In this document: in pieces, positions 1-64,000 of the stretch
How positions within the stretch are numbered: the stretch's first letter is position 1
Layout: each line of letters starts with the position of its first letter
Source: an uncultured Gammaproteobacteria bacterium
GTDB lineage: Bacteria; Patescibacteriota; Patescibacteriia; Magasanikbacterales; UBA922
Length of the DNA: 64,000 bases
Reading direction: 5' to 3'
Assembly (NCBI GenBank): GCA_964447765.1
Contig: CAYUTO010000002.1
Coordinates: forward strand, 148,316-212,315
The notes under the pieces: model-generated
The model's database searches: none
What the model was told of the DNA's origin: nothing
What the model saw: only the letters and a program-made list of their open reading frames with translations
Program-made: the position numbers and the translations under genes

Positions 1-124
1 ACGGCGTGGTCGCACGACGCGGCCCCCAATACTGGAGAATGGGCGATGTTTCGAAAGAAATATCGCCCCTCGCACAACGCATATCAGTCTCTGGTATACG
101 ATGACGAGAAAAGCAGTAGATACC

Positions 125-153
125 TTGACAAACGAGCTTATATATGCTATAAT
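125..153 (+). promoter_or_regulatory. sigma70-like promoter: TTGACA (125-130), 17-nt spacer, TATAAT (148-153). It would drive the long-leader transcript of lipoprotein gene 445-1782.
   Basis: Exact consensus hexamers with a 17-bp spacer were read directly. They lie in an AT-rich segment upstream of the first high-GC ORF. Confidence 0.6.
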
Positions 154-444
154 AAGCTGTTATAAAATAAAGAAGTGCCAGGGGAGTAGGTATAGGTACC
201 TAAGTCCACGGTAGGCCATCATAGATACTATGGTGACCCATACGAACCTTACAATTTACGCGAAAATGCAAATAGGGTAAAGAACAGGTCTAAGCTATCC
301 GTGGCGTGAAGAAAGAAGTCTTATACAAGAATTTTTTCTTAGCGTCACGAGGTAGTTCAAGGCGTGAACTCCTCGTGTAGTACGAGAGAGTATAGTTCTA
401 AAACCCCCAAAGACCGGCATCAAAAACCGGCAAAGGCAAACGTC

Positions 445-1782
445 ATGAAGAAGATCAATGTCATGCTCGACCGCATCTGCGGTGTCATCATGCTCCCGGC
501 CCTCATCGTCATCCTGTTCACGCTCACGACCGCCTACGGCGGCTGCGCGGACCACGGCGGCGCCGAAACGGTCATCCAGAAGGGAGACAAGGGCGAGCAG
601 GGTGAACCTGGTACGCCCGGCACGAACGGCACCGATGGTGTCGATGGTGAGAAGGGCGACCCCGGCGAGCCGGGACCGCAAGGTCCGCAGGGCGAAGACG
701 GCGAGGACGCGGTCCTCCCGTTCGAGGTGTGCGCCTCGGTGGCCGACTGTGTCGGTACCGAGAAGTGCACGAGTCAGGGGCTCTGCATCGAGCCCGGAGC
801 CACCGGACCGCAAGGTCCGCAGGGTAATTCGGGCGAAGATGGCGAAGATGGCGAGGACGGCGAAGACGCGGTCCTCCCGTTCGAGCGCTGCTCAAGCGAC
901 AACGACTGCGACCAGAACGAGGACTGCAATTCGCAGGGCCTCTGCCTGCCGCAGGCGACCACCGAGTGCTCGGTTGGCCAGGTGCAAACCTCGGCTTGCG
1001 GAGTGAACAATCGTGGTTCGCAGACGCGAGTTTGCGGAAGCAATGGCAGCTGGGGCTCGTGGAGTGCGTGCAACAGCACGGACGTGTGTGTCGATGGACA
1101 GATTCGTTCCGTCGAGTGCGCCTCGGGTCACGTGGGCAACTACCCCGAAGAGCGATGTGTCAATGGTCACTGGCAGATGTACGGCGCGTGCAACAACGAC
1201 GCGCAGTGCACGGTCGGCGAGACTGAATACACCGACTGCGGCCTCAACAACAATGGAAACCGAGTGCGTACTTGCACGAGCGACCGTAGCTGGAGCTCGT
1301 GGGGCGCGTGCAACGATCCGGACGTCTGCGTCGATGGCGCGGTCGAAACTCAGTCCTGCGGCACCAACAACGCCGGTACGCGTCAGCGCACCTGTGGTGG
1401 TGGTCAGTGGGGTAGCTGGGGAACGACTTGCGTTATGCCGCAGGGTGAGCTCGTGACCATCACGGTCACCTCACCTCAGGCAGCTGAGGCGCACGTCTAC
1501 TACGGCGATGGGTTCGACGACTTCGGGAACACGACCTTCACGGTCTCGGTTCCGAAGTCGGAAGCCTGTAGCTGGGGAGTCGAGGTTGACCTTCGCGTCG
1601 CGAAGTCGACCAAGGAAACGATGCCCTGGTACAACTGCACCGCACAGGACGCGAGCGTGCCGAGTTTCTCGGGCGTGAAGGTCTTCGTGAACGGTACAGA
1701 GATCGTCTGGACCATCGTCTCCCATCCGTGGGAGTGCGGGGGTAACCTGCAGGTCACCCGAGCGCAGCTCGGCTGTCTGTAA
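445..1782 (+). CDS. High-GC secreted lipoprotein (family member 1). It has a signal peptide with a lipobox-like ...TTAYGGC, then collagen-like G-X-Y tracts, four thrombospondin type-1-like Cys/Trp repeats, and the conserved C-terminal family domain.
   Basis: The ORF track gives 364-1782, but the ATG at 445 (MKKINVML...) is preceded by AAAGG and followed by a hydrophobic signal sequence. G-X-Y repeats read GEQGEPGTPGTNGTDGVDGEKGDPGEPGPQGPQGEDGED. Repeats have the form CG.NN.G.R.RTC....W.SW..CN..DVCVDG. The C-terminus ...ACSWGVEVDL...WYNC...VNG...LGCL is shared with the paralogs. GC-rich third codon positions contrast with the flanks. Confidence 0.8.
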   Translation: MKKINVMLDRICGVIMLPALIVILFTLTTAYGGCADHGGAETVIQKGDKGEQGEPGTPGTNGTDGVDGEKGDPGEPGPQGPQGEDGEDAVLPFEVCASVADCVGTEKCTSQGLCIEPGATGPQGPQGNSGEDGEDGEDGEDAVLPFERCSSDNDCDQNEDCNSQGLCLPQATTECSVGQVQTSACGVNNRGSQTRVCGSNGSWGSWSACNSTDVCVDGQIRSVECASGHVGNYPEERCVNGHWQMYGACNNDAQCTVGETEYTDCGLNNNGNRVRTCTSDRSWSSWGACNDPDVCVDGAVETQSCGTNNAGTRQRTCGGGQWGSWGTTCVMPQGELVTITVTSPQAAEAHVYYGDGFDDFGNTTFTVSVPKSEACSWGVEVDLRVAKSTKETMPWYNCTAQDASVPSFSGVKVFVNGTEIVWTIVSHPWECGGNLQVTRAQLGCL

Positions 1783-1802
1783 ACAACGCATTTCGCGTAA
1801 AG

Positions 1803-1898
1803 CTTTGAGTAAATAGCGACGTACTCAAAGTTCAATTCAACCAAGTCGCGGTAGGCAGGACTCGCTGGTGAAATACACTAGCTGGAGTCCTGCCTACC
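1803..1898 (+). other. Two strong GC-rich stem-loops directly after the gene-1 stop. One has a 9-bp stem (1803-1830) and one a perfect 14-bp stem (ggtaggcaggactc / gagtcctgcctacc, 1850-1898). Neither has a U-tract.
   Basis: The inverted repeats were read directly. They could be a 3' mRNA stabiliser or a Rho-dependent/processing site. Function is not established. Confidence 0.4.
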
Positions 1899-2049
1899 AC
1901 TCCAACATATCTTTATCAACATTCAGAACTCAGATTACAGTGAGCGACTAGTGAAAAATTGGTAAAGAGATGTGGGAATGAAAATTGCAAGTCCATCGAA
2001 AGATGGTTCGATGTTACCCTAACCGCGTGGACAGAAATGTTACGCGCGG

Positions 2050-2076
2050 AAAAAACCCGCGTATGCGGGTTTTTTG
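2050..2076. terminator. Rho-independent terminator, probably bidirectional: A-run, cccgc-gtat-gcggg, T-run.
   Basis: The sequence aaaaaacccgcgtatgcgggtttttt has a GC stem, a 4-nt loop, and flanking A and T runs. Confidence 0.6.
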
Positions 2077-2164
2077 AAAACTATCTCACACTCTTGCAAC
2101 ATGAATATGTGGTGTATCAAGAGTGGGAGAGAGAATTTTTTTTACAACACCCACGGAGAAGCTC

Positions 2165-3157
2165 ATGCCTACTTGGTTTCTTATTTTGATGGCACTGCTC
2201 CTCGGAGCATGCCAAGATGCAGTTGTCGGAGGAATCCGGCAGCTCGACGAAACCTCCAACCTCATGTTGTCAGAAGACAGTCGAGATACCTGGGTCGCGG
2301 AAGATGCCTACCCGGACACCATGATCGAGGATCCAACGATCGTGACTGATGCAACTCCCTACGACACCACTTCTGAAGTGGATACGAGGGACGTGGCAGA
2401 CACGGTCGCGGAAGTCGACGTGATCATTCCGGATTCAACTCCGGAGACGATCGAAGACATCGGACAAGAAGTCGTAGATACGACCGTGCCAGAAACCATC
2501 GGGGATACTGCGTCTGTACCTGATACGGTACTCGAGGTCGATACTGCTACGCCGGAGTGCGAAGATGACTTCGGTTGTGAAGATGACGACGACTGTACTC
2601 TCGACTCCTGCGAGAATTTCTCGTGCGTGCACGAGGAGAATACTTTGTGTGTCGCAGATACTGATGGTGATGGAATCGTTGATATCGATGACGTCTGTCC
2701 GCTGCAGCCCGAGTACTTCGATTACTTCGAAGACGACGATGGTTGTCCCGAGGCAGATCAAGATCATGATGGCTATACTCCTCTCGAAGGAGATTGCGGT
2801 GATGATCCGTCTCTCGGGAACGACCCGGCATCGTTCTGCTGGAACGAGTATGATGGCTACAATCTGCGCATACACTTCGGTGTAGGTGCAGACGAGCGGC
2901 CGTCGTGCGACTTCTACTACGACGATGGCGAGTTTGTCGAAGGAGTGTTCTTCTTCGAGACCAATGGTGCATTCCTGATCGGCCCGCACATCGCGGGGAG
3001 TGATACTCCGGGTGACGGAGTGGACCAAGATTGTGACGGGTCAGCAGACGATCCAGGAGAGTACGGACTCACGGAGCCCGACTGCATCTGGTGGCTCTTC
3101 GAAGACGACTCTAAAGAGGTCTCGTGTTGGTGGATGGAATTCGTCCCCACACCCTAG
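2165..3157 (+). CDS. High-GC, very acidic (D/E-rich) secreted lipoprotein (family member 2). It has a classic lipobox LLLGAC and a thrombospondin type-3 / calcium-binding-like DTDGDGIVDIDDVCP motif.
   Basis: The ORF track gives 2123-3157. The ATG at 2165 (MPTWFLILMALLLGAC) is preceded by GGAGA at -8. Composition and codon usage are high-GC. The C-terminal region only loosely resembles the shared family domain. Confidence 0.7.
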   Translation: MPTWFLILMALLLGACQDAVVGGIRQLDETSNLMLSEDSRDTWVAEDAYPDTMIEDPTIVTDATPYDTTSEVDTRDVADTVAEVDVIIPDSTPETIEDIGQEVVDTTVPETIGDTASVPDTVLEVDTATPECEDDFGCEDDDDCTLDSCENFSCVHEENTLCVADTDGDGIVDIDDVCPLQPEYFDYFEDDDGCPEADQDHDGYTPLEGDCGDDPSLGNDPASFCWNEYDGYNLRIHFGVGADERPSCDFYYDDGEFVEGVFFFETNGAFLIGPHIAGSDTPGDGVDQDCDGSADDPGEYGLTEPDCIWWLFEDDSKEVSCWWMEFVPTP

Positions 3158-3167
3158 ACCTGCAGCA

Positions 3168-3234
3168 CGCGGGGAGGAAAGCGCTATATACGGCTAGCCA
3201 TACGTGGCTTCCGATAGCGCCGACCTCTCCCGCG
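3168..3234 (+). other. Nested GC-rich stem-loop after the gene-2 stop. The outer arms are cgcggggagg / cctctcccgcg, the middle stem gcgctat/atagcgc, the inner stem agcca/tggct. There is no U-tract.
   Basis: The inverted repeats were read directly. Confidence 0.4.
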
Positions 3235-3251
3235 TACACTTACTCTATCGT

Positions 3252-3285
3252 TTGACAGTTCCTAGTTTTTATGCTAGGTTATAAT
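3252..3285 (+). promoter_or_regulatory. Promoter region for lipoprotein gene 3. It is homologous to the gene-4 promoter (TTGACA, 17 nt, TAGGTT, then an overlapping TATAAT).
   Basis: It aligns base-for-base with the gene-4 promoter around ...gctag[ga]tta...tgtattttgaa. The -10 is weaker than consensus. Confidence 0.4.
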
Positions 3286-3612
3286 GTATTTTGAACTTCG
3301 CATTTCGGCTGTCTGTACTATAAAAATAGTACAGGTGTACGGTATGCGGCACTTGAAAAATATTCGAGTGCTGGATCTTTGAAAAAATAGAAACGCACAG
3401 TCCAGATAGGAACTATTCGTCTGCCACAGTGGCAAGGACGTATGTACTATCGAGAGACTGTAAAGGAGGTATAGACAGCAAAGGTTTTGCTGTCTAGAAA
3501 TGTGGGTATCCTTAGAGTACAAGTCCGGATAAACAGTCGTCACAAGTCGTGGCGAGCATGTGAAATCTGGATGAACTGCCACACACCAAACACACGTGGC
3601 AAGGGGAATATC

Positions 3613-5442
3613 ATGAAGTTCAATACCAAGCCCATCATCCTGATGGGCTCCGCTCTGCTCGCACTCGCGAGTCTGAGCAGTGGGTGCGCTGATCACACGC
3701 CGGATGAGCTGGTCGTGGTCCAAGCGCCGGTCGTCGACATCGACAACGACGGAGTTCTCGACAATCTCGACAACTGCGACGATGTGCCGAACGAAGACCA
3801 AGCTGATACCGACAACAACGGTGTCGGTGATGCCTGTCAGGCAGACGACGACAGCGACGGTCACCTCGATGGTGCCGACAACTGCCCGCTCGTTTCGAAC
3901 AGTGACCAGCACAACCACGACGGCCCGGGCAACCTCAACTCGATCGTGACGACCGACACCATGGGTGACGCGTGCGATCCCGACGACGACAACGACGGGA
4001 TCTGCGATCAGGATGTGCCGGAAGGTACGGTTGGATGCGTCTACTACGACGATCATCCGGACAACTGCGAGGGTACGCCCAATCCGTTGCAGGAAGACCT
4101 CGACAACGACTACTTCGGCGACGCCTGCGACAACGACTGGGATGGTGACAACGTCCACAATGACGATGACACCTGCCCGTTCCTGCGCAACCAGGGTGAA
4201 GGACCGCAGAAGGACTCGGACAGCGACGGCGACGGCGACCTGTGCGACGATGATGACGATGGCGACGGTATCCCCGACGTCAGCGACAATTGTCCTCTGC
4301 ACTGCAACCCCGAGCAGGTCAACATGGACACCAGCGACGGTAACACCGATACCGAGGGAGATATCTTCGGCGACGAGTGCGACACCGATCCTGATGGCGA
4401 CGGCGTCATGAACTTCCACATGTGGCAGATGCCGCCGTGGTCGTGCGATGACGACGACAACTGCACGGTCGATCTCGACTGCGGTGACGACGACAACTGC
4501 ACCGACGACTGGTGCTACATGCCAGAAGATGGCAACGTCACCGCGAACTACTGGACCTGCCAGAACACCATCGACCTCGAGAACGAGGGTTGTATGGAGC
4601 CGCAGTGCTCCACCAACACCGACTGCCCGAGCGATGGTAACCCGTGCACCGACGAATGGTGCGACATGGGTGTCTGTGCGGTCTTGAACAACACGGCATC
4701 TTGTGCCGACTCCGACCTCTGCGATGGGGCCGAAGTCTGCGCCGGTGGTGTGTGTACGGACCAGGCGGATCTGGTCTGCAACGACAACAACTCCTGCACC
4801 GACGACACTTGTGTCCCGGCTACGGGTTGTTCCTACATGAGCGACGACACGAACGTGTGCGTCGACGCCAACCTCTGTAACGGCACTGAGACTTGCGTCT
4901 CGGGCGTCTGTACCGATCAGGCGGATCTGAGCTGCAACGACGAGGATGGCACTACGGCCGACTCGTGCGATCCCTCCACGGGATGCGTGCATACTCCGAT
5001 CGGAGGAGCGTGCACGGTCAATGCGAACTGCAACGACGGTGATCCGTTGACCTACGACACGTGCGTCTCGCTCGTCTGCCAGTATGCGCCGGGCATTCGC
5101 GTGCAGGTCTCGTCGACCGATGTGTCGGAGGCTTGGCAGGTCAACTTCTACTACAACGGCACGACGATCTCCGGCAACCTGCCCTTCGACGGCACCTTGC
5201 CGAAGACTCAGTCCTGTGACTGGGGTGTCGATCTCGCGGTCAATCGTCCCAGTACCAACCTGTACTGGGATTGCAACCCGGGGTTCCCCTCGAAGTCGAC
5301 CTTGACCGTCATGGTCAACGGCGTCACGAAGACGAACCAGTTCATGCAGCGCGCTTCGGCATGCGGCAATGCTGCACCGGGCAACCTGTACCTGTCGGAC
5401 GAGACGGGGGACAACGACCTCGGCTGCCCGGCCGCTCCTTAG
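3613..5442 (+). CDS. High-GC secreted lipoprotein (family member 3). It has a signal peptide with lipobox LSSGC, a long array of thrombospondin type-3-like calcium-binding repeats (D.D.DG..D..DNCP...N.DQ.D), Cys-rich CxDxNxC repeats, and the conserved C-terminal family domain.
   Basis: The ORF track gives 3487-5442. The ATG at 3613 (MKFNTKPIILMGSALLALASLSSGC) is preceded by AAGGGG. Repeats include DNDGVLDNLDNCDDVPNEDQADTDNNGVGDAC. The C-terminus reads ...SCDWGVDLAV...WDCNPG...VNG...NLYL...LGCP. Confidence 0.8.
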   Translation: MKFNTKPIILMGSALLALASLSSGCADHTPDELVVVQAPVVDIDNDGVLDNLDNCDDVPNEDQADTDNNGVGDACQADDDSDGHLDGADNCPLVSNSDQHNHDGPGNLNSIVTTDTMGDACDPDDDNDGICDQDVPEGTVGCVYYDDHPDNCEGTPNPLQEDLDNDYFGDACDNDWDGDNVHNDDDTCPFLRNQGEGPQKDSDSDGDGDLCDDDDDGDGIPDVSDNCPLHCNPEQVNMDTSDGNTDTEGDIFGDECDTDPDGDGVMNFHMWQMPPWSCDDDDNCTVDLDCGDDDNCTDDWCYMPEDGNVTANYWTCQNTIDLENEGCMEPQCSTNTDCPSDGNPCTDEWCDMGVCAVLNNTASCADSDLCDGAEVCAGGVCTDQADLVCNDNNSCTDDTCVPATGCSYMSDDTNVCVDANLCNGTETCVSGVCTDQADLSCNDEDGTTADSCDPSTGCVHTPIGGACTVNANCNDGDPLTYDTCVSLVCQYAPGIRVQVSSTDVSEAWQVNFYYNGTTISGNLPFDGTLPKTQSCDWGVDLAVNRPSTNLYWDCNPGFPSKSTLTVMVNGVTKTNQFMQRASACGNAAPGNLYLSDETGDNDLGCPAAP

Positions 5443-5443
5443 A

Positions 5444-5646
5444 ACCTCTCCTGCCTCGGCAGGAGACACCACGAAGCGATGTATGATTCGCTTCTGTAGG
5501 TGACGTTCGACGACGATCATACAACAACCCGGGGAAGTGCGCGTGCTACGGCACCCGCTTCCCCCTCTCTACTCTGAATTCAAGTACGATCTTGAAGATA
5601 GAGTAAAGAATAACAAAAAACTCCTGAGAATATTCAGGAGTTTTTT
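5444..5646 (+). repeat. Copy A of a ~200-bp conserved structured 3' element. It has five hairpins and ends in a terminator. The second copy is at 8229-8428.
   Basis: It is near-identical (a handful of substitutions) to 8229-8428. Hairpins include ctcctgcc-tc-ggcaggag and gaagcga-tgtatgat-tcgcttc. Further hairpins are the nested ggggaag...[gtgc-tacg-gcac]...cttcccc and ttcaag-tacgat-cttgaa. The last is ctcctga-loop-tcaggag followed by T6. Confidence 0.7.
5615..5646. terminator. Bidirectional Rho-independent terminator: A6, ctcctga-gaatat-tcaggag, T6. It forms the 3' end of repeat copy A.
   Basis: The stem-loop is flanked by A-run and T-run. Confidence 0.7.
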
Positions 5647-5671
5647 GTATGGTAAAGGTGGGTATTTTGTC

Positions 5672-5700
5672 TTGACTTATTTCTTTTTGTGTGCTAGATT
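5672..5700 (+). promoter_or_regulatory. sigma70-like promoter: TTGACT (5672-5677), 17 nt, TAGATT (5695-5700). It serves lipoprotein gene 4.
   Basis: Hexamers and spacing were read directly. It is homologous to the gene-3 promoter. Confidence 0.65.
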
Positions 5701-5934
5701 ATCCTGTATTTTGAAAATCCCTGTAGCGTGTGTATTTTTTGTGTGCTAAGTACGTATGCTATGTCGCTCGAAGTATATTCGAGCGATTAGATGTTCTTTA
5801 CAGAATAGTTAGTTATTTTCACAGTCAGAGGATGGGTGTACGTATAGAGAAATACGTGTGTATATCCACCCTCTGACTGCGGAAGTTCCACAAGTTAGAG
5901 TTCGTGAGGCTAGTGTTCAAAGGAAGTCTTTAGA

Positions 5935-8205
5935 ATGTACAGCAATCGCAACTCCATCGTCGCGCTCGTCGCGACGACCCTACTCATGGGGCTCATGAGC
6001 ATCTCGGCGTGCGAAAAGCACGACGACGGCAGTACCACCATCGTCAACAAGGAGGACCTCGGCCCGCAAACCGAGGCAGGTGCGCTCGATCTCGGGTTCT
6101 GCTCGATCAACTGGGACCAGACGCACACGTGCGTCGAGCTCGACTGTCCGGCATTCGGCGTCGAGTTCGAGCTCTGCAACGGTGCACCGGGACAGGGCTG
6201 TACGCTCGGTGCCAAGGTCGGTACCTGTGCTCCGCTCACGTGCGGCTCGCAGACCGTCCAGGTCTGCGACGGACCTCCGGGTCCGCAGGGCGAAGTCGGA
6301 CCACAAGGTCCGGCGGGTGATGCTGGTGCAACCGGTGAAGTCGGTCCGCAAGGGGAAACAGGTCCCCAGGGTCCGGCAGGCGACGCAGGTGCTACGGGTG
6401 AGGTGGGTCCAGAGGGGCCACAGGGTGACACGGGTCCGCAAGGTCCGTCGGGTCACAACAGCCTCATCCGTCAGTCGCCCGCGGGCGCGAACTGCCCCTA
6501 CGGAGGCACGCTCATCGAGAGCGGTGTCGACGATGGGTATCCGAGTGGAACGGCGGACAACGGTGTCCTTGAGGCAGACGAGGTCGATCACTTCTCCTAC
6601 GTCTGCAACGGTGCGCCAGGCCAGAATGGCTTGAGCTACTCGTGCTCGATCGGCGAGCTCATCGGTGAGTGCCGCACGTTCTCGTGCGGTCCGACGACTG
6701 CAGATCGGATTCAGCAAGTGAGGTTCCAAGTCTGCAACGGTGAGACGGGTCCACAAGGTTCTCAGGGGCAGCAGGGTCAGGCTGGTGAAGACGGTACGAG
6801 CTACTCGTGCTGGTTCGGTGGCTATGACGGTCAGTGCCGCACGTTCTCGTGCGGTCCGGACATCGACATGGATTCGATGGATCAGGTGATCGACAACTCG
6901 ATCGAGATCTGCGACGGCGAAGATGGACAGGACGGCGACAGCTGCTCCGTCTCCAAAGAAGATGGCTGCGCGACGATCTCGTGCGGTCCGGAAGGTGAGA
7001 TGTCGCTTTCGTGGGAATCAGAAACGATTTGCGACGGCGATTCGTGCTACTTCGGTAGCGAAGATGTCAAAGTCATGACCCTGGTCGGGGGCACCGAGTG
7101 TGTGTCGCTCTGCTGCGGCGTGGGTAATGGCGCGCATTGCGTCGACATCTGCGACGGCGAGAACTGTTCGGTCAGTCCCAAGGAGGACGGCTGTGCAGAG
7201 GTCTGCTGCAGTGGCGACTGCGTCGACATCTGCGACGGCGCGCCCGGCGGCTGTCTGAACGACGGCGAGTGTGCGAACGAAACCTTGTGCGACGGTGTCG
7301 AAGTGTGTGATCAGGGCATCTGCAGGCCGGGTACGCCCGTCACCTGCAACAACAACAATGTATGCGATGGTACTGAGACCTGCAATCCGGGAACCGGAAC
7401 CTGCAGCTCGGGCACCTCGCTCACATGCACTCCCGATGACAACCCGTGCACCGATACGGTGTGCGACGCGGTCCTCGGGTGCACGCACGTGAACGACAAT
7501 ACAAACACGTGCCTCGATGGCAACGTCTGCAACGGTGCAGAGGTATGTATCGCGGGTGTGTGTACAGACCAGGCGGATCTGGTCTGTGTCGACGCCGATC
7601 TCTGCGACGGTACCGAGACTTGCAACCCTTCGACGGGATGCAGCGCCTCGGGAACGCCGCTCAATTGCGACGACAACGACATGTGCACCACGGACAGCTG
7701 TGTCTCCGCAACGGGATGCGCTCACGCTCCGGTGGTGTGCGACGACATCGATCCGAACACGACGGACTCGTGCAATCCTTCAACGGGATGCGTGCACACT
7801 CCGATCGCTGGGCCAGAGATGCTCACGATCAAGGTGACCATTCCCGCGCGCGGAAGCCCCTCGGCAACGCCGGCGGGTGATGTGCGCTTCATCTGGGGTT
7901 CGACCTTCAACGACGGGGCACATCCGGCAAATGCCGGGAACGCCTACACGGTGACCCGGTCGATCGAGAAGTCGCAGGCCTGCCTCTGGGGCGTCGACAT
8001 CACGGTCGCCAATCCCGGCACCTCGCTCTTCTGGGACTGCCCCCTCAACGGCAATCCCGGTACGAAGTTCGATCCGAATCGTCTCCAGACGTGGGTCAAC
8101 AACGTCGAGAAGGTGGGTGTCCCGAAGCAGGACGGCAGCCAGTGCAGCGGCCAGGGTCCAGGTAATCTGTACCTCTCGCCCGCACAGCTCGGCTGTACGC
8201 CCTGA
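5935..8205 (+). CDS. High-GC secreted lipoprotein (family member 4). It has lipobox MSISAC, collagen-like G-X-Y tracts ([31 protein letters not shown]...), ICDG[EDA] Cys repeats, the same CxDxNxC Cys-rich repeats as gene 3, and the conserved C-terminal family domain.
   Basis: The ATG at 5935 is preceded by AAGGAAG at -8. The C-terminus reads ...[10 protein letters not shown]...WDCPLNG...VNN...NLYL...LGCTP. Several 20-40-nt stretches are near-identical to gene 3. Confidence 0.8.
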
Positions 8206-8228
8206 GCTAGCTCGGTAGTTCTTTCAGG

Positions 8229-8428
8229 ACCTCTCCTGCCCCGGCAGGAGACACCACGAAGCGATGTATGATTCGCTTCAGTAGGTGACGTTCGACGACG
8301 ATCATACAACAACCCGGGGAAGTGCGCGTGCTACGGCACCCGCTTCCCCCTCTCTACTCTGAATTCAAATACTTTTGAAGATAGAGTAAAGAATAACAAA
8401 AAACTCCTGATTATTTCAGGAGTTTTTT
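8229..8428 (+). repeat. Copy B of the ~200-bp structured 3' element. It starts 23 nt after the gene-4 stop.
   Basis: It is near-identical to 5444-5646. The terminator loop differs (ttattt versus gaatat) but the stem is preserved. Confidence 0.7.
8398..8428. terminator. Bidirectional Rho-independent terminator: A6, ctcctga-loop-tcaggag, T6. It forms the end of repeat copy B.
   Basis: The stem-loop is flanked by A and T runs. Confidence 0.7.
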
Positions 8429-8489
8429 GTTTTATGAAGATTAATACTGTTTCAAAATATTCTGTTTAGAACAAGCCTATGATATACTT

Positions 8490-9578
8490 ATGTGGAATTT
8501 TATGAAGAAAATACATGTCGTGCATATCATTCCCAAGCTTGGTTTCGGTGGAGCCGAGCGTTTTGTGGTTGAACTTGCGAAGCATGTGTCATCCAAAAAT
8601 ATTCGTCAGTCAATTATTACGCTGTGGGACGATCGTCCGTTGATGGGGGAATTACCTGATTCAGTTTCGTGTACCGTATTTCCTTTTGACCGTATCGGAT
8701 ATGCACATCGAATTCCGAAGCTCGCGACAGTACTTCGAGAAATGCAGGCTGATGTCGTACATACACATCTTTTTAGTGCAGATCTGTGGGGAAGGCTTGC
8801 AGCGAAGTCACTGGAGATTCCCGTAGTTACCACCGAACATAATATCAATGTGGGAGAATCGTGGCTCTGGGGAAGAATCAAGCGTGCAATGAAAAAATAT
8901 TCTCGCGTGTACACAGCGCCGTCAAGTGCTGTCCGAGAATATATGAATTCGACATATGGTATTGCAGTTGAAAATACTCGAGTGATTATGCATGGCATCG
9001 AATTAGAACATTTTATCAAAATAAAACCTGCAACTTTTGCTTCACCATACAAGCTACTCATGATGGGAAGAGTCGTAGAGCAAAAAGGGCATTCAATTGC
9101 GCTTGAGGCATTACAAAAAATTACAGACATTCCGTGTACACTTACGATGGTGGGCGATGGAGAAAAAAAAGAATCGCTCATGCGCTATGCGAAAGAATTG
9201 GGAGTGAGTGATCGAGTGATATGGAAACCAGCCATCGAGAATGTTGCTGCCGAATATGCGGCGGCAGACATCGTGCTTGTTCCTTCACGATGGGAAGGGT
9301 TGGGAATCGTCGTGCTTGAAGCGCTCGCAAGTGAAAGACTAGTGATCGCGTCTGAGGTCGGAGGAATTCCTGAAATTATTACTGATCGCGAAAACGGCCG
9401 ATTGATTCCTGTGGAAAATAGCGAGGCACTTGCAGGTGCAATTCGTGCAAGTGTGGAAAATCAATTAGCTACAAAAAAAATTGCAAAGCAAGGTCGTGCT
9501 TGGGTAAAAGAACGAGGAAGTGTAGTGCGTATGGCTGAAGCATATGAAGCCTTGTATCAAGAAGTAGTGAAAAAATAA
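8490..9578 (+). CDS. Glycosyltransferase family 4 (GT-B fold).
   Basis: N-terminus HVVHIIPKLGFGGAERFVVELAKH. C-terminal EGLGIVVLEALASERLVIASEVGGIPEII matches the GT4 E-x7-E nucleotide-sugar-binding motif. Confidence 0.75.
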   Translation: MWNFMKKIHVVHIIPKLGFGGAERFVVELAKHVSSKNIRQSIITLWDDRPLMGELPDSVSCTVFPFDRIGYAHRIPKLATVLREMQADVVHTHLFSADLWGRLAAKSLEIPVVTTEHNINVGESWLWGRIKRAMKKYSRVYTAPSSAVREYMNSTYGIAVENTRVIMHGIELEHFIKIKPATFASPYKLLMMGRVVEQKGHSIALEALQKITDIPCTLTMVGDGEKKESLMRYAKELGVSDRVIWKPAIENVAAEYAAADIVLVPSRWEGLGIVVLEALASERLVIASEVGGIPEIITDRENGRLIPVENSEALAGAIRASVENQLATKKIAKQGRAWVKERGSVVRMAEAYEALYQEVVKK

Positions 9579-9585
9579 TCTACGT

Positions 9586-11061
9586 ATGGCAGAAGCGCAA
9601 ACTTCAAAACTTACTTGGTTTCTCGGTGTATCAGCATTCATGGGCGCGCTTATTTTTGCGATCATGTTGAAGGGAAATATGATGGTTGCGGCTATACTTG
9701 GATTTTTGATCATTTTATTTTTTTCCTATCATTTGGAAATTGGTTTGTACATATTACTCATTCTCTATCCACTTATCGGATGGGAATTTCATGCGAATAT
9801 TTTTCGGGGGCTACTCGGATCGAGCTCTACGGTGCTTGAATTTTATGCGCCCATGGTCGATGTGTGGGCACTGCTTATGGTCGGCGCATATGTCTTCTAT
9901 TTGATTCGCAAATGGCTGTATGGAGAGAAGCATCGGATTTACCTCCCCGAATTTGGATGGTATGCATTATTTATTTTATCAGCATTGCTGTCTCTCACAA
10001 ATGTTGCAGGGTGGGAATTACAAACAAGTGTTTCCTATATTGTCCGGTTCCTATTATTTGTTTATTTAGTATATGTAGTACTCGGCGCAAATATCATACG
10101 TACCAAAAAAATATTGCATCGGGCATTTGAAGTGGTCGTATGGATTAGTGTGCTTGGTGCAGTATTAGGACTTCTCTCATTTGCGATTGGTCCGGGGCGT
10201 GGAGTGATGCGTGCAGTTCCAATTTCCGTATTTGGGTGGCAACCATTCAATTATGATACCGCGAGTGGACATATTCTTCTGGCTGAAGTCTTGGTGGTGG
10301 CATTTCCGATTGCGATATATCTCGCATTGAGGGCGCAGACTGATGCACGAAAAATTGCATATACGATCGCGAGTGTGATTTGTGGAGTAACTGCATTTCT
10401 TACTTTTTCTCGGGCAAGCTGGCTCGCGCTCATAGTGCAGGGAATGTTGGCACTCTATATATTTCGTTCGCAGATCAAATGGAAAAAAATCAGAGGATAT
10501 TTTTTCACGTCGCTGTTATTCTTGATTCCAGCAGGAGCGTACATGGTGTTGCTTTTGCAGAGTGCAGTCGTTTCATCTTCTAATAGTACACGTATTACTC
10601 TCACTGAAGTTGCATGGAGTTTTTTTCTCGAACATCCATTCGTGGGACAGGGGGTCGGAACATTTGTAGAGAGACTGCGTGAGGTTCATTATTTTACCTA
10701 TGAATTTGGTGATCCGATTGATGCACATAGTATCCTTATGAAAATTCTTGCCGAGCAAGGAATACTCGGAGTTGCTACCTTTGGATTGTTTATTGGATTG
10801 TTATTATTTTCAATATATAAGCGAACAGTCGCCAAGGAATATAGTGCCGAAGCTCGTGGAGTGGCACGGCTGTGTTTGTTTTTAATTATGGTGCCATTAT
10901 TTTTTCAAATGTTTAATACACAATATTATTCGGCGCGTATGTGGGTACCGTTTATGCTTGCGATTGCGGCACATCTCCTGTATCGCCATGAACATGAGGG
11001 TGATGCATTCTACACACATTTCCGTCCGAATAAATACAAGATTGATACTGACGTTACCTAA
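9586..11061 (+). CDS. O-antigen ligase / Wzy_C-domain polytopic membrane protein.
   Basis: It has about 12 predicted TM helices. A periplasmic-loop motif FSRASWLALIVQG is typical of O-antigen ligase/polymerase-family proteins. Confidence 0.6.
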   Translation: MAEAQTSKLTWFLGVSAFMGALIFAIMLKGNMMVAAILGFLIILFFSYHLEIGLYILLILYPLIGWEFHANIFRGLLGSSSTVLEFYAPMVDVWALLMVGAYVFYLIRKWLYGEKHRIYLPEFGWYALFILSALLSLTNVAGWELQTSVSYIVRFLLFVYLVYVVLGANIIRTKKILHRAFEVVVWISVLGAVLGLLSFAIGPGRGVMRAVPISVFGWQPFNYDTASGHILLAEVLVVAFPIAIYLALRAQTDARKIAYTIASVICGVTAFLTFSRASWLALIVQGMLALYIFRSQIKWKKIRGYFFTSLLFLIPAGAYMVLLLQSAVVSSSNSTRITLTEVAWSFFLEHPFVGQGVGTFVERLREVHYFTYEFGDPIDAHSILMKILAEQGILGVATFGLFIGLLLFSIYKRTVAKEYSAEARGVARLCLFLIMVPLFFQMFNTQYYSARMWVPFMLAIAAHLLYRHEHEGDAFYTHFRPNKYKIDTDVT

Positions 11062-11066
11062 ACTAT

Positions 11067-12143
11067 ATGATGACTATCGTACAGATTATTCCTCGATTAT
11101 ATCCTGGTGGTGCCGAGCGCCTAGTCTTGCAATACGCAGAAGAATTCAGCTCGCGCGATTGTTCGGTTCATGTGATGAGTAGTGTGGGTGATGGCGCACT
11201 TCGTCCGTTGTTTGAGAGTACAGAAGCAGAACTCATTGTAGGTAGTCGTGAGGAGTATGGGGGACGATGGGGTGTGTGGAAATTTTTAAAAAAAGAATTG
11301 CAGCGAATTCAGCCAGATATCGTACATACTCATCTGATGGGTGGAGACATGATTGGATATCTATGGAAACGTATATCGCCTCAAACTATCTGGATTTCGA
11401 CTGCGCATAATGTAGAATTTCATACGCCTTGGATCAAACGAATTGCGTGGAAAATATTTTTGAAAAAAGTAGATGTGGTGATTGCAGTGTCTGACGCAGT
11501 AGCATCGTACTCTCATGAAGAGTTTGGTGTTCCAAAAGAAAAGATCCAGACCATTTATAATGGTGTAGAAGTAGGGAAGTGGAAAAAAATTCCGGCAAAA
11601 AAATTTGACCCTAGCACACCTTCATTCGCAACCATTGGAAGATTGGAAGAACAAAAAGGACATATATTCGCGCTTCGTGCACTTGCAGAATTACAATCGT
11701 TGCCATGGACCTATCATGTATATGGAGATGGAAGTTTGCTTAGTATGTTACAATACACTGCTCAGGCATTGGGTATTGCCAATCGTATTGTCTGGCACGG
11801 GAATCAGAGTGATATGGTAAGTGCTTTGAAAGATATTGATGTAGTGGTACAGCCGTCCTTGTGGGAAGGAATGAGTCTCGTGGTACTCGAATCAATGGCG
11901 GCAGGACGCACCGTGATTGCAAGTACTGCAGCAGGGGGAGGAATTATTGAACATGGGCATACGGGATTTTTATTTGAAACAGCTAATACGAAAGAATTAG
12001 TACGTACATTCCGAGGTTTATTGGAAAATCCAACAGATGTTGCTCAGGTTGCAAAGCAAGCACGTGCTTATGCAGAAAAAAATTTTGATATGAAAGATCA
12101 TTATCGTGCGGTAAAAAATCTTTATTCATCGCTTGTGTCATAA
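11067..12143 (+). CDS. Glycosyltransferase family 4.
   Basis: EGMSLVVLESMAAGRTVIAS...IEHGHTGFLF matches the GT4 C-terminal motif. Size is 358 aa. Confidence 0.75.
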   Translation: MMTIVQIIPRLYPGGAERLVLQYAEEFSSRDCSVHVMSSVGDGALRPLFESTEAELIVGSREEYGGRWGVWKFLKKELQRIQPDIVHTHLMGGDMIGYLWKRISPQTIWISTAHNVEFHTPWIKRIAWKIFLKKVDVVIAVSDAVASYSHEEFGVPKEKIQTIYNGVEVGKWKKIPAKKFDPSTPSFATIGRLEEQKGHIFALRALAELQSLPWTYHVYGDGSLLSMLQYTAQALGIANRIVWHGNQSDMVSALKDIDVVVQPSLWEGMSLVVLESMAAGRTVIASTAAGGGIIEHGHTGFLFETANTKELVRTFRGLLENPTDVAQVAKQARAYAEKNFDMKDHYRAVKNLYSSLVS

Positions 12144-12146
12144 GGT

Positions 12147-14156
12147 ATGGTGCCTGTTCGTCGGCTACAATGCATGGTGTATACACTACTAGTGGTTTTT
12201 TGCACTACCTTTTTTCAGATACCGGTACACGCAAATACTGCTCCCAAAAAAGCGAATTATTTTTTGAAATGGAGTATTACTGATTTTGAAATGCAAGAAC
12301 TTGCAAAATGGGATTTGCTTGTTCTTGATATGGAAAATCAAATAACCAATCCATCGAAATTAAAAAAAATCAGAGAATTAAATCCAGATATTATTATACT
12401 TGCGTATATCACGTCGCAAGAAATTCGCGTAGATGCACGCGGGGGTCCAGGTGTGATGCGCGATCGTCTCGCACGGGGAATTCCTGAACAATGGCATCTT
12501 ACTAATAGTAAAAATGTACCCTTTAGCTTTTGGCCGGGCACACATATGCTTAATGTGACCAATTACGCGCCCGTCGTTGAAGGAAGACGGTTCAATGAAT
12601 ATTTGGCTGACTTTGTGGCTTCAGAAGTGATTTCAAGCGGTTTGTGGGACGGAGTGTTTTATGACAACGCATGGAAAGATGTATCATGGTTTACGGGTAC
12701 TGATGTGGATTATGATCGAAGCAACTCTCCTGATGGAAGTGTGGATGCAAAATGGTATGAAGGAATGATCTCGTTGTATGGATATACTCGAGCAAAGGTA
12801 GCGAGTAATATTATTATTGTGGGAAATGGACACACCGAAGGATATGTTGAAGCACTCAATGGGAAGATGATAGAAAATTTTGAGGAACATCGGTGGAAGG
12901 ATGTGATGCGGACGTATGCCTTGAATCAGAGTGCAAAACATCGACCTACCGTGAATATTATCAATTCAAACACGGGAAATGTGGAGAATTCCTACAACTA
13001 TCGGGCAATGCGTTTTGGGCTCACGAGCGCTCTATTAGAAGATGGATATTATTCATTTGATTATGGTGACGAGGATCATGCACGCACCTGGTATTATGAT
13101 GAATATGATGTGTCTTTGGGTAATGCACTCGGTAAATCAAGTTCGCGAAGTGGTGCGACTGAATATACTGAAGATGTGTGGTCGCGGAATTTTGAAAATG
13201 GGATCGCTGTCGTGAATAGCACCAATGAAGTGAGAACTGTCTCACTGAATGGCGAGTATGAAAAAATTCATGGACTACAAGATTCAAAAGTAAATGATGG
13301 ATCAATTGTATCTGAAGTAACACTTGCTCCAAAAGATGGTTTGGTACTTCTAAAAACGTTTGAAACATTGAAGAAAGTAGTATTTACCAATGGTTTTTTT
13401 GCTCGTTTTTTCAAGCCTACCGGAGAGCGCGCGAGAAATGGTATGTTTGTGTTCGAAGAAGGTCAGGAGGGTGGTTCGCAAATTGCACATCTTGATCTTG
13501 ATTTTAATAACAAAGAAGAATTAATTATTGTAGATAATAATAAGATTTTTGCCTGGAGAGATGATGATCAGCCCTTATTCAAAATATATCCGTATGGCGC
13601 GAATTACACAGGCTCACTGCAGGTGGCGGTAGGTGATCTGAATAATGATGGTTTTTACGAGATCTATGTAGCGCCAAGTGCTGGATTCAAAGAACCAATT
13701 CGTGCGTACAATCGTCATGGTGATGTAGTAGTACCTGAATTTTTTCCGTTTGGAAAAAATTATACGGGCGGGTATCGTGTGGCACTTACTAAAGCGGGAG
13801 AAAAAACACCGTCACGTTTGATTATTGGATCAGGTACGGGAGTCGCCCCAACGATTACATTGTTTGAATACGGATTCAAAAAAATACGAAGTTTTGCAGC
13901 ATTTGAATCAGGATTCCGTGGTGGAGTGAGTGTGGCTGCAGGAGATGTTGATGGAGATGGAGTACAAGAAATTATTGCAGGAAAAGGGGCTGGTGGCACC
14001 CCAACCGTTCGTATATTTTCACTGGATGGAAAAGAAAAATACAAATCATTCAATGCGTATACCACGCTCTTCAAACCAGGGGTAGATGTCCGAACACTTG
14101 ATATTGATTTTGACGGAGTGGATGAAATTATGACGTTGTCGGAGAGTGCTTTGTAA
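12147..14156 (+). CDS. Secreted protein with an N-terminal TIM-barrel-like putative glycoside-hydrolase-like domain and C-terminal FG-GAP / integrin-alpha-type propeller repeats.
   Basis: It has a signal-peptide-like N-terminus. Repeats include DLNNDGFYEIYVAPSAG, GDVDGDGVQEIIAGKGAGG and IDFDGVDEI. The hydrolase assignment (WDGVFYDNAW region) is weak. The start could be the ATG at 12174. Confidence 0.5.
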   Translation: MVPVRRLQCMVYTLLVVFCTTFFQIPVHANTAPKKANYFLKWSITDFEMQELAKWDLLVLDMENQITNPSKLKKIRELNPDIIILAYITSQEIRVDARGGPGVMRDRLARGIPEQWHLTNSKNVPFSFWPGTHMLNVTNYAPVVEGRRFNEYLADFVASEVISSGLWDGVFYDNAWKDVSWFTGTDVDYDRSNSPDGSVDAKWYEGMISLYGYTRAKVASNIIIVGNGHTEGYVEALNGKMIENFEEHRWKDVMRTYALNQSAKHRPTVNIINSNTGNVENSYNYRAMRFGLTSALLEDGYYSFDYGDEDHARTWYYDEYDVSLGNALGKSSSRSGATEYTEDVWSRNFENGIAVVNSTNEVRTVSLNGEYEKIHGLQDSKVNDGSIVSEVTLAPKDGLVLLKTFETLKKVVFTNGFFARFFKPTGERARNGMFVFEEGQEGGSQIAHLDLDFNNKEELIIVDNNKIFAWRDDDQPLFKIYPYGANYTGSLQVAVGDLNNDGFYEIYVAPSAGFKEPIRAYNRHGDVVVPEFFPFGKNYTGGYRVALTKAGEKTPSRLIIGSGTGVAPTITLFEYGFKKIRSFAAFESGFRGGVSVAAGDVDGDGVQEIIAGKGAGGTPTVRIFSLDGKEKYKSFNAYTTLFKPGVDVRTLDIDFDGVDEIMTLSESAL

Positions 14157-14214
14157 AGTAAAAGCTTAAAACGCAAAAGTAAAAAGATTAATTCAAATAC
14201 AATTCATTATTCCT

Positions 14215-14583
14215 ATGGAGGGAAGTATAAAAATAGTTTCAGTTAAGGAGCGGGCATATTTTTTCTGCCTTAAGCTTATTAAATTTGTTGATTCATTGAA
14301 TTCAAGAGATATGATGACTCAAATTATCGTGAAACAGGTATTAAGAAGTGGAACTAGTATTGGAGCAAATATTGTTGAAGCGCAGGCAGGAAGTTCAAAA
14401 AAAGATTTTGCCAATTTTTATGCCCATGCACTTAAGTCTGCAAATGAAACAAAATTCTGGATTGGATTACTCAGAGATTCGCATAAATCAGATAGAGAAG
14501 TTGCAAATAATTTATTGAATGAAACAAGAGAGATTGCCAATATTCTAGGTTCAAGTATACTAACACTCAAAAGGAAGAAATGA
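14215..14583 (+). CDS. Four-helix-bundle protein (the family found in 23S rRNA intervening sequences).
   Basis: QVLRSGTSIGANIVEAQAGSSKKDFANFYAHALKSANETKFWIGLL matches the hallmark ..RSATSIGANIAEG... / FI.FL.IA.GS..E core of this family. Confidence 0.75.
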   Translation: MEGSIKIVSVKERAYFFCLKLIKFVDSLNSRDMMTQIIVKQVLRSGTSIGANIVEAQAGSSKKDFANFYAHALKSANETKFWIGLLRDSHKSDREVANNLLNETREIANILGSSILTLKRKK

Positions 14584-14622
14584 TCTTTCTTTTGCCTTTT
14601 GCGCTTTTACTTTTGACTCTAT

Positions 14623-16473
14623 ATGAAATACGTGCAAGAACATTTGAATACACACCACTTGTTACGCGCTCCGCACAAATGGTTCTTTGCGTTTTTGGCA
14701 TCCCCAATTCATTTTGCTGAGATGCATTACAAGAATCGATATCATCTGCAATTTTCCCATGCGAGAAAACTGTTCTTGTTCGACATGTCTCTTGTTGCGA
14801 CACTACTCGTAGTTGCAGCAGCGTTTCTCGGGTGGAGTATGTACAATCCTACGGTGACTGATCTCGTTTATGTATCAATAGATCCTTCAAAAGATAGAAT
14901 ATTAAGTGGTGAATACGTGAGCTATACTATTGGGTATATCAATGAAAGTACGGTTCGACTTACTGATGCGGTATTGTCCGTTGAATTACCCGAAGGCTAT
15001 ATGGTAGATGCTTCAACGCCAGAAGGAGTGTACGATATTGAATCCAGTGAATTTAATCTTGGAAGTATTTCATCAGGTGAAGGTGGGTCAGTGTCAGTAG
15101 GAGGCTGGTTTTATGGTACACCGAATGTCGAAGATCATATCCATGCGAAAATTACGTATCGCCAAGATGGAAAAACACGCATCGAAGAAAAGACTAGTCC
15201 ACATATTATCTTTTTACGCGGATCACTCCTCACCTCAGTGGTCGAGCTTCAGGATCAGGTGGTCGAGGGCTCACGAGTGCCGGTGAAAATTAAGCTTACT
15301 AATACGGGTGATGAGCCACTTCAGAATATTTCATTTTCTTTTGATCCACTAAAAGCGATTGGTGTGGTAGAAAATGTATCCGCAACTATTGGATCTGCAA
15401 CCGAACATATCTGGTCTGTTTCTGAGCTTGCTCCTGGTCAGTCAGGAGAATTTACAGGAACCATACATGTTTCAGATACACTTGGGGAATCAGCGTATCC
15501 GCTCGAACTTGCTCCAGCATTGATGGTGCGTGGCAAAACCATTGCACAAACAATCGTAAAAAAGGATATACGTATAGCACAGCCAAAAGTACAAGTCGGG
15601 GCAGAGTGGGATGGAGGAGCCGGAACTCTTAAGCCTGGAGAAACAGCGAGACTCATGGTTTCTATTAGAAATACAGGAAATGTTGAAATAATTGATGGAA
15701 CAATAGAAATTCCATTGCCGCGAGGTGTCGTGAATGTGTCAGAAGCTGCGCGAGCAAATGCAGGATCGATTGCTCAGAGTACACTCGTATTAACTTCAGG
15801 AAAACATAGTACGTTGCGATCAATACAGCCAGGAGAATCGCGTGTGATCGCGGTCCTGCTTCCGGTTATTTCGACCTCAGATGCGGGTACCAATCTAGTG
15901 CTCCAGCCAACCGTTCGATTCAAGGGTACGGTAGCAGTTGCGACAGAGGTTATAGTCGAGGATGTGTCTACCGCAGGGTCTCTGAAAGTAGGAACTGATC
16001 TTCAGTTGGTTGGTGAGGTAAGATATTACACAGCCGAAGGTGATCAGCTGGGTCGAGGTCCGCTTCCGCCTGAGGTGGGAAAAGAGACCAAATATGCAGC
16101 ATTGTTCACCATCAGGAATACTACTAGTAATGTGACTGGAGGAGTCTTTACTGCACGTCTTGCTCCAGGTGTAGTGTGGACAGGGAAGACAAGTGTTACA
16201 CAAGGGTCTGCTCCTACATATAATCCCTCCACGCGCACGGTCCGCTGGAGTCTGGGGACTATTCCCGCTCACGCCAATGCAGGGTTATTTTTTGAGCTTA
16301 GTTTGACCCCCGCAGAGTCAGATAGGGGCACAACACCTGCTATGGTTATAAGTGCAGAAATCACCGGATCAGACTCATATGGAGGGTATTCAATGGTTAG
16401 AACCACTGGTGTTTTGGACAGTTCTTTGAAAACAGACACGAAGGGTAGTCTAAAAGGTAGTATTGTCCAGTAG
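14623..16473 (+). CDS. Membrane-anchored surface protein with repeated Ig-like (DUF11/CARDB-type) domains.
   Basis: It has an N-terminal TM helix (MSLVATLLVVAAAFLGW). Repeated motifs include KIKLTNTGDEPL and VSIRNTGNVEI. The true start is probably downstream, near 14722. Confidence 0.5.
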   Translation: MKYVQEHLNTHHLLRAPHKWFFAFLASPIHFAEMHYKNRYHLQFSHARKLFLFDMSLVATLLVVAAAFLGWSMYNPTVTDLVYVSIDPSKDRILSGEYVSYTIGYINESTVRLTDAVLSVELPEGYMVDASTPEGVYDIESSEFNLGSISSGEGGSVSVGGWFYGTPNVEDHIHAKITYRQDGKTRIEEKTSPHIIFLRGSLLTSVVELQDQVVEGSRVPVKIKLTNTGDEPLQNISFSFDPLKAIGVVENVSATIGSATEHIWSVSELAPGQSGEFTGTIHVSDTLGESAYPLELAPALMVRGKTIAQTIVKKDIRIAQPKVQVGAEWDGGAGTLKPGETARLMVSIRNTGNVEIIDGTIEIPLPRGVVNVSEAARANAGSIAQSTLVLTSGKHSTLRSIQPGESRVIAVLLPVISTSDAGTNLVLQPTVRFKGTVAVATEVIVEDVSTAGSLKVGTDLQLVGEVRYYTAEGDQLGRGPLPPEVGKETKYAALFTIRNTTSNVTGGVFTARLAPGVVWTGKTSVTQGSAPTYNPSTRTVRWSLGTIPAHANAGLFFELSLTPAESDRGTTPAMVISAEITGSDSYGGYSMVRTTGVLDSSLKTDTKGSLKGSIVQ

Positions 16474-16494
16474 AAACGCAGTCCTTGACAGAAC

Positions 16495-16523
16495 AAAAAA
16501 ACGCTAAAATAAGCGTTTTTTTG
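16495..16523 (+). terminator. Rho-independent terminator: aaaaaacgct-loop-agcgttttttt.
   Basis: Hairpin plus T7 run immediately after the 14623-16473 stop. Confidence 0.65.
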
Positions 16524-16547
16524 TTTGAAATTACGTTGACTGAACAC

Positions 16548-16576
16548 TTGACAAAAGTCTGTAGATGTGGTATAGT
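16548..16576 (+). promoter_or_regulatory. sigma70-like promoter: TTGACA, 17 nt, TATAGT.
   Basis: Read directly. It lies 43 nt upstream of the ATG at 16619. Confidence 0.65.
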
Positions 16577-16618
16577 ACGTTGTTGCTAAGAGCAGCATTA
16601 AACACTCTAACCAATAGT

Positions 16619-17794
16619 ATGCGTATAGCCATGATTGGGCAAAAAGGTATCCCTGCGATCTATGGTGGCGTCGAAAGACATGTCCATGATCTTTCGGTAC
16701 GCCTGGTTGAGCGTGGTCACCGTGTGACGGTGTATGCCAGAAAATGGTATACAGCCGAGCATGGTATGGGCCAGGTAGAGGGTGTTACTCGTGTACATAC
16801 TCCTACGATCAAAACCAAACATCTTGATACTATTGTACATGTTTTTACGTCAACTATTCATGCGATTTTTTCGTCTTATGACGTGATCCATTATCATGGG
16901 GTAGGTCCAGCACTTCTTGCGTGGATTCCTCGGGTATTCCGACCACGAGTGCGGGTTATCGTTACCCTCCATTCACTGGATCGATTTCATCAAAAATGGA
17001 ATGGATTTGCAAAATGCATGCTCAAGCTTGGTGAAAAAGCTGCGAATACGTTTGCGCATGATACGATTACGGTGTCAAAAAGTCTTCAGAAATATGTTAA
17101 TGCTGAATATAAAGCAAGGACAACATACATACCAAATGGTGTTGAGATTCCTTCAGCTGTAACTTCAGTATCACATATCACACCGTTCGGTCTTACTGCT
17201 GATAATTATATTGTAATGATTTCACGACTCGTGCCTCACAAAGGAGCACATGTATTGATTGAAGCGTTTAAAAAATTAAAAGAAAGAAATGCTGATAACA
17301 CTTCTGTTCAATCATTGAAACTTGCAATTGTAGGTGGTGCTGCGTACACGGATGAATATGTACGGAGTCTCCATGTGTCAGCAGCTTCGATGAATGACGT
17401 AGTGTTTACTGATTTTCAGTCAGGATCTTCATTGAATGAATTGTATAGCCATGCTCGTGTGCTCGTGCATCCTTCGATTAACGAGGGGTTGCCGATTACG
17501 GTACTTCAGGCAATGAGTTATGGAATTCCGGTATTACTTTCTGCAATTCCTGAGCATGAAGAAATCCTCTCGGATGCGAGTATGTTCTTCAAAGAAAATG
17601 ATGTTGAATCTCTGGTATCTCGACTTGAATCATTTATGAAATTAAGCAAACAGGATCGAGTACACATCGGTAAACAAAACAAAGCAATCATTCATGAAAA
17701 GTATGAATGGGAACATATCGTATCTCAAATTGAGAGGGTATATCAGGGGGTTCAATTACAGCCCCATGAAGTACTCTCGACAGTGAAAGCGTAA
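16619..17794 (+). CDS. Glycosyltransferase family 4.
   Basis: The ORF track starts at 16565. The ATG at 16619 gives MRIAMIGQKGIPAIYGGVERHVHDLS, a typical GT4 N-terminus. C-terminal NEGLPITVLQAMSYGIPVLLSAIPEHEEIL matches the family motif. Confidence 0.75.
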   Translation: MRIAMIGQKGIPAIYGGVERHVHDLSVRLVERGHRVTVYARKWYTAEHGMGQVEGVTRVHTPTIKTKHLDTIVHVFTSTIHAIFSSYDVIHYHGVGPALLAWIPRVFRPRVRVIVTLHSLDRFHQKWNGFAKCMLKLGEKAANTFAHDTITVSKSLQKYVNAEYKARTTYIPNGVEIPSAVTSVSHITPFGLTADNYIVMISRLVPHKGAHVLIEAFKKLKERNADNTSVQSLKLAIVGGAAYTDEYVRSLHVSAASMNDVVFTDFQSGSSLNELYSHARVLVHPSINEGLPITVLQAMSYGIPVLLSAIPEHEEILSDASMFFKENDVESLVSRLESFMKLSKQDRVHIGKQNKAIIHEKYEWEHIVSQIERVYQGVQLQPHEVLSTVKA

Positions 17795-17811
17795 GTAATC
17801 AAACACATAAA

Positions 17812-17843
17812 ATCCTGCACTAGAATAGTGTAGGATTTTTTTG
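17812..17843 (+). terminator. Rho-independent terminator for the + strand gene: atcctgcac-loop-gtgtaggat, then T7.
   Basis: Hairpin with one mismatch, followed by a T run. Confidence 0.55.
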
Positions 17844-17848
17844 TGTAT

Positions 17849-17873
17849 AAAAAAACCGCTGGTGAGTAAGCGG
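17849..17873 (-). terminator. Rho-independent terminator for the minus-strand lipoprotein gene (on minus: ccgcttactcaccagcgg, then T7).
   Basis: Hairpin plus U-run on the minus strand. It is convergent with the + strand terminator. Confidence 0.55.
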
Positions 17874-17936
17874 ATCAGAGAGAGCGGGAGAGTGAAGTGC
17901 ATAATGCAAGTCACTCTCCCGCGCGTCGCAGGCCCC

Positions 17937-19091
17937 TCAGAGGCCGAGTGGGCAGTTTAGGTCTCCTCTTGAGATGAGGAGAGATTTGCCGCAGGGAGCC
18001 TCCGGATCGTCCACGATGGTGTACCGGCTGGCTTGAGGAACTTCCTCGTGGAGTGGATCACCGTCAATCATGATCGATTCAATCGTATCCGCGATCAGCG
18101 GGTTTCCGGGGCATTCGTACCACCCAGATTCGGGTATGTTATCGCTCTCGAGTTCGAAGTCGAGTCGAATTCCCTCACTGCATGCCTCGAGAACCGGGAT
18201 GTACATGATGTACGGTGCTCGTCCCAGCCACGTTAAGTTGTCGAACCTGAGCCACACTATATCTTGGTTATGAGGTACTTTTAAGGTGACCTCAAGGAAG
18301 ATGTAGGTGCTGAAGATGCATCCAGTGAAGGGGTCGCACCGGTCCTTCGTACCTGGATTGAAATCGGCGCATATGATGTGTTCATTCTCGCATACGCTAC
18401 TTTTGCACGTCGCGTACGTACATGCATTGAAGTCGTCGCATTCGTTGGCATCAGAACATGCACTCCCGTCTGCGACGGTGCATACACCGCCGATGGCGTC
18501 AACGCATTCTTCATTGGAGAGACAGTCTGCATTGTTGCTACACTCACGTGCTGGCGGTGCTGGAAGTGCACAACCTCCGATCGTGTCGCAGGTGGAATTG
18601 CCAGGACACTCGAGTGGTTCTCCCCATATACAGTATCCAATCTTACCATGCTCCGAACATCTCTCTTCACCATCGCACGCATTGTGGTTATTGCAGTGCC
18701 AGTCCTGCGTACATTCCAGGTATTCGACGCAGGAGCCCTCGACACAGATGAAGGCGTTAGAACCGAGTTTCGTGCAGTCAGCGCTGGTGTTACATGATAT
18801 GTCGAGCGCATCTCGTCCGTCCTGAGACGTAAGAACGTCAGAGGGGCCGAGTGAGTCCAGGGTAGACGAACTCGAGTCGGTGATATCAGTCACCGTGTTG
18901 CTGTCAGAGGGTGAACTGGTGGCGTCAGGTTCTCCGGTGGTGGTGTCAGGAACCCAGATCGTGGTGGGGGAAGTATCACGCGTGGAAGTGTTACCACTCA
19001 CGACGCTCCCGATCTTCGGGTCGATGTCGCAGCCAACGAAGGCTGTGACCATCATCATGACTGAAGTAAGAACTGAGAAGATGTATCGCAT
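17937..19091 (-). CDS. Intermediate-GC secreted lipoprotein (family member 5). It has lipobox AFVGC, a Ser/Thr/Asp-rich linker, Cys-rich CxDxNxC repeats, and the conserved C-terminal family domain.
   Basis: MRYIFSVLTSVMMMVTAFVGCD. AAGGAG sits 7 nt upstream on the minus strand. Repeats (CDDFNACTYATC, CDPFTGCIFS) resemble genes 3 and 4. The C-terminus reads ...ACSEGIRLDF...WYECPGNP...IDG...LNCPLGL. Confidence 0.75.
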   Translation of the reverse strand: MRYIFSVLTSVMMMVTAFVGCDIDPKIGSVVSGNTSTRDTSPTTIWVPDTTTGEPDATSSPSDSNTVTDITDSSSSTLDSLGPSDVLTSQDGRDALDISCNTSADCTKLGSNAFICVEGSCVEYLECTQDWHCNNHNACDGEERCSEHGKIGYCIWGEPLECPGNSTCDTIGGCALPAPPARECSNNADCLSNEECVDAIGGVCTVADGSACSDANECDDFNACTYATCKSSVCENEHIICADFNPGTKDRCDPFTGCIFSTYIFLEVTLKVPHNQDIVWLRFDNLTWLGRAPYIMYIPVLEACSEGIRLDFELESDNIPESGWYECPGNPLIADTIESIMIDGDPLHEEVPQASRYTIVDDPEAPCGKSLLISRGDLNCPLGL

Positions 19092-19141
19092 GAAAGACTC
19101 CTTTGGAGGAAGAAAACACTGTTTTGGTCAAAGAGCGAGCA

Positions 19142-19195
19142 CTAGGAATCCTTTCCTAGTACTTAGTTAATTCGCAAGCTTTCGAACTAACTAAG
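19142..19195. promoter_or_regulatory. Two adjacent palindromes in the promoter region of the minus-strand lipoprotein gene. They are ctaggaa-tcct-ttcctag (19142-19159) and cttagttaattcg-caagct-ttcgaactaactaag (19162-19195). These are candidate operators.
   Basis: The inverted repeats were read directly. Their position is between the HTH-regulator gene and the lipoprotein gene. Confidence 0.35.
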
Positions 19196-19224
19196 GTCTA
19201 AGAAAAAAAATAGACATGCGGTGA

Positions 19225-19641
19225 CTAACCTATGTCTACATTATTTGGTGTAAATGAATTTGTGTCAATTGATGAAATATCCTTCTCTCGTTTCGAGATA
19301 GTATCTTCTGTAGTATTTTTTTTGAGAATTTTGGTACTAGGAGAATAGAGTGTATTTGAAATCTTCCATTTATCGACAAACTGCCCAATACCACGTTTTT
19401 CTGTTTTATTTTTCACCGTAGTTTTTCTCTGAGACCATTTCACGAGACTTTCAAAATTGATCTTGTATCTACCAGCGACCACCACATACGTAATCTCCTG
19501 ATCACGAATAGCCCTTCGTATAGTCTGTGGATTAACTCCAAAAAGGCGTGCGGCCTCGGAAATCGAGACTCTAATTATCTCTTTTTGGTCAGGGGGTGGA
19601 ATAAGGGGGTTTGTTACCATAGTATACATTTGTATACACAA
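19225..19641 (-). CDS. Small DNA-binding protein with an excisionase/MerR-type helix-turn-helix (HTH).
   Basis: ISEAARLFGVNPQTIRRAIRDQEITYVVVAGRYKI matches the excisionase-family HTH domain. The remainder is a Lys/Thr-rich tail. Confidence 0.6.
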   Translation of the reverse strand: MCIQMYTMVTNPLIPPPDQKEIIRVSISEAARLFGVNPQTIRRAIRDQEITYVVVAGRYKINFESLVKWSQRKTTVKNKTEKRGIGQFVDKWKISNTLYSPSTKILKKNTTEDTISKREKDISSIDTNSFTPNNVDIG

Positions 19642-19770
19642 ATACTACCAATTATACGGTTTTTGTCAAGGCCTAGGCCTCTTGTGTCCACTCTAGAGAA
19701 AAGTATCGTTCATGTGTCATAGTATACTCAAAAATACAAAATTTGTATACACTAATCTATACAAATTTGT
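19627..19770. promoter_or_regulatory. Operator-like repeats of tttgtataca in the divergent HTH-gene / sigma-gene intergenic region. An inverted pair aaatttgtata...tatacaaattt lies at 19742-19769, and a third copy at 19630-19640.
   Basis: The repeats were read directly. Their location between divergent regulator genes suggests autoregulatory binding sites. Confidence 0.35.
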
Positions 19771-19942
19771 GAATAAGAGGGGATTGTGTGCTCTAAATCA
19801 CAGCTGTTACTAGAGTGAGGTTTATACGTATCTATGTGTACAGTAAGCCTTTATTTATTGGCCTTTTTATGCTATAGTCTACGGTATCTCTAAGTTGAAT
19901 GCTCTAGGCAACTGTAACACTTTTATAATCCTATCGTCTTCT

Positions 19943-20539
19943 ATGGTGAAGGCACAGAATAAGTTTAATGAAAAAAAGCTCGTCTATCGAGTTCGGGTGC
20001 ACAAAGACACCGAAGCGTTTGGCGAACTCTATGACCGGTATGTCTCCAAAATATACCGATTTATATATCTCAAGGTGTCTCACAAAGAAGAGGCTGAAGA
20101 TATTGCAAGTGAGGTATTTTTGAAGACCTGGAATTATCTGACTGATGTACAAAGAGAGGCTGATAAAGAAATAGAGAGTTTCAGTGGACTTATCTATACG
20201 ATCGCACGCACTTCCCTCATAGATTTTTTTAGAAGCCGTGCGAGACGAAAAGAATGTACCATTGAAGTCTTGGAAGCAGTAGCTCATGATTCAAATATTG
20301 AAGAATCAACTACGCGCGAACAAGAAGTGGAAGTGGTGCTCAAAAATTTAAAAATGATGAAACGTGAGTATCAGGAAATTATCGTACTCAAATATATCGA
20401 GGAATTGTCTACTACTGAAATTTCTCACATATTAGACAAGAGTACCGTGTCAATTCGGGTGACGTTGCATCGAGCCTTGAAGATTTTAAAGAAAATGATC
20501 GAAGAAAAAAAGTCTGCCTCTCGTGGAAAGAAAAAATAA
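19943..20539 (+). CDS. RNA polymerase sigma-70 family factor (ECF-like: region 2 plus region 4).
   Basis: FGELYDRYVSKIYRFIYLKVSHKEEAEDIASEVFLKTW resembles region 2. EIIVLKYIEELSTTEISHILDKSTVSIRVTLHRALKILKK resembles a region-4 HTH. The ORF track starts at 19895. The ATG at 19943 is preferred. Confidence 0.75.
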   Translation: MVKAQNKFNEKKLVYRVRVHKDTEAFGELYDRYVSKIYRFIYLKVSHKEEAEDIASEVFLKTWNYLTDVQREADKEIESFSGLIYTIARTSLIDFFRSRARRKECTIEVLEAVAHDSNIEESTTREQEVEVVLKNLKMMKREYQEIIVLKYIEELSTTEISHILDKSTVSIRVTLHRALKILKKMIEEKKSASRGKKK

Positions 20540-20569
20540 TGGCAGAAACGGTAATTAAAACCGAGGTAT

Positions 20570-21754
20570 ATGAAAGAGTTGAAATCACAACTGAAAAGAA
20601 TGAAAGACCTCGAAACTCGGATCAATCCAGATCGCGAGTGGATTTTGCGTAATCGCACACGGATGATGGCTCAGATCGAACACACCTCGCTTCAGTCGGT
20701 CGCTCATCCTGTGGAAGGAGCAAAGGTGGCACATACGGTGAGTACCTGGGCCAAAATTTTTGTACCTCAGACATTGGTCCGTTCATTGAAACCAATTGCC
20801 TCGGTCGCTTTTGCACTCATGATTACAACGGTAGGATGGATCGCAAGTGCGTATGCAGAACCAGGAGATGTACTCTGGGGAGCAAAAAGTGCGTTTAATT
20901 CCGTAGTTGAAAATGGTCGTCTCGCTCTTGCTCCAGAATCAGAACAAGCCTCGCTCAAACTTTCGTATGCTTCAAAGCAGGCACATGTACTGAAGCAGGT
21001 GGTTGAAACCACTAATGTGGAAGGTGAGAAAAAAACAAAATTAGTAGAAAAGACAGCGGATAGTCTGCAGAAAAAATTGAATTCTGCTCAGGAGAGTATC
21101 AAAGTAGTACCTCTCGTCGATTCTCTCGATTTGGTAAAAAAAGTATCACTCTCAACACAAGACATCTCGCAGACACTGAAAGAAACGTTGGAAAATGCAG
21201 AGGTGGGTGGAATTTCCGAAAAAATTGAAAAAACTGCAGTCGAGACTACGAAACAAAGTTTGGAAATGGTAGGTGATGCATTTCAGAAAAAGGCTGATGC
21301 AAATATCGAAATCTCCAATGAAGAAAAAGAAATTGTGAAAGATCATATTGATCAGGCAGTAGAATCAATCATTGCCGAAGTTTCGAAAGCTCAGATCAAA
21401 TTAAACGAACAATCTGCTTCAAGTACATTATTGTTGACTACCTCAACCATTGCGACAAATCTGTTAACCTCGTCAACTCCTCTTGCACTCACCACTTCTA
21501 CAGGTTCGACCAGTATCATGGATGCAATTGCAACAGTAAAAACAATTGATGAACAAAAAAAGACTGTTAATTCGCTCAAAGAAACCAATCTGGTAGAAGC
21601 CTTGAACACGACCAAAGCATTGGCCGAGCGAGTGACAACGGTGATTGAGCAAATAACGACACAGGGGACGATCGTGAATACACCGACTACCACTTCGATT
21701 CAAACAACTACCCCTTCTGCAAGTACTACGACAAAGCCGGTAAGTTCTACCTAA
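20570..21754 (+). CDS. Single-pass membrane protein, a putative anti-sigma factor. It has a cytoplasmic N-terminus, one TM helix, an extracytoplasmic coiled-coil, and a Thr/Ser-rich tail.
   Basis: It lies immediately downstream of, and is probably co-transcribed with, the ECF-like sigma gene. The TM segment is IASVAFALMITTVGWIA. The functional assignment rests on context only. Confidence 0.4.
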   Translation: MKELKSQLKRMKDLETRINPDREWILRNRTRMMAQIEHTSLQSVAHPVEGAKVAHTVSTWAKIFVPQTLVRSLKPIASVAFALMITTVGWIASAYAEPGDVLWGAKSAFNSVVENGRLALAPESEQASLKLSYASKQAHVLKQVVETTNVEGEKKTKLVEKTADSLQKKLNSAQESIKVVPLVDSLDLVKKVSLSTQDISQTLKETLENAEVGGISEKIEKTAVETTKQSLEMVGDAFQKKADANIEISNEEKEIVKDHIDQAVESIIAEVSKAQIKLNEQSASSTLLLTTSTIATNLLTSSTPLALTTSTGSTSIMDAIATVKTIDEQKKTVNSLKETNLVEALNTTKALAERVTTVIEQITTQGTIVNTPTTTSIQTTTPSASTTTKPVSST

Positions 21755-22140
21755 TACTATTTGGGACAAAGTGGAAGGGAAGGTATCGTAATTTCTCTTT
21801 CACTTTGCCTCGAATATATAAAAGTAGAAGCAAAGCACGCACGTTTTTTTACACTGTAATGTTCCGCCTAAGTCTCTAAGAACTGTAGGGCAATTGTGGA
21901 GGGTGAGAGTATATGCTCTCGGCTACATAATTGCCATACAGTGCCATGGATGAAAGTCTGTGGTTTAGGGGCAAAAAAACGCTCGGGTTTGGCCCTCGAG
22001 CATATCGCACCACTCATAGAAAAGTCGACCCACCGTTACAGGTGTCGGATGTAGTGGATTAATTAAAAAACGCCTATCACAGTGACATCTCGATTATATC
22101 GGGGTCGCGCACAGTTATAGGTAAAAGGTTAAAAATAGTT

Positions 22141-25100
22141 ATGAATGATGTAATTAAATTCGGTAAGAAGCTCTTTTCAGCTTCTGTAGTTGGAGTAACA
22201 ATCGCTTGGAGCATGGGCCTTGCAGCCTTCGTTCCAGTAGCTGCTCAAGCTGCAACCTGTCCAGAACTCGAAGCCGGAGATTTGTTTAAAGCGACCGGTG
22301 CCTCAGCTGTATATTATCTTACCGCTAGCATGGAACGCGCATACTTCCCACATGTGGACGTATTCAACAGTTGGAACCTTAGTTTCAACGACGTAGTAAC
22401 CGTATCTGGTGAATGTCTTTTTGCTTACCCAGCAGCAACAGTTGCAGGTATCAATTACCGACCTGGATCACGCTTGGTGAAGCTCTCAGACGCATCACCT
22501 GTATTCGCTGTTACCCCTGGTAACAAGCTTGTACAAGTTACTGGAGAATCAGCTGCAGCTCTCTATGGAACAAACTGGACATCAGTTTTACGTGATGTTA
22601 GTCCATTCCACTGGGCAAGTTACACTGACACTCGAACAACATGGGGTGAATCAAAACCTCATGATGGTCAGTTTGTAAAAAAGACTGGCGAAACAACTGT
22701 ATACTGGGTAAAAGATGGTATGCTTCATCAAGTTGATGGATCAAATGTACCTGACGTTCGCACAGTATCAGCTGCAACATTTGCAACTCTTTCAGTTGCA
22801 AGTGGATCAGTAACGGTAAGCTCTGCATACGCTAACCCAACTCAGGTTGACGGAAGCGCACCAGCAGCTAGTACTGGAGCACTCACTGTAAGTGTTGCTT
22901 CAAATACTTCAGCTTCAAAAGTTGTTCCAGGTGGAGCACAAGGAGTTGAATTTCTCGCATTTGCTGTTCGCGCAGGAAGTGAAGCTTCAACTTTGGAGCA
23001 GGTCACTTTGAAGCGCGCTGGCATCGGAAACCGAACTGACATTGAAAAGGTTTACCTTTATCACAATGGTATTCGTCTCGACAATGGACGAACAATTAAC
23101 AGTGATGATGAAGTTACTTTCAATGTTAACAAAACTATCTCAGCAAACTCAACTGAAACATTTTGGGTTAAAGCTGACATGAACACTGTTGCTGGTTCTG
23201 CAACTGCAGGATCACAAAACTACTTTGAAATTACCACTGCTTCTGAAGTAGATGGTTCTGGAACAGTAGGGGGTTCATTCCCAGTTCGTGGTAATGCAAT
23301 TACTCTTGGTGCACAAGACATCAGTAGTATTACATTGCTTGGACAGGGTAGTAATACCACTGCAAAAATCGGTGAAAATGGTGTAGTAGTAAGTGAATTT
23401 GACGCTTCTGCTGCATCTACTGATGATGTAGAATTGACTTCTGTCACTTTGAAGCAAAAAGGAACTGCTCCAGCATCTCTTCTCACCAATGTGAAATTGA
23501 TGCAGGGTGGAACTACAGTTGCAATGGGTGTAGTAAGTGGAGACTGGGTGAAATTTGATTTTACTCAGAAAGTTACGATCGAAGCTGGCGACACCAAGAG
23601 ATTCAAGGTGTATGCTGACCTCGGAATTGCTGATACCAACGATACTGTTGAACTCGTACTTGACGAGGAAGCAGACGTAATGGCATACAGTCTAGATTTC
23701 CCAGGAAGTCTTGCTGGTGTAACAAACACTTATACCACATCACAGTCACTTGCAGTGACTGTAGAAGGTGGAAAAATCAATGTTGATCTTGAAGGAACCA
23801 ACGAAGATGTACGCGTAGACCAGGACAACGTGGTATTCGGTACATTCTCTATCCTTGCAACTGCTGAAGATATTGATGTAGATACAATGGAATTCGAACT
23901 TGTTAAAACAGGTATCACAAATCCATTGGAAGATCTACGTTTGCGCGAAAAGAACGGCAAAGGTAGTTACGCACTTGAAGACACTGACACTTGTGTAATC
24001 GGAAGTACTTCATGTACTTTCACAGCAGAAAACATGATTCTCAGTAAAGGTACTACCTATGAATTCGAAATTCTAGCAGACGTACCAGCTACTGTGACTT
24101 CAGGACAAACCTACTACTTCACATGGGCAGCTGCTCAGGTGAGTGCAGAAGGTGTTTCTTCTGACAACACAGTTTCAGCAAATGATTTCTCATCAGCGTC
24201 CCTTACCGGTCCTACGATGACAGTAAATCCTTCAAAACTAACTATTCGTCAGAGTGCTCTTAGTAACGAGACTGTAGTAAACGGAACCAAGAATGTATTG
24301 GTATACCGTGGTACACTCGAAGCTGGATCAACTTCTGATGTTACTGTTACTTCTCTTACCGTTGGCGCTACCTCTACCGACCAAGCTTGGGATGGTGTAG
24401 TTGATGGTTTGAAACTCTTCATCGGTGGTGTACAGGTGTCAAATGACAACACTGTAACAAGTGAAGAAGCTGTATTCACAGGATTTAGTAATGTTATTCC
24501 TGCAGGATCAGCAAACAAAGTAACCTTCGAAGTGTACGCTGACTTGACCGACGGTTCTACTGTCGAGATGGTACAGGTACAAGTAGAAGACGCTGATGCT
24601 ACTGACGAGGATGATGACACTGTTAACGCAGTTAACGCATCTAACGTTACTGTTTCTAGCGGAAGTCCAGTTGTAGGAAGTCGTATCCTTACCATCTCTG
24701 GTACTGGTACTCTTACTGCAGTATTGGATTCAAACTACACAGGTCTTCGCAATGACTTCTACGCAGTTGCAGGCACACAGAAACAGCTTGCAGGACGCGT
24801 ACAGCTCAAAGCACTCTATGAAGATGTAGAGCTTGAAGATCTTGTAGTATATGTAAGTTCAACATGGTCAAGTGCTTCAGTTGTTGAAGCTACCTTTGAC
24901 TCATTGAACGTTTATGCTGACGCTGCAATGACCGAACTTCTCGGCACTGCTGACGTAACTAGTGGAGCTGTGACGATCGAAAACGTAGACTTCGTTGTAC
25001 CTGCTGACAGTACCAAGTATATTTACCTTGGTCTCAACTTGAACAGCGTAGGAACCGGTGACAATGGAACCGCTACTGCAAGTACTTCGATCTTCTTGGC

Positions 25101-25758
25101 ACTCCAGGACAGTGGAACTACAGCTAACGGTGTATCATCAAATGATGATATCGACCCAACTGTAACCGCTACTACTGGTAACGATATTATCGTTGCTGGT
25201 TCGACTGTATCGAATCTTGCTACCAGTTTTGCAGGTGGAAACCTTGCAGGTGGTGAACAGGTATTCTTTACCTTCGCTGTAACTGCTAACTCTGGTTCAA
25301 ACACTGACAACAGTGGAGACAACCTTGATCTCTACTTGACTCAGTTGAAACTATCACTCTCAAGTGATGTTGATAGTGTAACGAGTACTAAGCTTTGTCG
25401 TGTAAGTACTGGTAACTGTCTAAACATTTACCAGACTACTCCAGTCAGTTCAACTGTTAATAACACAACATTCTACACTCCAGGTGCATCAGGATACGTT
25501 GACGTAACCGGATTTACCAACAGTGATGATGAACGTGTTGACAATGGACAGACTGCACTCTACGAACTCCGTGGTACATTCTCAGGAGTTACAGATGCAT
25601 ACGCACAAGGAAGTATTCAGGATGTTGAAACTGGTGGTATCGTATGGGGTTATGACCTCAATGACAATGGTACACTTGACTACATCCATGCTAGCTTGTT
25701 GCAGATGGAACCTCGATCATCTGGATACCCAGATATCACAGGTGCAGCATTGAACTAA
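22141..25758 (+). CDS. Giant (1205 aa) secreted acidic surface protein rich in Thr/Ser/Val/Ala. It is S-layer-like or adhesin-like.
   Basis: Signal peptide (FSASVVGVTIAWSMGLAAFVPVAAQA). It has very few Lys/Arg/Cys and a long beta-rich repetitive composition. It is the largest ORF, has a strong terminator, and lies beside the glycosylation island. The S-layer identity is inference. Confidence 0.65.
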   Translation: MNDVIKFGKKLFSASVVGVTIAWSMGLAAFVPVAAQAATCPELEAGDLFKATGASAVYYLTASMERAYFPHVDVFNSWNLSFNDVVTVSGECLFAYPAATVAGINYRPGSRLVKLSDASPVFAVTPGNKLVQVTGESAAALYGTNWTSVLRDVSPFHWASYTDTRTTWGESKPHDGQFVKKTGETTVYWVKDGMLHQVDGSNVPDVRTVSAATFATLSVASGSVTVSSAYANPTQVDGSAPAASTGALTVSVASNTSASKVVPGGAQGVEFLAFAVRAGSEASTLEQVTLKRAGIGNRTDIEKVYLYHNGIRLDNGRTINSDDEVTFNVNKTISANSTETFWVKADMNTVAGSATAGSQNYFEITTASEVDGSGTVGGSFPVRGNAITLGAQDISSITLLGQGSNTTAKIGENGVVVSEFDASAASTDDVELTSVTLKQKGTAPASLLTNVKLMQGGTTVAMGVVSGDWVKFDFTQKVTIEAGDTKRFKVYADLGIADTNDTVELVLDEEADVMAYSLDFPGSLAGVTNTYTTSQSLAVTVEGGKINVDLEGTNEDVRVDQDNVVFGTFSILATAEDIDVDTMEFELVKTGITNPLEDLRLREKNGKGSYALEDTDTCVIGSTSCTFTAENMILSKGTTYEFEILADVPATVTSGQTYYFTWAAAQVSAEGVSSDNTVSANDFSSASLTGPTMTVNPSKLTIRQSALSNETVVNGTKNVLVYRGTLEAGSTSDVTVTSLTVGATSTDQAWDGVVDGLKLFIGGVQVSNDNTVTSEEAVFTGFSNVIPAGSANKVTFEVYADLTDGSTVEMVQVQVEDADATDEDDDTVNAVNASNVTVSSGSPVVGSRILTISGTGTLTAVLDSNYTGLRNDFYAVAGTQKQLAGRVQLKALYEDVELEDLVVYVSSTWSSASVVEATFDSLNVYADAAMTELLGTADVTSGAVTIENVDFVVPADSTKYIYLGLNLNSVGTGDNGTATASTSIFLALQDSGTTANGVSSNDDIDPTVTATTGNDIIVAGSTVSNLATSFAGGNLAGGEQVFFTFAVTANSGSNTDNSGDNLDLYLTQLKLSLSSDVDSVTSTKLCRVSTGNCLNIYQTTPVSSTVNNTTFYTPGASGYVDVTGFTNSDDERVDNGQTALYELRGTFSGVTDAYAQGSIQDVETGGIVWGYDLNDNGTLDYIHASLLQMEPRSSGYPDITGAALN

Positions 25759-25795
25759 TGTTAGTTCAATCGATCCATACTCTGTAGTAATACAG

Positions 25796-25837
25796 AAAAA
25801 ACACCCCGCCCTTCTCGAAGGGCGGGGTTGTTTTTTT
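25796..25837 (+). terminator. Strong Rho-independent terminator: ccccgccc-ttctcgaa-gggcgggg, then T-run.
   Basis: A perfect 8-bp GC stem followed by ttgttttttt. Confidence 0.8.
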
Positions 25838-25939
25838 GTTCATCATAGCTATATAGAAGACTCTCGTCTATAGGTTGCATATTACAAGTGTTTAGGCTAT
25901 GATACGTTTGCTTTTTCTATAATTTTATTAAGTTCTTCT

Positions 25940-28039
25940 ATGGTTACGAAAATCAGAAAGTTAGTCCCATACCTTATAGCAGCAACTTTTATAGCACCTC
26001 TGATTCTCCTCAATAACTATATTTTTCCTTTTATTGTTCCTAAAATAGTCTTTTTTAGATCACTCGTTCTTATTATTGCAGGCTGTTATGCGCTTTTGTT
26101 GGTTTCAAATTTTTCAAAATATAGACCACGTTTTTCATTCCTCACTACAAGTATTTTATTATTTTGGCTGAGTTTTGCTATCTCCACTTTTACCGGTGTA
26201 GATTGGTATCGTAGTTTTTGGGATAATCACGAGCGAATGCTTGGGTTGTTTACCATTACACACTACACCATACTATATCTGATTGCGTCTTCAGTTCTCG
26301 AATTTGATCGTGAGTGGAATACAGTGTTTCGCTCAGCGCTTATCCTTGGATCTCTCGTGATGCTTATCGGCGTATGGCAGAAGTTTGTGAATCCACAGGC
26401 CCTCCTCAATAACGGTTCATGGCGTGTATCTGCAACATTAGGTAATTCTATTTATTATAGTGGATACGGGCTCTTTTTGATGTTTTTGGGTGGGCTACAA
26501 TTTTTCAGGGAACAAAGTAAGAATTGGAAATATGTTGCTCTCAGTGTAGGGTTGTTAGGTTTTTTGGGTATATTTTTTGGAGGAACGAGAGGTACGATTC
26601 TTGGAATGCTTGCAGGTTTTATTACGCTGGCGTTTTGTTATATTGTATTAGAGAAAGAAAAAACCAAAACTCGAACTGTAATTACATACCTTGCTGCAGT
26701 AGGAGTTGTAGTTTTTTCCCTATTATTCGTATTTAGACAAACAGCGTTTGTCTCGGGAATTCCTGGATTGGGACGGCTTTTGAACACGTCATTTTCACTC
26801 AATTCGACTGAGAGTACTCGTCCAATGGCGTGGAGCACTGCGGTTGATGCATGGAAGGAAAAACCACTATTTGGGTGGGGACCTAATAATTTCTACTATG
26901 CGTTCAATGAGCACTACAACCCTCAATTTTTGAAATTTGGGTGGAATGAAACTTGGTTCGATAACGCGCATAGTGTTATTTTTAACACACTCACGGTCCA
27001 GGGAATTGTAGGTATTGCGACGTATCTACTCATCTATATCGCTGCCTGTACGCTTATTTTAGTAGGTGTGCGAAGGGGTATAATCAGGAGTCAGGTGGGG
27101 TATATTTCTGCATCATTTTTAGTGGCACATTTTGTAGGATTGGTGACGGTATTTGAAAATCCAACGTCCTATCTGTACTTTTTTGTCTTTGTAGCTTTTG
27201 TAGCTTTTTCTACCCGCGGTGTCGCATTGCGTAAAAAAAAGGATGTTGAAGAAAAAGAAGAAGTTGTGGTAGTGAAAAAAAATAGTATCACCGAACATGG
27301 TGCGAAAGTTTCCGCGGGTCTCGTGGTGACCGTCGGTGTTGTAGTTTTTTTGTTGGTGTATATTACTGATATTGCTCCTGCGCGAGCAAACAAGGCTACT
27401 ATTGCTGCGATACAAAAAATTTATGCAGGGGTTGCAGACGAGAGGTTGTATGATGATGCATTGGAATTTTCAAGTCCTCATATCGATGATATTAGAAACG
27501 ATATTTCGCGTACGGTCATAGGTGTGCTTCCTCAGTTGGTGCAACAAGGAAAAGGTGAAGAGGCGTTAGTACTATTCAATGAGACGATTGAGGAATTGAA
27601 AAAAAATCAATTACTCCATCCGCTCGATGTGCGGGTGTATTTTGTGCTTTCTCAGTTGTATGAATTTGGCTATCAAGCTACACAGAATACGGAATTTTTA
27701 AGTCAAAGTGAGGCTGCTCTTCGTCAGGCGGTATATTTTTCTCCCAAGCGACAGCAATTTCTCTATGCTCTTTCTCAAAATCTGATTCAACAGGGTAAGC
27801 TGCCTGAAGCAGAAGAAATACTCAAGCGGTCAATCAATGATTTCGAAAATATTGGCGAAGGATGGGTACGACTTGCGGTGATTTATGCTGCACAAAACAA
27901 AACAACAGAGGCGGTTGAAATTGCAAATAAGGTATTAGGGTGGTTCGATAATCCAACTTCTTCAATGTATCAATTGAACCTAGAATGGAAACCAGTATTG
28001 GAACAAATACGAGGGGCAGCAACGTCTACGAGCGAGTAA
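25940..28039 (+). CDS. Wzy_C / O-antigen-ligase-family polytopic membrane protein fused to a C-terminal TPR-repeat domain. It is a candidate O-oligosaccharyltransferase or polymerase.
   Basis: About 12 TM helices. RPMAWSTAVDAWKEKPLFGWGPNNFYYAF is typical of Wzy_C-family periplasmic loops. The C-terminal 250 aa have TPR-like helical repeats (LSQLYEFGYQATQNTEF..., LAVIYAAQNKTTEAVEIA). Confidence 0.6.
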   Translation: MVTKIRKLVPYLIAATFIAPLILLNNYIFPFIVPKIVFFRSLVLIIAGCYALLLVSNFSKYRPRFSFLTTSILLFWLSFAISTFTGVDWYRSFWDNHERMLGLFTITHYTILYLIASSVLEFDREWNTVFRSALILGSLVMLIGVWQKFVNPQALLNNGSWRVSATLGNSIYYSGYGLFLMFLGGLQFFREQSKNWKYVALSVGLLGFLGIFFGGTRGTILGMLAGFITLAFCYIVLEKEKTKTRTVITYLAAVGVVVFSLLFVFRQTAFVSGIPGLGRLLNTSFSLNSTESTRPMAWSTAVDAWKEKPLFGWGPNNFYYAFNEHYNPQFLKFGWNETWFDNAHSVIFNTLTVQGIVGIATYLLIYIAACTLILVGVRRGIIRSQVGYISASFLVAHFVGLVTVFENPTSYLYFFVFVAFVAFSTRGVALRKKKDVEEKEEVVVVKKNSITEHGAKVSAGLVVTVGVVVFLLVYITDIAPARANKATIAAIQKIYAGVADERLYDDALEFSSPHIDDIRNDISRTVIGVLPQLVQQGKGEEALVLFNETIEELKKNQLLHPLDVRVYFVLSQLYEFGYQATQNTEFLSQSEAALRQAVYFSPKRQQFLYALSQNLIQQGKLPEAEEILKRSINDFENIGEGWVRLAVIYAAQNKTTEAVEIANKVLGWFDNPTSSMYQLNLEWKPVLEQIRGAATSTSE

Positions 28040-28061
28040 TTTTATTTTAAATAGTAGTGCT

Positions 28062-28850
28062 ATGAAAACAGTAATTTTGTGTGGCGGAACAGGAACGCGC
28101 ATGAAAGAAGAAACAGAGTTTAAGCCTAAACCACTCGTATTGGTGGGGGGTAAGCCAATTCTCTGGCATATCATGAAAATTTACGCGCATTACGGGCATA
28201 ATGAATTTATTCTTGCATTGGGGTATAAGGGTGACATGATCAAGCAGTACTTTCTTAATTGGAGAAGCTTGCTCAATGATTTTACACTTGATACCAAAAA
28301 TCATGAATTCACCTTCCATAATAATGAATGTGACGACTTTAAAATTACCTTTGCAGAGACTGGTCCAGAAAGTTTGACTGGTGAGCGTGTACGTCGTGTT
28401 CGAAAGTATATCGGGGACGATACAGAGTTTATGGTGACGTACGGTGACGGTGTTGCAAATATCAATATTGCTGAACTGATCGATTTCCATAAAAAACAAA
28501 ATACGGCGGTAACTATTACAGGTGTTCGTCCAACACATCGATTTGGACTCCTTGATATTGATCATACGTCAGAAAAAATTAAAGGTTTTTATCAAAAACA
28601 TGTGACCAATGATACTGATAAAATTTCGAGTGATTATATTAATGGTGGATTTATGGTCTTGAACTCATCTGTTCTTGATCAGATCGAAGAAAATTCAATG
28701 ATTGAATCAATTTTTGAGCCACTTGCAAACAAAGATCAGTTGTCAGTATATAGACATAAGGGTATGTGGAAATGTATGGATACCTACAAAGAAGTTGAAG
28801 AATTAAATAAACAGTGGCACATTGATCCTTTTTGGAAAGTGTGGGCGTAA
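28062..28850 (+). CDS. rfbF: Glucose-1-phosphate cytidylyltransferase (the CDP-glucose pyrophosphorylase RfbF/DdhA).
   Basis: MKTVILCGGTGTRMKEETEFKPKPLVLVGGKPILWHIMKIYAHYGHNEFILALGYKGDMIKQYF is a near-signature for RfbF. Length is 262 aa. Confidence 0.85.
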   Translation: MKTVILCGGTGTRMKEETEFKPKPLVLVGGKPILWHIMKIYAHYGHNEFILALGYKGDMIKQYFLNWRSLLNDFTLDTKNHEFTFHNNECDDFKITFAETGPESLTGERVRRVRKYIGDDTEFMVTYGDGVANINIAELIDFHKKQNTAVTITGVRPTHRFGLLDIDHTSEKIKGFYQKHVTNDTDKISSDYINGGFMVLNSSVLDQIEENSMIESIFEPLANKDQLSVYRHKGMWKCMDTYKEVEELNKQWHIDPFWKVWA

Positions 28851-28865
28851 GTAGGTCTAAAAAAT

Positions 28866-29840
28866 ATGGGTAGTCTAATAAATCAAAATATATTGGTAAC
28901 AGGTGGTGAGGGACTGGTTGGTTCGCACCTGGTGGAGGCTCTACTTCTGAAAAAACCAGGAAAATTAGTAGTACTTTCTCGCGATCGGGATCCTCAATCA
29001 TATTTTGTAGGAACAGAGCTTGAAAACAAAGTCATACGTGCATATGGAGATTTGAAAGATAAAGAGCGGATATTCGATATCGTGACTGCGTATGAAATTA
29101 ACTATATTTTTCATATTGGTGCCCAAGCAATTGTACGTACTGCATTGGTAAATCCCTATGAAACACTTGCAAGTAATATCATGGGTACGATCCATGTGCT
29201 TGAAGCTGCGCGTCTATCCCCGCAGGTAAAAGGTGTAGTAGTTGCATCAAGTGATAAGGCGTATGGAAAAGACTGTGTGGATGCAATAGAGGATCATGAA
29301 TTACGGGGTGATCACCCATACGATGTATCAAAATCATGTACCGATCTGATTGCGCAGACGTATGCTTCGACCTATGGAGTACCAGTCACGATCAGTAGGT
29401 GTGGAAATATTTTTGGTCCAGGAGATTTGCATTTCAACCGGATTGTTCCAGGCTCCATGAAGGCGCTTATTGAGAATGAAACGTTGCAGATACGAAGTAA
29501 TGGTGAATTTGTGCGCGATTATGTGTATGTAAAAGATGTAGTGACTGGGTATGTGCTCTTAGCTGAGCAGATTGAACGTATCAAAGGCGAAGCGTTTAAT
29601 TTTAGTACGGGAAATAATTATAGTGTAATCAATCTGATAAAAAAAATATCAGAAGTTCTCGGATCTGAAATCAAATATACCATTGTAAACAATCAAAAAA
29701 ATGAAATTCCAGAACAGAGTCTAAATTATGAAAAAGTCGTAAAGATACTTGGGTGGAAGCCGGTGGTATCACTTGAGACCGCGCTACAAGAAACATATGA
29801 ATGGTATAAAAATTATTTCAGGAAACAGGAGGGGTTGTAG
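28866..29840 (+). CDS. rfbG: SDR-family NAD-dependent sugar-nucleotide 4,6-dehydratase. It is probably the CDP-glucose 4,6-dehydratase RfbG/DdhB.
   Basis: Gly-rich NAD motif VTGGEGLVGSHL. The SSDKAYG and YDVSK catalytic motifs are of 4,6-dehydratase type. It lies directly downstream of rfbF. Confidence 0.6.
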   Translation: MGSLINQNILVTGGEGLVGSHLVEALLLKKPGKLVVLSRDRDPQSYFVGTELENKVIRAYGDLKDKERIFDIVTAYEINYIFHIGAQAIVRTALVNPYETLASNIMGTIHVLEAARLSPQVKGVVVASSDKAYGKDCVDAIEDHELRGDHPYDVSKSCTDLIAQTYASTYGVPVTISRCGNIFGPGDLHFNRIVPGSMKALIENETLQIRSNGEFVRDYVYVKDVVTGYVLLAEQIERIKGEAFNFSTGNNYSVINLIKKISEVLGSEIKYTIVNNQKNEIPEQSLNYEKVVKILGWKPVVSLETALQETYEWYKNYFRKQEGL

Positions 29841-29849
29841 TAATTATCT

Positions 29850-30743
29850 ATGAGGAATGATAAGGTGAAAGTCGCAATTATTGGGACAGGTAATATCGGA
29901 AGCGATCTGCTCTACAAAGTTCAGAGATCGCCTTTTTTGCGATGTGGCTTATTCACGGGGCGCAATCAGGATTCAGAAGGTATCAGGCGCGCTAAGCGGA
30001 TGGATGTAACAGTGTCCTGTGATTCGATACGTGCAATTGAAGAAAATCCTGACTGTTGTGAAGTGGTGTTCGATACTACGAATGCGGAGTCTCATTTGAT
30101 TCATGCTCCGATATTACAGAAACTGAAAAAATTTACGATAGATCTCACTCCTTCACGTGTAGGAACCTTGTGTGTTCCGTCTATTAATATTGTTGAGGCA
30201 CTAGCAGCTGATAATGTGAATTTGATTACCTGTGGCGGACAGTCGCTTATTCCAATTGCAAAAGCAATATTGGATGTTCATCCGGAAACAGAATATGTAG
30301 AGGCTGTAGGGAGTATCGCTTCAAAATCTGCTGGTCCTGGAACTCGTGCGAATATTGAAGAATATTTACAGACAACGGCGCGCGCGATAGAGAGTTTTTC
30401 GGGTGTGCCTCGCGCAAAAGCAATTCTCATTCTCAATCCTGCAGAGCCGCCTGTATTGATGAGAAATACTCTGTATGCCAAAATTTCCAATCCTAATATT
30501 CCAGAATTGGTTAGAAAAATTACGGAGACTGTTGGTGCTATACAAGCATATGTGCCGGGATACCGCCTTGCTGCAGGACCTATTATTGAGAAAGATAGTG
30601 TGATGGTGATGGTTGAAGTGGTGGGACAGGGAGATTTTTTACCCACCTATGCTGGGAATTTAGACATTATCACCTGTGCAGCTGTTCGTGTTGCTGAAGA
30701 GTATGTAAAACATAAGTCTCAAATGGTTTCCTCTATTGTATGA
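29850..30743 (+). CDS. Acetaldehyde dehydrogenase (acetylating), DmpF/MhpF family.
   Basis: KVAIIGTGNIGSDLLYKV at the N-terminus. The catalytic-Cys region ITCGGQSLIPIAKAI is characteristic of acylating acetaldehyde dehydrogenases. Confidence 0.8.
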   Translation: MRNDKVKVAIIGTGNIGSDLLYKVQRSPFLRCGLFTGRNQDSEGIRRAKRMDVTVSCDSIRAIEENPDCCEVVFDTTNAESHLIHAPILQKLKKFTIDLTPSRVGTLCVPSINIVEALAADNVNLITCGGQSLIPIAKAILDVHPETEYVEAVGSIASKSAGPGTRANIEEYLQTTARAIESFSGVPRAKAILILNPAEPPVLMRNTLYAKISNPNIPELVRKITETVGAIQAYVPGYRLAAGPIIEKDSVMVMVEVVGQGDFLPTYAGNLDIITCAAVRVAEEYVKHKSQMVSSIV

Positions 30744-31756
30744 AAAAACCTATTTTTTTTGACTCAACTTTACGCGATGGTTCGCACGCGATTCAACATC
30801 AGCTTACTTCGGATAATGTGAGGGAATATTGTAAAATGGTGGATAATGCGGGACTCTATACCGTGATTGTCGGTCATGGAAATGGTCTCGGTGCCTCATC
30901 AGTACAGGTGGGTCTGTCACGTACATCTGATCAAGAATTACTTGCTGCAGCTCGATCTGAGTTGAAGGTTACAAAGCTGGGCGTTTTTATATTGCCGGGA
31001 TTTGGAACAATTGAAAATGATTTAGTTCCAGCACTCGAATTAGGAGTTGATCTCGTCTGTGTTGCGTCTCACTGCACAGAAGCTGATGTGACGAAACAAT
31101 ATATTAGTCGGGTAGCAAAGGAGCAAAAAGAGGTATATGGTATTCTCATGATGTATCATATGACTACAAAAGAGCGTCTCCTCGCAGAGGCAGAAAAAAT
31201 GGTAAGCTATGGGGCTATCGGTATCATCATCATGGATTCAGCAGGATCTTCAACACCAGGATTAGTTCGGGAAACCATCTCGTATCTGGTTGAACACCTG
31301 CAGGTACCTGTGGGATTTCATGCGCATAATAATCTGGGAATGGCGATTGGAAATACATTGATAGCACTTGAATCAGGTGCGACCATTGTTGATGGTACGG
31401 TACGTGGATTTGGTGCTGGTGCAGGAAATTGTCAGATTGATGTGATGGTGGCATTGCTTGAAAAAATGGGACATACTACGGGAATTAATGTATATGATTT
31501 GATGGACGCAGCTGATAAGGTGGTGAAAAAAATTATGACCCAACCACAAGAGATTGATTCAGTAAGTATTGCGAGTGGTATGGCAGGTGTATTTTCAGGA
31601 TTTGCGCCACATGTGAAGCGAGCTGCGGAAAAATTTGGGGTTGATGCGCGAGATATTTTTGTTGAACTCGGCAAAAGAAGAGTTGTTGGCGGACAAGAAG
31701 ATATGGTGATTGAGGTGGCGATTGAATTATCAAAAAAGAAAAATGTATTATCATAA
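30740..31756 (+). CDS. 4-hydroxy-2-oxovalerate aldolase-like (DmpG/MhpE family, DRE-TIM metallolyase).
   Basis: PIFFDSTLRDGSHAIQHQLT matches the DmpG active-site region (D.TLRDG.HA..HQ). It overlaps the upstream DmpF-like gene by 4 nt, as in dmpFG operons. Confidence 0.8.
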   Translation: MKKPIFFDSTLRDGSHAIQHQLTSDNVREYCKMVDNAGLYTVIVGHGNGLGASSVQVGLSRTSDQELLAAARSELKVTKLGVFILPGFGTIENDLVPALELGVDLVCVASHCTEADVTKQYISRVAKEQKEVYGILMMYHMTTKERLLAEAEKMVSYGAIGIIIMDSAGSSTPGLVRETISYLVEHLQVPVGFHAHNNLGMAIGNTLIALESGATIVDGTVRGFGAGAGNCQIDVMVALLEKMGHTTGINVYDLMDAADKVVKKIMTQPQEIDSVSIASGMAGVFSGFAPHVKRAAEKFGVDARDIFVELGKRRVVGGQEDMVIEVAIELSKKKNVLS

Positions 31757-31759
31757 TGT

Positions 31760-33556
31760 ATGAATGTCGCTGATTTTATTTTCAAATACTTTGGTGAACG
31801 TGGTGTAAATCACGTCTTTACGATTACCGGAGGGCACGCGATGTTTTTAAACGATGCGGTTGCTAAAAACAAAAATTTTACATACACCTGCCCTCATCAT
31901 GAGCAAAGCGCAGCTATGGCTGCTGAGGCATATAGTCGTGTGGCAAATAAGCCAGGAATTGTAATGGTTACTGCAGGTCCTGGAGCAGTGAATGCGCTCA
32001 CAGGGGTCGTAGGTGCTTGGGTAGATTCTTCACCAATGATTGTTATTTCCGGCCAATCAAATTTACCTATCGTGCAGTACGCAGAAAAAACAGATATTCG
32101 ACAATTTGGTGTGCAGGGGATTAGTATTAGAAAAATAGTGACCCCAATTACCAAGTATTTTGTAACAGTGGATGATCCAGCTCGGATCGGAGAATATGTG
32201 GCTGAAGCATGGAAACAGGTAACGACAGGCAGGCCTGGTCCTGTGTGGATTGAGGTGCCAGTCGATATGCAACGCTCAGAAGTACCACAATCAGTAATCG
32301 ATGCTTATGGGTCGCCAGAAGACATATTAATTAAACCTGAGGAAGCATCGAAGGAGTTGTTAGAAAAAGTCGCTGCAGTATATGAGCGCATTCAAAAAGC
32401 AGAGCGACCACTGTTTATTTTTGGACAAGGTGTTCGATTGTCCGGAGGAATTTCAGCTTTTGAAGCAGTGATTAAAAAAATAAAAATTCCACTTCTAACA
32501 TCACGATTGGGTTTGGATATTATTACGAGTGATCATCCACTGTATGCGGGTCGTCCAGGAACCTATGGAGAGCGTTCAGCAAATTTTGCTGTGCAAAATG
32601 CTGATTTGATTATTGCAATTGGATCTCGTCTCACCGTTTCTCTGACCGGGTATAATGTAGCCGATTTTGGTCGTAATGCAGAAAAAATTATTGTCGATAT
32701 TGATCAAAAAGAATTAGAAAAACCAGATTTAAATATTGTATTACCCGTATTAGCTGACGCAAAAGTGTTTTTAACTGAATTAGCGGCATATGCTGAAGAT
32801 AAGTCGAGTATTGAAAGACCTGAATGGGCGGAGATTTGTCAGAATTGGCGAAAAAAATATCCTGTAGTATTACCTTCGTATAAAGATGAAAAACCAGTGA
32901 ATTCGTATTACTTCACCGGTCGTTTAACTGAGCTCACTCCACCGGGTGCAAACATTCTCGTTGATACGGGATCTTGTTTTCATGTCGCAGCACAAACATG
33001 GGTAATAAAAGAAGGGCAGAGATTTTTGACTACCGGAGGAATTTCTACTATGGGGTATTGGGTGGCAGGTATCGGATCATGTATTGCCGCAGGAAATAAG
33101 CCCACTATAGTGATTACTGGAGATGGTAGTTTGCAAATGAATTTACAGGAGTTAGCAACTGTCAAAATAAATAATTTGCCTCTGAAGATTTTTATTTTTA
33201 ATAACAATGGTTATTTATTGATGCGCCATACGCAACGTAATTTTTTTGAAGGTCGTATGATTGGGGAGAGTCCGGCGTCCGGCGTCTGGTGCCCTGATTC
33301 TCTAAAAATTGCAGAAGTGTATGGTATCAAAGGAGTTCGTATTTCCTCAGTGGATGAGGTAGATCAGAAAATTAAAGAGGTACTAGACCATGACGGACCT
33401 GTAATTTGTGATGTGATGACTCCTGAATGGCAATTTCTCATGCCTCGGGTGACATCGGAAAAAGGTCCTGATGGAAAAATGTTTTCGAATCCTTATGAAA
33501 ATATGTTTCCATTTTTGAGTAAAGAAGAGCTTGATGAAAATATGATTGTAACCTAA
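31760..33556 (+). CDS. Thiamine-pyrophosphate (TPP)-dependent enzyme of the acetolactate-synthase large-subunit family (YerE-like candidate).
   Basis: Canonical ALS/TPP N-terminal domain: GVNHVFTITGGHAMFLNDAVA...CPHHEQSAAMAAEAYSRVANKPGIVMVTAGPGAVNALTGVVGAWVDSSPMIVISGQ. It is 598 aa and has a GDGS TPP-binding region. Confidence 0.75.
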   Translation: MNVADFIFKYFGERGVNHVFTITGGHAMFLNDAVAKNKNFTYTCPHHEQSAAMAAEAYSRVANKPGIVMVTAGPGAVNALTGVVGAWVDSSPMIVISGQSNLPIVQYAEKTDIRQFGVQGISIRKIVTPITKYFVTVDDPARIGEYVAEAWKQVTTGRPGPVWIEVPVDMQRSEVPQSVIDAYGSPEDILIKPEEASKELLEKVAAVYERIQKAERPLFIFGQGVRLSGGISAFEAVIKKIKIPLLTSRLGLDIITSDHPLYAGRPGTYGERSANFAVQNADLIIAIGSRLTVSLTGYNVADFGRNAEKIIVDIDQKELEKPDLNIVLPVLADAKVFLTELAAYAEDKSSIERPEWAEICQNWRKKYPVVLPSYKDEKPVNSYYFTGRLTELTPPGANILVDTGSCFHVAAQTWVIKEGQRFLTTGGISTMGYWVAGIGSCIAAGNKPTIVITGDGSLQMNLQELATVKINNLPLKIFIFNNNGYLLMRHTQRNFFEGRMIGESPASGVWCPDSLKIAEVYGIKGVRISSVDEVDQKIKEVLDHDGPVICDVMTPEWQFLMPRVTSEKGPDGKMFSNPYENMFPFLSKEELDENMIVT

Positions 33557-33557
33557 C

Positions 33558-34439
33558 ATGCAAACAATACTTCTTACAGGCGGTAGTGGTTTTATTGGTC
33601 GAAATATTATCGAACAATTGGGGGCTACATATACTATTCTCGCTCCAAGCCATCATGAGCTTGAGCTTACTGACACCAAAGCAGTCGAATCATATCTGAA
33701 ACAGCATGCAGTTGATCTGGTCATTCATAGTGCAAATAGGGGAGGATCACGTGCGGATGCCACACAAGCTGGGGTCGCAGCATCGAACCTTCGAATTTTT
33801 TATAACATCATTCAGGCAAAACAATATTACAAACGCTTGATTGTGCTTGGATCTGGAGCTGAATATGATAAGTGTTTACCTTTGAAACAGATTTCTGAAA
33901 TTTTTTTTGGTACGTCTATTCCTGCTGATGAATATGGGTTATACAAATATGTATGCGCCAGATATGCAGAGCAGGTTGACTACATCACACATCTTCGATT
34001 ATTTGCTGTATTTGGAAAATATGAAGATTATCGGATTCGATTTATTTCAAATGCTATTTGCAAAGCATTACTTGATTTACCAATTACGATTAAGCAAAAT
34101 GTAGTGTTTGATTACGTGTATGTTGATGATGTGGTTTCACTGCTTGATTTGATAATTGCTAACCCAACAAGTGAAAAGATTATTAATGTCGGGTCAGGAA
34201 TGCCTGTGGATCTAAAAACGATTGCAGAAAAAATTTTAACTATACTAGATAAAAAATTGCCTATTGTAGTTGGAAAATCTGGGCTTGGCAATGAATACTC
34301 GGCAGATATCGGACTCTTGAAAAAAACATATCCTAATGCTAAGGTTACCTCGCTTGATGTGGCGCTTCAAAGTTTAATCGATTATTATCGGCCTATTGCC
34401 GAAACGTTGGATACAGAAGCATTTCTCGCAGATATATAA
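33558..34439 (+). CDS. NAD(P)-dependent SDR-family sugar-nucleotide reductase/epimerase (RmlD-like in size).
   Basis: LLTGGSGFIGRNIIEQL Rossmann motif. It is 293 aa and lies in a sugar context. Confidence 0.6.
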   Translation: MQTILLTGGSGFIGRNIIEQLGATYTILAPSHHELELTDTKAVESYLKQHAVDLVIHSANRGGSRADATQAGVAASNLRIFYNIIQAKQYYKRLIVLGSGAEYDKCLPLKQISEIFFGTSIPADEYGLYKYVCARYAEQVDYITHLRLFAVFGKYEDYRIRFISNAICKALLDLPITIKQNVVFDYVYVDDVVSLLDLIIANPTSEKIINVGSGMPVDLKTIAEKILTILDKKLPIVVGKSGLGNEYSADIGLLKKTYPNAKVTSLDVALQSLIDYYRPIAETLDTEAFLADI

Positions 34440-34443
34440 ATAT

Positions 34444-35397
34444 ATGGAAATAAACAGAAAAAAATTAATTAGTATTGTCACTCCATGCTACAACGAAGAG
34501 TTGAATGTAGAAGAGTTGTATACTGAAGTAAAAAAAGTAATGACTGAATTGTCGCAGTATGACTATGAGCATATTTTTATTGATAATGCATCAGCTGATA
34601 AAACAGTCGACATATTGAAGCGTCTTGCTGCAGTAGATCATAAGGTAAAAATTATTGTAAATGTACGAAACTTTGGGCATATTCGCTCACCATATTATGG
34701 TGTGCAACAGGCACACGGAGACGCTATTATCCTTATGGCTTCAGACTTGCAAGATCCGCCGCATCTAATCAAAGAGCTAACACGAAAATGGGAAGAGGGG
34801 AATGATATCGTGGTTGCAGTAAAAAATAAAAGTGAGGAAAATAAATTATTATTTGCAGTTCGAAAAGTGTATTATACACTGATAAAAAAATTGTCTGAGG
34901 TGGAACAGATAAAGAATTTTACCGGATTCGGGCTTTATGACCAGAAATTTATCAAAGTACTTCGCACCTTTGATGAGCCATACCCGTATTTCCGCGGACT
35001 AATTACTGAAATTGGTTTTAAACGCGCTGAGATTACGTATGTCCAGCCTACACGCAAGCGTGGAAAAACCAGTAATAATTTCTATTCGCTCTACGACCTT
35101 GCAATGGTAGGATTTGTAAATCATTCTAAATTTCCGATTCGTCTCGCAAGCCTCATTGGTTTTGGTATGTCCATTGTAAGCTTGTTAGTCGCTGTGGTGT
35201 ATTTGATATACAAATTATTGTATTGGGATCGATTTGAGGCAGGGTTTGCGCCAGTAACGATTGGATTATTTTTCTTTGGGTCAATACAATTATTTTTTAT
35301 TGGTATTATCGGAGAATATGTAGGGGCAATTCATACGCAAGTAAAAAATCGTCCACTCGTTATTGAAAAAGAACGTGTTAACTTTGATTCAAAATAG
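34444..35397 (+). CDS. GT2 polyprenyl-phosphate glycosyltransferase (DPM1/GtrB/ArnC-like) with a C-terminal two-helix membrane anchor.
   Basis: ISIVTPCYNEELNVEEL...IFIDNASADKT and DLQDPP form the GT-A DXD region. The C-terminal TM helices are typical of GtrB/ArnC. The ORF track starts at 34396. The ATG at 34444 avoids overlap. Confidence 0.7.
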   Translation: MEINRKKLISIVTPCYNEELNVEELYTEVKKVMTELSQYDYEHIFIDNASADKTVDILKRLAAVDHKVKIIVNVRNFGHIRSPYYGVQQAHGDAIILMASDLQDPPHLIKELTRKWEEGNDIVVAVKNKSEENKLLFAVRKVYYTLIKKLSEVEQIKNFTGFGLYDQKFIKVLRTFDEPYPYFRGLITEIGFKRAEITYVQPTRKRGKTSNNFYSLYDLAMVGFVNHSKFPIRLASLIGFGMSIVSLLVAVVYLIYKLLYWDRFEAGFAPVTIGLFFFGSIQLFFIGIIGEYVGAIHTQVKNRPLVIEKERVNFDSK

Positions 35398-35415
35398 CAC
35401 ACGTAAGTAAGAAAT

Positions 35416-35445
35416 AAAAAATCAGGCCTCGAGCCTGGTTTTTTG
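35416..35445 (+). terminator. Rho-independent terminator: caggc-ctcga-gcctg, then T7.
   Basis: Hairpin plus T run after the GT2 gene stop. Confidence 0.5.
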
Positions 35446-35471
35446 AATATAAGTAATAGCGAGGTCAAATA

Positions 35472-35500
35472 TTGACCTTTTTGGTAGTTTGTGATAGATT
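35472..35500 (+). promoter_or_regulatory. sigma70-like promoter: TTGACC, 17 nt, TAGATT. The -35 lies within a small palindrome, ggtcaaatattgacc.
   Basis: Read directly. It is the same -10 hexamer as the gene-4 promoter. AAGGAGG lies 9 nt before the ATG at 35552. Confidence 0.6.
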
Positions 35501-35551
35501 CTTCTATCTTCTAGATCCACAGTGGGTCAGAAGTTTAAGGAGGATAGGATA

Positions 35552-36109
35552 ATGAGTCTTCAGGATGATATGGACGCGCTGTTGGGTGGAGTCGACCCAG
35601 CGAGCCCTGAGTACAAGGCCGTGGTGGCCCGCCTCATGAACAAGATCGACCCCATGATGCCGCTCGGTACGCCGCTTCATAGCGCCTGCGTTCGTCTGAA
35701 CGGAGGAATCGCCTTCGAGGCTGCCTGCATACGCCTGAGCCGCGATAATGGTAAGATCGAGGTGTACCTCAGGCGGCGTGGTGACAACGAAGATGCTCAT
35801 CCGGGGCAGTGGCATCTGCCAGGAAGCTTCGTGCGTCAAGGAGAGCAGATCGAGATCACTGCATGGCGGTTGGGCAAGGGAGAATTCAAGTCCCTGGTCA
35901 CTGACTTCCGGCACGTCGGCGACTTCAAGACTCCGGACGATCGAGGGGAGATCGAATCCAAGCTGTTCCGCGTCTGGCTCGACACTGGGCCGCAGATCGA
36001 CGAGCGCCATCAATGGTTCCCGTACGATCAACTGCCGGACAAGATGGTCGACTTCCACGCAGAGACACTGATTCCTGCTGCCGTGGAGTTCGTTCGTCAG
36101 GGACGCTAG
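35552..36109 (+). CDS. High-GC NUDIX-fold protein with a degenerate Nudix box (paralog A).
   Basis: HPGQWHLPGSFVRQGEQIEITAWRLGKGEF aligns with the Nudix G.W..PGG.VE.GE... segment, but the REUxEE catalytic residues are not conserved. GC-rich third codon positions contrast with the surrounding AT-rich genes. Confidence 0.6.
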   Translation: MSLQDDMDALLGGVDPASPEYKAVVARLMNKIDPMMPLGTPLHSACVRLNGGIAFEAACIRLSRDNGKIEVYLRRRGDNEDAHPGQWHLPGSFVRQGEQIEITAWRLGKGEFKSLVTDFRHVGDFKTPDDRGEIESKLFRVWLDTGPQIDERHQWFPYDQLPDKMVDFHAETLIPAAVEFVRQGR

Positions 36110-36187
36110 TCTCAGGCCTAGGAATCTACAACATAGGTTCCGTCCATCACCTCACAAGGGTGGTGGACGGGGCTCATAAATTAACTA

Positions 36188-36210
36188 GGCAACAGAATTG
36201 CCTTTTTTTG
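36188..36210 (+). terminator. Rho-independent terminator: ggcaa-cagaa-ttgcc, then T7. It is preceded by a 12-bp GC-rich stem-loop at 36139-36169.
   Basis: Read directly. Confidence 0.6.
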
Positions 36211-36224
36211 TTTGAAATGATAGG

Positions 36225-36848
36225 ATGAGAGCATATTTTAGCCAAATTGTTATGCCAAGAACGTCCTCAAAAAAGGTAAAGATGCGGAGCACTATTTCAG
36301 AGAAATTAGAACATTTTGGTATTACACCTCATGAGGTTATTGAGCTCTTTGAGAGTCTTGTGGAAAATACATGGAAAGATAAAGATAAGGAGCTCATACA
36401 TAGTGATAATTCTCTCGATAAAAGGTTATTCGAAGCAATTGCAAAACTTGGTATTTCAGTTGCACTCGAAGCTGTGCTATTGCGTACCAAAGGAGGGAAT
36501 ACTGAGGTCTTTATGACAAAGCGAGGGAAGTATGAAAGTTTTCCAGGGCAGTGGCATTGTCCAGGTAGTGTATTCCGTCCAGGCGAGTTTCCTCGTAATG
36601 TAGTCGACCGACTTGCAGACAAAGAATTCAAAGCAAAAATCACCCTTGAAAGTGATTGTGTGACTGATCTATTTATCAAAGAAATGCGCGGATGGTTTTT
36701 GTCACGAGTGTATCTGGTGAGTGTAGTAGGAAAGCCGACTTCAAAAGGAAAATGGTTTTCAGTTACCAAATTGCCAAAAAATACCGTTGCACATCATCAA
36801 AACTTTGTGATTCCAAAAGCAGTGAAGCAGTATAAAAAATTGAAATAA
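36225..36848 (+). CDS. Low-GC NUDIX-fold protein with a degenerate Nudix box (paralog B of 35552-36109).
   Basis: FPGQWHCPGSVFRPGEFPRNVVDRLADKEF is homologous to HPGQWHLPGSFVRQGE... in the upstream gene, at roughly 30-35% identity over about 140 aa. Codon usage is native AT-rich. The true start may be downstream, near 36282. Confidence 0.6.
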   Translation: MRAYFSQIVMPRTSSKKVKMRSTISEKLEHFGITPHEVIELFESLVENTWKDKDKELIHSDNSLDKRLFEAIAKLGISVALEAVLLRTKGGNTEVFMTKRGKYESFPGQWHCPGSVFRPGEFPRNVVDRLADKEFKAKITLESDCVTDLFIKEMRGWFLSRVYLVSVVGKPTSKGKWFSVTKLPKNTVAHHQNFVIPKAVKQYKKLK

Positions 36849-36851
36849 GCT

Positions 36852-38162
36852 ATGGACGACAAATTGAAACAACTATTGATTGAAGATTATAATGCTCGAT
36901 TTGCGGTAAAACCATTTGTTCCTGGTGTTTCAGTAGTTCCTGTATCTGGAAAAGTATTTGATACTGAGGAAATTATCAATGCGACCGAAGCAGTACTTGA
37001 AGGCTGGTGGACTGATGGCAAATATACTGCTATGTTTGAACATCGCATGGCACAGTGGCTTGGTGTAAAGTATGGTTGTTTTGTGAATTCAGGTTCGTCT
37101 GCAAATCTTATCGCCGTGACCGCTCTTACCTCAATGAAATTGCAAGAAAAAAGACTGAAACCCGGAGACGAAGTAATTACGGTCGCAGCAGGATTCCCAA
37201 GTACGGTAAATCCGATTGTGCAGAATGGATTGGTTCCTGTATTTGTCGATGTTGATCTAGGAACTTATAATGCGAACATTGAAGCTATCAAGCAAGCAGT
37301 GTCTCCGAAGACCCGGGCAATTATGATTGCTCATACTCTGGGTAATCCATTTGATCTAGGAGCAATCAAAGAATTATGTGACAAGCATGATTTCTGGCTT
37401 ATTGAAGACAATTGTGATGCCTTGGGAGCGACATTTAATGGTAAAAAGACAGGTACATTTGGGCATATTGCAACTTGTAGTTTTTATCCAGCGCACCACA
37501 TTACTACCGCAGAAGGTGGAATGGTATTTACGAATAACTCGAGACTGTACAAGATTATTGAATCAATCAGAGATTGGGGGCGTGATTGTTGGTGCGAAAC
37601 AGGTAAAGATAATACCTGTCAAAAGCGTTTTTGTTGGCAATTGGGAGAATTGCCTTACGGGTATGATCATAAATATATTTATTCAGAAATGGGTTATAAC
37701 CTGAAAGCTACTGATATTCAGGCAGCACTTGGGCTTGCACAATTTGCAAAACTGGATTCTTTTATTGAAAAAAGAAGAGAGAACTTTAACATCTTGTACG
37801 AAGGATTAAAAAAATTCGAAGAATATTTTATATTGCCATCGTGGCAAAAGGAAGTTAATCCAAGTTGGTTTGGGTTTCTGATTACGCTCAAAGACACTGC
37901 TCCATTCACACGCGATGAACTTGTACAATACTTGCAAGATAAAAAAATTGGAACCAGATTTTTGTTTGCAGGCAATATTTTGAGGCAGCCTTATTTTGTT
38001 GATCGAGAAATTGAGTATCGTGTGGTAGGGGAGTTAAAAAATGCTGACACCATTGTAAAAAACACGTTCTGGATCGGTGTATATCCGGGGCTTACCCACG
38101 AAATGCTTGAATACATTATTACGATTTTTGAAGAGTTTGTGAGCAAACGCTCTACCTTATGA
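36852..38162 (+). CDS. rfbH: CDP-6-deoxy-D-xylo-4-hexulose-3-dehydrase (E1; DdhC/RfbH/AscC-like). It is a PMP-dependent [2Fe-2S] 3-deoxygenation enzyme.
   Basis: DegT/DnrJ/EryC1 fold (VNSGSSANL...). FYPAHHITTAEGG has His-His where aminotransferases have the PLP lysine. The exact Cys spacing C-X57-C-X1-C-X7-C (EDNC...RDCWCETGKDNTC) is the E1 iron-sulfur signature. It is 436 aa. Confidence 0.8.
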   Translation: MDDKLKQLLIEDYNARFAVKPFVPGVSVVPVSGKVFDTEEIINATEAVLEGWWTDGKYTAMFEHRMAQWLGVKYGCFVNSGSSANLIAVTALTSMKLQEKRLKPGDEVITVAAGFPSTVNPIVQNGLVPVFVDVDLGTYNANIEAIKQAVSPKTRAIMIAHTLGNPFDLGAIKELCDKHDFWLIEDNCDALGATFNGKKTGTFGHIATCSFYPAHHITTAEGGMVFTNNSRLYKIIESIRDWGRDCWCETGKDNTCQKRFCWQLGELPYGYDHKYIYSEMGYNLKATDIQAALGLAQFAKLDSFIEKRRENFNILYEGLKKFEEYFILPSWQKEVNPSWFGFLITLKDTAPFTRDELVQYLQDKKIGTRFLFAGNILRQPYFVDREIEYRVVGELKNADTIVKNTFWIGVYPGLTHEMLEYIITIFEEFVSKRSTL

Positions 38163-40426
38163 TCGCAACCATACTGTACATAGTAGCTTGGATGGTTCTC
38201 GGTGGGTTTTCAATCATCGCGTATTCATCAATTTTTGCAAAGAATTGTTTTTTTCAATCAAGCACATTGCTATGTCCGGCAACGCTGACGCTTGGACAAA
38301 AAATTCTCAGCTTCTCTATAGTGGTATTCATGATTATCGCTTTTCTTTTTTTTGGGCGAATCGTATGGAAATGGTTTAAAGAACAGATGGTTCCTTCAAA
38401 ATGGAAAAATAGTGTAGGGATTGCAGTTATAGCTGCTGCACTATTAGTAGTGCCATTTGGATCAAGTGACATGAGCTATTATTTTGCAGCTGGCAGGGCA
38501 CAAGATGAAGGGCTGAATATCTATACCGAAGTCTGGCAAATGGAAAAAGATTTCGTATATCCCGTGCCCCACGATACGATCATTGGATTTTCCTATGGAC
38601 CCATTATCGCGCATATATTCAGAGTTTTGTATCAGATGTCTGGAGGAGAGATTGTATGGTTCATGCTGTACTGGAAAGTATTCATGCTCGGCTGTATTTT
38701 TGCAGCCGTATTTTTAATAAAAAAATTGTTACAGGTACTTGGTGCATCGATAGATAAAAAGGTGCTATATGCAGTGCTCGTGTTACAGCCATTGCTCTTG
38801 TTCGAAGTCCTGGTTAATGGTCATTTTGATATAGCATGGTTACTTGCGGTGTTGGCAGCAATTATCTATGCGCATAACAAAAGGTGGTCGTTGGTTATCC
38901 CACTCCTGATTCTCGGTGTATGGATAAAATTTATCCCAGCCCTCATTGCACCTTTTTTTCTTCTATGGTGGTGGCAATCATTCACCAAAGAAAATTGGAG
39001 AGTACAGGTACGTGAAACGATAGGGGGTATACTTCTTGGTGGTTTAGTAAGTGTTGCTGCATGGTATTCTTATTGGGAGGGCTTCACAGTCTTTAAATCA
39101 GTCCTCATACAATCAAAGTGGGCAGTGATGAGTCTCTTTGCTTCATTATACTTTTCGTTAAAGCCCTTATTTGCTAGTTTGTTTCAAGATGGGGCACATC
39201 AAGTACTTACTCTCCTGGTGCATGGAGTAGTCTTTGCACTATTCGTCTATTTCCTGTGGCCATATGTGACGAAAGTGATAGGAATCGTACGTAAGAAAAT
39301 AATCTGGAGTACGAGTGAATATATCACCGCGATGTTTGTATTTTTGCTGGTGTACTTGCTCGTGTGGCAAAAGTCATTTTTGCCGTGGTATGGTCTATGG
39401 TTTCTGCCGTTTGGTTTGATATTGTATAGCATTCATAAGAATGTTTTTGTTCTCCGAATCACTCACTGGCTCACGATTACTCCGTTTGTGTACTATGTGT
39501 TATGGCTCATTGATTGGTATCTCACAAGAACTGACGCAGGGAATGAAGTATGGTTTTATTGGTCAATAGTCGTTATTGTTTTTCTATATCCGCTTCATAC
39601 ACTACTCGTGTGGAGAAAAAATTCATTTGAAATTAAAGAGTCTAGCACAGAACATCAGTCCGTTAAGGGTGACAGTCTAATCAGTTTTGTATTTCGCCAA
39701 ATATATAAAATAGTTTTTGCGTATCCATTCAGCGCAATCGTTACAGGTATTTTTCTTTTCAAGAAATTACCAAAAGATGAAAAAAAGACATGTACACATT
39801 GTTTTATTATAACCTCAGTGATTTATCCAAAAAATATTGCATTAAGTTACGCATCCACTCGTTCAGTGTATTCTCCAGAGCAAAGATATGAGCAGACTCT
39901 TGCAACCATTGATTCAATACGGGGGAGTGTACCTGCGGCACATATCGTATGTGTCGAAGCTGGACTTCGATCTGAGCCATTTGATTTGAAGCATAAAGTG
40001 GATACCTATATATATGCTGGCGATAGTAGGCTCGTGCGGAATGCGTGTGACAGTAGCCTCAAAAGTCTGGGAGAAGTTACGATGCTGGTGCATGCATATA
40101 AGAAGCTCCCTCAAGCACAGAGATATTTCAAAATTAGTGGAAGATATTGCTTGAACAATGACTTTAGTCTGCATGAATGGGAGAAAGGTGAGATAGTATA
40201 TCACTACATTCGACCTGATTTTATCTCGACCAGACTGTATAGTTTTACTTTTGCCACGAAGCATGAATGGTACAAGGCATTGATTGTGGGAATTCCATAT
40301 CTATTTCTTGATTATCCGATCGAGCATACGCTAGCACGCTTTACCAAGAAAGAGCCTATTTCAAAAATTGAAACAGTGGGTATCATGGGCGCTGATGCTA
40401 CTAATGGAAAAGAAGTAAAAGAGTAA
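38159..40426 (+). CDS. Large polytopic membrane protein of unknown function. It has about 14 TM helices (GT-C-like) plus a ~250-aa C-terminal soluble domain.
   Basis: Hydrophobic periodicity through residue ~500. The C-terminal domain (CTHCFIITSVIYPKN...) has no motif I recognise. It is embedded in the glycosylation operon and overlaps the E1 stop by 4 nt. Confidence 0.45.
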   Translation: MIATILYIVAWMVLGGFSIIAYSSIFAKNCFFQSSTLLCPATLTLGQKILSFSIVVFMIIAFLFFGRIVWKWFKEQMVPSKWKNSVGIAVIAAALLVVPFGSSDMSYYFAAGRAQDEGLNIYTEVWQMEKDFVYPVPHDTIIGFSYGPIIAHIFRVLYQMSGGEIVWFMLYWKVFMLGCIFAAVFLIKKLLQVLGASIDKKVLYAVLVLQPLLLFEVLVNGHFDIAWLLAVLAAIIYAHNKRWSLVIPLLILGVWIKFIPALIAPFFLLWWWQSFTKENWRVQVRETIGGILLGGLVSVAAWYSYWEGFTVFKSVLIQSKWAVMSLFASLYFSLKPLFASLFQDGAHQVLTLLVHGVVFALFVYFLWPYVTKVIGIVRKKIIWSTSEYITAMFVFLLVYLLVWQKSFLPWYGLWFLPFGLILYSIHKNVFVLRITHWLTITPFVYYVLWLIDWYLTRTDAGNEVWFYWSIVVIVFLYPLHTLLVWRKNSFEIKESSTEHQSVKGDSLISFVFRQIYKIVFAYPFSAIVTGIFLFKKLPKDEKKTCTHCFIITSVIYPKNIALSYASTRSVYSPEQRYEQTLATIDSIRGSVPAAHIVCVEAGLRSEPFDLKHKVDTYIYAGDSRLVRNACDSSLKSLGEVTMLVHAYKKLPQAQRYFKISGRYCLNNDFSLHEWEKGEIVYHYIRPDFISTRLYSFTFATKHEWYKALIVGIPYLFLDYPIEHTLARFTKKEPISKIETVGIMGADATNGKEVKE

Positions 40427-40427
40427 T

Positions 40428-41729
40428 ATGAAAATAATTACATTCATCAAGGAACTCAAGGATAAAAAATTTGTACGTGATACGACGTATTTATATGTGA
40501 GTGCTGTTCTGAATGGTTTGTCATTATTTTTGGTGAGTGTATTGCTTGGTCGTAATTTCGAAAAAGAATGGTTTGCCATTTTTTCTCTTTCAATTCTTGC
40601 GCTGAGTACTGTCGCAGAAATGTCTGATCTGGGGCTCAATGGGGGACTGCTTCGATTCGCTCCATTCTATATCGCTCATCAAGAGTTTGATAAATTAAAA
40701 CAATTAGTGAAGACAATTGCAAAGTGGAGAGTAATTATGGCAACCGTTGTTACTGTAGCAGGCATACTGTTGTCATATCCGATAGCTCATTTTATCTTGA
40801 AGCAAGAAGAGATGGTTGGGTATCTTGCGTTCTCATTTATGGGGATTGGTGGCATCATATTTTTAGGATTTATTTCAACCTATCTCCAGGCAGCACAAAG
40901 ATTTTTCTATCATGCAGGATTACAGACACTCAAAGGTGTGGTGCGGCTTGGTCTTATCTCATTACTGATAATGCTCGGTGTTACTAATATCTACTACTAT
41001 CTCGGAGTATATATCTGTGTGCCATGGGTATTATGTATCATCAATTTTCATGTATTGCCACGTGGATTTGCACAGGTAAAAATTGATGATGAGGTCCGAA
41101 AAAAAATGCATTCGCAATTGGCAAAGTTTAGTGCATGGCTTACGATCTGGTCACTATTTTCAATTATTGCGAGCCGAATTGATCAGGTGATTATTAGTCG
41201 CTATCTTGGTCTCGAAGAGGTTGCAATCTATGCGGTTGCGTACCAACTGATACAATTCTATCCTTATATTGCACAATCTATAACCGCAGTCCTCGCCCCA
41301 AAAATAAATGGACTACATTCTGTAGAAGAAATACAAGCTTTTTTAAAACGTTCGTTGAAATGGATTGTGTTGGTAATACTGAGTGTAGGTATTGTGGTAT
41401 ATCCTTCACAATATTTGATTACCTTATTATTCGGCAATGACTACGTGCGGGCATTACCCGTGTATCTAATATTGGCGTATAGTCTGGTATTGAATTTACT
41501 GAGTGTGCCATTTTCGCTTGTGATTACTGTGTACAATCGAACCTATTTGATGGCTTTTTCAGGGGTCGTGCAGTTGGTCATTAATATTATTGGCACCATT
41601 CTCCTTATTCCCCGTTTTGGTATTATGGGTGCAGGCTACACTTTTTTCCTTGGTATTGTGGTATCTGTGGTATATAATATGGTGTGCTCATATTATCTAC
41701 TTAAGTATAAAAAAATTATTGTTCAATAA
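40428..41729 (+). CDS. Wzx-like oligosaccharide flippase (MOP/polysaccharide-biosynthesis-protein family).
   Basis: 433 aa with about 12-14 TM helices. It has the LLGRNFEKEW... architecture typical of PST-family flippases. It lies in the glycan island. Confidence 0.55.
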   Translation: MKIITFIKELKDKKFVRDTTYLYVSAVLNGLSLFLVSVLLGRNFEKEWFAIFSLSILALSTVAEMSDLGLNGGLLRFAPFYIAHQEFDKLKQLVKTIAKWRVIMATVVTVAGILLSYPIAHFILKQEEMVGYLAFSFMGIGGIIFLGFISTYLQAAQRFFYHAGLQTLKGVVRLGLISLLIMLGVTNIYYYLGVYICVPWVLCIINFHVLPRGFAQVKIDDEVRKKMHSQLAKFSAWLTIWSLFSIIASRIDQVIISRYLGLEEVAIYAVAYQLIQFYPYIAQSITAVLAPKINGLHSVEEIQAFLKRSLKWIVLVILSVGIVVYPSQYLITLLFGNDYVRALPVYLILAYSLVLNLLSVPFSLVITVYNRTYLMAFSGVVQLVINIIGTILLIPRFGIMGAGYTFFLGIVVSVVYNMVCSYYLLKYKKIIVQ

Positions 41730-41730
41730 T

Positions 41731-42516
41731 ATGGGCCTTACGGTACACTGCATGGTAAAAAATGAAGAAAAGTATATCGGGTATGCACTGAGATCGGTGG
41801 TTGATTTTGCGGATACGATACTGGTATTTGATACAGGATCGACCGACAGCACTGTCTCGATTATTACAGAACTTCAGAAGATTTATTCCAATATTTATTT
41901 TGAACAAAAAGGGGAAGTGGATCAAAAAAGACATACTGAATTGCGACAGGAAATGATTGAGAAGACTACTACTGATTGGTTTATGATTCTTGATGGTGAT
42001 GAAATTTGGACGAAGAGGGCTATGGACGAAGCATCTACAGCAATGAAATCAGAAAGCTTTCAGTGTCTCATTGCACCGTTCTATCTGTGTGTCGGTGACC
42101 TCTATCACTCGTCAAAAAAAGGTATGTATACCTTGAATGGTGTTGTGGCTCATGCGACGCCACGGTTTTTCAAAAATATGCCTGGCCTCTCATGGAAGGG
42201 GAAGTATAATGAAGACGCAGTATATACTAAAGAAGAAAAAAAAGTATTTGAAGAATCAGGTACACGTGTGCTTAAAGAAAAATTTTGGCATGTAACACAC
42301 TTGAAGCGTTCGGAAAGAGATGATGATGAGTATAGTTCAGGTTCAAATAGAAAGCTCAAAAGACGCTTAACTTATACGTATATTGGTGTAGAAATACCCG
42401 AGAGTATACCAGAAGTTTTTCTGCTTCAGCCTAGTGAGGTGACCAAAAAAATGAGCCACATGCAATCAGTGAAAAATTTTATTCAATTACTGTATTTTAA
42501 ATTGAGACATTCGTAA
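41731..42516 (+). CDS. GT2-family glycosyltransferase (GT-A fold).
   Basis: MVKNEEKYIGYALRSVVDFADTILVFDTGSTDSTV and MILDGDE (DXD). The ORF track start at 41590 is an upstream extension overlapping the flippase. The ATG at 41731 follows the flippase stop. Confidence 0.65.
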   Translation: MGLTVHCMVKNEEKYIGYALRSVVDFADTILVFDTGSTDSTVSIITELQKIYSNIYFEQKGEVDQKRHTELRQEMIEKTTTDWFMILDGDEIWTKRAMDEASTAMKSESFQCLIAPFYLCVGDLYHSSKKGMYTLNGVVAHATPRFFKNMPGLSWKGKYNEDAVYTKEEKKVFEESGTRVLKEKFWHVTHLKRSERDDDEYSSGSNRKLKRRLTYTYIGVEIPESIPEVFLLQPSEVTKKMSHMQSVKNFIQLLYFKLRHS

Positions 42517-42517
42517 T

Positions 42518-43183
42518 ATGAAAAGAAATTATAGATTTGACCCAAATCCAGTCAATACACACATGCTTTTGTTAAATGAAATAGCTCCGAATACTCGAGT
42601 TCTTGAGGTGGGTACTGCGAGCGGTTACCTCGGTGAATATCTGATACACGAGAAGAAATGTGAAGTGTGGGGGATAGAGCCAGTGCGAGAATTATATGTG
42701 GACGCAGAAAGTGTTGGATATACCAAACTTGTCAATAAAACAGTTGAAGAATGTATTCAAGATAATGACCTGAAGGATCAAAAATTTGACTATATACTAT
42801 TGGGAGATGTACTTGAGCATATGACCAATCCTCATGCGGTAATGAAAAGTCTGCGTGAGTACTTGAAACCAGAAGGTAAATGCGTTATTTCACTTCCAAA
42901 TGTTGCTCATTATTCGATACGTTGGGCATTACTTCGTGGGAAATGGGACATGACTGATTCAGGTATTATGGATCGGACTCATTTTGTATTTTTTACCAGG
43001 AAGACAATTCGTGAAATGATCGAGCAAAGCGGATATAAAATCGTACTCGATCGTCCTTCAGGGGGGTATATGGAAAGATGGGGGCAGCGTCGAGTGTTTG
43101 GTATTGGTAGAAAAATATTATTTACTTTTCCTAATTTATTTTCTCAACAATTTATTGTTGTTGCTGGAATAGATAAAAAGTAA
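42518..43183 (+). CDS. Class I SAM-dependent methyltransferase.
   Basis: Motif I VLEVGTASGYLGEYL. Motif II/III region ILLGDVLEHMTNP. Confidence 0.75.
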   Translation: MKRNYRFDPNPVNTHMLLLNEIAPNTRVLEVGTASGYLGEYLIHEKKCEVWGIEPVRELYVDAESVGYTKLVNKTVEECIQDNDLKDQKFDYILLGDVLEHMTNPHAVMKSLREYLKPEGKCVISLPNVAHYSIRWALLRGKWDMTDSGIMDRTHFVFFTRKTIREMIEQSGYKIVLDRPSGGYMERWGQRRVFGIGRKILFTFPNLFSQQFIVVAGIDKK

Positions 43184-43245
43184 CATTCAAATTTATAGTG
43201 AACCTATATAGTTGAGGTTTTGAGAGGCTTTATAACTTGTCTAGT

Positions 43246-45126
43246 ATGTGTGGAATTGTTGGGATAGTGTATAAAACAAAGCAGATTGATAAAATGCTAT
43301 TTTTGAGCATGCTCGAGGCGGTAAAGCATCGAGGTCCAGAAAATCAGGGTTTTTGGTTTTCTTCAGATCATAAAGTTGCTTTAGGTCATCAGAGACTGGC
43401 AATTATTGATGTTTCATCGGCTGGAAATCAGCCAATGCAGACAAAAGATGGGCGCTATAGTGTGACGTTTAATGGTGAAATTTATAATTATCTAGAATTG
43501 AAAAGTGAGCTTGAAAAGCAAGGGGTAGTTTTTCATACCATGACTGATACTGAGGTGTTATTGCAAGCGTACGTGGTGTGGGGTAAGAAATGTGTAGAGA
43601 AATTGAATGGAATGTTTTCATTTGGAATTTGGGATGAATTTGAAAAAGTATTATTTATAGCAAGGGACCATATAGGAGAAAAACCATTGAAATATTATCA
43701 TGAAGGGGATACGTTTATTTTTGCATCAGAAGTTAAGGCGATTCTCAAGGAACCTTCGGTTGCGCGAGAAATTGATTGGGATGCGATTGATGTAGCTCTT
43801 AGTTTCAGGTATGTTCCAGCTCCACATACAGGTTTTAGGGGAGTTAAAAAATTACCTGCTGGACACTACCTAGTATGGAAACAAGGGAAAATTGAAGTCG
43901 AACAATATTGGTTTCCAGAACAAGTAACAATAAATAACAAAAAAACTGAAGATGAGTGGAAGGTTGAATTATGGGATTTGTTTGTTGATTCGGTGCGAAA
44001 GAGATTGATGAGTGATGTTCCTCTGGGAGCTCTTTTGAGCGGAGGACTTGACTCAACATCAGTTGTTGCTGCTGTTCGTGAGATAACTGATAAAAAAATA
44101 GACACGTTTGTCATTAGTATCGGTGGTGTGAGCAAAGATGAGGAGTATGCACAGAAAGCTGCTGACTATTTTCAGACTAATCATCATCGCCTGAGTCTGT
44201 CTGATATTGATTTTACTTCACAAATTTCTCGTTTGGCTAGTCAATATGATGAACCATTTTTTGATCAGGCCGCCCTTCCTACGTTGATCATTAGCGAGGT
44301 GATGAAAAAAAAAGTTACCGTAGTGTTGAGTGGTGATGGAGGGGATGAATTATTTGGTGGATACGACGCATATACAAAAGTTCCTCTGTTCAGGCTGTTG
44401 AGTAGTATTCCAGGTCCTATCCGTTATGGTGCTGCACGATTGGCACGCATGAAGAATAATCTTGCGTATAAGGCTGAAATTGCTGCTCAGTCTTTTGAAA
44501 AAATGTACACGGAATACTACAGCATGTGGAAGACCTCTTTACCCGTGAGTCATCGGTATATAACCAAAACAGATTTGTATCTTCCTGAATTGAAAAAAAA
44601 TATTTTAGATGAAAACGCTTTAGAATATATGAAAAAATGGTTCAAAAGCGCTAGCTCGGATTTGGTGAATAATGCTATGTTAGCAGATATTAAAGGGCGT
44701 CTGGCAGATGGGTATCTTGCAAAGGTTGATTTTAGTTCTATGGCACATGCGATTGAAATTAGAGCGCCATTTCTTGATCCCCGACTGGTGCAGTCGTCTT
44801 TATCTATGCCAAGTAAATTGAAAATTAAGAATGGTCAAGGAAAATATATATGGAAAGAAATAGTAAAAGGAAAAATTCCAGAAAGTATTATGTTGCGACC
44901 AAAGGCTGGATTTGGGATACCTCTCCACGCGTTAATGATAAAAGAAATGAAAGGTCTTATTGAAGACGTGCTGCTGAGTAATACGTCTGAAGTACAGAAA
45001 TATTTTTCTAGAACAGTGATGATTCAGATGTGGAATCAGCATATTGCTGGAGCTGCTGATTATAGTAATCATCTATGGTCATTACTTATGCTTGAACTAT
45101 GGCTGAAGAAATATTACACAAAATAA
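43246..45126 (+). CDS. Asparagine synthase (glutamine-hydrolysing) family amidotransferase (AsnB-like). It is probably a sugar/uronate amidotransferase in this context.
   Basis: MCGIVGIV has the N-terminal nucleophile Cys directly after the initiator Met (start moved to ATG 43246). SGGLDSTSVVA is the PP-loop. It is 626 aa. Confidence 0.85.
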   Translation: MCGIVGIVYKTKQIDKMLFLSMLEAVKHRGPENQGFWFSSDHKVALGHQRLAIIDVSSAGNQPMQTKDGRYSVTFNGEIYNYLELKSELEKQGVVFHTMTDTEVLLQAYVVWGKKCVEKLNGMFSFGIWDEFEKVLFIARDHIGEKPLKYYHEGDTFIFASEVKAILKEPSVAREIDWDAIDVALSFRYVPAPHTGFRGVKKLPAGHYLVWKQGKIEVEQYWFPEQVTINNKKTEDEWKVELWDLFVDSVRKRLMSDVPLGALLSGGLDSTSVVAAVREITDKKIDTFVISIGGVSKDEEYAQKAADYFQTNHHRLSLSDIDFTSQISRLASQYDEPFFDQAALPTLIISEVMKKKVTVVLSGDGGDELFGGYDAYTKVPLFRLLSSIPGPIRYGAARLARMKNNLAYKAEIAAQSFEKMYTEYYSMWKTSLPVSHRYITKTDLYLPELKKNILDENALEYMKKWFKSASSDLVNNAMLADIKGRLADGYLAKVDFSSMAHAIEIRAPFLDPRLVQSSLSMPSKLKIKNGQGKYIWKEIVKGKIPESIMLRPKAGFGIPLHALMIKEMKGLIEDVLLSNTSEVQKYFSRTVMIQMWNQHIAGAADYSNHLWSLLMLELWLKKYYTK

Positions 45127-46454
45127 ACGTGCTTGAGGTCTGTTCAGACTTACGGTATGGTGGTGGGCAACGTAATATGGTTACGTTTGCAAAATATCTG
45201 CGTAAAGATATTTTTTCAGTATCAATTTGTGCTTATGCTGAGGGGGGACCACTCGAATTATTAATTCAATCTCATAATATTCCATTTTTAGTTGCACATA
45301 ATGAAGTGGTAAAAGTATTGGATTTTATTCGAGATAGAAAAATAGATATTATACATATTCACCGATCAGGCGGATATGTGTCGATTGAGACCGAGATTAT
45401 AAAGGGTGCTAAAAAAATGAATCCTAATATAATTATTATAGAAAAAAATGTATTTGGAAAGTATGATCCAAGTACTAAAGGGTTCATTGATTGCTCGCTG
45501 TTTCAAAGTATGATGCATGTGAATGAACGATATCTACCTAGTTCAAAGGAGGTTTTTGATTTTTCGAGACATAAAGTTTTCTATAATTTGGTCGACTACA
45601 AAGAGTTTACTAAGTACCGTGCAAATCCTGAAGAAATTATTGCGTATAAAAGAAAATTAGGAATTAAGCATGGGGATTTTGTAGTGGGAAAGATTGGTCG
45701 CCATGCACTTGAAAAGTGGAGTGATTTGATTATCGACATGGCACCTCATTTGGTAAAAAAGATTCCAGCTGTAAAGATAGTGATCATTGGATGTCCACCT
45801 TCACGAATAAAAAAAATTAAGCATAGTCGCTATAGAGATTTTTTTATTTTTTTGTCGGAGACTAGTACACAAAAGGAAGTCCATATGTTTTATCAAAGTA
45901 TCGATGTTTTGGCGCACTGTTCAAAAATTGGTGAATGTAACGGTAATACTATTAATGAGGCGATGTATTGGAATAAGCCTGTTGTAGTGAACTCTACACC
46001 GCGTAAAGATAATGGGCAACTGGAACAAGTGATTCATTTGCTCAATGGTATTATAGCGAATAATCCAATAACTTTTGCGCGAGCATTAATATACTTAGCA
46101 AAAAATCAAGCTGAACGAAAAAAAATGGGGAGCATGGGTTTTGAACAAGTAAGTATTGTGAACAATCCAGAGTATCTCACAAAACAACTTGAAAAAGTTT
46201 TTATAGAAAAATTAGGTAGAAAAAAAGATTTAATCGTTTTGTCATTAGTTCGGGAGTATGATAAGGTTGATTATTATATAAATGGTCCTGCAATAATCCA
46301 GTATAAACAAAAATATAACACACGTCTATATTGGGAATTTGGGGATCTTAGTTTTGGTGAAAGGTTGTACCTGTATTCGACTGTATTTAAGCGTTACTAC
46401 TTGAAATTAAAAGATTTTATTCAACATAAATGGCAGACTTATGATAAGAGATGA
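45099..46454 (+). CDS. Glycosyltransferase, GT-B fold (GT4-like).
   Basis: LEVCSDLRYGGGQRNMVTFAKYL N-terminal motif. C-terminal GNTINEAMYWNKPVVV. The assignment is weaker than for the other GT4 genes. Confidence 0.55.
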   Translation: MAEEILHKINVLEVCSDLRYGGGQRNMVTFAKYLRKDIFSVSICAYAEGGPLELLIQSHNIPFLVAHNEVVKVLDFIRDRKIDIIHIHRSGGYVSIETEIIKGAKKMNPNIIIIEKNVFGKYDPSTKGFIDCSLFQSMMHVNERYLPSSKEVFDFSRHKVFYNLVDYKEFTKYRANPEEIIAYKRKLGIKHGDFVVGKIGRHALEKWSDLIIDMAPHLVKKIPAVKIVIIGCPPSRIKKIKHSRYRDFFIFLSETSTQKEVHMFYQSIDVLAHCSKIGECNGNTINEAMYWNKPVVVNSTPRKDNGQLEQVIHLLNGIIANNPITFARALIYLAKNQAERKKMGSMGFEQVSIVNNPEYLTKQLEKVFIEKLGRKKDLIVLSLVREYDKVDYYINGPAIIQYKQKYNTRLYWEFGDLSFGERLYLYSTVFKRYYLKLKDFIQHKWQTYDKR

Positions 46455-47271
46455 TTTTAAAATTTCCGCCTGCCTCGTTGTGTACCATGAAGAAGAGGTT
46501 ATCGAGCGTTGTCTGCAAAGTATCACTGGTCTGGTTGACGAAATTGTTGTAGTACACGATGGTCCATGCAATGACAGAACACTTGAAATTGCAGAGCGTT
46601 ATACTGATAAAATTTTTATACAAAATCATGTGGGTATCGCTGAGCCACATCGTGTATTTGCTTTATCAAAAACTTCTGGAACATGGATTTTGCAGATGGA
46701 CGCTGATGAATTTCTCGATATGGGTGATCATGAAAAAATACGATCGTTTATTAGGTCAGCGCCTTCATCAGTGGACGCTTTTATTTTTAAATGGGAAATG
46801 TGGAGCGGTAAATCTGCAGTGTATTTTCCAGGATTGCAAAAAATGTGTCTTTTTAAAAAGAAAGAATTTTTCTTTTGTGGAGTACCTCAAGAAATTGGTG
46901 ATGTGCGTGGAGAGAAAAAATTATTGGACATTGTGTTACATCATAAGCCTACCTATAGTAATATTAGTTGGAAAGAGTTTATGAGAAAAAGTAAGAAGTG
47001 GACCATTGTACATGCGAGTTATTTTTTCCCTGAAGATGTTGCTATAGTGTGTTTTAATACCAGTCCAGACCAGTGGATTGCGTACACTAAAAAAGTGCGC
47101 AGTAGAATATGGTATCACCTTCTTGTGGAGCCTCTCAGAATGTCTCTAGGACAACTAAAAAACGGCCTATGGAGAAATAGGTATGGTTGGCAGGTAGTAT
47201 TGGAGCGAGCAGTCTATTATGGTATGCTGTACTGGCAAATTAAGAGGCGAATGAGTTCAAGAAAAACCTAA
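46441..47271 (+). CDS. GT2-family glycosyltransferase.
   Basis: ISACLVVYHEEEVIERCLQSI...VVVHDGPCNDRTLEIA and QMDADEF (DXD). Confidence 0.65.
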   Translation: MIRDDFKISACLVVYHEEEVIERCLQSITGLVDEIVVVHDGPCNDRTLEIAERYTDKIFIQNHVGIAEPHRVFALSKTSGTWILQMDADEFLDMGDHEKIRSFIRSAPSSVDAFIFKWEMWSGKSAVYFPGLQKMCLFKKKEFFFCGVPQEIGDVRGEKKLLDIVLHHKPTYSNISWKEFMRKSKKWTIVHASYFFPEDVAIVCFNTSPDQWIAYTKKVRSRIWYHLLVEPLRMSLGQLKNGLWRNRYGWQVVLERAVYYGMLYWQIKRRMSSRKT

Positions 47272-47274
47272 TAT

Positions 47275-48441
47275 ATGGATAAAAATAACACTAGAATAGC
47301 CCTTATTAGGGGAAATGGCATGAATTCGTGGGAAGGAAGAATGTGGAATGATTTTGATGAAAAATTTAGAATTATAGGTTTTTGTGCGCAAAAAAATTTA
47401 TTTCCGATTAATGATCTTAAATTTCCTGTAACACATCTAAGAACTACTTCAGATTTTCGTCTATACAATAGAATGTCAATTCTTCTTTCGGGTGTTTTTC
47501 AAAAGATGTATGGACTTGAAAAAGAATTAAAAGATTTTTCAATTGCACACACAGTTGAGCTGTACAATCACTATACCTATCAGGCCGTTCAGGCGAAAAA
47601 GATGTATGTAAACCTCAAAGTTGTAACCACTGTATGGGATAATAGTTTTGGGCGTTTTGAGTATGAGTATGCTCGATCTGTGCATCCGCCAAAATTTTGG
47701 AGAGAAAAGATTAAGAAGATTATTAATACAAATGTCAAAAATGTTGATAGATTTATTGCAGTTAGTGAATATAGTAGACAATTACTCGAAGATTACGGCG
47801 TACCTGAAGAAAAAATAAGAGTAGTAATTCCTGGCCTCGTAGATGTGTCTGTGCAAAAAAAATTGTTAATCGAAAAATACGATTTGATCAATTCATCATT
47901 TTTTCTCATGGTGAATAGACTAAAAAAAGAAAAAGGTGTGTATGATGTGCTCTACGCATGGAAAATGTATGTGAAGAAAACGAGTCAAGAAAATCCACTT
48001 CTCGTAATAGTTGGTGATGGTCCCGAGCGAGAAAATATGCTCCGACTAATAAAAGAGTGGGGAATCGAGAAAACCATACTCTGTATTAGGCAATTACCGA
48101 ATCAAGAAATTCGAAGTCTTTATTATGATGCGCGTGCATTGATTTTAGCAAGTATTCCGACCCCATTGTGGCAGGAGCAGTTTGGGTATGTACTCGCTGA
48201 AGCATTGACTTGCGGTTGTCCTGTAATATCTACTATGTCTGGCTCAATTCCTGAAGTGGTGGGTGATGCAGGAATTTTGTGTCCTCCCGGTAGTCCAGGA
48301 GCTTTGGTAGAGGCAATGAAAAAATTTGATAATGCTTCTGTTTTGGATCACTACCGACGTAAGGCCATTGAATCGAAGGAGCGATTCTCACAAAGTCGTT
48401 TTCAAAAAGAAATGAGTGAAATTTATTCTGAATTACTATGA
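47275..48441 (+). CDS. Glycosyltransferase family 4.
   Basis: [35 protein letters not shown] matches the GT4 E-x7-E motif. Confidence 0.75.
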
Positions 48442-49130
48442 AAGTTTCGATTGTAATCCCTGTATATAACGAAAAAAAAACGATTGAGGAACTTTTGAGA
48501 AAAGTGTCGACTGTTGTGGTACCTGGGTGGGAAAAGGAAATAATTGTAGTAGAAGATTGTTCGCTCGACGGTACTGATGAGATTTTGAAAAAAATGGACA
48601 GTCAGTATCGAATTATTTTCCACACAGAAAATCAAGGTAAAGGAGGTGCATTACACACAGGGTTTGCTGCGGCTACTGGAGATTACATTTTGGTGCAAGA
48701 TGCAGACCTCGAATATGACCCAGAAGAATATCAAAAATTATTGGAGCCAGTTACAAAGTACGATGCTGATGTGGTATATGGATCACGATTTATGGGGGGA
48801 GGAGCACATCGTGTAGTTTATTTTTGGCATTATGTAGGTAATAGATTTTTGACGTTGTTGTCGAATATGTTTACGAATTTGAATCTGACAGACATGGAAA
48901 CATGTTATAAGTTGTTCAGGAGAGAGATTCTGCAAAAAACAAAGCTTGAGCAAAAACGTTTCGGGTTTGACCCTGAAGTAACTGCAAAAGTAGCTCGAAT
49001 GAAGCCGATTAAAATATTTGAAGTAGGGATATCTTATAATGGTAGAACCTATGCTGAAGGAAAAAAAATTACCTGGAAAGACGGTTTTAGAGTGATTTAT
49101 TGCATAATCAAATATGGGTTATTTAAGTAA
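48438..49130 (+). CDS. GT2 polyprenyl-phosphate sugar synthase (DPM1-like dolichyl/undecaprenyl-phosphate glycosyltransferase).
   Basis: [19 protein letters not shown]...[10 protein letters not shown]...QDADLEYDP. It is 230 aa and soluble-type, like Dpm1/Agl-type enzymes. Confidence 0.8.
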
Positions 49131-50313
49131 TTTTTTTAAAAATTCCAATAAAGTAGTAATAGCCTTGTTTTTTTTGGGAGTTTTAAATTTGGTTGTATTT
49201 AGTTTTATATTTGGTTTTCATGCAACGAGTGACACTGATAGCTTTGTCCTTGCCATTGATTTTTTCAAGGGAAACAGTGACATTATTTACCCAAATCGGT
49301 ATCTCAATCCTCTGTACCCTGTGGTGGCCTCCACATTGCTGCCTTTTTTGTCTGCAGCTCAGAGTATTGTGGTCATAAACATAGTTTTTTATGTGGGAAT
49401 TATATTTCTGACGTACGGACTAGTGCGCAGGATTTTCAAAAATAATATGACGGGGTTTATTGCAGCTCTGTTAATTATGACTGCGTATCCGATACTACGA
49501 TATGGGTTACTGCAGGTACAGGACGTGGGTGGTTATTTCTGGTTTCTCGCAACTATCTATACCTCGTGGAGGTGGTATGAAAACAAAGATTGGAGATGGC
49601 TTGCTCTCGGCAGTGTTTCTGTTGCATTTGGGGTTTTAACCAAGGAAAGTGGATGCATGGGGGCGCTATTTACAGGTCTTTTGATTTTGAGTATTCGGAG
49701 CCTTTCATGGAAAAAGAAGATAATGCTCATCTTAGGTTTTGCCTTACTTCCTCTTATTACTATTATAATTAATGCGGTGAGAGGGGCTGAAGTTGGGTAT
49801 AGTTCAGCACAGTGGTTTATCGATAATTGGTATGTATATGCTCCGGGTAACTATACGATTGTAAAATGGCTAGGAGTTAACCTTACTACGTATAATGTAC
49901 TATGGATCTTTATTGTGTGGGGTTTGTATTTGTTAATAAAGAATCGAAAAATACTTGATCCATGTATTGTTACATACTTTTTATTAGTGATTCCCTCGAG
50001 TGCATCATACTTTGCATGGCCCATGTTTATTGGAAGAACAGTCCTTATCTCAGCATGGTTTTTTGTTCCTATTGCAGCTTTTGCACTGTCCCACCTCATA
50101 AGCCGTGGAGGGAAGTACCAATGGGTGGGTATTGTATCTGTAATGATATGTGTCCTTACGCCGTATATTTTACAGTATATAATAGCCTACGCACCGTTAT
50201 TTTCTATTTTAGAAATTTGTCACTACAATCCAGTTTGCAGTATTCAGTATTTTGTGGAACATTGGCATGAATTTAGTCGGACGGGTGTTTATTCAGCTCC
50301 TTTGGTGAATTAA
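49114..50313 (+). CDS. Polytopic membrane protein, a putative GT-C-fold glycosyltransferase (ArnT/PMT-like). It is paired with the upstream Dpm1-like GT2.
   Basis: About 11 TM helices with an early extracytoplasmic loop. There are no catalytic motifs I can assign with certainty. Context only. Confidence 0.45.
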
Positions 50314-51011
50314 TGTATATGCTACACGTATCACTTATCATTCCTACATACAATGAAGTAAAAAATGTACCATTATTGGTAAAAGAAATTTTTGATGTTG
50401 TAGATCATACACAGGTTGATTTAGAGCTTATTATTGTTGATGATAATTCTCCTGATGGTACCGGAGCTGTTGCTGAAGAGTTGGGTAAGACTTATCCTGT
50501 AAAGACGGTGCACCGGTCAGGAAAATTAGGTCTCGGTAGCGCTGTTCGGGCTGGATTTGATGAGTCGAAGCGTGACTATTTGGGAGTTATGGATGCGGAT
50601 TTGAGTCATGATCCAAGTGTGCTCAATTCTATGATAATGTCTTTAGTTGAGTATGATATTGTGCTCGGAAGCAGGTTTGAAAAGGGAAGTATTGTTGAAA
50701 AATGGAAGTGGTGGCGAGCATTAATTTCAAAAGTGGGTGTTGCTATCACCTATGTGCTAACAGGAGTTCGGGATCCTCTGAGTGGCTATTTCTTTTTACG
50801 TCGAGACGTAATTAAGGATGTTTCGCTTGATACTACGGGGTACAAGATATTGCTTGAAATTCTTATCAAGGGATCGTATAAGAAGGTTAATGAAATTCCC
50901 TTTAGATTTCGAATCAGAAAGTTTAGTACGTCAAAGCTTGATGGTAAAGAACATATCCTATTTTTAAAACAAGTTATCACGTATACTTGGTATAAGTTAT
51001 TTAAGAAATAA
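50313..51011 (+). CDS. GT2 polyprenyl-phosphate sugar synthase (DPM1-like), second copy.
   Basis: LIIPTYNEVKNVPLLVKEI...IVDDNSPDGTGAVAEEL...MDADLSHDP. It is 232 aa. Confidence 0.8.
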   Translation: MYMLHVSLIIPTYNEVKNVPLLVKEIFDVVDHTQVDLELIIVDDNSPDGTGAVAEELGKTYPVKTVHRSGKLGLGSAVRAGFDESKRDYLGVMDADLSHDPSVLNSMIMSLVEYDIVLGSRFEKGSIVEKWKWWRALISKVGVAITYVLTGVRDPLSGYFFLRRDVIKDVSLDTTGYKILLEILIKGSYKKVNEIPFRFRIRKFSTSKLDGKEHILFLKQVITYTWYKLFKK

Positions 51012-51012
51012 C

Positions 51013-52566
51013 ATGTTTGTACGCATTAAAAATTGGATTAGCACTAATGTACCACTAGTTCTCATACTGAGTGTGTCTGTCTTTTTATTAGTATTTAGGA
51101 TAAATTATCGAACGTTCTGGATGGATGAGACGATGATCTTAAATTATTTTCATCACGGAATTTTCGATTTTATCCTGGACTATGTAAAATTTCCAGACAA
51201 TCACCCTCCTTTGTACTATTTTTTTGCATTACTCGTGAGTAAGTTATTGCCCGGGTCAGAATTGACCGTTAGGCTTATTTCAATTCTGTCTGGTCTAGGA
51301 ATTGTTCTACTTGTATATCGGTTTACGTACCGTGTTACGAATACCAAAAAGATAGCATTGCTCACTGCTTTTTTTACTGCGTTCTCGTCATATTTTATTT
51401 TGATTTCACAAATGGCCCGGTATCATAGTTTTGCTGGATTGAGCGCTCTATTGGTAATGTATTATTTTTATCGTCTGTATACCGAGGGATTTGAAAAAAG
51501 ACTGTGGTTATATTATTTGGGGTCTCTTGTATTGACTGGGTATGTCGATTATCCACATTTTATTTATGCTGTCGTGATTACTAATATCTTTTTGCTGTAT
51601 CGTGTGATCCATAAACAGCCGATGGTTACATTTAAAAATTGGTTTGTAGGGAATCTGCTTGTTGCGTTAGTATGTCTTCCTCTCGCATGGATGCTATATC
51701 ATCGGATTTTTATTCAAGGAGATGGTGGGTGGGAGAATGTAAATTTATTGGGAAATTCAATAGTAAATATTTTTGCCGGTATCTTGTTCCATGTGTATGT
51801 ATTTTTATTTGGAGAAAATCTTTTTCCATGGAATTATGTTATTTTTATTATGGGTTGTGTGGTGCTTGGTGGAATTCTGGTTGGGTTAGTTAAATTAATT
51901 CAACAAAGAAGAAATAGTAGTGCACAGATTTTGGTCGTACTAATGTTTACTCTGGCTATTATAGTAAACACACTATTTATAAACGTTGCTAATCCAAGGT
52001 ACAATTTTACCGTATATCCAAAATTTGGTTTTGTGGCTTATGCCCTAGGTATCATGGCTTTTGTGTTTTGTATCACAATTTTTAAATCGCAAAAAATACA
52101 AAACAGTCTCCTTATATTGTGGTTTTTAGTTGCTTCTGTTGGTCTGTATCATTTTTATACAGCAAGTAATTACCTCAATCCAAGTTATTTTCGTACGTTC
52201 GAGTCATTTGAATATGTACGTGGCCATTCGGATCAGGGAGATTACCTTGCGATTACACCTGATGCGAGCGAAGGGTTTTACTATTTTTATGAGGATACAT
52301 ATTTTAAAAATCTTAAGCCTTTAAGTATCGATGATTTTAAATTAGGAAATATTCAGGTGTCAGAAAGAGTCTGGTTTTTTTCAACTGGAGAAGATGGCCC
52401 TGAAGAGAGCGTAACTACAGAAAAAAAGATTCCCGAGGGGTTTAGAATTATAAGTAGATTTGATAGTGTGCCACTTGATCCAAGATTTAAGACATACAAG
52501 GAAAAATTTCTTAATAGACCGAGTTATACATATAAATATACGGTATTTTTACTTGAAAAAATATGA
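51013..52566 (+). CDS. Polytopic membrane protein, a putative GT-C-fold glycosyltransferase. It is paired with the upstream Dpm1-like GT2.
   Basis: About 12 TM helices. A PDNHPPLYYF loop is reminiscent of ArnT/PMT-family first-loop motifs. A C-terminal soluble domain of ~120 aa is present. Confidence 0.5.
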   Translation: MFVRIKNWISTNVPLVLILSVSVFLLVFRINYRTFWMDETMILNYFHHGIFDFILDYVKFPDNHPPLYYFFALLVSKLLPGSELTVRLISILSGLGIVLLVYRFTYRVTNTKKIALLTAFFTAFSSYFILISQMARYHSFAGLSALLVMYYFYRLYTEGFEKRLWLYYLGSLVLTGYVDYPHFIYAVVITNIFLLYRVIHKQPMVTFKNWFVGNLLVALVCLPLAWMLYHRIFIQGDGGWENVNLLGNSIVNIFAGILFHVYVFLFGENLFPWNYVIFIMGCVVLGGILVGLVKLIQQRRNSSAQILVVLMFTLAIIVNTLFINVANPRYNFTVYPKFGFVAYALGIMAFVFCITIFKSQKIQNSLLILWFLVASVGLYHFYTASNYLNPSYFRTFESFEYVRGHSDQGDYLAITPDASEGFYYFYEDTYFKNLKPLSIDDFKLGNIQVSERVWFFSTGEDGPEESVTTEKKIPEGFRIISRFDSVPLDPRFKTYKEKFLNRPSYTYKYTVFLLEKI

Positions 52567-53420
52567 ACTGCATCAATTGTAAAAAACAGATGACATATTA
52601 CTTTACCAAAAAAGATTTTAAAATTTTGAAGTGCACTCACTGTAAATTACTTGCCGTTGAAAATGTGCCTGAGGATTTAGCTCCTTTTTATTCGGAAGGG
52701 TATTTTACTGGAGATGTGACGCTTGATGGATACATGGACTATGAACTGGATAAAGAGGTTACGAAAAGCACATACGTATACTATCTAGATAAAATTCAGG
52801 AGCAATTACGAGGCAAAGTGAATCCAAAGCTTTTTGAAGTGGGGTGCGCAACGGGATTTTTTTTACAACTTGCAAAAGATCGGGGATGGGAAGTGAGCGG
52901 GATAGATGTGTCAGAGTACGCAATCAAAAAAGGTCGAGAAAAAGGACTTGAGGTGTCTGTTGCAGCTATTGAAGATATTGCGAGCGACGTAAAAAGTGAT
53001 GTAGTTGCAATGTATGATCTAATTGAGCACGTTAAAGATCCGCTGGATGTATTACAAAGAACAAGAGAAATGCTGGTGCCTGGTGGATTGATCGTGTTGA
53101 CTACGCCTGATGCGGGTAGTCTGTGGGCACGTGTGTGGGGTAGTAAATGGCATGCATTTGTTCCACCACAGCATTTATTTTATTTTTCAGACAAAAATTT
53201 GTGCCAGATCTTGGTCTCAAATGGGTTTGAAATAGTAGTGGTTGCACATCACGGAAAGCGCTTCGCAGTCCCGTACATTATCCGGTTATTGTATAGTTGG
53301 ACTGGATTAAGATTATTTTCAAAACTTGCAGAATGGTCCTCTCATTCATTTTTGAAAAATGTCGCTATTCCGATTAATCTAAGGGATACGGTATTTATTA
53401 TTGCCCGAAAGAAAAGCTAG
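52563..53420 (+). CDS. Class I SAM-dependent methyltransferase with an N-terminal Cys4 zinc-ribbon.
   Basis: CINCKKQ...CTHCKL zinc-ribbon. Motif I LFEVGCATGFFLQLA. Confidence 0.75.
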   Translation: MNCINCKKQMTYYFTKKDFKILKCTHCKLLAVENVPEDLAPFYSEGYFTGDVTLDGYMDYELDKEVTKSTYVYYLDKIQEQLRGKVNPKLFEVGCATGFFLQLAKDRGWEVSGIDVSEYAIKKGREKGLEVSVAAIEDIASDVKSDVVAMYDLIEHVKDPLDVLQRTREMLVPGGLIVLTTPDAGSLWARVWGSKWHAFVPPQHLFYFSDKNLCQILVSNGFEIVVVAHHGKRFAVPYIIRLLYSWTGLRLFSKLAEWSSHSFLKNVAIPINLRDTVFIIARKKS

Positions 53421-53421
53421 T

Positions 53422-54384
53422 ATGGTTTCAGTGATTATTACGGTAAAAAATGAAAGTACAAATATTAGAGACTGGTTTCAGAGTCTCAAACTTCAGACGA
53501 GGTTTCCTGATGAAATTGTGATTGTTGATGGCGGGTCAACTGACGGAACCTGGGAATATCTTCAAAGTATTACTTCTAATACTGTTCGTGTATTTCAAGA
53601 AAAAGGCAATATTGCTCATGGGCGAAATTATGCGATTAGTCGTGCCACGGGAGATATAATTGTCGCGACTGACGCAGGGTGTGTATACGCTCCTCATTGG
53701 CTCGAAGGTATTCTTGCGCCATTGGAAGCGGGGGAAGCACAAGGTGCTGCGACAGCCTTTAAACCATGGTTAAAAACTGATGATAGTCTGACAGTGGTAA
53801 TGATTGCTTCAGCAACAACTCCAATACAAAGAGAATTTACTAAGAAATGGTTTCCTTCAAGTAGATCGTGTGCATTTTTGAAAAGTGTATGGAGTGACGT
53901 AGATGGATATCCTGAGTGGATCCCTTATTGTGAGGATATAATTTTCGATATACAAATAGAAAAGACGGGGAATACGATCAAATTAATCAATGATCCGTTA
54001 GTAGCATGGAGACCTCGATTGACGGTGAGTGAGTATTGTCGACAATTATATAATTACACGCGAAGTGACGCTCATGGGAAATTATTTTATGGAAGACAAT
54101 TTGTACGGTTTGTGGTATATGCTGGTTTAATTGTTTTGATAGGTTTCACCATTATGTATTCGCTGTGGTTCGCTTTGGTAATTATGTTGTGCGGGTCAAT
54201 GTACATGAAAAAGTTTTGGAATCGTTTTGTTGAGTTTTCAAAAACAAAAAAAATACCTAGTCGGATACTAGGATTTTTGTTATTACCTTTTATTATTTTG
54301 ATTGGAGATGGTGCAAAGATGTACGGCTGGATGGTAGGATTGATCGAGCGATGGAGTGGGAGAATAAGATACAGGCCTTATTGA
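53422..54384 (+). CDS. GT2-family glycosyltransferase with a C-terminal membrane segment.
   Basis: MVSVIITVKNESTNIRDWFQSL...IVIVDGGSTDGT and TDAG (DXD-like). The C-terminal TM helices are FVVYAGLIVLIGF.... The ORF track starts at 53401. The ATG at 53422 avoids overlap. Confidence 0.7.
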   Translation: MVSVIITVKNESTNIRDWFQSLKLQTRFPDEIVIVDGGSTDGTWEYLQSITSNTVRVFQEKGNIAHGRNYAISRATGDIIVATDAGCVYAPHWLEGILAPLEAGEAQGAATAFKPWLKTDDSLTVVMIASATTPIQREFTKKWFPSSRSCAFLKSVWSDVDGYPEWIPYCEDIIFDIQIEKTGNTIKLINDPLVAWRPRLTVSEYCRQLYNYTRSDAHGKLFYGRQFVRFVVYAGLIVLIGFTIMYSLWFALVIMLCGSMYMKKFWNRFVEFSKTKKIPSRILGFLLLPFIILIGDGAKMYGWMVGLIERWSGRIRYRPY

Positions 54385-55538
54385 GCTAAAGTTTTCTCAA
54401 TAGATTCCCATAGTTTTTTTGCAGTACTTTCCCACGAAAAGTGCAGTCGTTGTTTCTTACCATTCTCAATTAGTTGTTTTCTAAGTTTAGTGTCAGAATA
54501 AATAGTCTGCATAGCATTTTTTATTTCTTCTACACTAAATGGATCAAAATAAAGTGCGGCATTTCCTGCAATTTCTGGCAATGAAGTGACGTGTGAAGAG
54601 ATGATAGGAACCTCTGAATTCATCGCTTCAATCAAGGGGACACCAAATCCTTCGAAGTAAGGTGGGTATGTAAGACAAAAAGCAGATCCGAGCAAGACAT
54701 GTAGTTCATGATCGTCTACGCGACCGGTAAAAATAACGTCGTTCTTATGAGTAAGTGATTGCAAGATTTTTTGAATTTTTGATTTACCCCAAAACATTCG
54801 TCCAGAAATAACTAACTTCATATCACTACCGCTCTCTTTTTTAAACAAATCAAAGGCTTGAAGTAGTCTGCTAATATTTTTTCTTGGATGCACAGATCCG
54901 ATAAATATAAAATACTCTTTTTCGTTAGTGTATTTTTTGCGTGTTGCTATCTTTGACTCTTCAACAAGTGTTTTGAAGTTTAGATCAGCGCCGTTGTATA
55001 CGACATCGATCTTAGAGGGGTTTAGATCATACTGTTTTACCAAATCAGCTTTGCTGTAATCGGAAACGGTAGCAATTCTCGTAGCTTCACGAGCATATCG
55101 TGGAAAAAAGAGGTTATAGAATGTTGATGTTAAAAATTTTAGGTCTTTTGGGTAATGTACAAAGTTGATATCATGGATGACTGATAATATTTTTGTATTG
55201 CAGCCAAGAGGTATAATTCCATCAGGGGAGATAAATAAGTCAGGGCTGATTTTTTTGATGGTAGATTTGAGTCGTACGTGATACCAGAGATAGGTGAATA
55301 GGGGGTTTTTGGTAGCAGGGGACAAAACAATTGGAGTAATGTTTGTCGAAAAAATAAAAGATGGATCGTATGGGCGATCGAATATAAAAAAGAATTGCAC
55401 TTCAGGGTGTGTGGTAGTGATTTTTTGAAGAGTATGGTACGCAAAATAACCGATACCATCAAGATGATTCTTCTGGAGCATTCGCGTATGTATGGCGATG
55501 GTAATCTGCTTCATAGAGTGGTAGTGCTTAGGATACAT
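54378..55538 (-). CDS. Glycosyltransferase family 4 (minus strand).
   Basis: EGFGVPLIEAMNSEVPIISSHVTSLPEIAGNAALYFDP is the GT4 motif. Its 3' end overlaps the convergent GT2 gene by 7 nt. Confidence 0.8.
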   Translation of the reverse strand: MYPKHYHSMKQITIAIHTRMLQKNHLDGIGYFAYHTLQKITTTHPEVQFFFIFDRPYDPSFIFSTNITPIVLSPATKNPLFTYLWYHVRLKSTIKKISPDLFISPDGIIPLGCNTKILSVIHDINFVHYPKDLKFLTSTFYNLFFPRYAREATRIATVSDYSKADLVKQYDLNPSKIDVVYNGADLNFKTLVEESKIATRKKYTNEKEYFIFIGSVHPRKNISRLLQAFDLFKKESGSDMKLVISGRMFWGKSKIQKILQSLTHKNDVIFTGRVDDHELHVLLGSAFCLTYPPYFEGFGVPLIEAMNSEVPIISSHVTSLPEIAGNAALYFDPFSVEEIKNAMQTIYSDTKLRKQLIENGKKQRLHFSWESTAKKLWESIEKTLAQ

Positions 55539-55576
55539 GACTATAGTATCGTATATGGCGTATTTCTTCCAGTAGC

Positions 55577-55605
55577 TTGCAAATTGGTGTATTTTACGAT
55601 ATTAT
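55577..55605 (+). promoter_or_regulatory. sigma70-like promoter: TTGCAA, 17 nt, TATTAT. It ends 9 nt before the ATG at 55615, giving a near-leaderless transcript.
   Basis: Read directly. No Shine-Dalgarno sequence lies between the -10 and the start codon. Confidence 0.5.
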
Positions 55606-55614
55606 CTAGCAAGT

Positions 55615-56166
55615 ATGGAAACAAAAAAATTGAATCTAGGGTGTGGAACTACGATACAAAAAGGTTGGGTAAATCTTGATATTTCACCGTTGCCAGGAGT
55701 GGATGTGGTTCATGATATTGAGAAGCTTCCGCTTCCGTTTAATGAAAATGAGTTTAATGAAATTCTCTGCCAGGATATTCTTGAGCATGTTGAGTATATC
55801 CCCATTTTAAAAGAACTTCATCGAATACTGGTGTCTGGTGGTGTAGTTTCAATACGAGTACCTCATTTTAGTTCCAAACATAATTTTATTGATCCGACAC
55901 ATAAAAAAATGTTTTCAATCAACACGTTTGATTTTTTTGTAAAAAACTCTTTTCAGCAGCACGGACGAGGATACTATTTTGATTTCGCTTTTAGTTCATG
56001 TTCAAGTGCAAAAATAACGTTTGAACGAGGCTCAGTACTCTTCTTCTTACATCCGCTTATCGAGCGATGGATTAATATGAGTCCTCGTATGCAGAAAATT
56101 TATGAGTCTACATTTCTCTCTCGCTTATTTCCAGCAGCTAATATCCTCGTTTCGCTTGTGAAGTAA
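55615..56166 (+). CDS. Class I SAM-dependent methyltransferase (Methyltransf_11-like).
   Basis: LNLGCGTTIQKGWVNLDI...ILCQDILEHV are the motif I and post-I regions. Confidence 0.75.
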   Translation: METKKLNLGCGTTIQKGWVNLDISPLPGVDVVHDIEKLPLPFNENEFNEILCQDILEHVEYIPILKELHRILVSGGVVSIRVPHFSSKHNFIDPTHKKMFSINTFDFFVKNSFQQHGRGYYFDFAFSSCSSAKITFERGSVLFFLHPLIERWINMSPRMQKIYESTFLSRLFPAANILVSLVK

Positions 56167-57038
56167 TGGTCTTAATTGGTGATATGAAACTTTCAATTAT
56201 TGTGGTGAACTGGAATACGTGTGACCTTACGAAACAAGCGCTCACTACTATTTTTGCTGAGACCCGTGGATTTGAATATGAAGTAATAGTAATTGATAAT
56301 AATTCATCTGATGCAAGTGTGCAAATGATTGCCGATGAATTTCCTCAAGTGGTATTAATTAAAAATACAGAAAATCTTGGTTTTGGAAAAGCAAATAATC
56401 AGGGAATGAACATTGCGCAAGGTGAATATATTTTTTTATTGAATAGCGATACAGTCGTGCTTGATCGTGCGGTTAATGTGCTCGTTGAATATTTGGAAGA
56501 ACATTCAGATGTGGGATGTGTAGGTCCTAAGCTACTTAATGGCGATATGACCTTCCAGCATGCGTGTCGGAGAAATCTTCCAAATCCAAAAAATGCTTTT
56601 TTTCATCTTTTTGGTTTCATTAAAATCTTCAAGCGTAGTTCGTCTGTTAATTCATACAAGCGACTAAACGACACTCCTGACATAACCGAAGAGGTTGAGG
56701 CAATCTCTGGTGCAGCTATGATGTTCCGACGGGTAGTGTTTGAAACAATCGGAGGATTTGATGAGAAATTCTTTTTTTATGGGGAGGATTTGGATCTCTG
56801 TAAAAGAATGCATGATAACAATTGGAAAATCATGTATGTACATAACGCCCGTATTATCCATTTTGGAGGGAGTAGTAGTAGTAAACGAAAACGAAGTGCA
56901 TTGATTAATTTTTACGACTCAATGTGGATATATTATAAGAAACATTTTACGTATAATTTTTTGTTTGATTTTGTTGTTTTTACTGGTATAAAAATTAAAA
57001 TGCTTATAGTGTTGGCTGTTAATTTTTTTAAAAAATGA
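56166..57038 (+). CDS. GT2-family glycosyltransferase.
   Basis: LSIIVVNWNTCDLTKQALTTI...IVIDNNSSDAS...LLNSDTVV, with an SxD/DXD arrangement. Confidence 0.75.
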   Translation: MVLIGDMKLSIIVVNWNTCDLTKQALTTIFAETRGFEYEVIVIDNNSSDASVQMIADEFPQVVLIKNTENLGFGKANNQGMNIAQGEYIFLLNSDTVVLDRAVNVLVEYLEEHSDVGCVGPKLLNGDMTFQHACRRNLPNPKNAFFHLFGFIKIFKRSSSVNSYKRLNDTPDITEEVEAISGAAMMFRRVVFETIGGFDEKFFFYGEDLDLCKRMHDNNWKIMYVHNARIIHFGGSSSSKRKRSALINFYDSMWIYYKKHFTYNFLFDFVVFTGIKIKMLIVLAVNFFKK

Positions 57039-57042
57039 AAGT

Positions 57043-57981
57043 ATGAAAACAATATTGGTCACTGGTGCCGCAGGTTTCATCGGTTCACATTTGGTGGAGA
57101 GATTATTGAAAGAGGGAAATCGAGTAATTGGGCTCGATAATTTATTTACGGGCTCAAAGAAAAATTTAGAAAGTGCGCTCAAGCATAAGAATTTTAAATT
57201 CATCGAACATGACATTGTTGAACCATTTTTTATTAAAGGAAAAGTAGATCAGGTATATAATCTTGCATGTCCAGCCTCCCCAATTCATTATCAGTCAAAT
57301 CAGGTTCACACAACCAAGGCGTGTACTATTGGTGTTATCAATGTGCTTGGCTTTGCACGAAAACACAGAGCTCGAGTACTCCAAGCGTCAACGTCAGAAG
57401 TGTATGGAGATCCAGAGCAGCATCCGCAGTCCGAAGAATATCGAGGAAATGTAAATCCAATCGGTCCGAGATCGTGTTATGACGAGGGGAAACGAGCTGC
57501 AGAGACTCTTTTCTTTGACTATTACCGCATGCATGGGATGGAGATAAAAATTGCGAGAATTTTCAATACCTACGGCCCGCGCATGTCAAAAGAAGATGGA
57601 AGAGTAGTTTCAAATTTTATTGTTCAGGCACTCCAGAAAAAACCGATCACGTTGTATGGTAAAGGTACACAGACACGTAGCTTTTGCTATGTGAGTGATC
57701 TGGTGGATGGTCTCATAAAACTCATGAATTCAGGAAAAAAAATACAAGGACCTATTAATCTGGGTAACCCAAAAGAACAGACGGTAAAAGATTTGGCAAT
57801 CATGGTACAGGCAATGACTGATTCTAAAAGTAAGATAGCCTACAAAAAGCTTCCTATTGATGATCCGCGACGACGATGTCCGGATATTACCAAGGCACAC
57901 AAGCTCTTGCGTTGGTCGCCAAAAATTGATATAAACAAAGGATTGCAAGAAACCATTGAATATTTTAGAACAGTGCTATGA
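57043..57981 (+). CDS. uxs: UDP-glucuronate decarboxylase (UDP-xylose synthase).
   Basis: ILVTGAAGFIGSHLVERLL. The YDEGKR catalytic YxxxK, and PIGPRSCYDEGKRAAE, are characteristic of UXS/ArnA-decarboxylase enzymes. It is 312 aa. Confidence 0.85.
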   Translation: MKTILVTGAAGFIGSHLVERLLKEGNRVIGLDNLFTGSKKNLESALKHKNFKFIEHDIVEPFFIKGKVDQVYNLACPASPIHYQSNQVHTTKACTIGVINVLGFARKHRARVLQASTSEVYGDPEQHPQSEEYRGNVNPIGPRSCYDEGKRAAETLFFDYYRMHGMEIKIARIFNTYGPRMSKEDGRVVSNFIVQALQKKPITLYGKGTQTRSFCYVSDLVDGLIKLMNSGKKIQGPINLGNPKEQTVKDLAIMVQAMTDSKSKIAYKKLPIDDPRRRCPDITKAHKLLRWSPKIDINKGLQETIEYFRTVL

Positions 57982-59381
57982 ACATTTTGTATATCGGTGC
58001 GGGATTTGTAGGTGCGTGCTCGGCAGCAGTATCAGCTGATTCAGGACATACAACGCTCGTCTATGATATTGATTCTGCAAGAATAGAAAAACTCTCAAGT
58101 AATGATCGGGATACGATTCAGTCATGTCTTCATGAGGAGGGTCTACCTGAGCTTTTGATTAGAAATAAAAATCGCATCACGTTTACTGATGCACATTCAG
58201 TGGTAGAAAAATATATAGATGAGGTCGATGTAGTATTTATGTGTCTTCCGACACCTGAAAAGCAAGGTGCAGCAGGAGAGACTGATCTTTCGTTTTATGA
58301 ACAATCAGTCAGGGAATTAGGTCCATTATTATCAAAAAGAAATGGAGGAACGCAGAAAAAACGATTGGTGATCGTGAATAAGAGCACGGTTCCTATAAAA
58401 ATGATTGACTATACTGAAAAATTATTTACCGAACAAGGTGTGCAAAATTTTGGCATTGTTTCGAATCCAGAATTCCTTGTTGAAGGGAAGGCAATCAAAG
58501 ATTCGATACACCCTGATCGCGTGGTGGTAGGTGCTCATACTTCGGAAGATTTTCAGATCATGCGCGAACTCTACCAGCGTTTTTATGACTCGAGTACTGT
58601 TGCGTATATTGAGGTAAATCCATACGAAGCAGCGTGTGGTAAATTAATTGCGAATTTTTTGCTGTTTAATAAAGTAGTTACTGCATATGACGTAGTAGGT
58701 AGAACATGTGAATATTTTGATAATGTAAATTATGAATCAGTAAGGAAAATTTTGATTGCCGATCCTCGTATTGGATCATGGGGGCTCTATAATAGTTTGT
58801 ATGCAGGCGGGAGCTGTTTTATCAAAGATGCCGCATCTCTCGCAAACCAGCTTGAGCAAGCAGGGTCTCATGCACATCTTATTCGAGAGTCTCTCGAAGC
58901 GAACACGTTTCAATGTAATCATTTTTTTAGTCGAGCAGAGACTGATGCATCTATGGAATGGTCCCATAAACGAGTAGGTGTACTCGGTCTTGCATTCAAA
59001 CAATCAACAAATGACATTAGAAATTCAGGTGCGATTAATATTATCCATGAATTGCTTGGTGCTGGGGTCGGGGAAATAAAAGTATATGATCCTGCAGCCC
59101 TTGCGGAAGCCAAGAAGTATTTTAATCCTGAAAAGAATGAGTTGTACCAGAAGATCGTGTATGTTAATAATGAAAGCGATGTATTAGAGGGTATTGATGT
59201 GTGTATTATTGCTACTGATTGGCCTCAGTTTAGGGGAGTTGGGGATCAATTGCTCGCTCTGAAAAATCGTCCACTCATTATGGATGGTCGACGAATCCTC
59301 CAGCATCAATATAAAGATCTGGTGGCCGCAGGTTTTTCCGTAATTGCGGTAGGGTCTCCATTTCTCTCTCAGTCTAACTAA
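57978..59381 (+). CDS. ugd: UDP-glucose 6-dehydrogenase.
   Basis: MNILYIGAGFVGACSAAV NAD-binding motif. GGSCFIKDAASL holds the catalytic Cys. It is 467 aa. Confidence 0.85.
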   Translation: MNILYIGAGFVGACSAAVSADSGHTTLVYDIDSARIEKLSSNDRDTIQSCLHEEGLPELLIRNKNRITFTDAHSVVEKYIDEVDVVFMCLPTPEKQGAAGETDLSFYEQSVRELGPLLSKRNGGTQKKRLVIVNKSTVPIKMIDYTEKLFTEQGVQNFGIVSNPEFLVEGKAIKDSIHPDRVVVGAHTSEDFQIMRELYQRFYDSSTVAYIEVNPYEAACGKLIANFLLFNKVVTAYDVVGRTCEYFDNVNYESVRKILIADPRIGSWGLYNSLYAGGSCFIKDAASLANQLEQAGSHAHLIRESLEANTFQCNHFFSRAETDASMEWSHKRVGVLGLAFKQSTNDIRNSGAINIIHELLGAGVGEIKVYDPAALAEAKKYFNPEKNELYQKIVYVNNESDVLEGIDVCIIATDWPQFRGVGDQLLALKNRPLIMDGRRILQHQYKDLVAAGFSVIAVGSPFLSQSN

Positions 59382-59401
59382 ATAACATTAATCCTAAAAA
59401 T

Positions 59402-60322
59402 ATGGCGAATTATCTGGTGACTGGTGGTGCAGGATTTATCGGAACCAATTTGGTGATTGAACTAAAAAAAGCTGGACACTCAGTCAAAGTAATTGATAAT
59501 TTTTCAGGTGGACGAAAAGAAAATCGAATCCAAAAGGATGTTGCCTATATAGAGGGTGATATACGTGATTTGGATCTATTAGTACGCGAAATGAAGGGTA
59601 TGGATGGTGTATTCCATCTTGCCGCTCTCCCTCGGGTAATTTATTCGGTTGAGCATCCTCAAGAAACACATGATGTAAATGTAAATGGGACACTTAATGT
59701 GCTTCTTGCAGCCAGAGATGCGGGGGTTAAACGTGTAGTATTCTCGTCATCTTCTTCTGCATATGGGGATCAACCACGGGAGGTATTTCCTCTAAAAGAA
59801 GATGAAATAATCAAAAAACCAATTGCGCCCTACGCACTGCATAAGTTCATTGGAGAAGAATATTGCAGACTTTTTGCAGAACTCTACAAGGTAGAAACTG
59901 TTTCGTTGGTATACTACAATGTATATGGTTCATTTTCTGATCCAGAAGGTGCCTATGCATTAGTAATTGGTAAATTTTTAAAGCTTCGAAAAGAAGGAAA
60001 ACCGCTTACTATACGTGGTGATGGTGAGTATTATCGAGATTATACACATGTGAGAGATGTTGTTAGTGCAAATATACTAGCAATGACCAAAGATACTGTA
60101 GGAAAGGGAGAAGTGATTAATGTTGGAAACAACAATCCGTATTCGGTGAATCAGCTTGCAGAGCTTATTGGTGGGGAAACAACCTTGGTAGAATCATTCC
60201 CTGGCGAAATGCGCTACACCAATGCAGACATTACTAAAGCAAAGAAGATGCTTGGCTGGGCCCCAACTATTACTCTTGAAGAAGGAATTACTGAACTCAA
60301 AAAAGAGTGGGGAATCGAATAA
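59402..60322 (+). CDS. NAD-dependent sugar-nucleotide 4-epimerase (SDR, GalE/WbpP-like).
   Basis: LVTGGAGFIGTNLV. YALHK is the catalytic YxxxK. SSSSAYG is an S-x-x-AYG-type motif. Confidence 0.7.
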   Translation: MANYLVTGGAGFIGTNLVIELKKAGHSVKVIDNFSGGRKENRIQKDVAYIEGDIRDLDLLVREMKGMDGVFHLAALPRVIYSVEHPQETHDVNVNGTLNVLLAARDAGVKRVVFSSSSSAYGDQPREVFPLKEDEIIKKPIAPYALHKFIGEEYCRLFAELYKVETVSLVYYNVYGSFSDPEGAYALVIGKFLKLRKEGKPLTIRGDGEYYRDYTHVRDVVSANILAMTKDTVGKGEVINVGNNNPYSVNQLAELIGGETTLVESFPGEMRYTNADITKAKKMLGWAPTITLEEGITELKKEWGIE

Positions 60323-60351
60323 AGTTAAAATTCAAAACGAAAAAGGTAAAA

Positions 60352-60385
60352 GAAAATACACGAGAGATGATCGTGTATTTTTTTA
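60352..60385. terminator. Bidirectional Rho-independent terminator (A-run, atacacga-gagatga-tcgtgtat, T7) between convergent genes.
   Basis: Read directly. Confidence 0.65.
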
Positions 60386-60438
60386 GTTATATATTTTGAA
60401 TTCTTCTTTTTACTTTTTTGTTTTAACTTTTAAGATTT

Positions 60439-61863
60439 CTATTGCCCCATTCCTCGGAGCACTACATTGATAGTACGAAGTATGATTGAGAGGTCGAGAA
60501 GGGCTGATTTATTTTTGATGTAGTATAGATCGTATTGTAATTTTTTGAGAGAAGATTCCAGGTCTTCGGTATAGTGTTGTTGGATTGCAGCCCAGCCTGT
60601 GATACCAGGCTTGATAATATGACGAAGCGGATAGTACGGCATGAGTTCTGTAAGTTTTTCTACAATCTCAGGTCGCTCAGGTCGAGGTCCTACTAGGGTC
60701 ACATCTCCTTTGATGAGATTAAATGCTTGAGGAAGTTCATCGAGTCTAGTTTTCCTCAAAAATTTGCCTACTGACGTAATTCGATTATCATTTTTTTTGG
60801 CGAATTCATATCCGTGAGTTTCAGCACTTCCATCTTCTGCGAGTACATACATCGTGCGTAATTTATACATCCAGAATATTTTCCCCCCTTCACCAACCAT
60901 CCGATTAGTTTCTTTTTCACCTCGCTGTTGTTTGAAAAAAATGGGTCCAGGCGAAGATAATTTGATCGCAATCGCAAGAAAGGGAAAAAGCACTATGAAA
61001 GTAAGTCCAAATAGAAAACCAAACATAATGTCGGTACCACGTTTTGCCTTGGCATAGACTGGGTGTTCAGCGGTTTGTAAGTTACTGAGGAACCAGCTTT
61101 CAGAAAAAGTACTCGGTGGGATTCGACCAGTCACTGTTTCGTAAAACGAAGTCATGTCAAGAATTTGTACTTGCCAGAAAAGTAGTTCATACAATTCCCT
61201 TCGTACCTCTTCTCTGTCGCTCATGCCTGGAGCTACGACAACAGTATGAATGTGCTGGGTATCGATAGCAGGACGTAGGGTGTTTAGTGTGTAGTACACC
61301 TCTACTTCATCCTGTGGAGGTTTTTGAAAATGAGTATCAGGGTCGATGACAGTTGAAACGTGATATCCAAGATTTGGTTGGTTCGCAATAATCGAAATAA
61401 GCTCTTTTACTTCGTCGGTTACTCCAAGGAATAAAATGCGTGTTTTAAGTTTGTGAGTCCCAATGTAGGTAAGGTAGAGAGTTCGGAAAAGAGTGGCTAT
61501 GCCAAAACCAATAACGGTAGTAAGAAGAAGTATGGTTTTTGGGCTAATATCATCAGACGGTATAAGGTAGAAAAAAATCATTCCAACTATAAATGCGACT
61601 ACAGCAGATTCGATGGTTCTGCGTGTATTGCTATTCAGTGTCATGAGTCGAAGATCATATAAACCAGTGATATAGTTTGCGATGATCCAAAGACAAAAAA
61701 CCACTGTAAAGGGGCTGAGGTGGCGGACAATTTGCTCGATGGTGGGTATCGTTAGTGTACGAAGTCCTAAAGCAAGAATAAACCCTGCATAATAGGAGGT
61801 AAAATCGCCGAGAAGAAGCAAAATTTGTCTCATTCGGTAACTAAAAGTGATGTTTGCGAACAC
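60439..61863 (-). CDS. Polyprenyl-phosphate glycosyl-1-phosphate transferase (bacterial sugar transferase, WbaP/PglC-type initiating enzyme).
   Basis: The C-terminal catalytic domain ...LRKTRLDELPQAFNLIKGDVTLVGPRPERPE is the hallmark of this family. It also has N-terminal TM helices and a central nucleotide-binding-like domain. Confidence 0.85.
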   Translation of the reverse strand: MFANITFSYRMRQILLLLGDFTSYYAGFILALGLRTLTIPTIEQIVRHLSPFTVVFCLWIIANYITGLYDLRLMTLNSNTRRTIESAVVAFIVGMIFFYLIPSDDISPKTILLLTTVIGFGIATLFRTLYLTYIGTHKLKTRILFLGVTDEVKELISIIANQPNLGYHVSTVIDPDTHFQKPPQDEVEVYYTLNTLRPAIDTQHIHTVVVAPGMSDREEVRRELYELLFWQVQILDMTSFYETVTGRIPPSTFSESWFLSNLQTAEHPVYAKAKRGTDIMFGFLFGLTFIVLFPFLAIAIKLSSPGPIFFKQQRGEKETNRMVGEGGKIFWMYKLRTMYVLAEDGSAETHGYEFAKKNDNRITSVGKFLRKTRLDELPQAFNLIKGDVTLVGPRPERPEIVEKLTELMPYYPLRHIIKPGITGWAAIQQHYTEDLESSLKKLQYDLYYIKNKSALLDLSIILRTINVVLRGMGQ

Positions 61864-61933
61864 AGGTTTGGTGTGTTATACTTATAAAGATAATTTAGCA
61901 GAGTTTTGAAAAAAAAACAAGTGGTTTTAGAGT

Positions 61934-63931
61934 ATGCTTAACTTCAAAAATACAGTCCTCTATTTAGCTATTATATTGGTTTTTACACCTGTTGCAACCG
62001 ACCAGGTGTATGCTGAGTTTCCTAATGACCCGAATGCGCGTCAGTGGTCCTATGCAACCGCAGACGTGTATCGTGCATGGGAACAGACCTCAGGCTCACG
62101 GCAGATAGTTGTGGCAATTATTGATAATGGTTTTGATGAAACACATCCCGACCTGGTTGAAGCGAGATGGATCAATGAAGATGAAATATCAGGTAATGGT
62201 CGTGATGATGACTCAAATGGGTATATCGATGATATTCATGGGTGGAATTTTGTGAACAACTATCAAAAAATAGAGCAGGGGTCAGATGAAGATTATAATG
62301 AAAATGAACATTCTGTAGTAAACCATGCGACGGTTGTTGCGGGAATTATTGGTGCAGTTGGGAACAATGGTAAGTATGGAGTAGGAATAGCATATGGGAT
62401 ACGACTGATGAATTTGCAAGTAGTTGATGATTATGGATTAGGTGCTCCTGAAGCATTAGTCGAGGCAATTTATTATGCAGTGAATAATGGTGCAAGTGTA
62501 ATCAATATCAGCATGGTGGGTAAAGGTTCAGTGCCAGAAGTGCGGTCCGCAATTAATTATGCATACCAGAAAGGTGTGATTATCGTAGGTGCTGCAGGAA
62601 ATGACAGGGAAAATCTCAATGAAACTCCCTGGTTTCCGATATGCAACGATATGCATGATCCGTATACTCAGGTCATCGGAGTGAGTGCTATTGATTCGTC
62701 GCGTAGATTGGCAGGTTTTTCAAACACTGGTGCGTCCTGCATCGATATGGCAGCTCCTGGGGTGGATATTGCCGGCCCTATTCGATCTTCAAATACTGAA
62801 TCTTATGTAAATGGTTGGAATGGAACCTCATTTGCTACTCCATTTGTTAGTGCTGCAGTAGCGCTAGTAAGGAGTGTTCAGCCTACGTGGCACATTGATC
62901 AGGTTGTTCGAACTCTCAAATCCACCGTGCGCCACACTCCAAGCCCTGATGAATCAGTGTATGCAGAGGCGTATGGGAAAGGCTTGGTTCAAATTGGTAC
63001 TGCAGTCGAAAGTGCAAAAATTGGAGTGGTACTTGCTCCAAAATTGTTTATTGAAGGAGAAATTGATTCATCCTTTACGGCTCCTCGAAGATTGTTGGTG
63101 AGTTCTGAGGGGCAGAGTCTGTTTGCGGACGTACTACAGGGCAATAAAATTGACGTTGCGGCAGCTCCACTAAAAGATGTAGTGGCTATGACCACCTTTC
63201 GCGAAGTGAATGGTACGCCCTTATATGCAGTAGTAAAGAAAAATGGAAAAACATCAAGTGTTCATATTTACACAACAACATGGATTGAAAAATATAGATG
63301 GTCACTTGGTAGTACACCTTCGCAAATACTGGTAGCGGATATTGAGGGTGATTCTGATAAAGAAGTGGTGATTGCTACCGAAAATGGGGGTATGAGTGTC
63401 TTTAGTCTCAACGGTACAAAACGTGGTGTAATACAAAACATCGAAGGACAAACTAAAGGATTTGGAGTAGTGCATCATAATTCTGAAACAGGAAACGATG
63501 AAATTATATATGCATCGGTAACTGCAAACTCGAATACCGTGTTTAGAAGAGTTACTTCGATGGTTGATGCTCCAGAAAAATTGTTTGAAACTGCGCTCAA
63601 GTCACTAGGAAGTATTGCCTACCTCAACGGTGTTGAAGATAGTATTGTAGTTGGGTCAGAAATTGGGACTGGATCACTGGTGACCATTTTTTCACTTAGT
63701 GGTGAGGAAAAAAATTCATTTCGCCCATATGATTTAGGTTTTCGAGGTGGGGTACAGGTCTCGGGAGTATTGTATGGTGAAGAAGGTCTCGAGCATATTG
63801 TGACAACTCCAAAACGTGGCGTAGAGTCATTGCGTATTTTTGATAGCACAGGAAATATTCTTCTTGATAAATCGGTCGATACGGTGTTGTCTCCTGAAAA
63901 AAACGTGTTCACCGCTATCGCTTCATTTTAA
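61934..63931 (+). CDS. Secreted subtilisin-like (S8) serine protease with a C-terminal FG-GAP/beta-propeller-like domain.
   Basis: Signal peptide. Asp motif VAIIDNGFDETHPDL. His region NHATVVAGIIGA. Ser motif GTSFATPFVSAAVAL. The C-terminus has VADIEGDSDKEVVIATENGG-type repeats. Confidence 0.8.
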   Translation: MLNFKNTVLYLAIILVFTPVATDQVYAEFPNDPNARQWSYATADVYRAWEQTSGSRQIVVAIIDNGFDETHPDLVEARWINEDEISGNGRDDDSNGYIDDIHGWNFVNNYQKIEQGSDEDYNENEHSVVNHATVVAGIIGAVGNNGKYGVGIAYGIRLMNLQVVDDYGLGAPEALVEAIYYAVNNGASVINISMVGKGSVPEVRSAINYAYQKGVIIVGAAGNDRENLNETPWFPICNDMHDPYTQVIGVSAIDSSRRLAGFSNTGASCIDMAAPGVDIAGPIRSSNTESYVNGWNGTSFATPFVSAAVALVRSVQPTWHIDQVVRTLKSTVRHTPSPDESVYAEAYGKGLVQIGTAVESAKIGVVLAPKLFIEGEIDSSFTAPRRLLVSSEGQSLFADVLQGNKIDVAAAPLKDVVAMTTFREVNGTPLYAVVKKNGKTSSVHIYTTTWIEKYRWSLGSTPSQILVADIEGDSDKEVVIATENGGMSVFSLNGTKRGVIQNIEGQTKGFGVVHHNSETGNDEIIYASVTANSNTVFRRVTSMVDAPEKLFETALKSLGSIAYLNGVEDSIVVGSEIGTGSLVTIFSLSGEEKNSFRPYDLGFRGGVQVSGVLYGEEGLEHIVTTPKRGVESLRIFDSTGNILLDKSVDTVLSPEKNVFTAIASF

Positions 63932-63940
63932 TAATTTTGT

Positions 63941-64000
63941 ATGATAAAAGAAACTCCCATCTTTGAAAAAAAGAATGTGCTAATAACAGGTGGCGCAGGC
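63941..64000 (+). CDS. 5' end of an SDR-family sugar-nucleotide dehydratase/epimerase (truncated by the window edge).
   Basis: MIKETPIFEKKNVLITGGAG is a Rossmann GxxGxxG start, as in CapD/PseB-type 4,6-dehydratases. Only 20 codons are visible. Confidence 0.4.
   Translation, partial: MIKETPIFEKKNVLITGGAG

Follow-up and report, generated by a model that had tools for sequence, protein, structure and literature searches.

The window, that is, the whole stretch of 64,000 nucleotides analysed here, contains two classes of genes that are strongly separated by the G+C content of their third codon positions (GC3). Five lipoprotein genes (g1-g5) and one NUDIX hydrolase gene have GC-rich third positions, as the original prediction had stated; their GC3 values of 0.59-0.80 lie 7.9-14.1 standard deviations above the mean of the remaining window genes (0.326, standard deviation 0.033, range 0.24-0.40, n=43), which are called native below. 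The GC-rich genes are a minority class, mostly monocistronic, in the AT-rich chromosome of a member of Candidatus Magasanikbacteria (CPR/Patescibacteria), an assignment based on a protein cluster mate bearing that name. The GC3 survey of this lineage spanned approximately 130 kb, and 11 additional genes downstream showed values of 0.25-0.37. The explanation that we favour, at roughly even confidence, is a second, GC-rich codon regime maintained by synonymous-site selection, which may favour stable, structured mRNAs. The genes and the signals around them are listed in Table 1.

Table 1. Coordinates of the GC-rich genes of the window and of their promoters, leaders and 3' regions
Feature	Coordinates	Strand	Remarks
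g1 promoter	125..153	+	TTGACA-17-TATAAT; 12/12 consensus matches; TG before -10 hexamer
g1 5' leader	161..444	+	Long, structured; GC 0.43; MFE z = -5.8 vs shuffles
g1	445..1782	+	Lipoprotein; collagen repeats, Cys-rich modules, shared C-terminal beta-sandwich; GC3 0.78
g1 3' UTR	1783..2075	+	Hairpin and intrinsic terminator; GC 0.44
g2	2165..3157	+	Acidic lipoprotein; weak TSP3-like repeat; GC3 0.59
g3 promoter	3252..3280	+	TTGACA-17-TAGGTT; read directly from the sequence
g3 5' leader	3291..3612	+	Long, structured; GC 0.44; z = -7.5
g3	3613..5442	+	Lipoprotein; five TSP type-3 repeats, Dicty_CTDC Cys repeats, C-terminal beta-sandwich; GC3 0.80
g3 3' UTR	5441..5650	+	Several hairpins, then terminator; repeat family D3
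g4 promoter	5672..5700	+	TTGACT-17-TAGATT; TG before -10 hexamer
g4 5' leader	5706..5934	+	Long, structured; GC 0.40; z = -6.2
g4	5935..8205	+	Lipoprotein; collagen repeats, Dicty_CTDC and DUF7107 Cys repeats, C-terminal beta-sandwich; GC3 0.74
g4 3' UTR	8206..8432	+	Structured, with terminator; paralogous copy of 5441-5650; conserved in L004
g5	17937..19091	-	Cys-rich lipoprotein; same C-terminal domain as g1/g3/g4; GC3 0.60
g5 promoter	19240..19268	-	TTGACA-17-AATAAT; 11/12 consensus matches
NUDIX promoter	35472..35500	+	TTGACC-17-TAGATT; -35 hexamer inside palindrome GGTCAAATATTGACC
NUDIX gene	35552..36109	+	NUDIX hydrolase, within glycan-synthesis cluster; GC3 0.71
NUDIX 3' hairpin and terminator	36110..36215	+	Conserved in L005 although the CDS is only 38% identical

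The five lipoproteins of the window are predicted from their sequences to be Cys-rich, adhesin-like surface proteins, and the g2 product has an exact match in a public collection. The start codon of g3 was corrected to position 3613, and a 748-aa ORF on the minus strand (3274-5520) arises as an antisense artefact from the high GC. Relatives contribute further members to the GC-rich class, namely small secreted proteins, a HAD phosphatase and a coiled-coil membrane protein. A distinct codon regime for secreted proteins had been offered as one alternative; a distinct regime is supported, with one dialect in 15 genes, but it is not limited to secreted products, the cytoplasmic NUDIX and HAD enzymes and the coiled-coil membrane protein being non-secreted members. 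Nor does it cover every exported protein, because the gene for a putative 1205-aa surface protein (22141-25758) is native in GC3 (0.30).

The six genes of the window use TTC (97%), TAC (90%), ATC (81%), GAC (65%), AAC (73%) and AAG (84%) within the respective codon families, whereas native genes use TTT (80%), TAT (74%), GAT (77%), AAT (78%) and ATT (57%). The contrast of GAC/AAC/ATC with AAT/GAT/ATT therefore stands as originally described; CTG as the leucine choice does not, since CTC (56%) exceeds CTG (26%). Log odds ratios relative to native genes for C-ending codons reached 4.8 for Phe, 3.3 for Tyr, 2.8 for Ile and 2.3 for Asn. Both G-ending and C-ending codons were preferred, and codons consisting only of A and T were avoided most strongly. 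The same dialect (CTC, GTC, TCG, CCG, TTC close to 100%, ATC and AAG) was common to 15/15 GC-rich genes from three genomes, was independent of gene function and was unlike that of the donor-type genome L013.

Change-point analysis placed the 5' GC jump 12-41 nt past the start codon in 6/6 window genes and the 3' drop at -9 to +156 nt relative to the stop codon, usually beyond GC-rich hairpins, in agreement with the predicted jump near the start codon and its end at 3' stem-loops. Pooled GC3 rose from 0.59 over codons 1-5 to 0.77 over codons 6-10. Promoters had a GC content of 0.30-0.35 (native intergenic DNA, 0.36) and UTRs of 0.40-0.48, with the exception of an 83-nt stretch downstream of g2 (0.61). 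AT-rich promoters and leaders of near-native composition around GC-rich CDSs were thus confirmed, and all three promoters named earlier (beginning at 125, 5672 and 35472) are present; those of g3 and g5 were added, and the g3 and g4 promoters have the downstream motif TGTATTTTGAA in common. The 5' leaders (230-320 nt) and the 3' UTRs are hairpin-rich; the g3 3' UTR is 97% identical to its g4 copy across 147 nt, and the g4 3' UTR shows 5 compensatory pairs in L004. The NUDIX promoter region is conserved in L005, and homology of L008 and L009 to the window begins only at 35492. The native character of spacers, promoters and leaders, together with their conservation in relatives, bears out the view that this is not a classical island, and no tRNA was found flanking the GC-rich genes.

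Such abrupt junctions could arise if reads of a high-GC organism had been joined to a CPR scaffold during assembly or binning, and contig breaks do occur close to the cluster in other assemblies, at the GT4 gene adjoining g4 in L003 and within the repeated 3' UTR in L007. However, the breaks are accounted for by the 200-nt repeat, and the same AT-to-GC junctions occur in independent assemblies (L002-L005 and L007-L009). L007 matches 2042-5486 at 100% identity, the GT4-g4 junction is spanned by L004, g5 by L003, L004 and L005, and the NUDIX gene by L005, L008 and L009; L002 comes from a different metagenome. Because the junctions recur across independent assemblies and samples, misassembly, which the original prediction had proposed to check, is excluded, and we assign a chimera a negligible probability.

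Evidence for a maintained regime comes from the syntenic locus of L002, whose native proteins are 54-76% identical to those of the window and whose synonymous sites are saturated (dS of at least 1.5; four-fold-site identity 0.28-0.46). The g1 ortholog in L002 (7228-8628) has a GC3 of 0.79 (window, 0.78), the g4 ortholog P0001 of 0.70 (window, 0.74) and the g5 ortholog of 0.61; g5 orthologs in L003, L004 and L005 have 0.61, 0.60 and 0.63, the C-terminal part of the g4 ortholog in L004 has 0.77, and NUDIX in a closer relative has 0.72. A two-state decay model was calibrated on the native divergence between the window and L004, and dS between the window and L002 was extrapolated to approximately 4-6 from native dN (0.29-0.40) and omega (0.03-0.10). 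By this calculation of our own, neutral amelioration would have brought GC3 down to approximately 0.40 or less at the distance of L002, so the observed 0.61-0.79 cannot be explained by neutral decay, on the premise that the syntenic genes have resided in CPR genomes ever since the two lineages diverged. The GC-rich state is a stable, gene-specific equilibrium that outlasts full synonymous turnover and is limited to synonymous positions. As distant relatives share the pattern, it looks actively maintained rather than left over from a recent transfer, and since it is stable after full turnover we ascribe it to selection, not to mutation or recency.

Recent or recurrent horizontal transfer, with high-GC CDSs dropped behind resident promoters and not yet ameliorated, is nevertheless suggested by several observations. 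The promoter, leader and terminator of the NUDIX locus in L005 are near-identical to those of the window around a swapped CDS, which would amount to cassette-like CDS replacement; L005 also carries an extra HAD gene. The best homolog of a relative's HAD gene (54% identity) lies in a genome of 69% GC with a GC3 of approximately 0.9, and most of the nearest HAD homologs have a high-GC-type composition (GARP 0.30-0.37, FYMINK 0.14-0.19). Cys-repeat homologs outside CPR occur mostly in genomes of 0.62-0.71 GC, and matches to the collagen part of g4 include Polyangiaceae, Myxococcota and Bradymonadia. For NUDIX, neutral decay from a GC3 of approximately 0.85 fits the comparison of the window with L008 as well as equilibrium does in the two-state fit. 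A high-GC origin is plausible for at least part of the class, and part of it was probably acquired long ago from high-GC Myxococcota- or Planctomycetota-type bacteria.

Recent or recurrent transfer is a different matter, and we consider it a distinctly unlikely account. Besides the GC3 retained in L002, no close homolog of g4 from a high-GC organism was found, its sole full-length match being the CPR protein P0001; NUDIX likewise had no close high-GC homolog, with one word-index match besides itself and best remote homologs 33-44% identical. The swapped alleles carry CPR-type flanks, and the allele pool therefore resides in CPR genomes. The HAD protein is already native-like in amino-acid composition (GARP 0.24, FYMINK 0.26; native enzymes, 0.23 and 0.29) and yet its gene has a GC3 of 0.71, so the force is confined to synonymous sites; the dialect, moreover, is uniform and unlike that of the donor type. 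We also know of no mechanism that places ORFs so precisely behind promoters for at least ten genes. Of the suggested acquisition of coding sequences under resident promoters, cassette-like replacement is retained, but fresh import is not, given the GC3 kept in L002.

Exchange of alleles raises the further alternative that these loci are recombination hot spots driven GC-rich by biased mismatch repair. In g5, the segment carrying the promoter and signal peptide has been exchanged between the window and L003/L004, and L005 has a mosaic allele; NUDIX alleles are swapped as well. Identity of the 3' UTRs is 97% between paralogs of the genome and only 75% between orthologs, a sign of gene conversion. 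At 0.14, the dS of g5 is below that of native neighbours (0.40-0.61), a difference that recent recombination could have caused; that of the C-terminal part of g4 is 0.32 (native genes, 0.28-0.53), so that synonymous rates of GC-rich genes are not above native and a reduction is clear for g5 only. GC-biased conversion is nonetheless very improbable as the cause, because the effect ends no more than approximately 5 codons from the start and leaves the co-recombining UTRs unaffected, the converted 3' UTR reaching a GC of just 0.48, and because amino-acid composition is unshifted. Furthermore, the native gene of 1205 aa shows allele replacement (45% amino-acid identity between the window and L004) with a GC3 of only 0.28-0.33, and g5 combines the lowest relative dS with a GC3 near the bottom of the class range.

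Ordinary translational selection, in which top-expressed genes would have tRNA-matched codons as ribosomal-protein genes would and the pattern would be no more than ordinary heterogeneity, fits the strong preference for C-ending two-fold codons, the gene-specific strength of the bias and its retention in orthologs, the reduced dS of g5 and the near-consensus promoters. It is still unlikely, as the preference extends to AAG, CAG, TCG, ACG and CCG, a pattern atypical of tRNA-driven bias in a reduced low-GC genome, and the effect exceeds the strongest selected codon bias, reportedly S ~2.6 in the survey of Sharp et al. in 2005. In addition, CPR bacteria are generally expected to grow slowly and to have weak codon selection, and it is improbable that NUDIX and HAD enzymes rank among the top-expressed genes.

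The mechanism that we favour for the regime would act on the mRNA itself. Transcribed from native sigma-70-type promoters, the GC-rich CDSs would be under selection for GC-rich, strongly folded and nuclease-resistant mRNAs, which 5' and 3' stem-loops would bracket and protect, while the first few codons alone would stay AT-rich for initiation; a few long-lived transcripts could then yield much protein in a ribosome-poor cell. Translational selection linked to tRNAs would be an alternative form of the same idea. The leaders (z between -5.8 and -7.5), the 3' UTR hairpins and the folding of the g2-g4 CDSs are consistent with a role of mRNA stability, as are the preference for both G- and C-ending codons and the avoidance of all-A/T codons. 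For the g2-g4 CDSs, folding stability exceeds that of local synonymous shuffles (z = -2.6 to -4.9), although the arrangement of repeats could be the source of excess folding in these repeat-rich lipoproteins; the g5 and NUDIX CDSs showed no excess folding (z = -1.4 and -0.7), and five native genes did not differ from gene-wide synonymous shuffles.

Several known systems resemble this one in part. In the amelioration model of Lawrence and Ochman, third positions are predicted to reach the host value fastest and flanks to be foreign too. The atypical composition and codon usage within a host, and the plausible foreign origin of HAD and the Cys-repeat modules, are similar here; by contrast, GC3 is still 0.60-0.79 after synonymous saturation, amino acids are native-like while GC3 is not, and the conserved flanks are native. 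Lawsonia intracellularis, whose genome is AT-rich, has unusually GC-rich putative alien genes that are presumed to be horizontally transferred (PMC2671203), which likewise form a GC-rich minority in a low-GC genome and are distinct in codon-usage analysis; unlike here, the abstract of that paper describes neither conservation across saturated divergence nor restriction to CDSs.

With the selected codon bias of highly expressed genes (Ikemura and Sharp) the regime shares gene specificity, conservation among orthologs, C over U in Phe, Tyr, Ile and Asn, strong promoters and, in one gene, reduced dS. It differs in being a general G+C shift of third positions that includes NCG and AAG, in being very large and seemingly bimodal rather than graded, and in occurring in a lineage expected to show weak translational selection. 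Surface-polysaccharide loci of the O-antigen or capsule type are persistently atypical as whole blocks, usually of lower GC than the genome, and their alleles are replaced between conserved flanks. Similarly, NUDIX and HAD belong to a large glycosyltransferase/sugar-nucleotide cluster whose content differs among close relatives and in which CDSs are swapped between conserved flanks, but the GC-rich units here are individual CDSs next to native glycosyltransferase genes, and the lipoprotein genes are not part of the pathway. Finally, the bimodal GC3 of grasses and other eukaryotes, usually ascribed to recombination-linked biased gene conversion, involves 5'-to-3' gradients and affects introns; two stable gene classes exist within one genome in both cases, whereas the present host is a bacterium in which only CDSs are affected and UTRs are spared.

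The GC content of the window averages 0.42, rises to 0.48-0.67 over approximately 500-8200 and shows more peaks at approximately 18000-19000 and 35500-36000. The GC-rich third codon positions that the original prediction had attributed to five lipoprotein genes (g1-g5) and a NUDIX-like gene (NUDIX) were confirmed by the GC at third codon positions (GC3) of each gene, which ranged from 0.59 to 0.80. The 43 native genes of the window, which use AT-rich codons, have a GC3 of 0.326 +/- 0.033 with a top value of 0.40, and the six GC-rich genes lie 7.9-14.1 standard deviations above them; the 11 genes directly downstream of the window have GC3 values of 0.25-0.37. The predicted codon list was borne out by the codon table, except that Leu is encoded mainly by CTC and not by CTG. 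One dialect (CTC, GTC, TCG, CCG, TTC at ~100%, ATC and AAG) is common to 15 of the 15 GC-rich genes examined in three genomes, whatever their function, the strength of the bias differs among ortholog groups, each with its own characteristic level, and codons built of A and T alone are the most strongly avoided class. The lineage sample comprised ~130 kb, which contains no ribosomal-protein or other housekeeping genes and no tRNA set. A protein clustering with g5 is named Candidatus Magasanikbacteria, which places the host in the candidate phyla radiation (CPR)/Patescibacteria.

Positions, third-position GC and lipobox motifs of the six GC-rich genes
Gene	Coordinates	Strand	GC3	Lipobox motif
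g1	445-1782		0.78	YGGC
g2	2165-3157		0.59	LGAC
g3	3613-5442		0.80	SSGC
g4	5935-8205		0.74	ISAC
g5	17937-19091	minus	0.60	FVGC
NUDIX	35552-36109		0.71	

In the Cys-rich proteins encoded by g1-g5, a hydrophobic N-terminus is followed by a lipobox, as read from sequence, with two of the five motifs being non-canonical. The NUDIX product matched PF00293 with 33.0 bits (Pfam gathering cut-off 21.1), had neither an NCBIfam equivalog nor a close solved structure, and is encoded within a large cluster of glycosyltransferase and sugar-nucleotide genes. Sugar-modification genes vary: window positions 29850-33556 encode a DmpF-like acetaldehyde dehydrogenase, a DmpG-like aldolase and a ThDP enzyme, and their counterpart in the close relative L005 (11766-13495) consists of split transketolase-like genes. 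These differences are serotype-like variation of the glycan cluster, all of it in native codons. Genes for an ECF-type sigma factor, a 394-aa protein with no assigned function and an HTH_17 protein (19943-21754) adjoin g5 in all relatives, and this set could be dedicated regulators of the neighbouring surface genes. A small gene at 14215-14583 (GC3 0.24) encodes a four-helix-bundle protein of TIGR02436 (23S rRNA-intervening-sequence type), and is found in the close relative L003 and missing from the corresponding place in another, L004. This family includes the DGR accessory Avd proteins; no template/variable-type repeat was found in 1-22000 and no reverse transcriptase among the annotated ORFs.

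A fine-scale profile and change-point analysis placed the onset of high GC 12-41 nt past the start codon in all six ORFs, in agreement with the predicted compositional jump at the start codon, and the drop at -9 to +156 nt relative to the stop codon, usually beyond the GC-rich hairpins, which upholds its predicted end at the 3' stem-loops. Pooled over 14 GC-rich genes, GC3 was 0.59 in codons 1-5 and 0.77 in codons 6-10. Promoters (0.30-0.35 GC) and 5' UTRs (0.40-0.44) are near native intergenic DNA (0.36), as had been predicted; 3' UTRs have 0.44-0.48, with the exception of a short GC-rich stretch after g2 (0.61), and the spacers of g1-g4 drop to 0.30-0.48. An individual -35/-10 promoter precedes five of the six GC-rich genes, their leaders ranging from ~45 nt (NUDIX) to 320 nt; the promoters cited earlier are real, two more were located for g3 and g5, and no own promoter was identified for g2. 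The -35 hexamer of NUDIX lies inside a perfect palindrome (GGTCAA-ATA-TTGACC, 35464-35478), which L005 has too and which may serve as an operator or be coincidental. Positions 1-60 of the window, ahead of the AT-rich g1 promoter, have a GC of 0.58, and the window is probably preceded directly by the end of a further GC-rich gene; in L002, a distant syntenic relative, two more GC-rich genes lie upstream of the g1 ortholog.

Chimeric assembly, which the original prediction had raised as a possible source of these segments, does not account for them, since independent assemblies cross the junctions. The Logan assembly L007 is 100% identical to the window over 2042-5486, and AT-to-GC junctions are spanned in other MAGs and SRA runs: L004 covers the stretch from GT4, the glycosyltransferase gene adjoining g4, to g4 itself, g5 is spanned by L003, L004 and L005, and NUDIX by L005 and two further assemblies, L008 and L009. 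Near the lipoprotein cluster, contigs break where a 3' UTR of ~200 nt is repeated. L003 ends at the counterpart of window position ~8509 and L007 at 2042 and 5486, which places these breaks at the cluster edge or within the repeated 3' UTR; the lipoprotein cluster is probably often lost from CPR bins.

The high GC3 might be the composition of a recent transfer that has not yet ameliorated, and comparison with relatives bears directly on this explanation. Among 5.8 billion protein clusters the sole full-length homolog of g4 was P0001, the search with full-length g4 being otherwise swamped by collagen repeats; P0001 sits in the syntenic locus of L002, from a separate metagenome. The L002 orthologs of g1, g4 and g5 have GC3 values of 0.79, 0.70 and 0.61, three more GC-rich genes of L002 (encoding a coiled-coil membrane protein and two small secreted proteins) have 0.79-0.89, and its syntenic glycosyltransferases have 0.33-0.40, with spacers of 0.24-0.47 GC. 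Native proteins of the window and L002 share 54-76% identity (a non-orthologous Wzy, 23%, was set aside), and synonymous sites are saturated in both gene classes (dS at least 1.5, four-fold-site identity 0.28-0.46). In close relatives GC3 is 0.60-0.63 for g5, 0.77 for the C-terminal part of g4 and 0.72 for NUDIX. Synteny of g1, g4 and g5 thus extends even to distant L002; HAD, a GC-rich HAD phosphatase gene, is present in L005 and absent from the window.

A two-state GC/AT model calibrated on native third positions of the window and L004 predicted that, for a pairwise dS of ~0.4, each lineage loses ~20% of whatever GC excess it had. Between the window and L002 the measurable dS is a lower bound, and native dN of 0.29-0.40 divided by native omega of 0.03-0.10 gives roughly 4-6. 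At this distance, according to our own calculation, which presumes continuous residence of the syntenic genes in CPR genomes, less than ~10% of the initial excess would remain, giving a GC3 of at most ~0.40; the observed values are 0.60-0.79, and the GC-rich genes are therefore unlikely to be un-ameliorated recent transfers. Neutral decay also predicts a dS in GC-rich genes at least as high as in native genes. For g5, dS was 0.14 between the window and L003 versus 0.40-0.61 in native genes (3-4 times lower) and 0.04 between L003 and L004 versus 0.13-0.49, and for the C-terminal part of g4 it was 0.32 between the window and L004 versus 0.28-0.53 (only slightly lower). Polarisable changes numbered ~18 (L003 against L004, with the window as outgroup), and decay and equilibrium fit the pairwise, two-taxon NUDIX data equally well. 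Judged on ~130 kb of this lineage, the GC-rich state is an old, stable and synonymous-site-specific regime, and no description of it was found in the literature on CPR and Magasanikbacteria. The suggestion of a distinct codon regime for a secreted-protein class therefore holds as to the stable regime but not as to its confinement, since NUDIX and HAD are not secreted proteins.

The other suggestion, that acquired coding sequences were placed under resident promoters, is sound in that the promoters are resident and a high-GC ancestry is possible, but the GC-rich state itself is old and stable. The homolog closest to HAD of L005 (GC3 0.71), 54% identical, comes from L013, a donor-type genome of 0.69 GC with a GC3 of ~0.9; most of the nearest HAD homologs are rich in A/R/G/P, and one is annotated as Myxococcaceae. 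Cys-repeat homologs outside CPR belong to Phycisphaerae and 'Deltaproteobacteria' MAGs of 0.62-0.71 GC; a profile search of genome contigs yielded only three distant Cys-repeat loci, in high-GC genomes, and a metagenome scan with the g5 alignment yielded two distant loci. Given these high-GC homologs of HAD and of the Cys repeats, part of the class may plausibly have been acquired long ago from high-GC bacteria. For NUDIX, no donor was visible: a word-index search returned a single cluster other than the query, and its top remote homologs (33-44% identity) are of mixed composition. The CPR HAD protein is native-like in composition (GARP 0.24 and FYMINK 0.26, versus 0.23 and 0.29 in native enzymes), yet its GC3 has moved just about one-third of the way from the donor-type to the native value, and the force on GC3 therefore acts on synonymous sites specifically.

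Allele replacement was observed at two of the GC-rich genes. The NUDIX promoter and leader of the window match those of L005 at ~81% identity, and the 3' hairpin, terminator and downstream genes do so at ~84%; the replaced segment runs from just upstream of the Shine-Dalgarno sequence to ~30 nt beyond the stop. The L005 version has 38% protein identity to that of the window and is likewise GC-rich (GC3 0.78), and L005 holds the extra HAD gene at this site. In g5, the promoter and signal-peptide region are swapped, and the L005 allele is a mosaic. The segment 18966-19335 (g5 promoter, leader and signal-peptide codons) has no DNA homology to L003 or L004, with both sides ~90% identical, and marks a recombination breakpoint at the 5' end of g5. 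The swapped NUDIX and g5 alleles have CPR-type flanks, and the allele pool therefore resides in CPR genomes. A secreted protein of 1205 aa (22141-25758), with no Pfam or NCBIfam match, is written in native codons (GC3 0.30; 0.28-0.33 including relatives); its identity is 95% to L003, 86% to L005 and 45% to L004, with flanks ~90% identical, and it has the appearance of a hypervariable surface protein whose alleles are replaced. Since this apparent replacement goes with a native GC3, recombination alone does not make genes GC-rich.

Mutation bias, transcription-coupled effects and biased gene conversion are all disfavoured because the high GC is confined to CDSs and sets in only a few codons past the start, while long UTRs of the same transcripts are spared and the amino-acid composition is native; these features point to selection on synonymous sites. 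Transcription-coupled mutation or repair was further rejected, the coding strand being C-enriched rather than depleted and the long UTRs of those transcripts not being GC-rich. GC-biased gene conversion would affect all sites of a tract, but UTRs recombining or converting along with the genes remain at 0.40-0.48 GC, and amino acids are native-like. Comparison of k-mers with synonymous shuffles gave only the usual depletion of TA and off-frame stops, with no avoidance of ACA, and avoidance of endoribonuclease motifs was rejected as an explanation. Selection on synonymous sites in its ordinary, tRNA-linked translational form is possible and fits the extreme bias towards C rather than U at Phe, Tyr, Ile and Asn (log odds 2.3-4.8). 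However, the preference for AAG, CAG and NCG is not easily explained in this way, that for NCG and AAG argues against a simple tRNA explanation, and such strength would be unexpected for a CPR organism. Among orthologs each gene keeps its own GC3, with dS 3-4 times below native in g5 but just slightly below in g4.

We infer that selection for GC-rich, strongly folded and long-lived mRNAs is the favoured form, because of the folded 5' leaders, the hairpin-rich 3' UTR, the folding of the g2-g4 CDSs and the avoidance of all-A/T codons. Leaders of 230-320 nt at 161-444, 3291-3612 and 5706-5934 contain several long near-perfect hairpins, have MFE z-scores of -5.8 to -7.5 against dinucleotide shuffles and match no known riboswitch or leader family. 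The common 3' UTR of g3 and g4 (5441-5650 and 8226-8432), the only long direct repeat in 1-22000, extends over ~200 nt with several hairpins, a terminator and five compensatory pairs. Without an Rfam match, its copies are 97% identical over 147 nt within the genome and ~75% identical to the orthologous UTR in L004, which points to concerted evolution or else to a functional RNA element, for instance a stabiliser or an sRNA derived from the 3' UTR. The 3' hairpins run into U-tracts, as intrinsic terminators typically do; no match came from Rfam or tRNA scans of the window. For g2-g4, the CDS is more stably folded than synonymous versions of itself that were shuffled locally (z = -2.6 to -4.9); g1 has a z of -1.5, g5 and NUDIX have no clear effect in the gene-wide test, and folding in five native genes was no different from that of gene-wide synonymous shuffles. 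A selective force confined to CDSs would keep a small gene set GC-rich at synonymous sites, most likely for heavily folded, nuclease-resistant and long-lived mRNAs, which stem-loop arrays at the 5' and 3' ends would cap. Taken as a whole, the proposal of two stable codon regimes on one chromosome is tentative and somewhat doubtful: CDS-restricted selection, most likely for folded and long-lived mRNAs, would hold a few genes at a GC3 of 0.6-0.9 versus 0.33 for the genome, and would have lasted through complete synonymous turnover and allele swapping.

A practical effect exists already, in that GC-rich genes are mis-called or missed and assemblies are broken at the cluster. Gene callers chose antisense ORFs for some GC-rich genes, or missed genes. 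High GC produces long antisense ORFs, for example one of 748 aa opposite g3 (3274-5520, minus strand), and in L002 the deposited gene calls at 7090-8004 and 8871-9437 run antisense. Neither g1 nor g4 had its exact product in the public protein collection, with several start codons tried; given this and the antisense calls, the real lipoproteins are probably mis-annotated in public MAGs. Mis-called genes and assembly breaks make it likely that CPR MAGs list too few of these probable host-contact adhesins.

Atypical GC is routinely taken as a sign of recent horizontal transfer and is also used for metagenomic binning and gene calling; here it is old, CDS-precise and apparently maintained. A classical genomic island has a foreign composition throughout the block, including intergenic DNA, and a border tRNA, but the spacers (0.30-0.48 GC), promoters and leaders at this locus are native-like and the window has no tRNA gene, which supports the original view that this is not a simple recently inserted island. 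Integron gene cassettes are promoterless ORFs, and five of the six genes have their own promoter. If confirmed genome-wide, the pattern would suggest that CPR bacteria set apart surface and accessory genes through codon and mRNA design, and composition-based detection of horizontal transfer and amelioration clocks could be badly wrong for some gene classes. If the two-regime reading is true, it would add post-transcriptional design of a gene class as a new layer in ultra-small, ribosome-poor CPR cells, and these genes would be a documented exception to amelioration.

Follow-up and report, generated by a model that had tools for sequence, protein, structure and literature searches.

Genes 3 and 4 of a tandem array of bacterial surface lipoproteins share short stretches of nearly identical DNA within otherwise diverged Cys-rich regions, raising the question of whether the two genes still exchange DNA or whether the stretches merely record conserved protein motifs. 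The array lies in a 64,000-nt piece of contig CAYUTO010000002.1 (GCA_964447765.1), hereafter the window, from an uncultured member of Candidatus Magasanikbacteria (CPR) with a genome of 40% GC. It comprises at least four surface-lipoprotein genes (genes 1-4; Table 1), with about 2.8 kb separating genes 3 and 4, which share a strand. All four are complete, with a start codon, a signal peptide and lipobox, and a stop codon; each lipobox carries its Cys (AYGG-C, LLGA-C, LSSG-C and SISA-C for genes 1-4), as called by eye from the translations.

Table 1 Features of the lipoprotein array (positions in the window).
Feature	Position	Strand	Description and basis
Gene 1	445..1782	+	ORF and translation; lipoprotein, signal peptide ends AYGGC
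Gene 2	2165..3157	+	ORF and translation; acidic lipoprotein, LLGAC lipobox
Gene 3 promoter-like site	3252-3280		Homologous to gene 4 site; TTGACA-17 nt-TAGGTT
Gene 3	3613..5442	+	Lipoprotein (LSSGC); Pfam and independent Logan contig copy
Patch 1, gene 3 copy	4747..4778	+	31/32 identical to 7555-7586
Patch 2, gene 3 copy	4960..5002	+	39/43 against 7765-7807; end of the last CTDC module
Third example, GNLYLS motif	5380..5397	+	15/18 identical to 8161-8178
3' element, gene 3 copy	5441..5652	+	Repeat family D5; alignment to 8226-8439
Gene 4 promoter-like site	5672..5700	+	TTGACT-17 nt-TAGATT, TG ahead; scan
Gene 4	5935..8205	+	Lipoprotein (SISAC); Pfam and L007 ortholog
Patch 1, gene 4 copy	7555..7586	+	Within tract 7510-7587, sharply unlike the L007 ortholog
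Patch 2, gene 4 copy	7765..7807	+	Within second ortholog-divergent tract 7738-7812
3' element, gene 4 copy	8226..8434	+	Begins 20 nt past the stop codon

The proteins are modular. Gene 1 combines collagen-like repeats (Pfam Collagen, 47.9 bits), Cys/Trp repeats and the C-terminal domain of the family, which can be aligned with those of genes 3 and 4. Gene 3 carries thrombospondin type 3 (TSP3) repeats (Pfam TSP_3, PF02412, 93.3 bits in five stretches; gathering threshold 25 bits), Cys-rich Dicty_CTDC/EGF-like modules (PF00526, 34.4 bits; gathering threshold 27 bits) and the C-terminal domain. In gene 4, collagen-like repeats (Pfam Collagen, 43.5 bits) are followed by Cys-rich modules, Dicty_CTDC modules (40.7 bits, above the gathering threshold of 27) and the same C-terminal domain, while gene 2 gave only a weak TSP3 match of 18.9 bits, below the Pfam threshold of 25. 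GC3 is 0.78, 0.59, 0.80 and 0.74 for genes 1-4, respectively. A promoter scan returned promoter-like sites ahead of genes 1 and 4, the latter kept in the related contigs L001 and L008; the site ahead of gene 3 falls below the scan threshold and was read by eye, and 30 nt overlapping it (3266-3295) match 5686-5715 at 83%. One terminator hairpin lies 3' of gene 3 and another 3' of gene 4, and no tRNA or integration site was found.

The C-terminal domain, of about 115 aa, occurs in only few database proteins, and the best database matches are lipoproteins from Myxococcota/'Deltaproteobacteria' MAGs at 30-49% identity. When the C-terminal halves of the gene 3 and gene 4 products served as protein queries, no homolog exceeded 49% identity, most matches coming from Myxococcota; no close homologs were found outside the fetched relatives, an exact look-up of gene 4 returned no record, and a locus search with a profile of the C-terminal domain yielded none in metagenomes and one distant locus in genomes. 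Since protein searches gave distant homologs only, relatives were found via neighbouring genes. This recovered orthologs of gene 2 in L001 and L011 and the C-terminal 493 aa of a gene 4 ortholog in L007 (GCA_018061425.1); an identical copy of gene 3 is present on an independent Logan contig. Gene calling often puts the GC-rich genes of the array on the wrong strand, and their repeats interrupt assemblies; together, these two problems explain why the family is nearly invisible in protein databases.

Pairwise BLASTN and a codon alignment were used to compare genes 3 and 4. The best colinear match (4632-5002 against 7434-7807) reaches 63% identity, and the codon alignment (4630 through the stop codon) 55% at the nucleotide and 47% at the amino acid level; against this background both patches stand out, where the original prediction had placed them. 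The accompanying claim of one or two differences per patch holds for patch 1 (31/32 identical), but patch 2 has four (39/43). Patch 1 encodes the same 11 residues in both genes, with two differences over the 33 nt of its 11 codons, and patch 2 encodes 14 residues beginning DSC(D/N). Where the two proteins have identical residues, the same codon is used at 19/24 positions inside the patches and at 39/87 (0.45) outside them; as codon usage alone would give 0.48-0.50, synonymous sites are saturated outside the patches. In the C-terminal domain (5179-5439), moreover, all 81 of the 81 informative sites in a comparison of four sequences follow the gene tree. Both observations identify genes 3 and 4 as old paralogs, whose C-terminal domains show no exchange. 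A third stretch of similarity that had been offered as an example falls here, and represents the conserved GNLYLS motif of this domain and not an exchange patch.

Could the two remaining patches be nothing more than conserved protein motifs, namely the CTDC consensus and the lineage-specific GVCTDQADL, written in biased codons? Each patch corresponds exactly to a run of identical residues, the DSC.P.TGC.HTP sequence of patch 2 is a Dicty_CTDC family motif that recurs in distant homologs, and GVCTDQADL occurs a third time, within gene 3 (4903-4935), which shows that this motif is maintained in the protein. A scan of same and different codons along genes 3 and 4 of the window was likewise not significant (two best segments summed, P = 0.17). 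The three modules in the window (starting at 4679, 4835 and 7487) offered too few informative sites to favour either reading. We consider this reading of conserved motifs unlikely, and several results speak against it. When each codon was redrawn from the usage of its own gene with both proteins held fixed, the two best DNA segments were equalled in 0.0-0.5% of simulations when mismatches scored -2 or -3 and in 2-5% when they scored -1, so that overall two such patches would arise from protein conservation and codon bias with P about 0.002-0.05. The C.GAEVC residues just 5' of patch 1 are also conserved, yet use the same codon at only 1/6 positions. In favour of recombination, a mosaic test delimited tracts at 7557-7579 (P = 0.0008) and 7776-7794 (P = 0.0046), although it is partly circular, the patches having been found by identity between genes 3 and 4.

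The decisive comparison is with the gene 4 ortholog of the sister genome L007, the closest relative, whose contig begins inside gene 4. Conserved motifs leave unexplained that synonymous divergence between the gene 4 orthologs peaks, near saturation, exactly in the patches: at identical residues, 12/23 positions keep the same codon within the patches, compared with 183/213 beyond them (Fisher P = 0.0003), a test independent of how the patches were picked. Nucleotide differences show the same pattern (13/75 in the patches, 59/714 elsewhere; P = 0.013), and local identity between the paralogs averages 0.64 at sites variable between orthologs and 0.56 at invariant ones (circular-shift P about 0.04). 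Differences between orthologs are thus concentrated where the paralogs are most alike, the opposite of what conservation by selection would produce. In patch 1, gene 4 differs from gene 3 at 2/33 positions and from its own ortholog at 7/33, mostly synonymously. Over the 45 nt of patch 2, gene 4 differs from gene 3 at 6 positions and from its L007 ortholog at 9, gene 3 differs from its L009 ortholog at 11, and L007 gene 4 differs from L009 gene 3 at 16; of these four, L007 gene 4 is the outlier, and gene 4 of the window clusters with gene 3 from both the window and L009. Window gene 3 and L007 gene 4 use the same codon at about 12/22 patch positions (hand count). Taken together, the ortholog and paralog codon counts indicate that the patch DNA is under no special constraint and that the two paralogs within the genome are the closest pair, as expected for the intragenomic recombination first proposed. 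The sites involved are few, 75 nt in two patches with about 13 ortholog differences. Among the other relatives, the contigs of L005, L006 and L010 stop at the edge of the island and that of L011 ends ahead of the tracts.

A stronger signal than that of the patches, absent from the earlier note, lies downstream of the coding sequences. Genes 3 and 4 are each followed by an element of about 210 nt with five hairpins, and the two copies form direct repeats around gene 4 and its promoter. The gene 3 copy begins at the stop codon and consists of four hairpins plus the terminator hairpin; it is predicted to fold at -97.9 kcal/mol (z = -10.6), and the gene 4 copy has the same z-score (z = -10.6). The structure is conserved in the relatives, with compensatory changes. 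A 160-nt core is 97.5% identical between the two window copies, 93-95.5% identical to the element behind L008 gene 3 and 87% identical to that behind L007 gene 4 (87-95% between genomes overall). A complex variant of hairpin 3, comprising two compensatory substitutions and a 3-nt indel, is found in both window copies and behind L008 gene 3, while another variant is common to L007 gene 4 and L009 gene 3, an imperfect fit to the host-gene species tree ((window, L007), L009). The junction with the stop codon comes in a short form (window gene 3, L007 gene 4, L009 gene 3) and a form about 21 nt longer (window gene 4, L008 gene 3); both occur after both types of gene, and hence neither is bound to one gene. 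These sequence comparisons show that the element has undergone concerted evolution, grouping by genome rather than by gene. Structural selection is responsible for part of its conservation, but not for this grouping.

For the 3' element alone, a mobile or dispersed repeat of REP/BIME or MITE type might have landed independently after both genes, and its compact series of hairpins, a 5' boundary set sharply at the stop codon or close to it and the CTCCTG...CAGGAG hairpins at both ends are all in keeping with such an origin. We find this doubtful, however: an HMM search of 172 kb of the window and relatives, a small fraction of each genome, detected copies only downstream of genes of the gene 3 or gene 4 type, the element occupies the same place in four genomes, and the variants of the stop-codon junction move with it between genes. 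An exact 22-mer of the element was absent from genome and metagenome contig collections, and Rfam 15 gave only sub-threshold chance matches over window positions 1-9000, leaving the element without a family.

Alternatively, the uneven divergence of the gene 4 orthologs may stem from allelic recombination with other strains, its overlap with the patches being coincidental. Patchy divergence is typical of recombining populations; the neighbouring housekeeping genes also diverge unevenly (2-27% per 60 nt), and the 3'-element variants fit the host-gene tree imperfectly. Against this, the overlap with the predefined patches is significant at the level of both codons (P = 0.0003) and nucleotides (P = 0.013), and patch 2 of window gene 4 has codons of the gene 3 type, which makes coincidence quite improbable. 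That the patches are fixed by a DNA or RNA function of their own, such as a GACCAG-GCGGAT-CTGGTC hairpin or a binding site, is barely credible despite the perfect inverted repeats of 6 bp in patch 1 and 5 bp in patch 2, as the patches are among the least conserved positions of the gene 4 orthologs (7/33 and 7/43 differences) and CAG-to-ATG and CTG-to-TTG changes in L007 disrupt the repeat of patch 1.

Other candidates were also considered and rejected. A Pfam scan for a diversity-generating retroelement (DGR), covering the island genes and 30 larger downstream ORFs beyond the first few after the island, revealed no reverse transcriptase, and the differences between repeats are not adenine-specific. 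An integron attC site was dismissed by reasoning only, from the genes' own promoter-like sites and long leaders, the five separate hairpins and the lack of an integrase. As a means of maintaining the high GC content, biased conversion is disfavoured by 16 GC-to-AT against 5 AT-to-GC changes, small numbers polarised in the C-terminus of gene 3.

Short-tract gene conversion between genes 3 and 4 is thus supported by comparison of these sequences: within the genome the paralogs are more alike than the orthologs, both in the patches and in the 3' element, and the tracts are bounded by flanks that keep the old gene tree. Overall, the locus is probably best explained by old paralogs that still exchange DNA by gene conversion, in the patches and in the 3' element, with tracts that are young relative to the rest of both genes. 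The mosaicism anticipated between the paralogs takes the form of two bounded tracts of 30-45 nt, and does not extend to whole cassettes. Mechanistically, genes 3 and 4 would exchange DNA through non-reciprocal homologous recombination, presumably by a RecA-type pathway and with a tentative direction for each event. One substrate would be the 30-45-nt stretches in the Cys-rich modules, where conserved motifs could supply local homology, and a second the structured 3' untranslated element of about 210 nt, near-identical within the genome. With a direct repeat of the 3' element on either side, gene 4 could in addition be deleted or duplicated when the two copies recombine.

The gene content of the island does vary among relatives with about 90% identity in the neighbouring genes. 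L009 is without gene 4, its gene 3 and 3' element directly adjoining a glycosyltransferase gene, and has a mosaic gene whose flanks match the ones around gene 1; the gene 3 orthologs of L009 and L011 contain other Cys-rich modules, without GVCTDQADL. Within the population, Logan contigs from SRR12712864 and SRR12712865, both consensus assemblies, are 100% identical to the window, so that same-strain assemblies from two samples give no apparent sign of ongoing variation.

Programmed cassette or antigenic variation is not shown by these data. The proposed exchange of cassettes is at odds with tracts of only 30-45 nt and with two complete genes that each have their own promoter-like site and terminator, and nothing among genes 1-4 resembles a silent donor copy. 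A link to antigenic or adhesive variation may nevertheless exist: in the long term, conversion would yield mosaic, fast-changing surface proteins, possibly with a benefit in adhesion or evasion. A bolder proposal is that, in an episymbiotic CPR bacterium, the array serves specifically to diversify lipoproteins for host attachment. The structured 3' element and the motif-coded patches would be selected as recombination anchors, in the role that conserved repeats have in pilin or vls systems, modules and whole genes would be swapped, deleted and rebuilt far faster than other parts of the genome, and the foreign-looking GC3 of 0.74-0.80 would be a by-product of GC-biased gene conversion; we regard this as improbable.

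Attachment to host cells is the presumed lifestyle of many CPR bacteria. That conversion reshuffles bacterial surface proteins is already known; here it concerns a little-studied CPR lineage, and our literature search on surface variation or surface-protein conversion in CPR, and on the run and project accessions, found nothing relevant. The locus offers a concrete CPR case: an array of lipoproteins built like extracellular-matrix proteins (collagen, TSP3 and Cys-rich modules) and foreign in base composition, whose members combine short-tract exchange, a co-evolving structured 3' tail and a gene content that differs among relatives.

Parts of the array have counterparts elsewhere. Myxococcota lipoproteins with Dicty_CTDC ('slime mold repeat', PF00526) and TSP3 contain the same types of repeat, with CTDC alternating with EGF-like C.D.N.C.G.E.C modules, whereas the host here is a Magasanikbacteria of 40% GC and the proteins have their own C-terminal domain of about 115 aa. 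Enterobacterial REP/BIME sequences are clusters of stem-loops in the 3' UTR that stabilise mRNA. Like them, the 3' element is a series of stable hairpins right after the stop codon that ends in a terminator; unlike them, it is bound to one gene family, with two uniform copies and none dispersed (172 kb).

Gene conversion underlies antigenic variation at Borrelia vlsE/vls, Neisseria pilE/pilS, Treponema tprK and Mycoplasma genitalium mgpB/MgPar. The vls, pilS, tprK and MgPar systems are alike in copying short segments into a surface (lipo)protein gene, and the 3' repeat that forms a conserved border at pilin loci resembles the shared 3' element of genes 3 and 4. In contrast to the vls/pilS type, the array has no promoterless silent cassettes, single expression site or variation in the sampled population, and the few events seen are spread over about 8% host-gene divergence, which corresponds to exchange on an evolutionary scale and not to a demonstrated switching system. 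An unusual base composition is a further feature common to the array and to vls. The vlsE gene is treated in PMC9159922.

A parallel in gene organisation is provided by babA/babB and sabA/sabB of Helicobacter pylori, which are likewise complete, separately transcribed surface-protein paralogs between which segments are copied non-reciprocally, with shared end sequences as homology. In H. pylori, the products are outer-membrane proteins and the coding ends are identical over long stretches, whereas the array encodes CPR lipoproteins, its long shared sequence is a non-coding 3' element and its coding tracts span only 30-45 nt. Exchange in H. pylori was shown experimentally, while at the present locus it is inferred by comparison alone.

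Four genes on one strand (genes 1-4, here the island) lie in the initial 8.4 kb of the window; each encodes an N-terminal signal peptide that ends at a lipobox cysteine. The remainder of the window forms a large cell-surface glycosylation cluster. Close relatives of the neighbouring genes carry the name Candidatus Magasanikbacteria, a candidate phyla radiation (CPR) lineage. A C-terminal domain of ~115 aa is common to genes 1, 3 and 4; it has no family assignment, and its predicted model, of modest confidence (pLDDT 68), had no significant structural match. Judged from the Pfam matches (for Dicty_CTDC, the 'slime mold' repeat, the threshold is 27 bits), the domain set suggests calcium-binding, disulfide-rich adhesins. 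Gene 1 also encodes four ~45-aa repeats (970-1430; pattern C..G....T..CG.NN.G...R.C...G.W..W..C) that resemble thrombospondin type 1 repeats and have no Pfam match. Genes 3 and 4 have apparent leaders of ~230-330 nt, running from a conserved extended -10 promoter (TGCTAGRTT) to the start codon; these contain hairpins, are 76-89% conserved in relatives and may be regulatory.

Island genes, shared stretches and 3' elements (window coordinates unless a contig is named)
Feature	Position	Description
Gene 1	445-1782	Lipobox signal peptide; Pfam collagen repeats
Gene 2	2165-3157	Signal peptide with lipobox cysteine
Gene 3	3613-5442	Lipobox signal peptide; thrombospondin type 3 repeats 93 bits, Dicty_CTDC 34 bits (Pfam)
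Gene 4	5935-8205	Lipobox signal peptide; collagen repeats, Dicty_CTDC 41 bits (Pfam)
Patch 1	4747-4778 (gene 3), 7555-7586 (gene 4)	31/32 identical
Patch 2	4960-5002 (gene 3), 7765-7807 (gene 4)	39/43 identical
Third example (GNLYLS motif)	5380-5397, 8161-8178	15/18 identical
3' element, gene 3 copy	5441-5652	Begins at gene 3 stop codon
3' element, gene 4 copy	8226-8434	Begins 20 nt past gene 4 stop codon
Leader regions	3158-3612, 5653-5934; L001 9802-10233; L008 491-755	

The original prediction held that short stretches of near-identical DNA, set in otherwise diverged repeat regions of genes 3 and 4, reflect intragenomic recombination. Patches 1 and 2 are present as described, and the surrounding sequence is indeed diverged: the best colinear match in pairwise BLASTN reached 63%, and a codon alignment from 4630 to the stop gave 55% DNA and 47% protein identity. 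Outside the patches, identical residues use the same codon in 39 of 87 cases, which matches the codon-usage expectation of 0.48-0.50 and therefore indicates saturated synonymous sites; inside them the count is 19 of 24. Each patch corresponds exactly to a run of identical amino acids, and one of the two runs is the CTDC family motif. When both proteins were held fixed and every codon was redrawn from its own gene's usage, simulated pairs as good as those observed arose in at most 0.5% of runs with mismatch penalties of -2/-3 and in 2-5% with a penalty of -1; a scan restricted to whether identical residues share a codon gave no significant result (P=0.17). From the window alone, the patch signal is suggestive, not conclusive. 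The patch 1 motif also recurs within gene 3, at 4903-4935, and the core CAGGCGGATCTG common to all three copies would point to exchange or duplication between modules within one gene as well.

Direct searches for close homologues of genes 3 and 4 yielded none, and relatives were found via the neighbouring genes. L007 (GCA_018061425.1) supplies the last 493 codons of a gene 4 orthologue and the downstream region; L008 (a JGI contig of 919 nt) the end of gene 3, the downstream region and the start of gene 4; L009 (GCA_964435035.1) the whole island; and L001 and L011 genes 1 and 2 with the beginning of gene 3. Divergence in the neighbouring glycosylation genes (window-L007 8.5%, window-L009 11.3%, L007-L009 11.1%) gives the species tree ((window, L007), L009).

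Constraint at the DNA level would predict that gene 4 orthologues are alike in the patches, and they are not. Window and L007 gene 4 differ at 9.1% of 789 aligned nt, and the rate is higher in the patches (13/75) than in the rest of the alignment (59/714; P=0.013); identical residues share a codon in only 12/23 cases in the patches against 183/213 outside (P=0.0003), and the changes between the orthologues are mostly synonymous. Patch 1 has 7/33 differences between the orthologues and 2/33 between the window's two paralogues; for patch 2 the counts are 9/45 and 6/45. Overall, orthologue differences fall at the sites of highest paralogue identity (circular-shift P ~0.04), a pattern opposite to the one expected under selective conservation. 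In a 3SEQ-style walk, window gene 4 was modelled as a mosaic that joins an L007-like backbone to pieces of window gene 3; one tract fell at 7557-7579 (P=0.0008) and the other at 7776-7794 (P=0.0046). These values are partly affected by patch selection and were weighted less.

Across four sequences of patch 2, window gene 4 groups with gene 3 of the window and of L009, with L007 gene 4 as the outlier; at few sites, this suggests that gene 3 sequence was copied into gene 4 in the lineage of the window. The patch 1 motif GVCTD(Q/M)ADL occurs in both gene 4 orthologues and is missing from the L009 and L011 gene 3 orthologues, hinting, again at few sites, at the opposite direction. The third example, also proposed as an exchange tract, is a mere conserved motif: it lies in the C-terminal domain (5179-5439), which shows no exchange, as 81/81 informative sites across four sequences separate gene 3 from gene 4. 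Paralogues closer than orthologues in the patches, within genes whose C-terminal domain keeps the gene tree, support the predicted intragenomic recombination.

A stronger signal, overlooked by the original prediction, lies in the ~210-nt 3' element that follows both genes. Its two window copies are 94% identical over 214 nt (97.5% over the 160-nt core) and, when folded, form four hairpins and a terminator hairpin, at -97.9 and -93.3 kcal/mol (z ~-10.6); an Rfam search returned no family match. The element also lies behind L007 gene 4, L008 gene 3 and L009 gene 3, with compensatory changes in hairpins 3 and 4 and a terminator stem swapped outright in two genomes, and on these grounds we take it to be a functional structure. 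A dispersed repeat is disfavoured by an HMM scan that found no further copies in 172 kb of window and relatives, a small sample.

By sequence, the copies of the element cluster according to genome and not according to the gene they follow. Over the core, the window copies match the L008 gene 3 copy at 93-95.5% identity, and each of these three matches the L007 gene 4 copy at 87%. One complex variant of hairpin 3, which combines two paired substitutions with a 3-nt indel, is present in the two window copies and in L008 gene 3; L007 gene 4 and L009 gene 3 have the alternative variant in common. At the stop-codon junction, window gene 4 and L008 gene 3 have a long form, and a short form occurs in window gene 3 and, among the relatives, in L007 gene 4 and L009 gene 3, so that both forms are spread over both genes. 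Orthologous non-coding DNA of the island diverges normally (for example, 76% identity to L001 in the gene 2-gene 3 spacer). Every possible history requires at least one transfer between the gene 3 and gene 4 loci.

Taken together, sequence comparison demonstrates both the exchange between the two loci and its young age. The data are best read as short-tract, non-reciprocal homologous recombination between two tandem paralogues, with the long shared 3' element and motif-coded homology in the Cys-rich modules as its seeds; we infer the pathway, as we do the direction of each event and any selective value.

Gene content also varies among relatives. L009 lacks gene 4, and its gene 3 and 3' element adjoin a glycosyltransferase gene, the expected remnant of a deletion between two direct repeats. 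Its neighbouring genes are ~89% identical to the window's, yet its island (L009 1-8900) differs, with one small family member of 245 aa and a mosaic gene of 588 aa. The mosaic gene starts like gene 1, has middle modules like those of gene 4 as well as CTDC modules, and ends in a different C-terminus; the flanks on either side of it match those of gene 1. Independent assemblies break in the island or at its border, and several of these breaks fall in the repeated 3' element or in the thrombospondin type 3 repeats: L003 stops 45 nt into the element (window 5486), L006 begins at window 8381, the L005, L006 and L010 contigs begin at the island border, and the L007 start and L001 end are also breaks. 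These breaks fit real repeats confusing assemblers.

GC3 is 0.74-0.80 in genes 1, 3 and 4, 0.59 in gene 2 and 0.30-0.38 in 14 neighbouring genes (8490-64000); the island's intergenic spacers are host-like (0.42-0.46 GC). Only coding DNA has the foreign composition, which must be old, since the same high GC is present in L001 and L009. Polarised changes in the gene 3 C-terminus (16 GC-to-AT, 5 AT-to-GC; small numbers) fit slow decay of this composition better than they fit its active upkeep. Very long antisense ORFs run opposite the GC-rich genes (3274-5520 and 5980-6756, minus strand). Public calls for three L009 island genes are on the wrong strand (ORFs 150-1565, 3096-4964 and 6457-8619, minus strand) and an exact look-up found no protein record of window gene 4, from which it follows that the lipoprotein family is mostly absent from protein databases. 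L001 (CAZMEW010000013.1), labelled 'uncultured Gammaproteobacteria', is syntenic with the Magasanikbacteria island from gene 1 through gene 2 to the beginning of gene 3 (72-75% DNA identity); its label or binning is probably wrong.

Genes 3 and 4 show the marks of concerted evolution in the exchanged tracts, and not those of a cassette-type antigenic variation system. There is no indication of programmed switching: the island has no silent cassettes, the ORFs scanned include no recombinase or reverse transcriptase, and assemblies of the same strain show no differences. The process is already known, and this is a new example in an unusual host, noteworthy for the co-evolving 3' element and the compositionally foreign, fast-changing island. 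The closest analogue is provided by the Helicobacter bab and sab genes, expressed adhesin paralogues that undergo intragenomic conversion; the segmental conversion systems vls, pil and tprK are looser analogues.

Follow-up and report, generated by a model that had tools for sequence, protein, structure and literature searches.

Two paralogous genes for surface lipoproteins in an uncultured CPR bacterium, Candidatus Magasanikbacteria, end in near-identical copies of a structured 3' untranslated element which, from its conservation and its pattern of substitution, is very probably a functional RNA of an undescribed family. On balance we favour a cis-acting structured 3' UTR module that would stabilise and insulate the mRNA 3' end, dock a specific partner and place both genes under common control. 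Among the options raised in the initial annotation of this DNA (a 3' UTR regulatory or stability element, a small RNA expressed from either strand, or a recombination or mobilisation site), the first fits best, on the sense strand. The view taken there that the element has a function, and is more than a terminator, is supported by its presence at syntenic positions in three genomes, by conservation above that of synonymous sites and by substitutions that preserve the predicted fold.

Genomic context of the two lipoprotein genes

The window, by which we mean the whole 64-kb stretch of DNA that was analysed, has a G+C content of about 40%, carries nearly all of its genes on the + strand and is dominated by a surface-polysaccharide cluster with glycosyltransferases, Wzy-type ligases, sugar-nucleotide enzymes and a flippase. 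Four genes for proteins with a signal peptide followed by a Cys lie in the first 8.4 kb and a fifth is found on the minus strand at 17937-19091. Their products contain collagen-like, thrombospondin type 3 and Cys-rich repeats; four have a C-terminal domain of about 115 aa in common, the product of gene 2 (2165-3157) being without it. Gene A (3613-5442, + strand, GC3 0.80) encodes a 609-aa protein with a signal peptide and Cys, thrombospondin type 3 repeats, Cys-rich Dicty_CTDC repeats and the family-specific C-terminal domain; gene B (5935-8205, + strand, GC3 0.74) encodes a 756-aa protein in which a signal peptide and then Cys are followed by collagen-like repeats, Cys-rich repeats and a C-terminal domain of the family shared with A. 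Their earlier labelling as lipoprotein genes is reasonable given the signal peptide and Cys of both products.

The lipoprotein-type genes have GC3 values of 0.59-0.80 by comparison with 0.30-0.40 for their neighbours; a 748-aa antisense open reading frame was dropped from consideration as typical of genes with high GC3. These genes have long structured leaders and long 3' UTRs with multiple hairpins, and a sigma-70-like promoter motif was recognised, by sequence reading or scan, at three of the four on the + strand. The element described here is limited to genes A and B among the lipoprotein-type genes of the window, and the distance from each copy to the promoter downstream of it is 20-60 nt. 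For gene B this is a promoter-like site at 5672-5700 on the + strand (TTGACT-17-TAGATT), which is conserved in the related contig L008 (below) and is followed by a structured leader of roughly 230 nt with a hairpin at 5823-5879. The glycosyltransferase gene after copy B has its own conserved -10 region near its start. A role of copy B in processive antitermination, as for JUMPstart-like sequences upstream of polysaccharide operons, is unlikely in view of this -10 region and of the strong terminator at the end of the element.

Extent and identity of the repeat

The element is present as two direct repeats of about 210 bp, both on the + strand and 2.8 kb apart: copy A at 5441-5650, which begins at the stop codon, closes with the terminator T-tract and so takes in all of the conserved 3' UTR module, and copy B at 8226-8432. 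With 197 of 205 aligned bases the same (96%) and three gap positions, the near-identical repeat first reported at 5444-5646 and 8229-8428 is real and was placed to within a few bases. Homology starts with the TAG that ends gene A in the one case and 22 nt past the TGA of gene B in the other; copy B is preceded by a 20-nt spacer (8206-8225, + strand), absent before copy A, that includes the palindrome GAGCTAGCTC. At the other end the homology of both copies stops exactly at the terminator T-tract, and the flanks past it cannot be aligned.

The differences between the copies are substitutions of the T/C, T/A and G/A types and loop indels, located in the loops of hairpins H1, H5 and the terminator, at a single bulged base in H2 and at the H5 top pair. 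The stems are thus kept where the copies differ, as had been claimed, with the changes confined to loops, one bulge and the H5 top pair, which is compensated (G-C in copy A, A-U in copy B). The C-terminal coding regions just upstream show 39% amino acid, 47% nucleotide and 46% four-fold-site identity, the last of these being saturated. The upstream coding sequences have therefore diverged substantially by comparison with the element (47% versus 96% at the nucleotide level), again as initially described.

When the 64-kb window was searched with blastn, nhmmer and the covariance model R1, no third copy was detected; in the related loci the same searches found one element copy each and none further.

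Predicted fold of the element

The minimum free energies are -97.9 kcal/mol for copy A and -93.3 kcal/mol for copy B, versus -51 and -47 kcal/mol for dinucleotide shuffles (z = -10.6; 0/200 shuffles equally stable). Each copy is predicted to form five strong hairpins (H1, H2, H4, H5 and the terminator), in agreement with the five consecutive hairpins noted at the outset, plus an extra 4-bp H3.

H1 (5447-5466, + strand; 8232-8251 in copy B) has an 8-bp stem, TCTCCTGC/GCAGGAGA, that is invariant across all genomes, with a loop free in size and sequence. H2 (5467-5502; 8252-8287 in copy B) has an interrupted 13-bp stem, CACCACGAAGCGA / TCGCTTC.GT.GGTG, closed by the 8-nt loop TGTATGAT; three one-sided changes in this stem in the orthologues lead to G-U pairs. 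The small hairpin H3 (5504-5515; 8289-8300) reads CGTT-CGAC-GACG and is followed at 5516-5530 (+ strand) by ATCATACA and a conserved CA-rich single-stranded linker, ACAACCC. All eight bases of the H2 loop (5480-5487) are perfectly complementary to ATCATACA (5516-5523), 28 nt downstream, and the two probably pair as the arms of a pseudoknot, which in copy B would lie at 8265-8272 and 8301-8308. H4 (5531-5564; 8316-8349) is a GC-rich hairpin of 14 bp with a C(UACG)G tetraloop; H5 (5566-5609; 8351-8392) is a 16-bp hairpin with an internal loop, an almost invariant stem and a variable terminal loop.

Downstream of these hairpins and on the same strand, each copy has a G+C hairpin with an immediate T-tract, as in a predicted intrinsic terminator (5613-5650 and 8395-8432). 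In copy A this consists of A6, a 15-bp stem and T6 and is symmetric. The initial annotation had described a symmetric, bidirectional A6-stem-T6 terminator; in the window this was confirmed, the hairpin being detected on both strands, but the A6/T6 symmetry and with it the bidirectionality are not conserved, being absent in L004.

Small open reading frames within the element were also considered. A mini-ORF (MYDSLL-stop or MYDSLQ-stop), 12 nt past the AGGAGA of H1, was dropped as L004 has ACG in place of ATG; a 70-aa ORF at 5537-5749 and antisense ORFs starting in the element were dropped as they are not common to both copies.

The element in related genomes

The element was found in three related genomes at syntenic positions (L008, L004/L005 and L003). 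With full-length protein A as the query, one true orthologue, P0001, was identified among thousands of generic thrombospondin-repeat matches; it has 43% identity overall and 78-85% over the last 170 aa. In the corresponding Logan contigs L004 and L005 the full element directly follows the stop codon of the A-orthologue, and the DNA after the element in L004 is different, with no gene B promoter there. A profile of six C-terminal domains matched only one more fragment, P0121, on the 919-nt JGI contig L008, which runs from the end of the A-orthologue through a complete element and the conserved promoter and leader into the start of the B-orthologue; the 20-nt spacer is also found in L008, after the A-orthologue. 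A 20-mer scan of species-representative genome contigs gave a single true orthologue, the Candidatus Magasanikbacteria MAG L003, whose contig breaks off within the element and retains its 3' 128 nt, upstream of the orthologue of the glycosyltransferase gene that lies after copy B. Because orthologous loci are syntenic in L003, L004/L005 and L008, these arrangements indicate that the order A-element-B-element-glycosyltransferase is ancestral to these genomes.

Other searches returned no further relatives. Metagenome contigs scanned with a 21-mer from the element gave no match, nor did a scan of viral contigs; a second, better-conserved 21-mer gave L006 and L007, both chance matches to the C-termini of hydrogenase small subunits. 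The C-terminal domain of B used alone as a query found no homologue, and a protein cluster look-up yielded no further relatives. The known distribution of the element is accordingly very narrow, at four related genomes. Infernal searches against Rfam, proposed earlier as a check, gave no family match for either copy: Rfam 15 returned 0 matches at the gathering threshold over the whole window, and in permissive mode the best matches had E = 0.12-0.24 at about half of the gathering score, all of them driven by the terminator hairpin.

Conservation and compensatory change

The element is more conserved than the genes that flank it. Copy A and L008 are 92% identical over the element and 68% at four-fold sites of the flanking genes; for L004 the corresponding values are 83% and 61%, and for the window and L003 about 92% (83 comparable bases) and 57%. 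The element also exceeds the best-conserved adjacent coding segment (83% and 78% nucleotide identity). Between the terminator and the glycosyltransferase promoter, the window (copy B) and L003 cannot be aligned, and this DNA is in effect an internal neutral control at this divergence. By these comparisons the element is conserved above the neutral rate in related genomes, which is exceptional because bacterial 3' UTRs usually vary greatly between orthologues (PMC7049690).

These results bear on whether the repeat could be the neutral remnant of a recent tandem duplication, or a mere terminator with fortuitous hairpins. A and B are indeed adjacent paralogues, but the A-element-B order predates the split from L008 and L003, the coding sequences of A and B are saturated (46% at four-fold sites) when the element is at 96%, and conservation across genomes is above the neutral rate. 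We consider this reading barely credible and, on the evidence of the sequence comparisons, already refuted. The caution attached to the initial annotation, that the copies might be without counterparts elsewhere and stem simply from a recent tandem duplication with equal divergence in coding sequence and UTR, does not apply, because the search for further copies it had suggested found orthologous ones in the same context in three related genomes and because coding and UTR divergence are very unequal.

All of the orthologues refold into H1, H2, H4, H5 and the terminator hairpin, and the stability of the respective orthologues was reached in only 4/500, 3/500 and 0/500 simulations in which copy A received as many substitutions at random. 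In a four-sequence alignment, 96.4% of pair cells were standard pairs versus 42-51% with the partners slid, and four pairs had double changes versus 0-1 when slid; 0/500 shuffles reached the observed values, a control that is over-optimistic for related sequences. The covariation set amounts to four independent sequences (the nearly identical window copies counted together, L008, L004 and the partial L003) and hence to a handful of events; 42 of the 62 pairs never vary and are mute on pairing. For L004, the MAFFT alignment is wrong in H1 and at an insertion in H4. Two further compensated pairs, in H4, were spotted by eye: the inner stem is GTGC/GCAC in the window and L008 and TCGC/GCGA in L003 and L004. 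Compensated changes in L004 are also seen in H3 (C-G to U-A), at the base of H5 (U-A to C-G) and in the proposed pseudoknot, where an A-U pair has become G-C (TGTGTGAT/ATCACACA).

The terminator and the rest of the element differ in what is conserved. The terminator stem reads CTCCTGA in both window copies, CTCCCGA in L008, GCTCGA in L003 and CCGCA in L004, and it always forms a perfect hairpin; hairpin and T-tract are retained in L008, L003 and L004 with the stem sequence replaced. Since the sequence has been exchanged in every genome and the hairpin kept, the pattern shows a terminator stem under what appears to be selection for structure only. In the body of the element there is almost no sequence variation in the H1 stem, the 3' strand of H2, the outer part of H4, the H5 stem or the CA-rich linker, and the H1, H5 and terminator loops vary freely. 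The body is best read as being under selection for both sequence and structure. Because its stems and linker are nearly invariant while loops vary, we infer that it may be recognised sequence-specifically or form tertiary contacts, beyond what a generic exonuclease barrier would need.

Strand and molecule

The folding energies of the two strands are less than 2.5 kcal/mol apart and so do not distinguish between them. The reliably aligned hairpins H2, H4 and H5 contain five one-sided changes that produce G-U pairs on the + strand and would be A-C mismatches on the other. The C-A mismatch at the base of H5 in both window copies would be a G-U pair on the minus strand. Covariation in hairpins is not expected for sites that act as double-stranded DNA. 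We infer that the element acts as a sense-strand RNA, as opposed to an antisense RNA or single-stranded DNA, from its position between a stop codon and a terminator on the same strand and from a few one-sided changes that favour G-U pairing on the + strand, with covariation in a handful of hairpin pairs. The suggestion that a small RNA might be expressed from either strand is neither favoured nor disfavoured by the energies, these being equal on both strands, whereas the one-sided changes are mostly G-U on the + strand.

A sense-strand small RNA is a different matter. On this alternative, which we consider unlikely, the element, or H5 with the terminator, would be processed from the mRNA to give a trans-acting 3'-UTR-derived RNA. 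It would profit from the strong terminator at the end of the element and from invariant stretches (ACAACAACCC and CTCTACTCTGAATTCAA) that could be seeds, and it would account for a constraint on stem and linker sequence exceeding the needs of a stabiliser. Such small RNAs are an established class (PMC5502269), and the element resembles them as a conserved mRNA 3' end that shares the terminator of the mRNA; any processing site, seed or target would, unlike theirs, be putative here. Against this alternative, the promoter scan gave no candidate site within the element or upstream of it, the available UTRs offered no complementary target, and the most conserved bases are mainly buried in stems.

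Concerted evolution of the two copies

The window copies are 96% alike, versus 90-93% identity of each to the copy at the orthologous position elsewhere. Both read GTAAAG, with a derived A, at a site that is GTAGAG in each of L008, L003 and L004, and the fast-evolving terminator stem is identical in these two copies only. The A copy of L008 bears the 20-nt spacer that is specific to copy B in the window, and promoter-leader cassettes are shared in mosaic fashion among the paralogues. The simplest account of the similarity would be gene conversion between the repeats, because the terminator stem has been replaced between genomes yet is identical in both window copies. On this account the element is a clean case of concerted evolution, with a non-coding module homogenised beside diverging coding sequences.

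Gene conversion might also suggest that the element works as DNA, either as a homology block or recombination signal for exchange of lipoprotein genes (by conversion, deletion, amplification or movement of cassettes) or as palindromic operators of the downstream promoter. Consistent with this are the concerted copies with their private terminator stem and GTAAAG, the B-type spacer in the L008 A copy, the promoter-leader cassettes shuffled among paralogues, the mosaic N-terminal protein parts (43% overall versus 78-85% in the C-terminal 170 aa), the strand-symmetric folding energy and the position of each copy 20-60 nt before the next promoter. Homology arms, however, need no hairpins, and neither compensatory changes that keep hairpins intact nor G-U-compatible one-sided changes would be expected in them; no recombinase, integrase or transposase gene is present in the window; the bounds of the unit are transcript landmarks (stop codon and T-tract); and in L004 the element is followed by other DNA and not by the gene B promoter. 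We regard a DNA-level function as improbable. Of the recombination site envisaged initially, then, the part that stands is that the copies evolve in concert, but the recombination acting on the element looks like a consequence of the repeat and not its purpose.

Comparison with known systems

The remaining DNA-level possibility is that a small MITE- or REP-like element, mobile but non-autonomous, was inserted after both genes. Two near-identical copies with sharp boundaries would fit, as would the fact that several short-read assemblies break inside the element; the Logan assembly, however, also breaks at ~350 and ~1956-2042, outside the repeat, and the breaks were accordingly discounted as a sign of high copy number. 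There are no terminal inverted repeats joining the ends and no target-site duplication, only two copies were found in 64 kb by sequence and covariance-model searches, the element is syntenic across genomes near saturation at synonymous sites, and scans of public collections gave orthologous loci or chance matches only. This explanation is very improbable, and the mobilisation site proposed at the outset is not supported, on the same grounds and with neither a transposase nor an integrase found in the 64 kb.

REP units are 20-40 nt long and occur in hundreds of copies at unrelated loci in association with RAYT transposases. The element resembles the REP/BIME sequences of enterobacteria in being a hairpin repeat of 3' untranslated or intergenic DNA that is homogenised within a genome, and REP can stabilise the upstream mRNA; it differs in being one composite unit of 210 nt at two paralogous, syntenic sites in 64 kb, with no transposase. 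As the 64 kb hold just two copies, each following one of a pair of paralogues, it was not assigned to REP/BIME; nor was it assigned to the MITEs, as no inverted pair joins its ends and its flanks are without duplication.

The Sma/Cla repeat of the Neisseria pilE/pilS loci acts as DNA, and a dependence on hairpin folding is not known for it. Like that repeat, the element is a conserved non-coding block 3' of variable surface-protein gene copies and is linked to gene conversion; unlike it, the element has compensatory changes of the RNA type and a terminator. The VR/TR repeats of diversity-generating retroelements, which lie within the 3' end of a coding region, differ at adenines and have a reverse transcriptase close by, were also set aside: neither copy of the element extends into its gene beyond the stop codon, the copies differ by T/C, T/A and G/A substitutions and loop indels, and there is no reverse-transcriptase domain in the ORFs scanned; the same scan of window ORFs found no integrase or transposase domain. 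Integron attC sites, each a single imperfect palindrome 3' of a promoterless cassette near an IntI integrase, do not fit either: promoter-like sites and long leaders precede the genes here, there are several different hairpins and no integrase was found.

Another system of similar kind is the 'positive retroregulator' of Bacillus thuringiensis cry1Aa, described as a 3'-terminal mRNA stabiliser (Wong & Chang 1986, cited in PMC4113751). It too consists of stable stem-loops, terminator included, after the gene of an abundant secreted or surface protein, is portable and defined by the transcript end, and is thought to block 3' exonucleases (PMC4113751). The element has no sequence relation to the retroregulator, has five or six distinct hairpins, a probable pseudoknot and invariant stems, and its stabilising role is putative.

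The icaR 3' UTR of Staphylococcus aureus is long, carries a C-rich motif resembling an anti-Shine-Dalgarno sequence and acts in cis on its own mRNA, by pairing to the Shine-Dalgarno region of the 5' UTR (PMC3868564). The element is likewise part of a long 3' UTR and has comparable C-rich motifs, CUCUCCUG in H1 and CUUCCCCC in H4, but these are locked in strong hairpins and pairing between 5' and 3' UTRs was not above that of shuffles: RNAduplex, a crude test that over-extends on long inputs, returned z = -2.1 to +1.1 when the element was paired with the leaders of L008 and L004 and the four in the window. The element was not grouped with icaR-type 3' UTRs on this basis. The general kind, structured and conserved bacterial 3' UTRs, is known; the specific motif, the probable pseudoknot, the CPR host and the concerted evolution are new.

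A proposed role in control of surface lipoproteins

In the cis-acting module that we favour, the element would be transcribed on the + strand as the shared tail of two paralogous surface-lipoprotein mRNAs, fold into H1, H2, H3, H4, H5 and the probable pseudoknot, and end in its own intrinsic terminator. The stable hairpin stack would block 3'-to-5' exonucleases and insulate each gene from the next promoter downstream. A docking site would be formed by the invariant stems and linker for a specific trans-acting protein or RNA, and this partner would bring both paralogues under common post-transcriptional control. Gene conversion between the 210-bp direct repeats would keep the two copies nearly identical. 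The docking site is reached by exclusion, being proposed because a pure stabiliser would not need stems of invariant sequence.

A further-reaching reading, possible rather than probable, is that the element belongs to an undescribed class of pseudoknotted RNA, restricted to the Candidatus Magasanikbacteria lineage, whose sequence a dedicated protein or RNA would recognise, or that it is the source of a trans-acting small RNA; either would co-regulate fast-evolving, GC-rich surface lipoproteins and be kept identical by gene conversion.

CPR bacteria (Patescibacteria) are ultra-small and uncultured and probably live on other cells; because of this, to our knowledge, almost nothing is known of their post-transcriptional regulation. 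Here a 3' UTR is more conserved than the best-conserved part of its own gene, and the genes that carry it encode hypervariable surface lipoproteins with a probable role in contacts outside the cell. This points to specific RNA-level control of cell-surface composition; if a sequence-specific partner exists, the element would be a handle for finding it.

Lipoprotein gene composition and the shared C-terminal domain

The five lipoprotein genes of the window (445-1782, 2165-3157, gene A at 3613-5442, gene B at 5935-8205 and, on the minus strand, 17937-19091) have a third-codon-position G+C content (GC3) of 0.59-0.80 by comparison with 0.30-0.40 in other genes of the genome. The promoters, leaders and terminators of these genes are rich in A+T and resemble those of the host. 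The high GC3 could possibly reflect a foreign origin from a high-GC donor; GC-biased gene conversion within a recombining gene family is also a possible explanation. A Logan assembly of SRR12712864 includes this genome and has breaks at window positions ~350, ~1956-2042, 5486 and 8381, two of the four falling within the element, the multi-hairpin 3' UTR module that ends genes A and B. The GC-rich lipoprotein region is fragmented in general in this assembly, perhaps owing to strain microdiversity or low coverage.

Protein alignment (A4) showed a C-terminal domain of ~115 amino acids with four invariant cysteines to be common to four of the five lipoproteins (coding positions 5095-5439, 7816-8202, 1447-1779 and, on the minus strand, 17940-18300). 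This domain had no match in Pfam, and a search among 5.8 billion proteins found no homologues outside this lineage.

3' regions of the other lipoprotein genes

The first lipoprotein gene is also followed by a long, multi-hairpin 3' UTR (1783-2076) like the element, closed by a symmetric A6-stem-T6 terminator (2048-2076). Within it, a block of ~90 nt (~1898-1990) has >90% identity to L004, a Logan contig of a related genome, despite the adjoining proteins being very diverged between the two. Downstream of the fifth, GC-rich gene (17820-17936, minus strand) come a separate long hairpin, likewise GC-rich (GCGGGAGAGTGA...TCACTCTCCCGC), then a terminator and another symmetric hairpin; this region has the same architecture as the element but shows no sequence relationship to it.

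A large palindrome with an inner hairpin (GTCATTCCGAGCGA ... TCGCTCGGAATGAC) lies 3' of the element in L004 (6160-6248) and in L005 (3630-3731), a second contig of the related genome. Both contigs terminate inside this palindrome, possibly a sequence repeated in the genome of that organism. The stop codons of gene B (8203-8215) and of the gene A orthologue in the JGI contig L008 (262-275) are each overlapped by a perfect 10-bp palindrome, GAGCTAGCTC, which is lacking after gene A in the window.

Two candidates were rejected. An ATG-initiated ORF of 748 amino acids (3274-5520, minus strand) runs antisense to gene A with its start codon within the element; it was dismissed as a compositional artefact because only shorter antisense ORFs lie opposite gene B and because GC3 is high. 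The conserved 21-mer of H5, the hairpin preceding the terminator (CTCTACTCTGAATTCAARTAC), also occurs in contigs L006 (1788-1808) and L007 (7448-7468). There it encodes ...LYSEFKYD* at the 3' end of the gene that precedes the one for a likely hydrogenase large subunit, and was discounted as a chance match and not a further element copy.

Promoter-leader cassettes

Cassettes comprising a promoter and 5' leader (window 5651-5934 and 3250-3612; L008 491-775; L004 3620-3902) are homologous across paralogues and also across genomes. The leader hairpin upstream of gene B (5823-5879) is kept in L008, and a related hairpin is present in the leader of the gene A orthologue in L004 instead of in that of gene A in the window, a distribution which suggests that these cassettes have been shuffled as modules.
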